A stretch of 64,000 nt of DNA from Zygnema circumcarinatum SAG 698-1b. Its lineage: Eukaryota; Plantae; Zygnematophyceae. A model generated the notes under the pieces. That model ran no database searches. It saw nothing but the letters and a program-made list of their open reading frames with translations, and was not told where the DNA came from. Positions 1 through 64,000 of this stretch are shown one piece after another. A program made the position numbers and the translations under genes. Numbering within the stretch: position 1 is the stretch's first letter; each line of letters begins with the position of its first letter. The stretch is taken from contig CM074818.1 of the NCBI GenBank assembly GCA_037447605.1, forward strand, positions 186,001 to 250,000, given 5' to 3'.

Positions 1-819
1 CTCCCTTTCCTTCCTCTTCATTGCTCTCTATCTGTACTCTTTATCTGTCCCTCGCCTTTTTCGGCGCTTCCTCCTCTCTCGTCCTTACCCCGAGCTCTGG
101 ACCATTTCAATCTTGGATATTTCTCGAATTCAAAACCTGCATTGGCGGATACAAAAAATACTTTCTTTTTATTCCAAATTGTCTGAATTTGTAATATGAA
201 GAGAAATTATAAATTTATTTCCTTCCCGAACATATCGGGCATTTATTCACAGTAAGCACATCCAGTACACTGCAATACGTCACAACTCCAACTCCTGTCA
301 ATTGCCCCAGTTCTACCGTAAATATCATCTATACCGTATATGACAGAAAATATATAACATATATTATGTTGTATGAAAGCCGTTGTCACGGATTCAATTT
401 TCATCTCTTACTTTCTTTTCCCCTTAGAGCCCGCTTGCAGTTCCAGCGACGTTTGTGTGCAAGACTCCGCCCTCTCCTCGAGCATCATCTCACGGGTGGA
501 GCCACTTATGCACAGGGTGTACACGTGTCAACTGTTTATTGGCTGCCCCCCCCCATCGCAAGACTTACGTGAATCACCTCCAACCACAATTCGTCACGTG
601 TACTTTTTGTCCGACGTGACGTGCTGTGATTGGATGTTGTTAACCTGTTATTCTTACAGGTCGCCACGTCGGATGGCCCTGATCCCAGCTCTTGCAAACA
701 CACCAGTCTCCTAGGGGGGGTGGGGTCCGATTGTCTACAAGATCTCTCCTCCCGAAAGATCCAAGGGGGGGGGAGTGATTAGCCAACATGAAAGTACAAA
801 TTTTCGCGAAAGGGGGCGC

Positions 820-827
820 GGATATCC
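820..827. promoter_or_regulatory. P1BS-like element (GNATATNC) upstream of the phosphatase gene
   Basis: GGATATCC lies ~80 bp upstream of the ATG at 908 and matches the PHR1-binding consensus. It is a single copy, so a chance match is possible. Confidence 0.4.
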
Positions 828-907
828 AAAAAATGGGGCGGCTGTATCATTTTCCTTTTTTTCAAGCTGTAATCATTTGATCCACGGTCGGCAGGCCTGC
901 GGCAGCC

Positions 908-3900
908 ATGGCTGCCATGGCTTCCGTTCACCTTGCCTTCACCCTGCTCGCTTGCACCCCTGTTCGCGCCTTCACCTCGTCACTGCCGCCGGCTCCAACT
1001 GGTCGGTCTTTCAATATGGCGCTGCATAGTTCTGGCGTCTCCAAGTACTCTGTCTGTCACGAAAATGAATTTCGTATTGTTTTTTATTTTTGAGGAGCGA
1101 TAGAGAAGCTATTTCTGGGTTTTCAGTGAAGTAAGATGCGATTTAGAGCTTCATCTGGTAACTTAGTCTAATTCAATGAAGGTCAATGAAGCTTGAGTGA
1201 AGTTTCAAAATATCTTCTTTATGTCCCGGTTCCAATGTAAATTTGATGTTTGCAGCAAACTGACGACTTATTGAAGTTTAAACTGCTATTCATCTGCGTC
1301 GACAGAATCTCTGAGCAAGCAGGAAAAGTACATGTTTTGTTGCAAAGGACGCTTATTGTTCTGCGCCCATTCAGATAAAACTTCTTGTTGCTGTCACTTG
1401 CAATGAGTCTAAAACCGACGTGAGTTTTTGCTTCATGGTTGATTTTGTAAGGTTTTGGAGTTTTTTGATGAAGCCGAGGAAAACAAATTGACGTTTTCTC
1501 AGCTCACATCTGCATCCTCGTCCAATTTCTACTTCAGAGCATGCTTCAATCCAGAAGACTACAGTAGTTGCTTCCTTTTGAAGAGAGTAAACAAGTGGTC
1601 AGGAAAGGAACGAAGGCTAAGGAAGTCACGTCTATGTGTTTGGTATTCCAGAAAGTCTTATCAGCTTGCAACTGTGTGTCCATGTATCATTATACTTACG
1701 TACATGTCGTATTACGATAAAAAAAACTATAACGTTTAGTGATTCTGATACTGTTGCGGTTTGCCTTTTTGCCAAGCAGGTGAAGTTTATGACCTTATAC
1801 CTGACCCCAACTTGAAAATTCCTCATTGGAAACAACCATGGACGGGTCCCGATATTCCTCTGACTTTTGAGCATCAAACAAGCACCAATCTACCAGAACA
1901 GGTATCGCATGCTGTGTTACCTTGCATGTGTCCGCTAATCTGACTAGTATTGTTACATTGCGTTGTGTATCATCATTTTTAGGCTTTATGTAGAAAGGTT
2001 GGTTGGAAGCATCACTTGCGTTTTTTCCTCTTTTACGCACAAATGTACTTCCGGACATGGCTGCAAGAGTCTTTTTCCCTCTCTCCTCTTTCTCTTTCTC
2101 TTTTCGCTTTTCCTTTTCCTTTCCTTCTCATTGCATATGTTTGTCCTCGTTACATTCGCTCCCCCCCTTGCTGAAGAAGGCTACTATTAACTACGACCAT
2201 TAGAGACCTCTATCCTCTGACGAGTGGCAAGTGCAATAGTTGAAATGCTGGATCTTGGTTCCCTGCTGGCTTCCATAGACAGTAGATATGCATGTTTACA
2301 TCGTCCTTGTATCCATGCATCTTTGTATGCCGCATTTTTGTAAAGGTGTCTGCCTGAGTACGTATGTCTGTTGGCGGCTGAGCTGAGCTTCTCCGTATGT
2401 ATACAACCTGTTTGCCAGGTGGCGCTGTTTCCAGCAGTCCGTGATGGATCGCTGCTCTTTGTGCAATGGCTCACACCTCGACTAACTAGCAATGCAGAGG
2501 GAGAAGTTGCTTATGGACTGTCCCCAAATGAGCTCAAAAGTATTTCTCGGTATGTTGCATTTGTTCTGTTTCCAAATGATTTGAAGAAATGTTTGCAGTC
2601 TCTTGATGCAAATATGACCTAATCAGGACATGTATTATCAACTAGCAGCTGCATGTCCGTTCATGCATATCGGTTTCGGGAAAAAAAACAACGTGCCTGC
2701 TCACCCTCTGATCAATAGAGAATGACTGGGGGTTCAGATGCTCTCCAAAGAACTACAGCTACGCACTTGGAACACGAGCAGAATACATTTCTGGGCCCAT
2801 TTTCCAATGCGTTATTGGACCCTTAGTGCCATCAAATCGATACTTTTACAGCATTTCGGGCAGCGACAAAATTTTCAACTTCACCTCAATGCCAACGCCT
2901 GGCTCCAAAAAACTGAAGTTTGGCCTCATGGGTGTGTTCCCATCCTCTTACTTTATATCTGCTGAGTTTTATTCGCGAAACTGGATACGAATTAGCTCCG
3001 CATTTCTTTCTCCGTCCCATCTCGACGGGGGTGGTTTTTTTCTGTTTTGGGCAGCCGATGTGGGACAGACTGTTAACTCCAGCAGCACATTCAACCATCT
3101 TGCGGCAGCAGACACTGATTTCATCCTTTTTGTTGGCGACCTTTCTTATGGTAAAGCTTTCCAATGCTCTGCATGTAACAGTTTTGAGAGAAACTATCGT
3201 GCCGAACAGTCTAGGTTGAAGATGATAACAGAAAAAAGAAGGACAGAGAATGTTAGTTGTCTGAGTCATCTGATGAAAGAGGGCCAGCAGGAGCGGGTAG
3301 GAGGGGGAGCAGAGATAGTAGATTAGCGGAGGTTAACTTGCAGCGTCTTATCGAGTGTACGTTTCTCAAATATGGTTGGATGGAGGATCCGTATTGAGAG
3401 CACTTGAGTAATGGACCGTCAACCTTTTGCCTTCCTAAATGATTTGCAGCTGACAACTATAAGGATGCCAACTGCAATCCGTTCCGAGGGCAGGGAACCG
3501 ACCACGGATTTAAAACTTGTGGGGTTGGAGGAGCCCGTTGGGACTCGTGGGCCCGACTTGCTCAGAAGGTTTTCTCTCACACGGTTAGCTTCCCCTCCTT
3601 TTTCTTTCCCATCCCTTGCCCTCTCATCTGCGTTTCCCTTGCCCCTTTCCCTTCTGTCTGACTCCTCTTCCCGTCCCTTGCCCTAGTCCTTCGATAGTCA
3701 TCTTTTCTGTTGTCTTCGCTCACTTTCCTCCTCCATCCCTCTCCCATCCTCCCCTCTCATGTTGGGACTCGATCTTTCCTCTCATTTTCCCCTTCCATCT
3801 AGCCTTCCACCGATCCTTCTAGGTTCAATCTGATTGTTGATTTTTTAATGTCACTTCTCTTCGCTCTATCGTTCTGCTCTCCATCTCTCTTTTTTGTCGA

Positions 3901-6444
3901 GTCATTTCACTTTTTTGTTCATCAGTTGCCAAATTCTTTCTCAACAATTTACTTAATCTTCAAATTAATCTTTTTGAATCCAACATTTGGTACTGCTTAC
4001 ACCTCTCCATGTATGCTTGGCAGCCAGCTGCATATTGCCCCGGAAATCATGAAAATGAGTTTAACATGAGGTGGGGAGAAAAGGTGCCATTCAAAGCTTT
4101 CATGGCGAGAACTCCCTCACTCGTTGATGACGATGGCCCGTACATGAGAATATCTGAGGTAACTGCACTAGTGTACATCAATTGTAGCAGAGATAGGGAG
4201 GGAGCGAAGAGAAAGGCACCGATTGGAAGGGAAAAAGCTGGGGAGCTTGACGGATGGAAGAGAGAGGATGGGCGAGAGAGCTGGGAAAAATATACGGGCA
4301 AAAGAGTTGGAAGAATAAGGACACGACACAGAAGAGAGTGGTAACTATTCTTGAGAAGCGCAAAGTCTGCTGAAAGCTCAGAAACCCTAAAGTTCCTACA
4401 GCATCTAATGCGCTCATTGATTGTCTGAGATGCAGAATGCAGATATAAGAACACTCTCAGAGAGGACTTGGTTTGCAAATTCTCCTCTTTTTTATTCGCT
4501 TGACATCGGCCCCGCACACGTGATTGCACTTTCCAGCTATTCTGCCTTCACGCGATATACACACCAGGTGATTTATTGTTTCTTTTGAGGTTTAGAAAGA
4601 GAAATGTACTAGCAGAAGTCTTTCCAAAATCGAGTTCCTTTCTTCTGCTCTCATCCCTATGCCTGAAGTCTGTATTTCAGTGTACTTTATTCTGATTGAT
4701 TCTTTTTTCTACGTACTTTAGCAGTCATTATTTGTGGTGAGACATGCTCATTTCCCCATCACTCTCCATCTCGCTCTCTATGTTTACCAATGCAGGATTA
4801 TTTCCTTCGCGAAGATTTGTGCAGAATTGACCGAGCGGTGACCCCTTGGCTCATTGTATTTGTGCATGCTCCGTGGTACAACAGTGATGTGAGCCATTAC
4901 TTGGAGGTAAGAAAAATGCACTGTTCACTATGTCTGTGAAACACTTTTTTTTCACATTCATCTTGTTTGCTCACCTTCCGTAATGTTTGAACTGTAAGGA
5001 TACTGTCATGTTTTCAGAAATGTCATTGCAGGATTCATGCGATAGCACCTATGTGAAGTTGATGTGCGCAATTTAATCCAACATGATGCATATGAATCGG
5101 TTCGGGGAAATGCAGGGGGAGCCGATGCGTATTATGTATGAACCGTATATATACAATGCCACCGCCGACATCGTGGTGGCCGGCCATGTGCATGCCTATG
5201 AGCGGAGCCATCCCGTGTATGACATGCGACTGGATGAGTGCGGACCCATCTATGTGACAGTTGGAGATGGAGGCAACGACGAGGGCATTGCTGGACCGTA
5301 AGATCTTCCTAAACATTTGCACCGTTACAGCTTGAAAGCCTTATCGGTCGCAAGAAAAACCGGATAAGCAATAACTTTAGGAACTGGACTGTGAGAGAGA
5401 AAGGTTGGGGGGGGGGGGGGGGGGGNNNNNNNNNNGGGGGGGGGGGGGGGAGAGGTAGGGGAAGGAAGAGGAAGGGCGGGGAAGGGGGAGGGAGGGAAAG
5501 GAGGAAAGAAGTGACGGGATGGTGGGGTTTGGGACAGCGGGAAGGGAAGGAGGGAGGGAGGGATGACGACGGAGGGGGAAGGGGGAGGGGAGGAAGGGAG
5601 GGAGGGAGAGGGGTGGGAAAAGGCGGACGGAGGGCGAGACAGAGCGTGCGCGGTGAGGGGAGGGGTTCATTTCTGAAATTCATATCTGCTGGTTCTTGGC
5701 TGCTGCAGGTTCCTGAACCCACAACCCATCTACAGCGCTTATCGGGAATATTCGTTCGGATATGCGGAATTCAGTATCGAAAATGAAACCCGAGCGACAT
5801 ATACGTGGTGGGTGGAAGGGCCTCCTTCAGCCTCTGGAAGCCCTATAGCTGATGTGACAACGAGAGAGAGCGCGAGAGAGAGACAGAGGAGGAAGAGTCA
5901 GATAAAAGAGGGAGAGAGATGAAAGGGTGGGGGAGGATGGTGGGCGGAGAGGGCGACTGAGAAGGAGACGGGGAGGGAGAGAGCGGGAGGTAGGGGAGAG
6001 GGGGGGGAAGGCTGGGGGAAGGGGGGGGTGGGGGGAGCGCGGAGTGGGGGGTGAAGAAGGGGAGAAGAGGGGGTTGGACCAGGAAGGGGAGGGCAAGTTA
6101 CGGGTTATTGCGATTAATTAAATCGAATATGAGAGTGTGAATGGCGCACTCCTGGACTCAAAAGTTTGGCCTCCAAGCACCTTCGTGAAGGCAGAGGTTA
6201 AGCTAAACATTGGAATTTGGCTTCAAGCCAGAGTAGAAGAATGACGGATCACAATCCGTGATTGTTTCATATCAACTTGATTATTGATTAACTTGATTAT
6301 TGCATACACTTTACTGTTGCACGCAGGTATCGCAATCAGGATGCTACAAAAGTCGTGGGAGACCTTTTTGAGATGGAGAACAAGCATCACAAATGTGGAC
6401 CCAAGAAGCCCTCCTTCTGTCCTCCTGGGGCTACTTCTGCATAA
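908..6444 (+). CDS. PAP: Secreted purple acid phosphatase (FN3-like domain plus metallophosphoesterase), ~12 exons
   Basis: Spliced exons (~908-1044, 1780-1900, 2420-2549, 2738-2931, 3055-3150, 3451-3587, 4024-4158, 4461-4568, 4796-4906, 5117-5299, 5709-5806, 6327-6444) give a signal-peptide-like N-terminus (MAAMASVHLAFTLLACTPVRA). All five PAP metal-binding motifs are present: ADVG (DxG), GDLSY, GNHE, VFVH, GHVH. Also RWDSW, TPWLIV..HAPWYNS and GDGGN.EG. Stop TAA at 6442-6444. One or two extra exons at ~1305-1630 are uncertain. Confidence 0.93.
5395..6095. repeat. Intronic polypurine/G-rich low-complexity tracts, including a 10-N gap in poly-G
   Basis: Long G/A-only runs at 5395-5665 and 5870-6095 inside PAP introns. 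Similar purine or pyrimidine tracts occur at ~3590-3900, 4190-4340, 26610-26860, 27080-27200 and 40300-40640. Confidence 0.85.
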
Positions 6445-7953
6445 AGAAGCCATCATTTTTGCTCAGGAGCCCATTTTGGTCCCACTTTTTTGACGAGGTA
6501 AGAGCAGGGCTCTACCCTTCTCATAGTACACATCTTGCAGAAGGTGTTTGAACAGCCCATTTACGTAAACATCTTTTCTTTCCTTTTTGGCCGGGGAGGG
6601 GTGGGGAAAGTGGAGAATTACCAAAACCGTTCTTTCGATAAGTGTTAGTATTATTCCCATGAGCACACGATATTTCGTTTTTGCCAGTTTCGGAACGGAT
6701 GGCACGTTGTGTTGTTACCATATTTTGCAATAAAATTTTCACCGGTTTTTTCACAGTACGTGCAGTGTTTCATTTTTTTGGAGTGTTCAGAAACCAACCA
6801 TAATAATTGTATGCTAGGATTAAAAAGTAAAAGGTTTTTAGGGTTGTTTCAAGTTTATGGTGCTTCAAGATTCTGTAGATTTTCCAATAATTTATTCAAA
6901 TAGTCAAGGCTTTTAATGTCACCCTCTTCCCGTAAAGGCAACAGACCACACACAGTCGAATGAATTTATATGACATCCATCAGCTCCAACCTCAAGCCGG
7001 TCAATATGGAAATGTGCAATAACATCATACAAATCTTCCAAGGAAAAAAAAGGGAAAAAAAAGGGGAAAAAAAGAAAAAATATATTTGACTGTAAACTTG
7101 ATCAAACACCACTCTCTCACTCTACAATTCCCATTCATACAATCTTAGCTTCACTTGCCTCAGTCATCAGCTCCACCTCAATTTATTCCCGGTTCCATCT
7201 CTCAGCAATGCCCCCCAACTTAAAATTCAAAGACTTCCATCCCCCATAGTACAGAAGGGTAAGTCAAGCCCTCTCTCACCCTCCTCCCTCTCCCTGCTGT
7301 AAATTACCTACTTCTCAAGTAATAAAATCTTCAAAGTTCCCAAAGTCCTTTAGCCAAATCCCTTCAATGGAAGAGCGTATGAAGCAGACAAATGATGGCC
7401 TGACAAAAATGTGAACCCTAAATTTCTACGACCTGAACATTTCCTCCAGGGATGGAAGCTGCTCATAAAGCTTCGATCCCCCAAGAGGGCTCCGCCACAC
7501 TGCTGCCTTTTATTGAAACGATTGATACGGATTTGCCCTCCGTCAATCAATGACCCCCCCTTCTCTCTCTCTCCCTCTACTCTCCTCCCCCTCCTCCCCC
7601 CTCCCGGGGCCACCATTACCTCTCTGCCCTTTCTCGTACCCGCCCCCAGCCTAATCCGCAAATCCGTCATACATCCGCCCAATTAAGGGTTCCACCACAG
7701 AGAAATGTCCCCCAGTCACATGAAAGTGAACTTCAGATGCTCATTCTTCCACAAGGGTGTCGATCAAGTAACGTTTCATCCCTTTGAACATATTGAGCTG
7801 TGATGAGATAAGACACTTCACCGTACAAGTACAAAGCCTATGCTGGAACCGTGATGTTGAATCCGAACAAGTCACAATTCGAGTCGAGCATAGTCACTAT
7901 CCTCTGTTGTTTGTATGTGAATGTGGTGAGGGAGGTTTTTTTTGGGTTTGAAC

Positions 7954-10900
7954 TCAAGCCTGAGCCGCCACCTTCTTTGCTAGAAGGGCCTTGTATGCTC
8001 GAATGTCTCCCTTCCACACCGTCACCTTGCCTTTCTCACAGATCCAAATCTCCTTTGCCACTTGATCAATGAGACGGAAGTCATGACTAACAAGCACGAG
8101 CCCTCCATTATATCCTGAAGAGCAAAGAAAGAATGAAAGGTTAACGAAAACGGTCGAGCTTTGATTAGCTCTTAAAAACAATTGCCTCTCGTTGTCCTTC
8201 AGTTCTTCCAACATGTTTACGAACAAACCATTTCGATTTGTGAAAGCCATATGTTCATTCAATATGCGGGCACTCGCTGCATGAGCATGAGACAGACAGT
8301 GTGAGGCAGAGGGAGGGAGGAGCGAAGAGCACCTGAGATGGCATTAGCTAACGAATCGATAGCCTCTATGTCCAAATGGTTAGTGGGCTCATCCAACAAG
8401 AGCATGTTGGGTCGCCCCATGCAGATAATTGCATACACAATTCTGCAGCGCTGCCCCTCACTCAACATCCCAATCTTCGTAGTTTGCATCTTCCCAGTCA
8501 GCCCATACCGGCCAATATACGAACGCCACTCTTCCTCATCACGTTGGAAGCCACTGCCAGATGGGAACATGTGCCTGAAAAATTCCAGCACCTGTCGAAA
8601 AAAACCAATACAGTAACTCAATTGGGTTAGAAAAGCGCAGTCGGAATCTTGATTATTCAAAATCCATCATACAACGTATGGGTAGCCGATCCATTATGGA
8701 ACAAATTCACGAATACAACCTTCAGCACAAAGCAGGCTACTCATCGGAGCACACCCTCCACTTGAATAGCCTGAGCTTTACATGTTCTCCAGAGATCGTC
8801 TTCCCTCACCCTTCTGTCCTGTTAATGCTGCCTCCCTCCCTGACCTTCTCCCTTCCCTGTCTCTTTCCGTTCGTCCTTCCCTCTCCATCTACCTTTCTCT
8901 CCTGTTTCACTCTCCCTATCTTATCTTCCTCTCACTAAGGCTAGGGTTAGCCAACGAGCCAATGGACACGAACACAGCCACAGGCACAATCAGACAGAAA
9001 AATATAGTGCTGCATTCCGGTATGCAAGTTTGCAATAAATTATTGGTCCACCACAAACAACTGTGTAATACCAAACAAATTCAGCATTTAATTCGTAAAA
9101 TATATACTGCCCAAAAGCAGAAATCAAGTTTCTACGCTAAAAGGATATGGGTTCCCAGTTCTGCCATGAACTGAAAGGAATCAACTTGCCACTAAGCATC
9201 GAAGTTCTGGTCACTAGTACACACATCAAGGTCATCGCCATCAAGGTCTCCATAACACCCCGATCTCAATAACACGGCCTATAGAGCATGTCCATATCTT
9301 GGAATGAAACCGGAAAAAATAAGTAGAAGTGTACTCACTGGCATGTTGAGGTCCAGCTGATCAACTGAGTGTTGGTGGTAGCGCCCAATACTCAAATGGC
9401 TGTGCCGCTTGACTGTGCCGCTTGTGGCAGTCAGATCACCCGCCATCAGCTTCAACAAAGTAGACTTTCCAGCTCCATTAGGGCCCACGAGAGCAATTCG
9501 GGAATCACAGTCAATCCCCAAGTTGAGATCCTTGTAGATCATATCCTCCTCCTTGCCTGTTGAGTTCCCAAATGTACAACACATCATACACCTTAAAAGG
9601 TGAGAATAGTGACTTTGAGAAACTCTCGAATCAACACCACACACTCACTAATCATGCACAGTACATGAGCAAAGGACAATTACAACTCTGTACTAGTGCC
9701 AAACATGTATTGTGTATCAGACCTGAATAGGAGAAGCTGACATTCTCAAAAGGTAGAACGGGTGGGGCCAACTTGTCACAGTCCGGAAAGGAGAATGCAA
9801 ATGTTCGCTCCTTTATCACAGGGGGTGTAAGACCGTCCGCTTCCATCTTATCCAGAATTTTCTGCTTCGACTTTGCCTGCACGCCCATATCAAAAAGACT
9901 TGTTCAGCACCAACAACGGCTGGCTGCTTACTTGCAAAATCACTAACACGTCGTGCCCAAGTACCAGAGCAAGCTCCATTTTAAGAAAAAGACTTCAGAG
10001 AGATTAATCTGGCTATCCGTACAGTGCCTTAAGCACTCCGCAAGTTCGAGACCTTGCATGGGTTGACAGGCTAAACCCGCAAAAGCACAGAGCATGGCTG
10101 CAATCAACAGAAGAAGATCAATTTATAAGCGCTTTTGATGCACATAATAATCATCTCACCTGCTTCACAAGATTCGCATAGGTACCGCACGAGGCAATGA
10201 ACTCCTTAATGTGCTTGATATCATCTTGCTCCTTCAAATACTTCTTGTGCTGGACAGTTTCTTGCTCTTCCACAGTCTTAATGAAAGTGTCGTAGTTTCC
10301 AGAAAAGTACGTCAGCTTTCGCTTTGTTAGCCAGATAATGTGAGTACAGACTCCATTCAAAAAATCCTGCAGGTAAAAAACAGACTCGAGTAAGCCCAGC
10401 TAAAATAGCATCCTAATTCATTTCTAACGAACATCCTTTCACCACTTCACAAGAAGACTCTATGGAAAACATTGCCATGGGACAGCCAATATCTAAACTA
10501 AAACTAGCTATAGGGTTGCTCCGCTCCGCTAGTCCGCTGGGTTCTGGCCAACCAGACGTCCGTCTGACTCACGGAAAGGAATCAATGGTGCCACAAAGGC
10601 ACTCATTCCTACAACAACCTGCATACAATTGAATTCAATCTAGTTGGCGCCAGCGAGACGCGGCGCACTGGCAACTCCACGTACGTCAAACCACGTTGTG
10701 TTTGGTCGTGGGATATAAGACCTCCACTTCGTCGAATGAAGGTCAGAGAACAAGGTTCGGGGGAACGGAGGTCCATTCTAATGCAGCGAAATACGTGCAC
10801 AAGGTATGCTCCACGTGGGTGTAAGCAGGCCAAACAGTTACCTTCATTTTGGCGTCCATCCAGCCAGGCGGCAGTGGACTCCATAGAGAGCAACCCATAT

Positions 10901-13503
10901 TGCGATACGCGGGCTACGGTCAGCCAAACTAGACAGCCATACACCTAATTACGAGTCCCTAGTCACTGTCGAATAGTCACTTATGGAGGCAAGACAATCA
11001 CTTTTGATGAAAAAAAGATTTCTTGGAACATTCTGTGTTGTTAACTCATGGGACAAAATCATGAAAAATATACGACGGCCGAATGAGAGAGATCTCCAAT
11101 AATCGTCTCCCTGAGATTGCAAAATTACCTGTGAATGTGATACAAGAACCAAACACTTCTTGTAATTCTTCAAATATTCTTCGAGCCACACACAAGCCTC
11201 CAGATCCAAATGATTTGTTGGTTCATCCAAAAGCAGCAAAGTTGGGGCAGCAAATAGAGCCCTTGCTAAAGCCACCCGCATCCGCCACCTGGACACCCAA
11301 AACCATAAAAATTAGAGAAAGTTTCTACACGTTCCAGGAATATGAAAGTCTTTATGATCTTAACTGTGACAACCAAAGCATAAAATACAGGCTAGTTCTC
11401 TGGAAATGATCCAAAACCTCAGATCCTATCACTGCTACAGTAAGGAAAATTACACTTGACGAGAGGAAAACCCTCAAGTTTAGCTTCCCTGCTTCAGGAT
11501 CAAGAGAATCATGACGCTCATACTGGATTGAGCCAATCTTGCCAAGACTGGCTGCAGAGCAGGAGGGTCATCGTAATTACCATTCGGATCAAAACAATTT
11601 GAAGCGAGACAAATGGAAGTACTAAAAATTCTTTAAGACCATGAAAGACTCGGAAAGCTCAAACGAATAGCCCAATAAAGCTACACAAAACAATACGGAT
11701 AAGTCACAATCTCACCCTCCAGACATGTCTTTGGTAAATCGCGCCATCATCGTCTTTGAGAAACCAAGCCCATGCAACAGAGAAGCTGCTCGAGATTCGA
11801 ACGTATTGGGATCAAGCTCCTCCAGACGATCATATATCACTTCAAGTCGGGGATCCTCTGGCCCAAACTCTGTCAAAATATACTCTTCCTGAAACAGGCG
11901 AGAGACGTCTGTGAGAGGTTAGCATGTTCAGCTCAAGGTCACCTCAACATGAGGTTATCAAGGTTGCGGGAGAACACCAAAAAATATTGTATAGAACATG
12001 TGGACAAGCTCAGCCTCACAATGAAAGCATTCAAGATATTATTGGATCAGTCGGTGTACGAGGCATCGGACCAATCCTCATCAGTTACTAGTTGAAACAA
12101 CGACTGTAATTCAAAATACATACGACTGCAATTGGGAGTGAACTCACTTGTGCATTTAATCGAGCCAGCTCTAACTTGATATGATCAATAACAGCCTCAA
12201 GAGCTGTACGATCACTCGGCTCGGCTTCCTCGTGCAGGTGATAGAGATCCATGTGGTCAGGAATGGGAACCTGTTAATTAAAACCAATAATAAAATCGAT
12301 GAGCCAGTTAGTTAAAATCAATACGAGGAGCAGCATGACACCGTAATAGCCTTCTAAAGGAGTAGGCTGGTCTCGACATAACGATAGAGTACAGGTCTGA
12401 TCTCAACACAATAGTAAAGCTCGAGTAGTTTATAAGAAATCTATTCCATTACAGCAGGAACTAACGAATTATTCCTCACCTCTCTGTTAGCGAGGCATTG
12501 TAAGAAATTTGTTTTTCCGCAACCATTCTGTCCAATCAGACCGTAACGTCGTCCAATTGTAAGCTCGATGTTGCACTCCTGAATGAGTTCAATGCCTTGA
12601 AGTCCCATACTGAATCCACTGATCTTAATATCCTTTGACGTGGGTCGAGAACTCAGAACACCTGCCAACCAAAAAGAGACAGAAATTAATACTTCAACGT
12701 CCAGGCTGACCAAACATAAACTAAAGAACCCTTCTGAGAAGGAACTTGTTCGGAACCTCAGGAAATTCCGACAGATCTCACGCGAGCAAATAGATAGCAG
12801 ACAAAGTAGAAAATACTTCCAAACGGTTTGGTACGCTCTTGCAGCAAAGAGAGGGGCAAGAGCCATAATCCGGGCACTAACGAACAAACGTTTTTTTTCA
12901 GAGAGGAAGAAACAGGGCTCAGTGCGAGCGAGCTTAGAGTAGAGTTTGCTGAAACTAGCGAAGCAGGAGAGTATGTAGCGAGGAGATCCAACCTGTAACT
13001 GTGCGCTGAGCCGCTGCAGTCTTCGGGTCCGGTTGACCAGAAGAGCTTGCATCACTAGCAAGGCTCAGCTCACTTGCAGACTTTGTGATGGTATCAACCT
13101 GCACCCATCACCATATTTGATCAGCAGGCGCTACAGAAACAATAAAGGATCTTATGAATATTGAACACATCATCATGCATGCAAGAACAGTGGGATTCTA
13201 CAACGGTCATGGATACCGTTTTGCACGTCTAGAAAAACCAGTGGGATAAACAGATCTATCTTAAAATTATGAAGTTGTCACGATTGGATTATCACTGCCG
13301 TAAAGCTTTCGAGTCTGCAGTAAATCTGTGCACTGCTAGCAACAAGAACATTCTCCTGAAAAAACAAAAAAAAAAAGACGCGGAGGTAGACGTTACAAGG
13401 AAGTTCTTACTTTCCCTTTCGCAGGCGCAGCTTTCCCAGTAACCTTCGCTTTGGCGGCCGCCTTCTTGGCCTCCGCCTTCTTCTTGGAAGCGTCAGACAC
13501 CAT
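7954..13503 (-). CDS. ABCF1: ABC transporter F family protein (soluble twin-NBD ATPase; plant ABCF1 / human ABCF2 / yeast Arb1 type)
   Basis: Starts [18 protein letters not shown] (ATG 13503), the plant ABCF1 N-terminus. NBD1 has [23 protein letters not shown] and [15 protein letters not shown]2 has [25 protein letters not shown] and [10 protein letters not shown]. There are no transmembrane domains. Stop TGA at 7954-7956. Confidence 0.95.
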
Positions 13504-14069
13504 CGCTGCTCTGCCTTAAAAACAAGAGGCAGAAAAAAAAAGATCTAAAGTAGACAAGCTGTTCAGTACCTCAGCACGTCAAAAAACCTGCTTCAAAATT
13601 TCCTGCAACGATTCAAGCGAGTGATCGACCTCTTCAGACTCAGCTGTTATGCTGTTCTCTGCCCTTCTTTGACAAATCGAGCTTCTCTCCCCCACTCTCT
13701 TCCTCTCTCCCTCTCCCTCTCCCTCCTCTCTCTATCTCTCTCTCGGACCGCTGAGCGGCTGCGCCTTGAGAGGTAGCCAGCCGCCTTTTGGAACCCAAAG
13801 TTGCAAAACCCCTGACCGAAAACTGCAAAACAGAAGCAAAATTTTCAAAGTAAATTCTTTTCTGTTTGATTTTCTGCCCGTGGTCTCGGGCAAGTGGATC
13901 TAACGGTTCATTTTCACCGATTCTGCTGGCCATAGTGCGTAGGGCAGGTGAAAGAGTTCGCGAGCGGGCCCGAAAAAATACGGAATCAAATCAACCAATC
14001 ATAAGCTGCCACGTTTCTGATGACGTGGACATTTAAACGGCGCAAAGTGCCCAAGCTCAAAAAGTGGTA

Positions 14070-14110
14070 TGACGTGGAGCATGACGTGGTGCGTGACGGA
14101 GTTAGTGACG
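14070..14110. promoter_or_regulatory. Four TGACG motifs at exact 12-bp spacing (as-1/ocs-like array)
   Basis: TGACG starts at 14070, 14082, 14094 and 14106. Further TGACGT/ACGT cores lie at ~14008-14028 and 14119-14135. The array is in the divergent intergenic region between ABCF1 and the coiled-coil gene. Confidence 0.6.
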
Positions 14111-15121
14111 CCTTTAATACGTCATCTGACGTGAGACTTTGTCTGTGGTGAACCCTTTTTCTGTTGGAGAACCAAAAGTGTTACCGTACGGTGCTTTTCC
14201 CGTACTGTACCATATCCTTTTTTAACTTTACCGGACCGTACCAAAGATATTTCCAATAGCAAACCAGTTTGACATTTTTCGGTTTCTTGCAAGAAACTGC
14301 AAACAACAAACCGAATTTTGAAATTCTGCCCCCAGTTGCCGCTTTGCCAATTAATAAAAAGCGCCAAAATCCATAGTGCCATTTTTCTGTTAGTCGAGGA
14401 CACATTTGAATCCATGTCCGTTAACGGTCCGCGTGTCACGATTCCATTGGCTCATGCCTACGTGTACCCTTAATTAAGGGGTCAACCGCTCGTGACGTGA
14501 CATCGTTTCATCCCAAAATGGCGTTGGTTGGTTCAAATCCTGCCCACAAAAAAAAATAGAATAAAAAAATTCAAATTCGCACGTGCGGGACTACTGTAGC
14601 CTCTCAGTCTCCTGGGTCTAACGGTTGCTGTTTGTGCGGGAGAGAGGCTGGGGGAGACTGAGAGAGAGGGATAGGGGGAGAGGCAGAGGGGACGAGAGAG
14701 GGAGAGGGAGAGGAAGAGGAAGAGGGAGAGGGAGATGATAGACGAGAGACGGGAGGATTGAGGAATGAGAGCAGCATTTTCTCTTGCTGCTATTACTTTC
14801 GAATGTTCTTGTTTGCTTCGTGAGGCTTATTGCTTAAGCAGCTGAGGGGGCTAAGGAAGGTGCGAGGGAGGAAAGAAATCAAGAAGCGGGAACATATCTC
14901 GATTTGAGGTTTTGTTCTTTTTTCTCCTTGAATCTTTCAATTTCTCACATGCATTGTTAGGATTCTGCGAGGGAGAGGGAGGGAGGGAGTCTAGTAGAAT
15001 GGAGGCTACAATTTGAACGTTTGTAGGGCAAAGGCGCTTTGCTGAAGTGATTGGTTGTTTGTTTTTTTGTTGGATAGGAATGGATTGGCGTTACAGTTGG
15101 TAAGGCATTCCAGGAAGGAGC

Positions 15122-18100
15122 ATGGCCGAGGAAGCAATGGCTGGTCTTAATCATGCAGGCGTTGCAAATGCAGCTGCTGGATTTGGTGAGCGTGCAGGCC
15201 TCAAAATCGCTGCTGCAAGATCTACAAGATCTGACAGGAAACCTGTGCTTGAACCTTCAAACAACGAAGCGTCTAATGGCACAAGCCCTGTCTTGAGAGA
15301 CTTGGATTTTGCAGCGGAGGAAGTAGAGAGAGAAGGTAGAGAGCGCGATGCAGACGGTCGGGCGAGAGAAGGAAAAGAGGCGGCAGTATGGGAGCTGTCC
15401 TTGGTGGCAAGGCAGCAAGACAGGGAGGCGGAAGCGCGAGGGTGGGAAACTGTCGAAGCCATGGATAGAAAGAGGGCCTCTTTTGACATTGATAAAATCG
15501 AAGAAGAGGTTGAGCGAGAAGGGGCTTTGGAGGATCTGCGACGGCGGATAAAGGATGAGAGAGCGGCGTTTGCAGCAGAGCTTGAAAGGAGGAATACTGC
15601 ATTCGCAAGGAAGGAGGCGGACCACCAAGACACACTCCAGCTCTTGCGGGGTCGTGTTAGAGACCTGGAAACGGTGAAAGCAGTAGGTGCTCCATTCTCT
15701 GAAAATGCTGCAGGGAAGGAGGCTTCCAAGGAGGTAGAAAGGCTAATCAAGGATCTGGAAGAGCAGGTCCAGGAGGCGAATGAACAGAGAGAGAAGGAGA
15801 GAATGCGCAGAGAAGCTGCCGTCATTTCAAAGGAGAGCGCCGAGGAAGCCGTTCGCCTTTACAAGAAGAGCATGCATGAATTACAAGCAGAGATGCGCAA
15901 GAAGGAGATGGAGCTAAACCAGGAGCACGAGGAGACAAAAGCCGAATTAGAGATGGAGGTGATGCACTTGACAGAGGTGTTGGAAGAGAGAAATGCCGAA
16001 TTGAGTGAAGAGAAAGAAAGGGCAGCGCAAGCGGGAGAAATAGCGGAGGACGCCATGAAGCTGTATCGCAAGGCGGAGGAGGACAAGGCGAGCATTCAAC
16101 ATTTTGAAGCGGAAGTGCAAGCACTTCGAGAGAGGTTAGCGGAGGAGGAAGAGAAATTGAGAGAAGAGAGGATGGCAGTCAAAGATAGAGAAGAAGAGAT
16201 GGTGCGAGCGTTAGAGGCATTGGAGCAGCAGATTTTAGCCAGTTCGTTAGACCCAAAAGAAGGCAGGGGAAATGAGATGCAGTTTAAGATAGAGATTGAG
16301 CGACTTAAAGCGGAGAAGAATATGTTGGTTCAGGAGAAGCAGAAGTATGAGGAGGAGCTGAGGGAGGTGCTGAGGCGGGAAGGTGAGCTTGAGACCGATT
16401 TTAACAACAAGGAGCAGAAATGGTCTGATAGAATAAGTGAGCTGGAAACAGATAAAGAGGAGGTCACACGGTTTTATGAGGAATGGAAGACAAAGTCTGA
16501 AGAAGAATTTGGCAGCATGAAACATGAAGCCTCAGCACGAAGGCGAGAGTGGCAAGCAGAGAGGAAGCGTCTGGAAGATGCGTTACGGGAGAGAGATAGA
16601 GAGCATGAGCTCCAGAAAAGGGAATGGCAAGAGGAGCTTGCTGAAGGAGAGGCAAGGCTGAAGACTCTTCTCTCTGAGAGGAGAGAATTGGAGGACGAAT
16701 TCGAAAAGCAGGAACTACGGGCAGAGATGGCTGAACGTCAGCTTCTACGGCGAGAACAGAATTGGTCAGAACAAGAGAAACAGCATCTGGAGGAGATAAA
16801 CAATTTAAGGACAGAAAAGAACAAAATCTCGGCTGAGATCCGAGAAGCTTCTCAGTCGTATGAAAAGGTGAGCGAAGAGCTTAATAAAATGGAAGAAGAC
16901 ATAGTACGTCAGAGGGGTTCTTTTGAGCAGCAGAGAGCGGAATGGATGGAAACTGAAAGGGCCCTCCTCATAGTGAATGCTCAGCAGCAGCAGCGATTAC
17001 AACGGGTTACAGATGAGCTTGCATTGCAAGAAAAGCGAGCGGGCGATTTGGCAGGAGAGCTGCTATCTCTACAACTGGAAGGACAGGACACCGGTAAGAA
17101 AATCAATGAGCTGAAAATGCAACTGGAAGAGAGGGAAAAAGAGATCAGGGAAGAGAGGGAAAAATCAGCAAAAGAATTGGAGCTGAAAATGGTGTTGGAA
17201 GAAAAGCTGCAGCGAAGATCTAAGGATGTTGAACGGTTGGAAGGGGATTTAAGCAGGCTCAACGGGGGCGGCCAACTGCAAGGTGCAAAGGGAGATGGAG
17301 GTTCAAAAGTGATGCAGAGTTCTTTGAACGCTCAGGTTGCGAGTGTGATGCAGGAATTGAAACTGAAGGAAGAACAAGTGGAAGAGCTAGAAAAGGAGTT
17401 GGGAAGATCTGGCAAAGAATTGGGGTCGTTGAAGGAAGTGGTAGCAATCAAGGAGAGAGAAGTGGAGAAATTGAGGAAGGAAGCCATAGAAGCGGAGAAA
17501 TTAAGGCGGGAAATGTCAGAGAAAGAGCGTGAAGGATGGAAGTTGCTGAGGGACATGGAGGATAAGGAAAGGGAAGTGAGCGCACTGCAGGAGCAGCTGG
17601 CGGCAAAAGCAGAGAGGGAAGAGAACCTCACTGGCGATTTGCAAATCGCGGAAAGACAGGTTGAGCGAGCTAACGTTGAATTATTGGAGAAAGAGCAGCA
17701 GTTCGTGGAGTTAAAGGAGGAACTAATGAATCTGTACTTGGTCAATGAAAATTTGAAAGCGGAAGGACGGACTGTGTGGGAAGAAGCGCAGGATGCAGTA
17801 GGACGCTTGAAAGAGGAGTTGAAGGCAGCTGAGATGAAGGAGCAAGCACGAGGACAGGAGTACGATGAGCAGAGGCGCTTAGAGATGGAAGAGAGGCTCA
17901 GGGAGGATGAGGAGAGGCAGCGGGAGGGCATCGAGTATGATCTTATCAGCACAGAGGTAAATGTGCTGAGGGTAGATATGGACACTCAGCATCATGAATT
18001 GGTATTGGTCAGGGAGGCGCTGCAGGTGAAGGAGGGCCAACTCAGTGAAAAGATTGAGCAACTTGGAGTGGCCGAAAACGATTTGAACCAAACTAGTGAG

Positions 18101-21100
18101 AATTTACAGAGGGCTCATGGGGAGTTGGATAGGCTAAGAGAAGATGTCAAAAAATTTAATGAGGAAATTGCATCCGTAAGGCAGGCTGAGAAGCTGGAGA
18201 GGGACGCAAAGGAAATAGCTTTGAAAGAAGCAGAGGCTTTGAAAGAACTAGTAAGGGAAACTGCCGAAGGTGAGAAAAAGCTGCAGGTGAAGGTGAAAGA
18301 GTTGCAGAGTGACTTGGGGGCAGCTAAAGAACGAGCAGATACAGCAGAGCAAACTGTATTGATGAAAATGGACGATCTTCGGAAGTCGCTTGAGGATGTT
18401 GAACGGCTGGAGCAGGACGGCGCACAGAAAACGAATTCCCTGTTGAAGGAGAGAGAGGCACGAGCAGCTGCCGAGGCTGAGGTGAGTCGGTTGACAGGCT
18501 TGGTAGCGCGACTGACTCAAGACGTGGGCCGTTTTCAAGAGCGCTTAGAGCAGTCACATCGTGAGATAGGCGAAAAGTTGAAAAACATGGAGGAGTTGAA
18601 CAAAGTCCTTGTCAAACTGTCAGAGGACACAGATAGACTTGAGAGGGAGCTTTCAACAACGCAAGCTGTTATCGTGGAAGAGCGCAAGTTGAAAGAAAAT
18701 GCTGAAGTCAAAGTTGAAAAACTGGAGGGTGAGCTGAAGAATGAAAAGCGGAGTAGGCAAATTCTGCAGACGCAGGCGAGTGAGTTTCAGCAGAAGGTGG
18801 TCGAGGCAGAAAAGAGTAATCTTGAGGTGAAAGCCGTTTGTGCTGCTCTAGAGAAAAACTTGGAAGCCGCTGTAGCGCAAGTAGAAGAGGGCAGCAAGAG
18901 GATCAAGGAATGGGAAGTCAAGTACGCTACACAGAAGGCGGAATATCAGGATCAGATAGATCAGCTGGTGGAGCAGCTGGAAAAAGTGAAGCAAGGAAAC
19001 GTCGTATCGGTGAGAAATGCAACGGAGCTTCAGGGTGATTTAAACGAAATGAGAGCAAGAGCTGAGGCTGCAGAGAAAGCTCTCATTGCGGAACAGCATA
19101 ATTGTCAAAGGGCTATGGACGAAACAAAGCAGCTGGAATTGAAGCTGCAGGAGTATAGTGTAGCCCGAGAGGAATACTTGAGACAAGAAGAGCAGGCACA
19201 GAAGACCATTGCTGCTATGAAGGAGGAATTGGCAGCACTTATTCTGGAGCTTAATCGTATCAAGGAAAAGGAGCGGGCATTGGAAGGACTGATGGCGAAG
19301 GAGAGGGGTGAGAGAGAGGAGGAGCGGGCAACGTTGCAATTGCAGTTGAAAGAGTATGAGATGACCAAGCAAGGGCTGGTAGACAGTCAGGCTAAGGAGA
19401 TGGAAGCTTTGAGGAAGAGAATAGAAGAGCAGTCCAATGAAATAGAAAAAGGGCAGAAATTTAGAGCGAAGACTTCCAAGGAATTAGAGGAGCTGAAGGT
19501 CAATGCAGGGAAGAACCTGGAAGTTGTCCAGAAGTGCTCCAGTCTTGAGAAAGAGTTAGATGAGGCTAGGAAGTCAACAGCAAAGGCCGCCGAAATGGCA
19601 GCCACGAATGAGAAAAAGCTTCGTGAGCAATTGAAGAAGGCGACTGATGAATTGAAGAAGATAAGGCAGTCACGGGAGGCCGACCAAGCTAAGTTGCAGG
19701 ATGCATATAAGGCCATGGAGACTCTAAAGTTACAAGCTGTAAATGCGGAAAATGCCCTCGCGAAGAAGGGTGAGGAGTCGAAGATTGCGTTACGTCAGCT
19801 GGATGACTTCAAGAAGGAGAGGGAAGTGGAGCTGAAGTCGGAATCAATTAAGAAGGCGGAGTTGGAGCAGCGATTAGCGGAACTTGAGAAGCATCTTGCT
19901 GGAAAAACGCTCTTGGAACGAGATGCAAGCGAACAATTAGAGAAGGCAAAGAAAGAGTTAATGGAGACTAAGGAATCGGCATTGAGGGCTGCACAAACGG
20001 CAGTCATGTCTGAGCAAAAGCTCACTGAAAGGCTGAAAATGGCCTCGGAGGAAGTGAAGAAGATAAAGCAGGCATGGAAAACCGATGAGGAGAAGCTGCA
20101 GGATGGCAGTAAGGCTCTGGAGGCCATAAAAAGACAAGCTCTGAACACAGAGAAGGCCCTCGCTGAGAAGGCTGAGGAGTTGGAGATCACGTCAGGTCAG
20201 CTAGAGGAAATCAGAAAGCACACCAAAGAGAGGGAAGAGGAGGCGAAGATGGGGTTGGAAAAGAAGGCAGAGTTGGAGCGGCGGTTGAAGGATCTTGAGC
20301 AGAAGCTGGCAGGAGAAGCTGTAGCGAAGCAGGATGCAAGTCAGGAAACAGAGAAGGCAAAGATGGAAGCCGTAAAGGTAGCAGGTGCAGCGGTACAGTT
20401 GGAGGAGGAGATTCAGATGGAAAAGAAGAAGAATGCTGAGCTTTGGAGGACATTGGTTGAGTCTAGAGAAGAGATCAAGTGCTTAAAAGATGCTGACGCC
20501 AGTTTAGGGCAGAAATGCGATCAGCTCCAATCCGAGCTTGCATCAACAGATGTAAGGTGTAGAGAAGCGGAGAATAAGCTCGTCGTTATAGAAAATTTGC
20601 TAGAAGAAGCAAGGAAGGAGGTAGGGAAGATCAGAGAAGAAGCAGAACTACAATTGCAGGAAAGAAATAAGGCTGAGAATGAAGCGAAGGAGTTGGGGAT
20701 CCGAACGGCGGATCTGCAATTGAGATTCGATGTTATGCGGGCTGAGAGAGATGAAGCTCACAAGGAAGCCCAATCTGTTGCCAGAGCGAAAGTGAAGTTA
20801 GAGGAGGAGGTGAAAAGGAGGCGGACAGAAGTTGAGAAGCTTCAGTCAGAAGTAAAGGACGTAAAGCTGGAACTCTCATCGTTGAAGGAAAGTGGTGCAA
20901 AGGTGAGAATGGAATTGGCGGACGTAAAGAGCAGGGCAGCGAACGTTGAGCTTTCTTTGAAGGCGAAAGAGAAAGAGCTTGCAGGTGTAGCAATTGAAGT
21001 GAGCAATCTGAGGGCAGAGAAAAAGAGTCGAGTGGAGGAGGCTCTCAGAGAGAGAGGGGCGAAAGAGGAGACTAAGCGACACTTGCAAGAAGTGCAGAAT

Positions 21101-24100
21101 CAAGTTAGTCAGCTCGCTGAGGATCAAGAGCAGGCGGAGCAGGAAATTTCTGAGTTAAGGCAGCGATGTGCATCTGGAGAGAAGGCATTTGAAGAAAGGA
21201 GTGGCGAAATGAAGGTACTTCAAACTCAGTTCGAGGGCCTCCTTCGAGAAAAGAAGCAGCTGCAATCTGAATTGAGTACAGCTGAGAGGAGGATAAAAGA
21301 GGCCACAGAAGCAGGTGAGAAGTTACAGACTCAGGTTGAGGTTGCTACAGTTGATCTGCGTACGAAAACAGACAAATACATAATGGAGCAGAAAGTAAAG
21401 GATGCTGAAATCGAAAAGCTGAGGGATGAAGTAGAGAAGTTGAAAGAGGAGCTGGCAGCTTTGACAAAGGCCTTGGAGGACGAAACGACTGAGAAACACA
21501 AGGCAGTGAAAGAAGCACGTCATGAGGTTGAACGTCTGCGGGTTGAGCTTGGAGGAAAAGTTGAAGAGACTGACGAGATTCAGAAAGAAGCAACGCGTCA
21601 AGTAGTGAATGCGACGCAGGAAATGGAGAAATTCAGAAAGGAGCTGACCATCCGGTTGACTATGCTGGAGGAGGAGAAACTAGGGAGGCAGGCGGCAGAG
21701 GCAGAGAAGGTAGCTGTTAAGAGGATGCTCGAAAAGACCAATGAGATACTGGACGGAAAGGAGACGGAGCTCTGGAAAGTAAAGAAGGAGATTGGGAGTG
21801 CTCAAAGGGAAATGGATGACCTTCGAAGTGCGGTGGAAGACCTGGAGAAGTCGGGAAGGAGCAAAGAAAAGCAGTTACTGGAAAAGAGAGAGGAGCTCAT
21901 TATGGTGAGGCAGGAGTTAGAAAGTGTGAAACAGGAATTGAGAGATGCTAGAGAACGGATAGTACAGCAGACGGAAGCCCTCCATCTCCGAGGAAAGGAG
22001 GTGGCTAAGAAGGAGGAACAGCTTGCAGATGTATTGCAGAAGGAGCAGAGTTTGAACTTACAGCATATGCGGAAGGCAAAGGAACTCGAAGAAATGAAGC
22101 ACAGCAATGAACAGTTGGAAATGGAATTGGCGAAGATGAAGAGTGCGCTTGCGGGAGAAGTTGGAACCGTGAAAGAGAGGCTTTCCCAATTTTCGGAAGA
22201 ATTAGAGAAGAGGTCGAGGGAGTGCCTGCAAGAGCGGAATATGAGGGAGGATCTGGAAAAGGAGAGGGATGCCCTGCAATTGGAGAAGGTCGATTTGCAG
22301 AAAGAACTGTCCGTTCTAGAAGAGAAGATGGAAAAATTGGAAGATGAAGTATTGGATCTTCACGATGATCTGCAGAGCAAGCAGGCGGCAATTGAGGAAC
22401 TGGAAGCAGAGGCAAAGAGGCTGCGAAGTCAAGAGCAGAAGTTATTGGAAGAGATAGAGACTCAGGAGGCTGCTAAGAAGGCAGTAGAGAGTGAATTAGC
22501 AACTGAAATAGACGAACTGAATGTACAGCTGGCAGACAGTGATGGGGAGTTGCAAGCCTTACGAGAAGATTACAACACATCGCGTTCCCGTTTTGAAGAA
22601 GAGGTGGAAAAGCTGAAGGAGCTGCTTCGAGTGAGGGAAAGTGATATCAACGAGGCGCGGCAAGAGGTGCAAATGGCTTTAGAGAAGGTGGTTGAAGGAG
22701 AGGAAAAGAGAGGGGCATTGGAAGGGGAGCAAGTAGAACTGAACTCTATGCTTGAGAATATGCACAATGAATTATCAGACACGGCAGCTGCTCTCAGAGA
22801 GATGACAAGTGAGGTTGAACAGTTGCGAGGAAAGAACGCAGACTTAACTTCTCAGCTGAATGCACTAATGGAGGAGGCCACTAGGCGGAAAGGAGAAGAG
22901 GACGAGGCTAACTCTGTCATTCGGCAATCCAAAGACGATGTAAAAAGGTTGGAGAGGGAGTGCACAGCACTTCAGAAGAAGGTCGAAGTTGCTGAGCAGG
23001 ATATTGTGACAAAGAATCAGGAGACTTCAAATCTGCAACGGGTGAATGCTGAACTCCGAGGAAAGGTGAGAGCGCTTGAAGGAGCCAAAGCATCAGCTGA
23101 AACGACTTTGGCTGGACTCTTGGAGGAGATTGAGAAGGTCAAAAATTTCAACAACAGGAAAGCCGAGGAAGAAAGTGGAAATAGCGGCAAGTTAACCACA
23201 GAGATCGAACGGCTGCAGCAGGAAGTAGCTGCCAAGGAGTGGGAGAGGAAAGCAGCTAGAGAGGACTCTCAGAAGAATGAGGCCAAGGCATCGAAGGCTG
23301 AGACAGACAGAGAGAGGCTAAGAGTTGCTTTGAGTCAGGCAGAGGAAAGGATGGCTGAGAAGGAGGCAAGTGTGCAGAGTAAGGATAGAGAGATTGATGC
23401 GTTGCAGATGGCAATGAGGGCGAGGGAAGCAGCTGCCGAAGGGGCACTTGATGAAGAACAGAGAGCAGGAGCTACCACTATCAATCAGCTGAGGACGGAC
23501 TTGGCACGGGCAGAACGTTCTGCTCAGGAAAGTAAGAGTCAATTGAGCAGCACACAGGTAAGTTTGGCACATTCGCAGAAGAGAATCTCAGAGATGCAGG
23601 AGGATTTGGCAAAAGCATGGGCAGAGATGGCGGCCATGAGAAGTCAGATGGGGGAGATGATGACAAGTGGAACAAAGCTGGAGGTTTTAGTGAGGGAGAA
23701 GGAAGGACAGCTGCAGCGGGAGAGGGCATTGAGAGTTCAGGAGGTGGAAGAGAGGGAGAAGACATGGGCGAGGAAGCTGGAGGATAGGGAGAGAGTTGAT
23801 GCGCAGGAGAGAGAGACTCTTCAGGAGGAAGTTGAGCGACTCTTAAATAGGGAAAGAGAAGAGTATGCGAGTTTGTTGAACCAGGAGAGGCAGAATATGT
23901 TCAGAGGGAAGGAGTTGGAGCAGCAACAGTGGAGGGAGAGGGAGATGGAATTTCTGAAAAAGGTTCAGGAGTTAGGAGTTCAGCTTCAAGCAATGCAAGT
24001 TCGGCTGCAAGACTTGAGCGCAAAGGAACAGGCATGGCAGCAGCAGGAGAAGGAGTGGGTTCGTCGTATCCGAGACGGAGAGGCGAAGGAGAAGGAGTTG

Positions 24101-27024
24101 ACTGAGAAGGAGGGGAAATTGAAGGCTAAGGAGCAGCAGCTGATGCAGGAGAGGAAGGAACTGCAGGCAAAGAAAGGCGGGGATACAGCCCTTGACAATG
24201 AACAAGCGGCATTCTATGAATCCAGAATCAAAATGCTGGAGGAAAGACTGAATGGAATGGATGGAGAAGAGGAGAAGCTTCAATTCGAACCAGGGCAATT
24301 TGCAGAGCTGGAAGCTCATATTACAAGCATGGAGAGGCAACACAGGGAGGCTTTGGTGAGTCTCATTATCACAGACCGCTGGTGGGAGGTGATGTTGACC
24401 GTATAAATATGGATGTATTTGGAGTATGGCATACATTTAAAAAAACTTCTTAATTAGACAATGTTATGATGATTTTCTTGTGGCCTCCTTGAAAGAAATT
24501 CTCAATCACTTCTGACAATTTAAATGTACTATGTGGGAACAGGAAGTGGCAGCCAAGCGTGGAGAGGAGTTGAAACAGTTAAAGCAAAAGCATCATGAGT
24601 TGGTCGATGCTTTGGAGGCCGAAAAGGCGGCTAGAGATGCAGCTGTCGACTCAATCCTTGCTGAAATCGAACATGAAGACATGATTCAGTAAGCTTTCAC
24701 CTTACCAACAAAGCAATACAGTGGTAGGGTGATAGGGCGATAGGTTGGCAGGGTAGTAAAGAATGCGATGAATCTTAATGCGATGAACAGTCCTTTTCCC
24801 TCAGACCCAATTGTGGGTAAATCCCTCTTATGTCGACGTGATTTTTGCATAGTTTAATTGTGTAAGCTTTTGTGATGTGTGGGATGAAATTTGCAGGAGC
24901 TCCTCGGAAGCAGCCATGGACTGGCATGCCCATGATGCAGAGATGCAATTACTAGGGAGAAAGGCTCGCTCCCTGCTCGGCAGAGATGCAGGGTCTCCCT
25001 CAGGGAGCCCTCTAAAGGCAGAGAAAGGAAGTATGGAGGATATGGGGTTGGTCTCTGTCGGAGAGGAACAAGGGGAAGCCGGAGATCCGTTTTTGGCGCT
25101 TGAAATGTCCAACACGTGAGTTGCATCTTGGGCTTAACGCTTGCGAAGTTTGTTTGTTGGGTTAGGGTCTTTCGGGTTTTAGGGCTTTTTAGTTTAAGTT
25201 TTTAGTGTTTCTAGGGCTTGTAGGGTTTTCGTGCCGGTTTTGGTATGTGTAGAGTGGGGTTGGTTGTCAAACAGAGAGAGGTGTTACAAGGCTGAGGAAA
25301 AGATAGAGGGGAGGGAACAGGGGAAAGGGATGTGGAAGAAGAGAGGGGGAGCCAGAGACTGCTAGCAAAAGGAATGCAGATTTCCTTGTCGTTTTTTATG
25401 TATTGTTTGTTGTATCTTGCTTATTGTCTATTAGTATTTTATGTTGTTCATTTTTTTTTTAGTGAAAAAATATATTATTAGTAGCAAAAGGTATTGAAGG
25501 TATCTCTGGGAATGTATGCGTGAGTTACAGGACGGGAGTGGGAGGGCCCGTGAGGAGGACGCTTGGGATCGGAGCGTGGCTGCCCCATCCGTACCTCACT
25601 TGGTCCGGTCTGACTCGGCGACAGCGTTTCCTAGTTGATAGCACATGGCTGGACCATGTGCGCAAGGTATGCGTCCTCTCTCTCTCTCTCCCTCTCTCTC
25701 TCTCTCTCACACACACACAGACACGCCCCCTCCTTCCTCTCTCTCTCCCAACCCTCGCCTTCTATGTTCTCTGGCACCCCTCGCCTTCCTCTCTCTCCCA
25801 CTCTTCGCTCTCTCCCTTTCATTTTTTATTAGAAGTCGTGAATAGTATAAACATTAATACCACAGCTGTAGCGACCTACTCTGGGTAATGAAGAAGGTGA
25901 TATGTGGTTTGCGAAGCGGCTCAAAACATATCTTGGTTTCCCTTTTTTTTATAAACTGCGTTGAATTTTTTTGGGATGTGGGGCTCTGACTGTGGAGCAG
26001 GAGCATGCGGAGATGAAGCAGGAGGTGGCCATGGCAAGGGAAAGGACCTTAAAACTTGAGCAGGTGGGCCTACTATGTGAATCCATACGAGAGAGAGATT
26101 GGGTGGGGAGAGAGCGGGAATACCATAAAGAGAGAGAGGACGGGAAGTGGGAAGGAATGCCAGACGAGAGAGAAAGAGAGAAACGAGGGAGAGAGAGAGA
26201 ATGCCATACGAGAGTGGTTGGAAGGAAAGTGGGCGAGAGAGTGGGAGGGAAGGGGAGAGAGAGAGGGAGATACGTGGGACAGAGTTAGGGAATGCCAAAC
26301 GAGGAGGGGGGAGGATAGTGGGAGAGAGAGGAGGAATGCCACATGAGAGGGAGGGAGAAAGGTGGGGAGAGAATGCCATGCCATAGGAGAGAGGGAGGAA
26401 GGAGAGGAAGGGGACAGAGAGAGAGGGATGGAGAGAGGTGCAAGGGAATAAGATTTCTTTGAGGGTTCTGAGGTTCTCCGTGCTTTGCTTGTGAATGGGG
26501 GATCGGGAGCAGCTCAAAGACGAGCGAGGCCTCATGGAGGCAGCCGTGGCCCGAGCTGTAGAATACAAACGGCGTTATGAGCTGGAGATTTCCGATCTTC
26601 AAAGGAAGGTGAGCGTTTGCTCGTCACCCGATAAAGCTCCTCTCCCCCCGCCACCCCCCCCCCAATGCCTCCCTCTTACTCTCTCCCTCTCGTTCTCTCC
26701 CCCCACTCCCTCCCTCCCTCTCTCTCGCTCACCCCCATGTTCCCATCTGTCCCTCTCCCTTCCCCCCCCCCGGCCCTGTCCCCCCTCTCGCTCTTCCCCC
26801 ACAATTCCCTTCCCCTCCCCGACTCTCCGTCCCTCTCCCTCTTTTTCTCGTACTCAATTCATGCCTAATGTGTCACGCAGTTGGCCCACTTGGAAGCTTT
26901 CAAAGGAGTGGCGGTGCCTCCTTCCTTTGATGAAGAGGAGGACACGGGAGAGAACCTCCACACCTGGGCGGACGACGTCCCAAGTTCCTCTAAAGGAAAG
27001 AGGACGCCTGCCATGGCAGAGTGA
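15122..27024 (+). CDS. Giant coiled-coil protein of unknown family (~3,345 aa)
   Basis: Exon 1 is 15122-24355 (9,234 nt, 3,078 uninterrupted codons, E/K/L/Q/R/A-rich heptad sequence). Six phase-compatible GT-AG exons follow: 24543-24688, 24897-25115, 25531-25666, 26001-26063, 26513-26608 and 26881-27024 (TGA). An alternative donor at 27021 could instead add a micro-exon 27289-27307 (EMEEAW*). No recognisable globular domain. Confidence 0.88.
26075..26390 (+). repeat. Degenerate intronic minisatellite with core GAATGCCAnACGAGAG
   Basis: About 7 core copies (~26079, 26118, 26155, 26199, 26290, 26334, 26371) separated by GA-rich spacers. Confidence 0.7.
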
Positions 27025-28444
27025 GCTTCAATGCCCAGAGAAATCCCAAGTACTGTCTGTTGACTGAGAACAAGATGGAGGCGGGAGAGGGGAGAGAGAG
27101 TGGGAGAGCGGGAGAGGGAGGGAACGAGGGGAGGGGGAATTGGAGGGGGAGGAGGGGGGTGGGGGGGAAGGGAAGGGGGGAAGGGAGGGGGAGAACACGG
27201 AAATCGCAAACCCCGACAATCTTTTCATGTTTTTTCAAGTTTTTTTTCACTTAAAAGTGCGTGTGGACCACCCCTGGGGGCTTTTCAGGATGGAGGAAGC
27301 GTGGTAGGCAGGAGAGGTGCAGTTTGTAGTTTCCAACGCAGCTGACAACTCGCTGCAGACAGAAGCCGGCAAAGGGCGACCGTGCGCGAGACTGTATATG
27401 GACAGGAAATGCAGAAGTCGCATTTTGATCCTAATGTTTGAAAGCGAGAGAGCGAAGAGAGAGAGATTTTCACGGGATTCAGTGTCGTTGTATTGTACAT
27501 CCATTATTGTCACGGTCATCAGCAGACTCCACCCCCTTCCCTCTGAGGAAGGGGATAGAGAGAGAGAGTCCCTCCCTGGCTTCCTCTAAGGATCCATTAG
27601 GTGAGAGTAGCATCGACTAAGTTCTAGGTCGTGAGGGAGTGAGTGGTGTTGGAGGGGTCTTAAAGGTGAACCATACCTCATGCCATCTTACTTTATTTCA
27701 TGTCTGTGTTTGAATCCAATATCTGAAGTGAAAGCTAGAGAGAGATACACACACACACCACACACACACTCACACACACAGGGAGCGCGAGAGGGATAGA
27801 GAAGAGGGCAGAGAGTGTGCAAGATGTAGACGTCAATTCACTGTACGAAAAGTAGGTAGAGAGCCTTTGTACTTATAAGATGCCAATCTCCTGTTTTTGT
27901 CCCAAATCACATATGAGACACCGTTTTGTAAAACGTGGATGTAGTTTTTTTGAGGTGGGGAGGCTGAGGAAAGAGTTGTATGTTGTATGTATGTTCGTAT
28001 ATATTTCTCATCTTCATTCTTCTCGCTTGTGTAGCAAGGAGGTTTCCTTAGCAAAGGCCTGAAGCCTGTCTGCAATGGACCGCTCTGCACCTCAAAAGGA
28101 CTCTTCCAAAATAAAAAAACAAGTCAGTTAAAACTTAGCTCATAGGCGAAGCGCACCCTTTGACGCTCATGTGCCCGCATGGAAAGCGACGTTTCGACGA
28201 CTCCCACTACCGATGTACAATGCCCATACTACTCTACGCATCATTAGAAAAAATTGTAGAAAAGGTTGTGTTGGTGCGTGTAAAAGAGAGAGAGAGAAGG
28301 GGTGGGGGACGACAGAGGGGGGGATAGGAGAGGTCTAACTTCTTCTTCTTTTGAACGTTACCACCTTTCGAGCTTCCAAAAAATGTTGTACTGTAGTTTC
28401 ACCAGAGGCACCCTTGTCGTACAATGTTCTTAACGGCTATCTAG

Positions 28445-31400
28445 TCACTTTTCGTTGACCTCCGCAGTGATACATTTGGAGCAGCCATGGCTGTGGTAGA
28501 TCCCCAAAAGGCAGGAAGCAAGCTCGTACACTTGGGGACGGTGCGAGACGACAACGTACTGGGCAGAGCTTTGTTCCTGCAGGCATGTCGGTCCACAACA
28601 ACAACAAAAAGAAGAAAAACGATGAACATAATGAACTGTTAGTTCGAACCCCCGAAATTGGGAGAGGCGAGACAACTGCAAGTCTCACTCTTCATGTGTG
28701 TTGTCTGGATTTTGGAGCAGACAAAATTACGTAGCTTTCAGCTCCTAGCTCTTTTTTGTTGTCCTTAGGTCCTGTGCGACCAGTACATCGTGGTTCCCCA
28801 TGATGATTTTGTCCATGTATATTTGATGGCATCGCCATCGTGAGATAAATGACACATCTCCTCCGGTAGATCAATGCCAAATTATTCCCTCGAAGGTTGG
28901 GGGAGCCGCACAGTGCGTGGTGCATACTGCATACCTTCACGTATTGGGCAATTTCGCGCGCGTTAACGGTGTCGAGTGACGCATCGAACTCGTCGAAGAA
29001 GTAGAAGGCAGAGGGGAAGGCAGCCTGCAGCGCGAAGGAGAGCGCTAGAGAAGCCATGGCCTGCTGGCCGCCCGAGAGGGCGCTGAACTGCCTCCACTGC
29101 TGCCTGTCTGGCCGTACTGCAAAACAGTATAATCATTCAACTTTTAGTTTACTATCAAGATTGATAGGAACATCTGGTTCCATCGTTCTGCTTTGCTGCA
29201 TGGAATGCCGGCATGCAGATTAAGGAGTTTGAAGGTCAAGAGTTCACTGTGACTGCTATAAAAGATATCGCAGCATGTATATCACAGCCCATCGCCAAAG
29301 ATTTACCATTCTTAACATTCGACTAGACTTGAGTTGTACCATGGAAGCGTGAGATGAAGTGTTAAGGAGAACAGAAGGCAACACTTAACGAGCTCTTTCT
29401 CTCACCGTGGAAGTAGACGCCATCCGCAAAAAGAAGCGTCTTCTCCTCTGTGTAGCTTATGTATGCATCTCCGTGTTTGGTCAATCGGCGGTATATGTCG
29501 GATAGGTGAGTATTGACCTGCATTTTTTATCGTCCATGTCATCCATTATTAAAGTTGTAACATACTTTATTGAGAAAAAGTAAAATTCCTCTTCCTCCAG
29601 TTTCGATTCTAAGCTTACCTTGGCCATCGAATCGCAGAACTCAGAAAACCTACTCGTCTCCAACTGGTCTTTCTGAAGAGCTGTGCTCTTGATGCTCTCT
29701 TTCATGTCAGAAAGCTTTTGAGTTTCGCAGTTTACTTGCTGGCGGATATTTATGTCGTGCTCCAAGGCCTCGTGATCCACGGACCTGTACTCAATACTTG
29801 AAAAGTTAAGAATCTCAACTCTTTCTTGAAGTTTATTAGAACTGTTCAAATGACCATGTTGGACGGAAAACATAAAACATTGGGACGGGATAGAGTAAAA
29901 GCGAGGAGCAGGTACTGCTTCTGTCAGTTGTGCAGTTTATCCCTCTCCCACCCTAAGTCTCTCTCAGTTTCCCGCTCCGTCACTGCCATTGTGACTCCCA
30001 CTCTCACCCTCACCATCCTTATGCTGACATTCTTCTCTCGTTCTCTATCGTACGCTCTCATTCTCTCTTTCTTGATAACTTTTTTACCTCTCCCTCCGCA
30101 TCCCATTTTTTTTTCTCCCTTTTTTCTGACTCACCTATGTAATTCAGCAAGCGCCACTTCTTGCTGAGCTAACTCCAAACCCTCTCGCTCAAGTTGAGCC
30201 TCGATAGACTCTATATTGTCGGGTCGGACCTCTTGACAGTGTTTTTTTGATGATGAATCATTGTTTAGCTCCAAAAGGAAGTCGGCTACTTTTTGTAACT
30301 TCACCTTTGCTCCCTTCATTTGAGCCTCCAGTTTACCTGTCTCAAGGGCCAGAACTTTCTGGAATCACAGACAGCCAAGTTTGAAAACTTAGGATCCAAC
30401 AGCACTTCAATGTGACAGTGCTTACGCTACTTTTGGCCATTTGTTATATGTAACGATTAGTAATGGTCAATTTTCACATGCTGTACTTTTTCTACTCTCT
30501 ATTGCATACATACATGCAGGGCAGTGCTTGCAAAGCATGGGACCGGAACAACGATATTTTACATACGCAGGCTTCGCTTTGCAAGTAGAACTAACCTTCC
30601 TTGCCGACGTTTTCTCGGACGAAGAGATGAGTTTTTTCCGTTCTGACTGCAACGATGACAACTCACGCCGAGAGTCTTCCAGCTTTTGAGCACTGTAAGC
30701 GAAAAATAACGAGGAGGCAATAAATTTTCTGAAAGCAGGCTAGTCAGAACGAACCCCACAACAATAACGTAGTAGTATTTTTTTTCTCCTTTTTGGAAAA
30801 AACAAAATTAAAAAACAAGCATCTGCCAGTGCCTAGACCGCCATGAAAAATTGTATTTTACCACCTCGAATGCAAAAAAGTGAGTTTGACCTTTGAATAA
30901 AAGTGAGATAAATGCCAGCCCACCTTAAGTCACGAGCCGCGGTCACTTCAGGTATCGTTAAAGTGAGTTCACTCAGTTTTTCATGTATGGCTTCACGTCT
31001 GCCTGAGACAGAGTCTAGTAGCGATTCAATTTTTCTGTCCTCTAAGGTTTCAAGCTCCTTCTGCAGCCAACTTAGCTTGGATCGATTCTCTCCAACCTCC
31101 ATGTTCAGTTGTCGAATCTTCAATTCAAGATCAGAGAGATTTTGGGCATACTCTAACCAGTCTGGATGCCCCACTTGGGGCTGCGTATCTTTCAACTCTG
31201 CTTCTATCTTCGCTTTAACTTTCAACAATTCCTCGAGTTCAGCTTGGGTCTTCTTTGTCTCATTATCTCCACTTGTCCTTATCAGAGTATTTGCCGCCTT
31301 CCTCTTCACCTGCAGCCTAGTCGCTAGCTTGCTTGCCGCTGTTGAATTTCTCCCATTACCCTCCTTTCTCTGAATCTCTCTCTTTAAATCCTCCCCTTTT

Positions 31401-34400
31401 TTTCGCAGTTGAGTAACCGCGGTTTCCTTTGCTTCGATTTCTGCAACAAGATGCTTCATTTCTTCTTCAATTTGTGAAATTCTTTCCATGTGACAAGTTC
31501 GGTCCATATCAGTACCTACATCACTGCTTACATCAGAGGTTTCCCTGCTGCTTTTGGAATCCTGGTTACCTTCCAAAAAATACTTAGCGCTGCTACGGTG
31601 CAAACCTCCTCTTACCACTTCTCCATCCTACAAGACGACAACAGAGAGTTAGATACCTTGAAATTCCTTCAGATGTTCACCAAACGGCAAGAGAGAAACA
31701 GCTGAAACTGCAGTTGTTTCTGACAGAGTAATGAATGCAGCACAAAGAGAAATAGAGACAATATATCTATGCATGGAGCGAGGAAATTGACATTCTTTAG
31801 GCGATACCTGCTTGAACAATTCACCAGCGGGTGTGACAAGGTTGCATATTGCATGCTTCTTTTGGCTTCCATGCACAGAAACAGCCATCTCTCGATTCAA
31901 TACCAGTGTCCATTGTTGGCAGAATTTGGCCAAGGCTGGCTTGAACTTGTCAGAGATGGTGATGCAACTCATTAAGGGCACCATTTGGCTTCCTGCTGAG
32001 ACCGTTGGAGCTGGTGGAACTCGTGTTTCAGCCAGAATCTCACAAGAAACCAACCCTATTCTGTTGACATGAAAATGCCTGATAACGTCATTTGCCGTTT
32101 TCCGATCATCTACCACAAACCTGAACTCAAAAAACATCGGAACGACAAAGATCAAATTTAAAGGTGGGAAGAAGAAAAAATCTTTTGCAAAATCAGTCTT
32201 CTGAATCTCATTCAAATGCCGCAAAAAATATGCATATTTTATTCATATGCCAACCCTCACTGCGAGCGTAAGTAGGTAAGGCATTACTCACGTGGAAGCC
32301 ATATTGGTGGAATTGCTCAATACGGAGTTAACAGCAGTCAGCTGTGGACCAGAAACTGTAGCAACGTCCTTCAATCTCCCGTGAAAACTTCCAGAGTGGC
32401 TTTTTTTGAAATCCCCGCATGCCTTATCATACATTTCGTATCTATCTCGGCTTTTCCTATCCCCACCTTTCAGCAAATCCTTTAATCGCAACACTTCTAC
32501 CTGCAACGTAAAACCAGAAAATCCAAATAAATCCGATTATATATTCTGCAATATCGCTGTCAAGCATTCAAGGGCGAAAGGACCAAGTGATTGTCTCACC
32601 TCAAAATCTGTCAATCTCCTCCTCAAATGCGAATGAATCGATGTCTCAATCACCTCCGACTCACGAAGCACCGTATCAAGTTCTTTCCTTGTTTTTTGAA
32701 TATCCTCATCTTCCTCATTCACAAGAACATGCAGGCGTTCAAGCTCTCCTTGAAGTCTCTCAACCTATTGAATTCCAACTCAATCCCAACCACTGTTCAC
32801 TGTAAATAAGAATGCAAGCACGCAATGACTAGCTAGATTAGTTCTCTCCTAATTTCCGGCATGTCCATTCTAAGTTATCGGAGGCAATCTCATAGTGAAA
32901 GGAGAGGAAATTACCTCTCTTTCAGCCTTTGCAAGTTGATTCAGCTGTTCTTGTCGCCTTTCCTTCACTTGCAACAAAGTTTCCTGCGCCTTCGAAACAA
33001 ATCAGTAACAAAAAATGCCAGAAAGCATAATGTAACAAGATGCAATTTCCGCGCTCATCAACTTAGATTTTTGATCAGGTTGCCTCCAGGGTTGAACTTT
33101 GCTGTTAGATGTCGAGCTTTACCTTGGCTCTTGATATTTTGAGGTCGATTGCAAAATTCCGCTGCTTGATATCCATTAACTTCAAAACCCAGGTGTTGCA
33201 ACTCAACCCATTTTGAATATTCGGATGTCCCGATTTTAGCGCGTCTAGTGTGACCTGATTCTCTTCCCGTTCCGAAATTTTTCTTTTTAGCTTCTCCTGA
33301 AGTTCAACTATCTGCTGTTGCAACCGCTCTCTCCGCATGTTCTGATCCTTTTGCTCTTTCAAAGCAGCTTTCTGGAGTTTCTTTTCCTCCTCCTCAGCTT
33401 CTTTCAATCGGACCTGCTCGTCCGAGGGCTACTATAGTCAGTTTTTTACTTTGACATGAGACATGACCCCTATGTTGGTCAATACAAAACAAAGATGATT
33501 TGAAGTTGATGGATCACACTTGCAGTAGTACGACATGGCGGGCAAAAATTCCTGTCGGGCATTTCCTGAATGGAAGGATTCGACTCCCTACTTGTGCTTT
33601 AATGTGAGAAAGCTGAAGCTGCTCGAGCTTGCCGTTCTGTTGATCCAAACTTTTCGAGTATTCCTCGGTTGTCAGTTTGACGGCCTCAAGCTTGTGTTCT
33701 GTGTTTGCGATCTTCAGCAGTAAAGACTGTTGCAAGTCAAGAAATGGGCTAAACTGCTGCAAATAGATTCACTGTGGGGCCCATAATTGTGCATGTCTCA
33801 AATATTTCAGCAAATGCTTAGTGATTGGATACGTCGAACTTTCGTTCGAGTTTCGATTGCTCCTCCGCCTTGGTATCAAGATCCATTCCTAGAACGGCGA
33901 CTTTTGCCTTTTGAAACTCCGACTGTTTCATGCAGTAAGAGACCTGAAAGCTCCCATTGCTACAATCAGAACACCTTACTCTAAAACACACAAGCAGATC
34001 CGCATCACCGAAAGATATCTGTCTGACCGAACGGCGAAATTTGTCAGAGGCTTGACAAAGGATTACAAAACTGACAACAAGAAGCATTTAATGGATGCAA
34101 CAGCCACATCATTCATTTTTTTCTTGCAGAAGGAAAGTGTTCCAAAGCGAATTCTGGAGATGTTCGCAAAGTCCAGAGACAGGGGAAACACAAACGTTTT
34201 TGCGAAAAAGATGAAAGGGATTACCCGTTTCTCATCAAGACTCTGCTTTTCACTTAAGTACCTGTAGTAGAGCTGGCGAAATTGAGTCAGCTCGTTGGAT
34301 AAACTTGAACAGGTATTACTATAAACGGAAAGTTTAGCAGGTCAAATGTTTTGATAATATTGGGGAAGCGAAAAACAAAGTTAAAGATGTATAGGAGTAC

Positions 34401-36568
34401 CTCTCCCATACAACTACTTTCGGCCGCAGTTCTTCCTTCTGGTGTTCTAGAAGAAGAAGATGGTTTTCTAGACATTCACTTTCTTCCAGAAAGTGCTTTA
34501 GTCGATCGTCTGCATGTCGGATCAGTTCTTCATAATGACCGGTGCCAATCAGCTCCTCAAGGTACTGCAACAGTTTTATTTAGTACATTTGTCATGAGGG
34601 AATTAAGTTGCTCAAGCGAGACATCACTGGCAGGAACATAAAGAAAGAAAATATTCACCAATGGCTGATTTTTGCGACTAAGCGTGAGAGAGAAAAGCAG
34701 AAGCTTGGAAAGCGTTTGAAGTCCTTCTCTACACACAGAGCATGACAGCTGAAATCACTGATAAAAAACGATAGAGGAAGTTGTAAAAGATATATTAAGG
34801 TTACCTTTAAGAGGTTCCTAGGATCCTTTACTTTCACAGCCTGCTGGTTTTGCATTACAATAAACCTGCAATTCCAATGTATGGCAGAAAAGATTTTTTT
34901 TGTGGGATATGTTCTACATCAACAGACGTACAGAAGTCATAAATCTTCAGGCATGCATAAAAGATGCGCTGCTTTACTGGAGTTTGGGAAAGGATTTGAT
35001 TCCAGATTTAGAAGTCTGACCAGTTTCAAACTCAAAACTTGAGGCTTCGCACCTGTCAACTGAAGCAACATGAATTCCAAATCTGTTTAATTCGCCTTTT
35101 ATCGTGGCAATGTTTACAGACCTGCAGTTACGGAACTACTATCAGTTAACTGGTTGCAAAAAGAAAAGCTTGCTCCTGCGAGACATGATACCTAATGAAA
35201 AAGAATACACCTATATCTTACGCCACGCTAATGTAGTGCTTGCAGGAAAAGGAAAACTTCATGATCATGACACCATTGACATAGTATCCTTATCTTCTTC
35301 ACGAAATATTCCTCAGTATATCCCTTACAAATCAATTCTTCTTAAAATTAGTTGAACGAAGAGATAACCTCCTGCATACGTTCAGAACTGGTGGAGCTTC
35401 AGGCTACAAGGTTAAGTTCATTTACAGCCTGTCCCTGCAAAGTGACCTCAGCAGAGTTCACCATCACATCCACCTCCTACCTTTTGCAATCGCTCTGCTT
35501 GAAGAAATACTGACTTCCTTGTTCTGTCAATCTGCGACTTATCTTCAAGTATGTCTGTGTTCCATCAAGATTGTCGACTTGAAATTGGAGTGAGACCTGC
35601 AATGAAGCTTCCTGAAGGAGTCTCAGTTAGACTCTCACAAGAATTCACTTTCAGCATAGTGATTTTTTATCAGAAGGCTGAGCTCTATGAACTAGAGTGC
35701 ATTCAGGCCAAGCCTCCAAATTTCCTGGATGTCTATTTGAATGTCAATAAGAGATTTGTTTATCACATTTTTAATAATGTGATCATGCAACGATATCCTC
35801 ACCTTTGCCTCCCTTTCCGAGGCTGCCATTGCACCCGTCGTCAACTCCTCGTTAATGAGAGCCGCACCACTCCTTGCTCGCATGGTTCGCGTTGATCCCC
35901 CGAGAGCAAAAGCTATTGCCTCGCCAATGACCTGTTTTATTCGAGCAGCTGGTCAAGGACGGGCTATTTTTCATCAATATTTTCCTCGTGACAGCTTTAT
36001 GTATGGATTGAATTGCAGGTTGGACGAAAATATAAGGCCATTATTCATACAAGAAAAGAAGACGAGTTCTGGCAGCAGCATGACAAGAAAAGGATACGCT
36101 TTTCCCTGAGCCATTGCTTCCAATAATACACGTGAAGCTTGTCAAAGGGCCTACAGAAACCTTCTCTCGATAGCTTTTGAAGCCTTTTATGCTAATCTTA
36201 GACAATGTTATCTTGCTCTGCGGGATCAATGTACAGGCATCCATGTTGTCAGCATGCACATCATTTGGATGCTGCATTTCCTGATTACCGCTTATTTGCG
36301 TGTGCAAACCTCTTGGATGTGTTTGGAACTCATCCTGTCTGTGATTGCGGCTCACATTGACTTCGTTCTGGGCCTTCCTGTGCAAGTCAGAAGGTTTAAT
36401 TTCATAACTGCTTTGTGTTTTTCCCTCGACGTACAAAGCTTCCGACTGCTGATGATTATCTAGTTGTCTTCCAATAAGAACAGGATCCTTTGCATGTAAG
36501 GAATGCTCATCTTCACTGCTGTCACTGTCTTGGAGAATCAACCTCCTACGTTTCTTTCTTATCAGCAT
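28445..36568 (-). CDS. Divergent SMC-family ATPase, SMC4-like (roughly 1,300-1,400 aa by manual exon count, ~21 exons)
   Basis: N-terminal head: IKGFKSYREKVSVGPLTSFTCIIGSNGSGKS (Walker A ~36098-36121), Q-loop RFIVMQ, YLEELIGTGHYEELI. Then a coiled coil, a hinge (GSFHGRLKDV...FVVDDRKTANDVIRHF...GELFKQDGEVVRGG) and a second coiled coil. C-terminal head: IYRRLTKHGDAY...DGVYFHVRP...W..LSGGQQAMASLALSFALQ...FYFFDEFDASLD...YVK...QYVVVSHRPQVYELASCLLGIY...SKCIT, colinear with SMC4 as I recall it. Stop at 28445. The start ATG at 36568 is tentative. Confidence 0.88.
28731..28880 (+). repeat. Dispersed repeat fragment in the last intron of the SMC gene, homologous to one arm of the fold-back at 49.5-49.9 kb
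   Basis: Shares cttaggtcct(g/t)tgcgaccagt...cgtggttcc...catgta.atttgatggc.tcgccatcgtgag...tcaatgcca with 49512-49635. Confidence 0.8.
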
Positions 36569-37029
36569 TTTTTTTTTTGTGACACAGATGATGGCCTGTG
36601 ACTCCAAGTTCAGTAATATCGGTATTCAGAATCACACTGCATACAGTAATCCATAAATTCTCTGCTGATATGAAGTTACATCGGTAGCATATGACTGAAA
36701 CTTTTGGCAAAAAACCTTTCTCAACGATCCTGCTCCAGTACCCTGCTGATGACTCTTGCTTTCCTATATTTTTTTGAAATTATTTATACTATGCTTGTCA
36801 TTAGGACCATCTCAAATCACAAGCACAATATGCATATCTTCTTCATATTTTTTTTTTCCTGTCTCCATTTTTCCCCTTTTACAGTATACTCGAAATCCCT
36901 CTCTCCCGCGCCCACACCTTGAACGACCGCAGGTCGCTTGCTGTCCCTTGTTGGCCCAACTTTGCAGAAAATACAAAAAGGAAGGGGCCCTTTTTTTTGC
37001 TTATTAGCGAAACATTTTTGACGAATAGC

Positions 37030-37179
37030 CGCTCGCCACGTATGCAATTTGCCACCTTTGCGAATTCGCAATTTGATCCATTTGATTTTAGGCTTTTTAA
37101 AAACATTTAACAACAAAATTTTTCATTTTTTCTACAAATTTGGTCCAGTACTCGTTCTCTAATCAACGCTCGCCACGTA
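37030..37179. promoter_or_regulatory. Two copies of 13-bp CGCTCGCCACGTA containing an ABRE-type core (TACGTGGC on the minus strand)
   Basis: Exact direct repeats at 37030-37042 and 37167-37179, in the ~800-bp divergent promoter of the SMC-like and TMEM205-like genes. Confidence 0.5.
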
Positions 37180-37360
37180 GCTGCCGCAACAAAAGTTCCG
37201 TACTGGCTTTGTACGATAATCGAAGGGCCACATTTGTAAATGTTTACGGCCGTGGAGAAAGACGTCTCCAAATGTTTTGAACTGCACTTTTTGAAGCCCT
37301 CTTTGAAGCAAACACCTTGACAGGCTCCTCCATTTTGGAAGCTCCTGGAGCTCGGCAGCC

Positions 37361-38377
37361 ATGGTGGCGGCTTCTGTTGAGCGCTTGGTTCGTACGGCTC
37401 ACCTTCTTGCATTTTCTGGAGCGTTTGGCACCACTCTGTGGGTGTCTTTTCTGGGCGGAATCATCATGTTCAGGTGCGTTTCAGCTATGATGGAGGGATC
37501 ATTCTTTTTTTTTTCAATATTTTCTTAAGAAGCTTATCTGAATTTGAATGTATTTATTCTGAAAATGAGCTGGTTTTTTGAAGGAGATTATTTTTCTGGA
37601 AGAATTCATTCATTCATGCATCTGCCACTTTTTTTTTCCCACTCTCGACATCCTTTCTTCTAATGGTCTGTCAGGTCAATGCCTCGTCAGTTAAATGCTA
37701 TTGCTATTATATTTTTGACACAGAAACAAATAATAAATAATGATTCCTGAGTGCATTTCATGTGTTTATATGTTGTGTTCAGGAATTTGCCACGTCATCA
37801 GTTTGGCAACCTGCAAAGCAAACTGTTTCCTGCATATTTCTCGCTTGTGTCTGCTTCAATGACGGTCTGCCTTGCGGCTCTCGCTTTCTTTCATCCATGG
37901 AGCTCTGCGTCCGGAGTGGAGCGTCTGCAATACATCGCTCTCGCTACTACACTTCTCTCTTCACTTGCCAATCTGCTCATCCTTGAACCGCTTACCACGA
38001 AGGTGCAGCCTCTGAACTCTGAAACCTTGGCTTAACGCATACATCCTTGGTTGCCTTTTTCTTTTTATCTTTGGTCCCGATGGCTTTTACGTAGCTTTGC
38101 TGCTTGTCTGTTTAGTCCACCTCTCATCATAACCTGGAGCCGTTGGAGTGAGTGGGAGCAGGTGATGAGGGAGAGGCATCGCATTGAGCGCGAGGAGGGC
38201 ATTGGAACTGAAGTAGGTTTATCAAAGAACAGAGAGGTGGCCCAAAGGAACAAGGCTCTTCGAGCAGTCAACCGCAAGTTTGGGAAGTTTCACGGCATGT
38301 CCTCCCTCGTCAACATGGTATCCTTTGTAGCCATGTTGGTTCATTTGTGGTTTCTCTCGGGGAGTTTCAGTACATAG
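37361..38377 (+). CDS. TMEM205: TMEM205 / DUF4149 family membrane protein, 3 exons
   Basis: Exons ~37361-37473, 37782-38002 and 38161-38377 give MVAASVERLVRTAHLLAFSGAFGTTLWVSFLGGIIMFRNLPRHQFGNLQSKLFPAYF...LANLLILEPLTTKVMRERH...NRKFGKFHGMSSLVN. This is the typical family pattern with four hydrophobic segments. Confidence 0.9.
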
Positions 38378-39367
38378 CTCAATGCTTCTTTTTAACTTCT
38401 TTAACGATAATTCCCAAAAAAAAAGTTAGTGGAGCGCACTGATTACCTGCCGATCGCGTGATGAATAACTTTTAGCTGCGATGGAGAAGCGTGCCCTCCC
38501 CTTCCCCTTTACATGTGATAACAACGTTTTCTGAATAAATTCTTTAGACCGAGGGTTGACGTTTGAACGACGGAAGGAAAAAAATTCCTTAGGACTCGGT
38601 TTTGAACTCCGCGTCTGATCATTTGAACAAGTGAAACAGACCAGAGAGGTTGTATGACGGAGAGCGGAGTGGGGAGTAAGTGATGTTACGAGTGTCTCCA
38701 TGACGTTATAATGTCATGTACACATCATCATATCACGAGGAGTGACGTATATGTAGTAGAGCTTCACCAAAAAAACAAAAAAAGGAAAAGCATGAAGGAT
38801 ACATACAACGCATAGCATTACATTCATGACATCACGTGGACACCCATTATATCAGATATGGACATAATCATAACATCGCAAAGAAAAAAACTGATGATAT
38901 CACAGATGCGCATCCACCCTAACATCAATTTTGAACAGAACAATGCAATTATTTGTCGGCTTGGCGATCATTCTTACAAGCTAACCCCCTCATAATCTCA
39001 TGAATATATCATGTGACGAACTCTCCAATCCTCTCTACCTCTCTCTTTCTCTCACTCTATCTCTATCTCACTCTACTTTTCTGAGCCTGAAAAATGGGAG
39101 ATAAACACCATTGCCATCGGGAACAATTGACATCCTAAAGTAGGGCGCACCCACTGTACAAAGAACTCACTTGTTGGGTCGTCGGATCTCAAACCAACGA
39201 AAATGAAATCAACGACGTCGACCAATTGCCTTAGGAACATGCGAAAAGGGATGATGTATGATGGGAGAGAGGCGGCAGAAGCCCATGGAGGATGGTGGTC
39301 TTCTGCATGCATGGGATGACATGCGGTGACATGCGCGCATGGCATGACATGGCATGGAAGCCATGGC

Positions 39368-47908
<8,541 letters not shown>

Positions 47909-48607
47909 TGTCTGCTCACGTACACTGCCTTCTTCTTCGTCCTATGTGCTGCTTGGCTTGGATTCTCCACTGCCTGCACAAAGGTAAGGGCAAACTATTG
48001 AGGATTTTCAAGTAAGGATCAATAACATATCGAGTCCTCAAGCTCTAAAGTATTGCAAGACATGACTCCTTGGAACAGCTTGCTTTCTTCGTATCAGACC
48101 TTCCTGCGCGCCTAAGCTAATTGGTTAATTGCCCTTGCGGTTCCATCCAGCCGCTTAATCAAAGTAACGATCACGAGGAGGCAAGAGACTTTGCTTATGT
48201 CAACCAGAACCAACGGCCAAAATAAAAGTGCATCCATAACGAATACAGAATGAAGGCAGAGGAGGCAGAGGAGAGGATAACCAGACCAGCTGCCTAACGA
48301 TTTTATGTCCAAAGTGAAACAGATATGTATTCAATACGATAAATAATGCGAACAAGCGCTTTCTTCCAAGAGTAGCACTACTTCCAGCAGCAATCTCTCA
48401 ATCACTAATTCAAGGACTCTCACATCTCCTGTCTCACGTCATTCTCATTCCCTGATCTCTGACTGCACGCAATCCACCAACGAAGTAGCAAGCTGGCCTC
48501 TCCCTCTCTCTCTGTGTGAGGGAACCATGCAGTTAAATACCCTAAAAATGGTGAAAACATTGGAACATTCGCAAAAGAGTCTACTATACTACAGCATACT
48601 AGCAATA

Positions 48608-48662
48608 CACTATCCTATGCTATCACTATCCTATGCTATCTATGCTATGCTATCACTATCCA
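48608..48662 (+). repeat. Short tandem repeat, unit CACTATCCTATGCTAT
   Basis: Two exact 16-bp copies (48608-48639) plus degenerate partial copies. Confidence 0.75.
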
Positions 48663-49532
48663 ATTATATACATACACTCCAGCCTATTATGGAGTTTGAC
48701 AGGACACAACAGCTCTCCAATTCTCTGCTCTAGACAATGCATTACCCCTCCCTTTCAAACTTCTCCTACCAAAAAAAAGTTTTCCCGAACAATACCCAAC
48801 AAAACAGTGAAGACTAGTGTACAACCTAACCTAATTCACGGTAGTTGAACAGCAAGTCCTCTTTATCTCAAATACCTTCAGACTAGACTGAAAAACAACA
48901 GCTAGATTCCTAAACAGTTCAGAAAACATACCTCAGCCTCTCCCTAATGATAAACGAAATGCAAAACTGAAGCAAAATTGCTGCACCAATTTGAAATCAT
49001 AACTTGACGCCCTCGACAAAACTAGCCAAATCTGACTGGCATTCATCCTTTCACAGCAGTCCCCACCTTTCCACGCGGCTTATTCTTCGCCAACCTACAG
49101 ATGAGATATCGTCAATTCCGTATGGCAGGGGCGGTGGCCGGCCGCCATGGCTGGAAGCTGCTCTTGCTCTAGCGCTCTTTACAGTTCCAAACTACCGTCA
49201 GGATTTGGAACGTGCAAATTTCCTGATTCCGTACAGAATCCGTACGGACGAGGTCCCTGCCAGAAATTGTTTGGCGGGGGACAGGCCTCTTTAAATACGG
49301 GATTTCCAGCTTAAGATAAGGGGTTGTCCCCTAAATTGGTTTTAAAAACCCCGTAATTATGGTCGCCCTTCAGCGTTGCCTCGCTTCTACGCTCCTTCGG
49401 CGTGCTGCAGTTGTTGGTGACCGTGTCGGTGGACTTCCGCCGCTCCCTCGCGATGTGCCTCACATCGGTGACCTTTGCGGCTGCTTCTAGGGCTGCGTTG
49501 TTGCGCCTAGGCGTAGTTTTCCGCTCTTAGCT

Positions 49533-49905
49533 TCTTTCGTTTGCGCTTAGGTCCTTTGCGACCAGTCCGTGGTTCCATATCATGCTTTTGTTCATGTACA
49601 TTTGATGGCCTCGCCATCGTGAGTTCAATGCCATTTTCTTTTTCCCTTGTAAATATGGCCGTCCATTTGATCCCGATTCGCCTTCCGGCGACCCAGCATT
49701 TGTCCTTCATTCGACCGGACGCCACCTCCGTATCGAGAAGTGTCACGGCGAATGGGAAATGGAAGTGGCATTGATCTCACGATGGCGAGGATGCCATCAA
49801 ATGGACATGGAAAAAATCAGATGGGGAATCACGAGGAATTGGTCGCAAAGGACCTAAGCACAAAAGAAAGAGAAAGGGAAGTGGCATTGAACTCACGATG
49901 ACAAA
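49533..49905. repeat. Fold-back (long inverted repeat) element, MITE-like or hairpin
   Basis: Arm 49533-49637 is the imperfect reverse complement of arm ~49762-49873, with a ~125-bp spacer. An extra partial arm (gtggcattgaactcacgatg) is at ~49881-49900 and a related copy is at 28731-28880. Confidence 0.8.
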
Positions 49906-50402
49906 GAAAACTAACTATTTGTGCAAGGACCGACGGTATTTACCAAAAGAAACGTACTTTTTCCAGCTCGTCACAGGAACTGGGTCTACAAGGGGACCAT
50001 CAGGGCTCCGTACGAGACCGTTCATTGCCCTAGACGGTTCGTACATTTACTGTACGGCTACCATGTGATCTCTGTACTGTACAGAACAGTACTGTACTGA
50101 AACCGTACTAAAAGCACTAACACAAACATAAACGTACTTATGACCGTACGATAACTGTACGGTCGATCCTTCTGTGTTACCTGGTGGTACTACAGTAGGG
50201 GGTTGTAGCACAAGATAAGTGGGGTTAAGAGGAGGCTGCTGAGCTAGTTGCAGGTGCTGTACGGCCACTCGCGCGTCCGTGCTGAAACTGATGAAGGGTT
50301 GTGTTGGTCCTGTGGGTCTGCCTGCAGCATAGAGCCAGGATCCGGGAGATTCAGAGGTACGCGCAGCGGAAGACGTAGGGATCCTGAAGATGNNNNNNNN
50401 NN

Positions 50403-51990
50403 TGGCAGCCCCATTCCCTCCCCCTAGCCTAGCATGTCCACCAGCAACGACCCCTAAGCTGCTGGTGGGTTGGGGTTTTCCGGCCCCTTGCCCTTCTTGT
50501 CCTTGGTGTTGAGAGGGCAATCCCGGGCCTTATGCCCCTCCTTGCGGCAGCGGAAACACTTGTTCTCCCGCTGCATTTTCTCCATTTCCTCTGGAGTCAA
50601 CTTCTGCGGCCGTGCAGTGGGTGGGCGGGCAGCCACTTCCGCCGCCTGCTGTTCTTTCCTCGCCATCTTGGTAAAGCAGGGTCTCCGCCTTCCACCTAAT
50701 TCTCGCCAGCCACGCCGCCCCGACCTCCGCCGGGCGTCGGGAAGGGTTCTCGCGACGCTCGCAGCAGGGCGTGTCCAACTGACGGCTGCATCAGCATACA
50801 AATTAGAGTCACAACTCACGGCTCGCAGTCCGTGGGTTAGTTCACCGCTTCCTGTGGCTTCCTGCCATTCCCCGGCGTGGAAAAGAACTCAGCCTCGGCC
50901 TGGAAAGTTTCTGTGAGTGGTGATTCGAGTACCACTTGACGGTGTCTCGCAGAACCGCTTGACACCGCCGGCTTCAAATCCATGTTCTCAAATTCTATCC
51001 CGGCCTCCAAGTCGATCCAAGGCCCTTAAAGGGATTGATAAGTTCATTTCGAACTTATCCCAATCGGGCCCTCATTCATCAGAGAGGCCCTCATACACAC
51101 GGCGCGTTCTTCAGTGTTGGGTAAGTAAAGCTTACCCACCGGAGCTGGGGACGTTGGTCGCTGTTGCAGCCCCTGTTTGACTCCAACCACCGCCAATCGA
51201 GCGCCCTGCGGGTGATGTTCGCCCAAAAGGAAAGAGGGGTTACCTTGGCCCATTCCTATCCTCGTGGTTATGGGAGCAGTCCGGTGGACTGATCTTCTCC
51301 GCCTCAAAGAGTCGTCACTTCACGGGGTCTCATCGCTGGGTGGTTCGCCACCCCGGTGACTCCCCGCGGGAAAACCAGTGGGGTTCGACTGCCGCTTCCG
51401 GCAGGCCGTTGGGGCGCTGACGTAATACGCTACCGGAGTGGTTTGCCTAACCTTCCCCTGTGACTCGCTGCGTATCCACGCTTCTACGCTCAGGGGGTTC
51501 GGGTATACCTTCCTCGGGATCCTCCGGAGCTCGTCTCGCAAGGCTCGAACTCCATTTGGAGCGTGGTCTACCAGGCGGCGGACCGGTGAGCTTTTCCATG
51601 TCGCCCACCGCCGCATGTGCCATGGTGGCGCATGCTGCCGCCGCCTTATATCCGCTTCCCAGTTCGTCGCATCTTCTTCTTCATCTTCGTGGACGCCACC
51701 GCGATGTGGGCCCCATCATGGATCGGGCGGATTCCCGCTGCAGCCGCCCTGACGCTGAAAGGGGTAGTAGCACGTGGATGACCTGGTCATCCGGCAGGCC
51801 GCGGGATCAGCCCCTCCACGGGGTGGCCGCAGCCTCGAAGTTCTTCCTCCATCACCTCGTCCCGAGGGACGTGGTGGAGGTGGCGCCCTGAGGCCCCGGG
51901 TCCCTCCTCCGCCCTGCTGAGTGGTCACCATGACCCTGTGTTCTCTTCAAAAGAGAAGGCCGCAACTTGGCTCATACCAACCGTGAACGA
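50403..51990 (-). mobile_element. Decayed Ty3/gypsy-like gag remnant
   Basis: Minus-strand CCHC zinc knuckle CFRCRKEGHKARDC (~50525-50570). It shares GGGGTTACCTTGGCCC with the chromovirus gag region (~51237 vs ~56783). A degenerate tRNA-iMet PBS (TGGTATGAGCC on minus) is at ~51970-51981. Bounded on the left by an N gap. Confidence 0.7.
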
Positions 51991-52599
51991 CTTAAAACCG
52001 CCAAATTGCCAAGGAATAACGCACCAAGACCCGGAGTTCAAAGAAGAGGGCTTAGAGTAAGAGGAGAGAGAGAGAGAGCTGCCAGAGAGTGGCGCTTCCC
52101 GTCGTGGGTGCAACCGTATGTCGCAGATAAGTTGGTTGGGTGACGACAGCCACCACTTTACGCTTCCCCGCTGAACCTCCTACCAAGATGGGAGGATTGG
52201 AAGTTGTGGCCGCCCAATGGCGCATCGCCACGTGTCCTCTCTCGACTCGAATGGGCCGAGGTGTACAACGTGATGAACGCTCAATCGCATTCACGCTGGC
52301 GCTGCCGCGACGCGGGCCAGCCAGACGTTGCACGGTCGATCCTACGCTACGCGCTGGGTCCGACGATAGTCCGCCCCGTACTAACGGTGAACCCGTAATT
52401 GTACGGACGCATCGTTATGTTCCAAAACGTAGGAAGATGTGGTCGATTCCGCGGGATCCTCACCACACGGGCGACGCCGATACATATGTCTCAAGATAAG
52501 CCGCCGCGATCAACCCTTGCAACCTTCGCATAGCCCGGGATCCCCGTGACCCTTCCGTCTTAGGTGGTCCTCGACGCTGGGCCACTGCCCGCCTCGGGT

Positions 52600-52855
52600 G
52601 AGAGTACTAGACGGAGCGCGCCTTGGCATACCTCGGGTGATCAGGAAGGCTACACACGTAATTCAACTGGCCATCATCAACAGAGAAGTGCCGAGCGCGG
52701 CGGAGCAGCCGAGCCCTCTCGGTATCCGTGATAAAAGGGGGCAATGTGCGGGTCATGACGTAGCGCAGAAGGGAGGAGTCAGAATGGACGTCATTGGCGC
52801 TGGGGAAATGGGGAGGAAGAAAGGGAGCTTCGCCATCGTCATCCATGAGGAGTTC
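52600..52855 (-). pseudogene. Fragment of an older Ty3/gypsy-type pol (region preceding the integrase zinc finger), target of the chromovirus insertion; continues at 58022-58212
   Basis: Minus frame DVHSDSSLLRYVMTRTLPPFITDTERARLLRRARHFSVDDGQL resembles the pre-integrase segment of gypsy pol. Removing the insertion joins ...HPHADPW|ELLMDDD... in frame. Confidence 0.55.
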
Positions 52856-55800
52856 TGTAACAAGCCTTGAGCACAACACCCAAAGCCTGCTAGAGACTAA
52901 GTCACTTAAATGTAATGCTGGTTGAATCACATTGCAAGTGCCCCTTCCCACTCCCTCTTGCATTCATCCCACGCCTCTTATACGCCCCTGGCCGTAACCC
53001 TTTACCAGCCGTAAGGACCGAGCGGCTAGCCACGGCGCTATGCCACGCGGGCCAACGCTGGTCCAATGCCGCTAAGGAGAGGTCGTCACGCCACCGCCAA
53101 GATTCCCCACGTGTGACCGCGGACACGCCACTGTGATAGCTTACCGAAGGCGGTCGTGGTCGCTCCGATCTCGAACGCGACGCGCGACGCCGCAGAATCG
53201 CCGTCAGTCCGTACCGCCCGTACGGGCGGTACGGACCCGTACGGCTACACCGTACGACTATACGGATGGCCCGTACGGCCAAATCGTACGGAAATCCTCA
53301 AAGATGCCGGCGTTAACTGCAGGTCTGCAGCGTTTCCGTGCTCGCTACATTACTTCAATGACGACATCGCTGGGTTTAAATTTGCGTGTGACGGGACGGG
53401 AGGGTTCCAGCGACAATCCCGTCAAGTCCTCACGCCCGAGTTGCGCCGGTTCGCCTAGGAACTCCCTGTTTCAAATTTCGCCTCACAGCTTTCCTCCTAA
53501 CAATACAAATCAAGGAGCTCCTGGGATTTGGTCAAGTTGCCTTCTTTCTCCCAAGTACTATGTTCAACCCCATAGCCCAACCACTTCACGAGATACTCGT
53601 GATGGGATCTGCGACCCTTTCGCACTGTTCGGTGGGTTTGAATGGCTTCAACCTCATACTCAAGGTCGCCTTCAATCTCCACTGGTGTGGGAGGTGGTTG
53701 GATCTTCCCGTCGTGTCGGTAAGCCTTTAGCAAACTCACATGAAATACCGGATGCACTTTCATATGGGCTGGTAAATCTAACCCGTAGTTTTCACTTCCA
53801 ATGTTTTTAATGCATTTAAAAGGCCCCACATAATCGCGGGGCCACGCTCACGGTGCCATAGTTTTGAGCGGTGATGCATTGCACAAAACTTCATCTCCCT
53901 CACAGCGTAAGGAGTCCGCTGGTAATCGCGATAAGCATGATCTCGGCCGGGAGTTGGCCGCCATAGGTCTGCCGCGCCCCGCTGCAAGGACTCCTGGCAT
54001 CACCGGACAAAGAAGTAATCAGGAGGAAAAGTTGAGTCCCCACCAGCCTCTCAGACACCAAGGATCGATTTTGTGGACACCCATAAAGCAATTAGGGGAT
54101 TGATCCTTCTACGTTGTGGGATTTAGAGGATACCACCAAATTCAAAAAGAACGGAGTAGCACCGATAGATTCTGCATCGCGATATTAATGGCATATTCAA
54201 CCAACGAGCAACTGATCCCACACATCCGTGTAGGTCCCACATAATGCCGTAAGATAATCTTCCGTGATTTGTCTACTCGGGCCCACCGGGCCGCCGGGCT
54301 TGGCGGGTGGCCGTATCATAGCCTCGCTGCACCCACGATTCCGGAGCACTTTTCCAAATGTCCGCTGAATCGATCCTCGATCTAAATAATTCCATCAAGC
54401 CCATGCAAACTCCATACTTTGTCAACATATCCCGCTAACGAATGGCCCTAGCCGGGTTTAGTAGTTGGTGCAAAATGCACCATCTTGCTGAGCTTATCGA
54501 CGAACACTAAGATGGAGTCAAAACCCCGTGGTGTGGCAGGAAGATCAGTGATCAAATCCATGCCAACACTCTACCATTTCCGAAAAGGAGGTGTCAAGGG
54601 TTGCAGCTGGCCAGGAATCCTGCCAGTGCGTGCCTTATCACGTTGACAAGTGGGACAGGCGAGTACATACGCCTTCACATCCCTCGTGAGCCCTGGCCAC
54701 CAGAACTCACGGAGCAGTGCCTCACGAGTCTTGGCAATTCCCATATGACCACTGTACGGCGGATCATGCAACTCACTCAGAATGAGTTGCCGTACAACCC
54801 CGGTCTTGGGCACGACCAATTGCGTCCCGTGATACCAAAACCCATCTGNNNNNNNNNNGATTACTGCAAGGAGCTCCTGCTCAGTTGCAGAATAATTGCG
54901 TTCGGCTGGGTTCATCTTACGACTTTCGTACGCAAGAGGTCGACCATCCTGAAACAGGACAGCTCCCAGAGCAAATCCGGACGCATCACAAACCACTTCA
55001 TAGGGTTTGGTAGGGTCTGCCAACACCAATGTAGGTGCGGTGACTAAGGAATGTTTGACACCTTCAAAAGCACTCTGGCATTCGGGCGTCCAAACGTAAG
55101 TGACACTGGCACGTGTCAAATCTGTCAAGGGAGTAACAAGCTTACTAAACCCCTGAATAAATTTACGAAAATAATTCGCAAATCCTAGGAAAGACCGCAA
55201 CTGATGTAAATCTGTTGGTACTTCCCATGTTTCAACCGCAACCACTTTCGCAGGGTCGGTCGAATGCCCTGATCATTCAGGATATGCCCAAGGTAAAGCA
55301 GCTCACGCTGCATGAAGTGACACTTCTTCCGCTTGGCATAGAAACAGTGCTTCCTCAAAACTTCAAACACCTTCCTCACCTGTTGAAGATGGTCCTCAAC
55401 CGTCGTACTAAAAACAAGGATATCATCGAGGTACACTAACACAAAATCATCCATGCCAATGAACATTTCGTTCATAACGGCCTGGAAAGTAGCTGGAGCA
55501 TTAGTCAATCCGAAAGGCAAAACCTTGTACTGGAAATGACCGATAGGCGTTCGAAACGCCGTTTTAGGTACATCAGCATCCGTCACCCGAATCTGATGAT
55601 AACCTTGTGCAAGATCGAGTGATGTGAATACTCGAGCACCTTGCAATCTATCCAGCAAATCGTCGATACGCGGTAAAGCATACCGATTCTTTGACAGTTA
55701 TCTTGTTAAGTGCCCGATAGTCAATGCACATACGCAAAGAACCATCTTTCTTCCCCACGAAGAGGATTGGAGCACCGAACGGACTCTGGCTGGGTTCAAT

Positions 55801-58021
55801 CCAACCTTTGTCTCTCAAATTCGAGAGTTGCTTTCGCATCTCTTCGGTCTCCTTGGGNNNNNNNNNNGCATCCACGGGCTCCCACGGTTGAGATGTACGT
55901 GGATTTAATCGCAATTCCTTCTTCAAATGCGGCTTCAGGCCCATCCAAAAGTGATAAAACACTGCTTCATCAGTAGGACGATGTGTCTTAATGAGTGACA
56001 CCGTCATACGCAGATCTCGCAGGAATTTCTTGGCACTACCAGTCTGTACCATACTGTGGTACCTTTGACGCGCTTCCATTCCAGGATCCAAGACCCCAAA
56101 ATGACGCTCAAGTTCCTTGCGGAATTTCTCCCAATCACTCCCGATCTTAGTGGCTAAGCTCTCGTATACACGATAGGCATCGCCGCGGAGTGATGGATAT
56201 GAGAAATTCACCCACTCTGTAACGAACCTGCCTACAGCAGGGTTCGAACTCAGGACCTCCCGGTATTCACCTAAGTGCTTTACCATTAAAAGGCAACCGC
56301 GGATGTAAGTACTCGGCCATACAACCCATGTATAGCGTTTCGCTACATTCCTCCCCACCTAAACCGTGCTCGTCTACTCGAGCACCATGCTCAAGGGTTT
56401 TTACGAGCGCGTTCAAGCTCCTTCAACACATGGACTACGGCCATGGTCCCGAAGGCCACTGAGGGACGGGTTCCGTACCATGCTCAGAGATCACGGTGTT
56501 TTTAGGGTGGATTGCAAATACGGCCCTTGGCTCGTACCAATGTAGCGAGACCTGCTACGGCGGGGTTGAACTTCCGAAAGGAACCTCCGATTCACCTAGA
56601 ATTAGCATACCATTAAAGGCAACGGCGGATGCCAAGTGACCGCCACAACCCATGTATAAGCGTTTACGCTACACACTCATACATGAGCAATTCATTATGC
56701 ATTGAAGGTAACCCTTCACTTGGCCCAACCACTGTTCAATAGAACAGTCGGTTGCAGGGTGTTCTCCCCAAGGAGAAATGGGGGTTACCTTGGCCCTGTT
56801 CCTCGAAGACCAATCTTGAGGAGGGACCAAGGGGCGGATCTGTTCTAGGAAGTCCCATCACGAGAGGCGTCGAGGATCCACCACCAGCAGGTGCGCCACC
56901 CGTTAGGATGACTCCCAGCCAGAAGCGGGGTCGGGCAACCGTCTGGCTGCTTGAAGCGACAGGTTGGGTCGCGGTTCGTAGCGATTGATGGGTGCTACCC
57001 GTGGCTACCCGGGGAAGATCTTTCTACCTTGCCTCAGCAGCCCGGCACGGGGAATGTTGGGCCGATACCTTTGCTTTGCCCGAGTCAAGTTCTTCGTGAG
57101 GGCCAAATCCTCGTGGAGTCGGCAGACTTGTCCATCTTCTTCTAAACGTTGCGCTCCATCTGCGCCATCTCTTGTCTTTGGGTCACAAGGAGAGTCTCAT
57201 ACTGACCAATCTTGGCCTGAACTCCTCGCACGTCTTTCTGAAGGTTCAAGGCTGCTCCGGCAGTGATGTTCGTCTCAGCCACAGATGGCGGCGGAGGCTC
57301 ATTCTGAATGGGTGCTGGAGGCGCTTGCTCCGGGCTGCTGCAAGGAGACGGGCTATAGTCGATGAGAGAAGGACCCCGTGGATTTGCCGTCTCATCCTCC
57401 TCCAGATTCTCCTCCATCGGGTGATCCTCTTGGTCCTCAGGGATGGAAGGCGGAAAAGGCGGAAATTCTGGAAATGCCTCCATTAAACAAACAATCTTGG
57501 AAAGAGAAACACAGGCTCTGATACCAAAATGTAACAAGCCTTGAGCACAACACCCAAAGCCTGCTAGAGACTAAGTCACTTAAATGTAATGCTGGTTTGG
57601 AGCGATTGCAAGTGCCCGCCCAGGACCCCTGCTGCAGACCATCCCAGCGCCTCACGCTCCCCAGTGAACCCTTTGCCAGCGTAAGGGACCCGGGGGAGCA
57701 GGGGCTAGCCAATGGCGCTATGCCCGCGTGGCCAATCGGCACAGTCAATGCGGTTGTATGAGAGGCGGTCCGGTCACGGCATTCCCGATGTGTGGCCGTG
57801 GCCGTCCTCGATATAGCGACGGCGGTGTGATGGTCGCGTTCCGATCTCGAACGGCCTTGCTGACGCCACAGAATCGCCGTCAGTCCGTACCGTCCATACG
57901 GGCGGTACGGATCCGTACGGCTACACCGTACGACTGTACGGATGGCCCGTACGGCCAAACCGTACGGAAATCCTCAGGATGCCGGCGGCACCGTGGTGTC
58001 TGTAGCGTTCAGTTCGCTACA
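52856..58021 (-). mobile_element. Ty3/gypsy chromovirus LTR retrotransposon (Chlamyvir-like), non-autonomous or decayed, with two assembly gaps
   Basis: LTRs 57530-58021 and 52856-53349, both TG...CA, with 5-bp TSD AGTTC at 52851-52855 and 58022-58026. tRNA-iMet PBS TGGTATCAGAGCC (minus, ~57514-57526). Contains gag capsid, RT ([15 protein letters not shown]), RNase H (DASG..GAVL, EQELLAV), integrase (HHCC; SVGMDLITDLP) and a C-terminal chromodomain (YEVEAI...YLVKWLGY...STWE). Order is RT-RH-INT-CHD. Frameshifts and stops are present. Confidence 0.92.
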
Positions 58022-58212
58022 AGTTCCCACGGATCCGCATGGGGGTGGCCGTGGGTGAAGTCAGGGTCCTGCCAGCGATGGAGGGTGGTGGCCGTGGCCG
58101 GAATATCGATCAGCCCATCCGCGAATATGACATCATGTAAGTCTTGGTCTGCAATGAAAATCTCAATGGGAAGATGCTTTCCGGGGGTTCAGAGGGGTGC
58201 GGTGGAGGGATG

Positions 58213-61200
58213 TGTTAGATGCGGATCTGCTTTCAGCGCTCCGGCCACCTGTGATGTCGCCCTCCGTTGGAACTCCGGTTCCCATAGGTAGAAGACATCT
58301 CCTACTCTCTCTCACTCTATCTCACTTCCTCATAGCCCACTTAACTCCCGCGGAATGAGCGAGAGAGGCAGTACGTGAAATCACACGAGAGAGTATAGGA
58401 AGCTCACGGCTCTAAAACTCCTTTATAATAAGAATGTCACCCACATAGAAGTTCTCCCCTCTCATAGCTGCTTCTCCCTTACTCCACTACCTTGCGACTG
58501 AGGGCCAGCCCCAGCAACACCCGGCGGGCCCGCGAGAATACCAAAGTCAGGGACTCGGTGGTCATGTGGTTCTCCTTCACTGTCCTTCGGCGCCTATATC
58601 ACGCCATAGCGTGTTACGTGACATCTTCCTTGTTGACCGATGTCACGCCACGCCGCCCTCATGCTCGCCAGCCCAGGTACGCTGCTCAACATCCAGCTTT
58701 GCGTCTTTCGTGAAACCTACGCCAAAGACCGCACCTGGGCCAGTCGCCCGCATGCCTTCCGCCATCTCAACTTGCCGCCCGCTCGAAGCAGAACTTCCGC
58801 CGCCTGGCCCCGCACGCCCGCCGCCAAGCATGTTCCGTTTCACGCGCGACTGCATACACATTCAAGGCCGGCCCTCGCCGACGCAAATCTCCGGCCGCCG
58901 CGATTCTCGGCCACACATTCTGTCCACAGGAAGTCACGACTCCTGCCTCCTCCGTAGTTGACCTCGCCATGAACACAAGGATCAAGCATCTGCTGGCCCC
59001 GGACGCCGTTCCTCACGACATCACCACATCCTCAAGGCCTCAAAAGCGTACTGGCCACCCATATTTGGGTCTCAGACCGTATTTCCTAGAACACTACTAG
59101 CAGATCTCATGTTTCCCAATTGAGGACCACAACAATGTTAGTGTGAACCCGTACAATGTCTAACTATAGCACACTAACACTAACAATCCCCCTCTTGGGC
59201 CTCAGTTCCTCATGGGCCCTAGCCCAATGAGTCTGCTATTCACTAGTAGCGTCTCACCACTAACTCCTTTAGTCAACATATCCGCAGCCTGCTCCTTCGT
59301 CCCCACGAACTTCACAACAATCATCCCCTCCTCTACTAATCTCGCACATAATGGTATTGTACTCTAATGTGCTTTTGTCCTCTTATGAAACAATGTATTA
59401 ACAAGAGCTATGGACGATCGATTATCCGTGAACAAAGTCAAGTGGGACGTTGTGGCTCTACACTCATCAAAGAAATGTTGGAACTAAACTCCTCCTTCTC
59501 ACAAGGACATGCTCCCATGTACTCAGCTTGCTAGATAACGAACAATCCGTAGCTTTTGAGTCTACGAGATCGCCTCCACCGCTGCTCGTGTAAACAACCG
59601 GAGGTCGCATCGCGATGTGTCCACGCTACCTCCCGAAGTCGGTGTATCCGGACAATTGCTCGCCCTCTCGTAATCTAAGTCCGTATCAGGGTCCCTCTCG
59701 TGACGCAACCGAAGATTCGCTTTACGGCCTCCTGCAATGCTCAGTATCGGATCTCCATGAACCTAATTTCAGGCGCCAGCCTTCGCTAAGTCCTACCGTC
59801 GTACCAATCATTGTGGGTACATTAAACTCCGATAAGAGATCTCAGACGGGCACTCCAGACATGCACAGACCTCCGGCCCCGTCAGCGGGCTCCATATCTT
59901 TCGGCCACCCTCGCTACCATCTCCATTTTGGACCGTGCACGGCCCGTACCTCCATATTGAATCTCGCCAGTACATCCGCTGGGCGTATTCTTTCCGACTT
60001 AGGAAACGTATTCTCCGCCCCGCCTTCTTCAAATGGGTATCCTGCTAGAGATAATCAGCGCTTCCCTAGATCCTACATTTGGAAGTTAGCTTGCAAAAGC
60101 TTCTTCAGATCATTGATTCTTTCCAGTGAGAGACTCACCATAATGAGGTCATCCACGTAGATCCCAACGTATATGAGATCTCCCTCCTCTCCTTGTCGGT
60201 AGACGGAATGATCCGCCTCAAAGCGACAAACTGTTGCTCCTCGTGAAGATCGCCAATCTTCTCGCCTCGCATCCCGGTGCTCGCCTGCACCGCATGCACT
60301 CTTTACCAGGCCGCACGCATGCTCCCCCGCCTCGACAACTTTCCTTCGGCTGTCGGCATGTAGATCTCCTCACAGATCTCCGCATAAAAAACGCTGGGTC
60401 TTGATATCTAACTGATGGATATGCATCCCTCGCCACCGCGATCGAGATTGTGGCACCTGAGGGAGTTAACCACTAATCAGCGAAAAGTCTCCGTAGTCGA
60501 TTCCGTACTTCGGGCCGTAGGCCCTTCGCCACCAGCCGCTTTGTAACGTCGACACTCCCGCCCGCTTCACCTTGAACACCCACTTGCATCCAATGGCTCT
60601 TCCTTCGCAAGAGTTTCTCCATACCGCCCCGCTCTATCGTGACTATTCCACTCGCTATCGATCGCCGCTGCCACTTCTGCCCATCGCATCTCATCGTGAG
60701 CCTCCTCGGCTTCAGTGCTCCGCTGATCATGTAGCGCTGGGCAACCTCAAGCGAGGTCACAGGTCCCAGAGGCACTCTCTCCTCGCATCGTTAACAGGAT
60801 TTGCCTCAGACACAAAGCCTCCCTCACCACACGGGTGCTCCTCCATGTCCTTATGCTCTCCCACTCCTCGAAGTTGAAGGCGAAAATCTCGTGAACAAAT
60901 CCCGGAGGCATCCTGTCTCATCGCGTCTCTCGCCATATCCAAGTCCTCGTGACTCGGCCCTGCAAAGGTACAGCTTGACCGGTCTTCATCCTGGACAGTG
61001 AGTGTGTAGTGGGCCGCCTCCTCGCCGATTCTCCGCCCCCGCTATGCACTGTTCGACCACCACCGACGCCTCCGGCATTGCCTCGAAGTCACCCTTCGCC
61101 TCCCGCATGCTGATCTCCTCCAAAGCCGGGACCTGAGAGGCTTCAACGCCTTCTCCGCTGGTCTCCACGTCCTCATACACAATCTCCAATCCTGTCTTTT

Positions 61201-64000
61201 GGGGCTGGGTCTCACCTAGCCGTGTCACCGCCCCTTTCTCGTCCACCGTGATGTCCCTCGAGCTCTGCACTTCCTTCGCTCGCGGGTTCCAAAACCTGTA
61301 GGTGCGACTGTCCATGTTGTAGCCGAGAACATATCCTTCAACGGCTCGCGGGTCAAACTTCCTCTTCTGTCTCGCCTTCGGCACTGTCGACCAGCAGCGC
61401 GCTCCGAAAGCCTTCAGGTGGGAAACCGTGGGCTTTCTCCCACTCCACACCTCCTCAGGAACCTGGTCCTTGAGCACAGAAGATGGGCATCTATTCCTAA
61501 GGTAAGCTGCGTCATCACCGCCTCCCCGCAGCTAGCCGAAGGGGAATCATGAGCATGGTCCGGGCCACTTTATGTCCCCCAACGTCCGACATTAATTTTC
61601 AAAGAAATCTTACTACTTCTTTTGAGGGAGTAGGGAGCAGAATTCATGCCTCTAATTCCACGAGTCTTGAGGTTCTCGCCAACTCCTTCGACTTGAATCC
61701 CTCCCGCTGTCCGGAAGCGCGTAGCCTTCGCCGGCCCCGCTTCTCTGCCCATCCGAGTTCCCGCCAATCTCGGGTTCAAAGCCTCGTGACTTGTTCTTGA
61801 GAATTTTCACCCAATTCTTCTCAAAAATCATCGAGAAAAGTGATGAAGCACGAAGCCTCCCACTCGCTGCCGGTGTCACGGGCCACAAAGGTCGGTGTGA
61901 ACTAAACTCCGCTTCTCCTCGGGCGATGGTACTTCCTCTCCGCTTCCTCGCTAATGGTTTGGCGCTTTCCCTACACACTCCTTGCAAAAACCGAAATTCT
62001 CCACCTAATATCTACGCCTAACCCACGGACCAGCCTCCCTTAGCAAAGAAGCCGCTGCAAATCCCCATGGTTAAGATGTCCAAGTTCACGATGCCGAGAT
62101 TTATGGCGCTTTCAAATACGTACCATCACATCTTCATCCTTCACCCTTCTATAATGAAGATAATACAGCCTCCCTTTCATAAGCACCCTCAAATGCCGCT
62201 TCCTTCGCCACCGGCAGGAGTAGCTACGCTAGCGCGACTTCCTTGAACGTGATCTCGTACCCCTCTTACACACCTCGCCAATGTATTACGAAGTTCTCGT
62301 TTCAAATGGGTGTGGAGTACATCAATGCATACACAACGCCTCCCTCTCCTCTTCGTAGATGACGAGCCGCCCGGTGAATCATCTTGATCACTCCACCTTC
62401 ATGATCAGCCACTCCTCCGTTGCCGAAAGTGAACAGATCGAGTCTTCCAACTGCGGTCCAACGTGGAGAACATCCGCTGTCGCCACACATGTGGAAGTAC
62501 CGAAGTCGATTAACCAGGGCCGCTTAAGATCCTGAACCAGGATCTTCCCAACAAAGTCAGAACCTTCGGGCCTTTCAGCCCTCAACAGATTGGTCTCATT
62601 CGACCCTCTCGTGATTCGGTGCTCTTTTGTGACCTCGCTTTTGCACTTGAAGCAGATCCTTGAAGCCTTTCTTCTCCTTTCTGCCGTAATGCCGCGCGCC
62701 CTCCTCCCTCATCTTGGGGACTCTTTGTTCTGTAGCAACCGGCCGAGTAGTGGGCCAGCCTTGCCACACGTGTAGCACGCTCCCGCGGGGCGTTCACCTC
62801 GGTCTGTCTTCAACGCGCCTCCTCTTCGGTCTTGACGCGAGTGCAGCGCCAGCACCTCTCCTCGTGTTCCCGTGTCTTGACGGTGTCCTCCTTGATCCTC
62901 CGGCCACTTGCTCAAGGGTCATTTTCGAAAGTTCGCAGACAGCTTCCTAAGCTACGCGATCGCTACATCAAATCTAGAGGTCAACTCTAAGAATCCGCTG
63001 ATCTTATGGTCACTTCTTAACGGGCTTCGAGCTATGAACCTCTCCATCAAGGTATCAAACCTGACCATATATCTACTCAAGCCATCCTAAGTCATCTTCT
63101 ATCTTCCCAAGTCGCTGTAAAGACTCACTATCGTGACGTTAACCTTTACATCATACATCTCTTCTAAGCACCTCCACATAGCATGTGAGGTCTTGAGATC
63201 ATACAGCATGGACGAAGGACTTCCCCTCACACTCATGACGACCTCGCGGTGAGGAGCTTTGTTGCCTGGCACTCCATCTCGCAGCCACTTCGTTCGACTG
63301 CCGCCCGCCGTGGCTCTCCTAAAGACCGTGCCTTGATGGTGCCGCTGACGTACTCCTGCCCCTTGCCCACGAGCAGCGGGGAACCGTACCGCCATCTCCA
63401 CCCCCTTGTAGCCCCGGGACCGCCGCACGCGGAATGCCGAACTTCACGCGGGTCCTTCGCCGCCACCATCGCCTGATACCACTTGTTGGAGTCCGATCTG
63501 CTCGCCGCTTCCCGGCGCCACCTCGCTGTCGCCTCCATCGAACTCCGTTCCCACCGATGAAGACATTCCTACTCTCTCTCACTCTATCTCACTTCACTCA
63601 TAAAATTTCCATAACTCATGCACGAACGCAGAGACGAAAGCACGCTGAAATCACACACGAGAGAGTATAGAGAAAGCTCACTACTTCTAAAACCTTTTTT
63701 ATAATAAGAATGTCACCCACATGAAGTTTCTCCCTCTCTCACTAGCTACTTTACTACTACTCATGCATACGCGGTACCAAAGAACACGGTGCAGTACGTA
63801 TCAAGTCACTTGACTACAAGAGAGGTTCATCGTGGTTCTCCTTCATACAAAGCTAAACCCTATATACCGCCATGGCCGCAGTTACGGACATCTTCCTTGC
63901 TGACCGATGTCACGTCACGGCCGCCTCATGTTCAAGAGCCAGTACGCTGCTCAACATCCAAATTTTATGGGTTCTTCAGAACCTACGCCAAAGACACCTA
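58213..64000 (-). mobile_element. Ty1/copia LTR retrotransposon, heavily frameshifted, truncated by the window end
   Basis: 3' LTR 58213-59185 (TGTTAG...CTAACA) with PPT GAGGGGGA adjacent (59187-59194). The 5' LTR starts at 63484 (TGTTGG) and runs off the end. PBS TGGTATCAG on minus at 63473-63481. Minus-strand order is gag (UBN2-like, CYTCGKAG knuckle), protease (WLIDFG), integrase (PEEVWSGRKPTVSHLKAFG...KFDPRA), RT (IYVGIYVDDLI), RNase H (KHIRVQYHYVRD; QAADMLTK). Confidence 0.9.

Follow-up and report, generated by a model that had tools for sequence, protein, structure and literature searches.

Six SMC proteins in four complexes make up the textbook inventory of eukaryotic SMCs, and the SMC1/SMC4 type is the class in which a kleisin attaches by its C-terminal winged helix to the head cap. 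The same count is given in two recent eukaryote-wide surveys (PMC8665677; bioRxiv 10.1101/2024.01.07.573240), in which the SMC4-like family reported here is not described. We also found no paper in the literature that treats its members as a family. Extra SMC4-type proteins beside the housekeeping SMC4 are on record, DPY-27 in Caenorhabditis elegans and SMC4-2 in Paramecium (PMC5373644 and PMC10700549), which makes a specialised complex plausible here as well. Both are young duplicates nested in the SMC4 of their own lineage, whereas the green family is old, is not nested, and is found in chlorophytes and in streptophytes up to conifers.

The gene in Zygnema circumcarinatum probably codes for a complete SMC ATPase that appears to be catalytically competent and represents a distinct lineage of the SMC1/SMC4 type, one that seems not to have been described before. 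The closest described protein, SMC4 (CAP-C/Cut3; condensins I and II), shares the head-coil-hinge-coil-head layout and likewise has an N-terminal extension before the head; its head exit YLEDIIGT resembles YLEELIGT of the Zygnema protein, and it is the best PDB match both of the family profile and of the Zygnema C-head exon. Prokaryotic SMC (SMC-ScpAB) shares with the family the domain order and the histidine of the H-loop (VSHK/ITHR), but the family is placed within the eukaryotic SMCs and its signature is LSGGQQ, not LSGGEK/ER. SMC1 (cohesin) is the second-best profile match, but the SMC1 motifs that we compared (LSGGEKT and ISLK) are missing from the family.

Gene structure of the Zygnema locus

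The window is a stretch of 64,000 nucleotides from contig CM074818.1 of strain SAG 698-1b. The gene lies on its minus strand and runs from its ATG at 36568 to its TGA at 28447-28445, in agreement with the limits (28445-36568) given in the first-pass annotation. Joined, the 21 exons give a reading frame of 1311 codons; each intron of the chain is GT-AG, and there is no frameshift and no internal stop, so the earlier description of an intact head-coil-hinge-coil-head gene holds. The exon chain was built from homology and splice-site consensus, not from RNA, and it is uncertain at exons 7-9, 11 and 12 in the coiled coil, in the choice of the start ATG and as to whether exon 1 contains an intron. 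The features of the model are as follows (a slash marks an exon boundary):

36098-36568, minus: exon 1, aa 1-157; N-terminal extension of ~119 aa (MLIRKKRRRL...), then the start of the N-head; Pfam SMC_N 2.4e-8, family HMM positions 3-42 (E 1.5e-15)
36121-36098, minus: Walker A GSNGSGKS in exon 1; donor AGC/GTATCC
36355-36218, minus: possible intron within exon 1, uncertain, as is the start ATG
35803-35931, minus: exon 2, aa 158-200; family-specific flank VIGEAIAFALGG and arginine-finger region MRARS; family HMM 40-80 (E 1.2e-11), acceptor aaacag/GTC, donor AAG/gtgagg, motif table
35481-35596, minus: exon 3, aa 201-238; N-head beta strands; weak family HMM match 79-108 (E 0.098), ttgcag/ and AAG/gtagga
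35053-35121, minus: exon 4, aa 239-261; N-head; weak family HMM match 111-134, tblastn with Diphasiastrum P0003, splice sites
34805-34865, minus: exon 5, aa 262-282; Q-loop FIVMQNQQ; tblastn 73% identity to P0003, family HMM E 2.2e-5
34401-34564, minus: exon 6, aa 283-336; head exit YLEELIGT and start of arm 1; family HMM 151-212 (E 1.3e-11)
32600-34261, minus: exons 7-12, coiled-coil arm 1 (34261-34225, 33922-33833, 33726-33592, 33413-33123, 32983-32915, 32764-32600); open frames with GT-AG sites picked by a dynamic programme on codon usage and splice scores, boundaries least certain; the only family HMM match, at 33416-33213, is weak
32292-32500, minus: exon 13, aa 600-668; end of arm 1 and hinge start FHGRLKDVATV; family HMM 466-540 (E 1e-11)
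31808-32120, minus: exon 14, aa 669-773; hinge core; Pfam SMC_hinge 1.2e-5, family HMM 541-653 (E 1.4e-27)
30924-31627, minus: exon 15, aa 774-1007; hinge end DGEVVRGG and arm 2; family HMM 654-856 (E 2.6e-13), ttgtag/ and AAG/gtgggc
30135-30692, minus: exons 16-17, arm 2 (30692-30596, 30358-30135); weak family HMM matches, GT-AG sites
29619-29784, minus: exon 18, aa 1115-1170; end of arm 2 and C-head entry; family HMM 1011-1067 (E 2.4e-11)
29406-29517, minus: exon 19, aa 1171-1207; C-head GDAYISYTEEKTLLFADGVYFH; family HMM E 4.5e-20
28935-29116, minus: exon 20, aa 1208-1268; signature LSGGQQ (29078-29061), Walker B and D-loop FYFFDEFDASLD; Pfam SMC_N 3.3e-14, family HMM E 2.6e-39, best PDB match SMC4 (9e-12)
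28445-28576, minus: exon 21, aa 1269-1311 and TGA; H-loop VVVSHRPQ (28555-28532); family HMM E 4e-20, motif table

Fifteen minus-strand ORF pieces of the window match the family HMM in colinear order over profile positions 3-1206, and with E-values of exons down to 2.6e-39 this colinearity with the family is far beyond chance. A green-family HMM built without the Zygnema protein scores it at 840 bits. By Pfam, SMC_N is present in the first two and the last two coding pieces, and SMC_hinge lies at 31652-32242 (E 1.2e-5). Membership of the SMC superfamily is seen in the model from two ABC-type head halves, in which Walker A, Q-loop, signature, Walker B, D-loop and H-loop can all be located, and from a hinge between two long arms of similar length (~330 aa and ~340 aa, the exons of arm 1 coming from prediction). 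The residues needed for an ATPase are all kept: the Walker A lysine, the arginine finger, the Q-loop glutamine, the signature serine, the Walker B Asp-Glu, the D-loop and the H-loop histidine.

Motifs and distribution of the SMC4-like family

All five SMC4 hallmarks (GKSNxIDA, FLILQGEVE, LSGGEKT, IISLRNN and the hinge G-x6-G-x3-GG) differ in the Zygnema protein and in its family. The family has GKSVxGE where SMC4 has GKSNxxD, QN(R/Q)QA in the Q-loop where SMC4 has QGEVE, LSGGQQA where SMC4 has LSGGEKT, and VSH(R/K)PQ where SMC4 has ISLRNN, and the GG pair of the hinge is lost in most members. Four departures had been claimed for the Zygnema protein alone, and each was found again in the joined frame: a Walker A flank other than KSNxxDA (GSNGSGKS-VIGEAIAFALGG, aa 150-169), the signature LSGGQQ (aa 1221-1226), the H-loop VVVSHRPQ (aa 1276-1283) and a divergent hinge reading GELFKQDGEVVRGG (aa 768-781). 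They are common to the whole family (GKS-V-x-G-E, LSGGQQ, VVSH(R/K)PQ and, in most members, a hinge without the GG pair). The derived motifs of the family (GKS-V-x-G-E-A, LSGGQQ, SH(R/K)PQ and the Q-loop QN(R/Q)Q) are all present in the Zygnema protein, which keeps 46 of the 48 invariant and 35 of the 39 near-invariant family columns.

Family members were collected from streptophyte and chlorophyte algae, a lycophyte, ferns and conifers (Diphasiastrum, Cryptomeria, Taxus, two Adiantum, Klebsormidium, Mesostigma, Volvox, Chlorella, Trebouxia, Myrmecia, Elliptochloris and Nannochloris); the distribution survey turned up none in angiosperms or bryophytes. The family is set apart by a score cliff: with Diphasiastrum P0003 as query its members score 227-590 bits, followed by SMC4 (137), SMC1A (123) and cyanobacterial SMC (108). 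Five species (Myrmecia, Trebouxia C0004, Chlorella vulgaris, Adiantum nelumboides and Cryptomeria) hold a canonical SMC4 beside the family member, so the family is not a divergent ortholog of SMC4 but a paralog, as the first-pass annotation had proposed. Its caveat that such genes may already carry annotations was also justified, since the orthologs are named 'hypothetical', 'SMC', 'SMC4' or 'condensin subunit' in the databases. Fragments with family motifs also occur in Amoeba proteus (LSGGQK and VSHRPQ) and Gefionella (LSGGQQ), which suggests, from these short sequences, an older and patchy family.

Possible partners and transcription

Like other SMCs, the Zygnema protein would fold back on itself and dimerise through its hinge, and it would engage the head of a partner on ATP, with a kleisin bridging the two, so that DNA could be held or extruded. 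The hinge GG pair has been lost in most members, and the Walker A flank, the Q-loop and the signature are changed as well, which suggests a dedicated partner rather than promiscuous pairing. With an SMC2-like partner the protein would form an extra condensin-like complex. No kleisin was found, and none of the neighbours of the Zygnema gene is informative. We consider it unlikely that the protein instead pairs with ordinary SMC2 in a variant condensin, or forms a homodimer like prokaryotic SMC, with no dedicated partner or separate complex. There is a precedent in DPY-27, which pairs with the shared MIX-1/SMC2 (PMC5373644), and the H-loop histidine is held in common with homodimeric bacterial SMC, but the motifs of hinge and heads are changed family-wide, as for a co-evolved interface.

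Transcription was seen on the strand opposite to the SMC gene:

29152-31906, plus: antisense transcription across the 3' half of the SMC gene; contigs of four runs from three studies
30695-31408, plus: antisense intron (GTAAGC...TTTTTTTCGCAG); GT-AG joint in four of four runs, sites checked in the sequence

In the contigs of this region the SMC introns are read through without splicing, and the ORFs of the spliced antisense RNA reach at most 105 aa. In the same four runs (three studies) no sense-strand splice joint of the SMC gene was seen in the contigs, and none of them covers 31990-35789, the 5' half of the gene. These observations would fit a silent or decaying relic, whose frame is kept without expression and is overridden by antisense transcription. 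Such a relic is quite improbable, however, given 1311 codons in 21 exons with no stop or frameshift and the near-complete retention of the family-invariant residues. Moreover, 10-14% of the words sampled from the 5' half recur in five further runs (a word match without positions), and rare transcripts are dropped by contigs.

Phylogenetic position and significance

The family does not fall within the clade of canonical SMC4. In trees that took in no SMC2, SMC3, SMC5 or SMC6 sequences the family forms a clade at 100/100, and SMC4 forms a clade at 100/99 without it (three trees); the green-lineage family clade, including the Zygnema protein, has 99-100% support. The SMC4 clade that excludes the family includes the SMC4s of nematodes, ciliates and fornicates. 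A mixture-model tree gives a trichotomy of SMC1, SMC4 and the family, with similarly long stems for SMC1 and the family, and a sister relation that joins the family and SMC4 in one clade is not rejected (p-AU 0.156). The family stem measures 2.37 changes per site, so long-branch effects may exaggerate the depth of the family.

Compared with proteins in the PDB, the family profile scores SMC4 best (337 bits, full length), followed by SMC1 (279), SMC3 (192), SMC2 (181) and SMC5/6 (<65), and the earlier choice of SMC4 as the closest known family thus stands by profile score. The SMC4 HMM gives the Zygnema protein 303 bits, below SMC1 (489) and cyanobacterial SMC (365), and the SMC1 profile gives it 102 bits.

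The first-pass annotation had seen in the gene a fast-evolving, lineage-specific copy of SMC4 comparable to DPY-27, and this part of it is not supported. A recent green-lineage SMC4 duplicate, in the manner of DPY-27 or Paramecium SMC4-2 and with its depth a long-branch artefact, would agree with the top profile score for SMC4, the long stem and the unrejected joint clade, but we regard it as very improbable. A tree in which the green family is forced to group with SMC4 of the green lineage is worse by 386 log-likelihood units (p-AU 1.9e-145), and the nematode proteins E_P0215 and E_P0217 fall inside the SMC4 clade while the family stays outside. The family is old, with conserved motifs of its own, its tree approximates the species tree from chlorophytes to conifers, and sequences with the same motifs exist in Amoeba proteus and Gefionella. 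That a bacterial-type SMC came in with the cyanobacterial endosymbiont or through horizontal transfer and serves organelle nucleoids is hardly credible: the H-loop VVSH(R/K)PQ does keep the bacterial histidine (cyanobacterial SMC has VVSHKGP) and most members come from photosynthetic organisms, but the family sits inside the eukaryotic SMC1/SMC4 clade with 99-100% support, grouping with cyanobacterial SMC is rejected (p-AU 0.00025), look-alikes are found in the heterotrophs Amoeba and Gefionella, and the N-terminus, which on direct reading has a basic cluster and then an acidic stretch rich in Ser, does not resemble a transit peptide.

As a separate SMC1/SMC4-type lineage, the family hints at one more SMC complex than the textbooks list. 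Tentatively, and with some doubt, this might be a fifth eukaryotic SMC complex, condensin-like, with its own SMC4-type and SMC2-type subunits and perhaps a CAP-D2-like HEAT subunit. It would be common to Viridiplantae, Amoebozoa and malawimonads, possibly present already in the last eukaryotic common ancestor, and lost in animals, fungi, bryophytes and flowering plants; it may have been overlooked since surveys dropped its members as long branches.

If the conservation from green algae to conifers, the coexistence with normal SMC4 and the SMC2-like match of similar range all hold, a seventh SMC lineage would reopen the inventory of eukaryotic SMCs. Reconstructions of the origin of SMC1-4 would then change. 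The family keeps the prokaryote-type histidine of the H-loop and splits three ways with SMC1 and SMC4. The family is amenable to tests in the tractable Chlorella and Volvox, and in ferns like Ceratopteris if they carry it. Such a lineage would point to a way of handling chromosomes that has been given up in flowering plants, animals and fungi.

Structure and motifs of the window gene

The SMC4-like ATPase gene of the window is a eukaryotic multi-exon gene on the minus strand (36568 to 28445), with Pfam domains as listed here.

Pfam matches in coding pieces of the window gene
First two coding pieces, minus strand: SMC_N (stop-free pieces)
31652-32242, minus strand: SMC_hinge (stop-free piece)
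28935-29132, minus strand: SMC_N (E 3.3e-14)
28448-28684, minus strand: SMC_N

A family HMM (built from 14 related proteins) is colinear with 15 minus-strand pieces of the gene over profile positions 3-1206, with a lowest exon E-value of 2.6e-39, so the SMC resemblance is real and spans the whole protein. The gene model was obtained with a dynamic programme over codon usage, GT/AG scores and HMM matches, its basis being homology and splice sites, and a few junctions were adjusted manually against the family alignment (exon 1 donor; exon 3 acceptor; exon 10 and exon 12 donors). It has 21 exons and 1311 codons, all introns are GT-AG, and there are no frameshifts and no internal stops. The first-pass annotation had called the gene intact, and the homology-based model agrees: the exons join into one open frame, whose ATG start and TGA end coincide with the bounds named there. 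Exons 1-6, 10 and 13-21 are supported by the family, and exons 7-9, 11 and 12 (coiled-coil arm 1) only by an open frame and consensus splice sites. Where translation starts, and whether the N-terminal extension contains an intron (36355-36218), is uncertain. A model from codon usage alone left out conserved head exons and was rejected in favour of the homology-weighted one, and a GA-rich 93-nt pseudo-exon (30044-29952), to which nothing in the family profile corresponds, was removed. The two coiled-coil arms of the model are of near-equal length (∼330 and ∼340 residues), as required by SMC fold-back.

All four motif departures from canonical SMC4 (the ordinary condensin subunit) that were noticed at first pass, at the Walker A flank, signature, H-loop and hinge, are correct in the gene model, and the Q-loop departs as well.

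Motifs of the window protein and its family, followed by those of canonical SMC4
Walker A flank: GSNGSGKS-VIGEAIAFALGG; GKSNxIDA
Q-loop: FIVMQNQQ; FLILQGEVE
Signature: LSGGQQ; LSGGEKT
H-loop: VVVSHRPQ; IISLRNN
Hinge: GELFKQDGEVVRGG; G-x6-G-x3-GG

These departures are conserved family-wide and are not peculiar to one gene. The window protein retains 46 of the 48 invariant and 35 of the 39 near-invariant family columns, and reaches 840 bits with a family HMM from which it was left out. None of the catalytic residues that an ABC-type SMC head needs is missing from it, so that, as far as sequence goes, there is no argument against ATPase activity. As modelled, the window protein has every part of an SMC, its ATPase motifs are intact, and the family to which it belongs is conserved and of SMC1/SMC4 type.

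Members of the SMC4-like family and its place among SMC proteins

A library-wide phmmer search with the exon of the C-terminal head gave about 80 proteins below E 1e-10 (60-75% identity), 61 of which have LSGGQQ; next below them comes canonical SMC4 with LSGGEK (∼50% identity). A search with the lycophyte protein of Diphasiastrum (P0003) ranks family members at 227-590 bits, and below them comes a cliff (SMC4 137, SMC1A 123 and cyanobacterial SMC 108 bits).

Members of the SMC4-like family in the green lineage
Streptophyte algae: Klebsormidium nitens, Mesostigma viride
Lycophyte: Diphasiastrum complanatum
Ferns: Adiantum capillus-veneris, A. nelumboides
Conifers: Cryptomeria japonica, Taxus chinensis
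Chlorophytes: Volvox reticuliferus, three Chlorella species, several Trebouxia, Myrmecia bisecta, Elliptochloris bilobata, Nannochloris

Of the groups in which the first-pass annotation had wished to see the gene surveyed, streptophyte and chlorophyte algae thus hold members, and bryophytes gave no match in the same collection. No angiosperm protein is among the matches either, though the collection contains many angiosperm and bryophyte proteomes, which is not proof of loss. A profile search with the family alignment was dominated by bacterial SMC candidates, added Taxus alone and was uninformative on distribution. The ESM Atlas returned generic SMC clusters only, and the neighbours of family genes on two contigs include no SMC, kleisin or HEAT gene.

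With a green-algal canonical SMC4 as query, normal SMC4 proteins are found at 1170-1330 bits and ∼50% identity across the green lineage. A family member and a normal SMC4 occur together in five species (Myrmecia bisecta, Trebouxia sp. C0004, Chlorella vulgaris, Adiantum nelumboides and Cryptomeria japonica), which bears out the earlier proposal of a separate paralog. Judged by these five species, the family is a paralog and not an SMC4 ortholog; in the Zygnema genome, read in the window only, the window gene is probably not the only SMC4.

Phylogenetic analyses set the family apart. In an IQ-TREE tree (LG+G4; 53 sequences, 875 columns) it forms a clade (100/100) outside that of canonical SMC4 (100/99), and an independently aligned FastTree tree of 89 sequences agrees, with two nematode proteins (E_P0215 and E_P0217) falling within SMC4. 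The family, long-stemmed, is sister to SMC1+SMC4 within the eukaryotic clade of the 53-sequence tree, a placement among trees that sample SMC1 sparsely and leave out SMC2, SMC3, SMC5 and SMC6. A site-heterogeneous tree (LG+C20+F+G4; 28 sequences, doubtful long branches excluded) leaves SMC1, SMC4 and the family as a trichotomy, with stem lengths of 2.2, 0.6 and 2.4, respectively. In AU tests, one clade of the family and SMC4 is not rejected (p 0.156), and one clade of the green family and green-lineage SMC4 is (p 1.9e-145). The first-pass picture of a fast-evolving private copy of SMC4 is therefore replaced by a conserved family outside the SMC4 clade; branching within canonical SMC4, which would have spoken against a paralog, is seen in neither the 53- nor the 89-sequence tree. 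Bacterial import is rejected by the position inside the eukaryotic clade and by the AU test of grouping with cyanobacterial SMC (p 0.00025).

Against all PDB chains, through which alone SMC2, SMC3, SMC5 and SMC6 enter the comparison, the family profile scores highest with SMC4 (337 and 336 bits), followed by SMC1 (253-279), SMC3 (149-192), SMC2 (148-181) and SMC5/6 (under 65), which assigns the family to the SMC1/SMC4 type with SMC4 nearest. Against the SMC4 profile, the window protein (303 bits) scores below cyanobacterial SMC (365) and SMC1 (489). We consider it highly likely that the SMC4-like family exists as a distinct family.

Outside the green lineage, some sequences join the family in trees of the full length (100/100) and of the C-terminal head alone (99%): those of Gefionella okellyi (a malawimonad), the EukProt transcript 'Hpha', unnamed Logan and JGI contigs and an Amoeba proteus fragment. 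All score higher with the family HMM than with the SMC4 HMM. The Amoeba proteus fragment has LSGGQK and VSHRPQ, and others have LSGGQQ but SLR, so that motif support for the link is partial. These groupings suggest, tentatively given the long branches, that the family is old and patchily retained beyond the green lineage; a very old, near-LECA origin seems rather unlikely.

Transcription and other features of the window

In RNA-assembly-like runs, 33-48% of the words sampled from 28445-34445 are present. Contigs on 29790-35789 from four runs (three studies) extend only to 31906, and one reaches back to ∼29152; they are unspliced through the SMC introns. A joint of 30694 to 31409 is present in contigs of all four runs, and its ends are a canonical plus-strand donor and acceptor (GTAAGC...TTTTTTTCGCAG; intron 30695-31408); the unspliced form occurs too. 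This spliced plus-strand RNA (29152-31906; longest ORF 105 aa) overlaps the last seven exons of the window gene in antisense orientation, and may be a regulatory antisense RNA or a long 3' extension of an upstream plus-strand gene. Over 29790-35789 the four runs contain no sense-strand joints of the window gene, and no contigs on its 5' half; five other runs (two studies) contain 10-14% of the sampled words of that half, perhaps low-level sense mRNA. The intact frame and the conserved residues argue against decay of the gene.

Other features of the window
12441-13061, minus strand: exon of another ATPase gene, with an ABC-type nucleotide-binding domain (ABC_tran, 7.7e-5)
15122-24406, plus strand: single uninterrupted ORF of 3094 aa, E/K/R/A/L-rich, coiled-coil-like
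26131-26372: GA-rich tandem repeats (period about 44/89 bp), downstream of the 3094-aa ORF
26495-27067, plus strand: Pro/Ser-rich ORF of 190 aa, after the GA-rich repeats
40131-40790, minus strand: exon with an AAA+ lid domain (2.6e-7), of an ATPase gene distinct from the ABC-type one
54571-56358, minus strand: LTR retrotransposon fragments (RT RNase H, integrase zinc-binding and gag domains)
50-64 kb: GC of 0.52-0.58 (about 0.45 elsewhere), housing the retrotransposon fragments

The 3094-aa ORF has no Pfam match, and its intronless 9.3-kb exon is unusual beside the intron-rich SMC gene. It accounts for the strong plus-strand purine skew over 14-24 kb (GC skew about +0.4).

Earlier records of the family and a proposed complex

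Neither of two eukaryote-wide surveys goes beyond six SMC subfamilies (PMC8665677; bioRxiv 10.1101/2024.01.07.573240). The second counts one SMC4 and one SMC2 in Klebsormidium nitens, a count that does not cover the family member this alga carries, and one SMC4 and four SMC2 in Gefionella okellyi. It also set aside 'suspiciously long-branch' sequences of the SMC4 clade (CHOSPE007074, APISPI047452/3 and LENLIM003237) and, likewise, long-branch SMC2 candidates (supplementary tables 1 and 2 of bioRxiv 10.1101/2024.01.07.573240). Surveyors have probably seen SMC4-like proteins and discarded them; the discarded sequences and the extra SMC2 of Gefionella okellyi may be further members of SMC4-like and SMC2-like families.

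The first-pass annotation had allowed that the gene may already be annotated in algal genomes, and relatives are, under inconsistent names ('hypothetical protein', 'Structural maintenance of chromosomes 4' and 'nuclear condensin complex subunit'). For example, the Trebouxia sp. A1-2 member is named 'Structural maintenance of chromosomes 4', and that of Chlorella sorokiniana 'nuclear condensin complex subunit isoform A'. The Klebsormidium nitens model, which lacks the N-terminal head, is called 'Putative acetylglucosaminyltransferase EXT1' (clearly wrong). The misnamed family records are the database proteins P0157, P0160 and P0161. Literature on a third condensin, a new SMC complex or SMC4-like/SMC2-like paralogs yielded nematode, ciliate and unrelated cases only; two candidate relatives were rejected, Chlamydomonas 'SMC7' (a coiled-coil pyrenoid protein only) and the 'divergent SMC' of ocean metagenomes (a hinge-less actinobacterial protein). 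The SMC4-like family is apparently an undescribed SMC family.

SMC proteins fold back on themselves, dimerise through their hinges, engage their heads on ATP and bind a kleisin, and the mechanism proposed here is modelled on this behaviour. The window protein would fold back along its own coiled coil, its hinge would dimerise with that of a second SMC, and its head would engage the partner head around two ATP, while its head cap would bind a kleisin at the C-terminal winged helix of the latter. DNA would be held or extruded by the ring or clamp so formed. The changes seen across the family at the hinge (where the GG pair is lost), Walker A flank, Q-loop and signature fit a dedicated partner that has co-evolved with the family. 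We tentatively suggest the SMC2-like family as that partner: a dedicated complex of the two is a serious possibility, if somewhat short of an even one.
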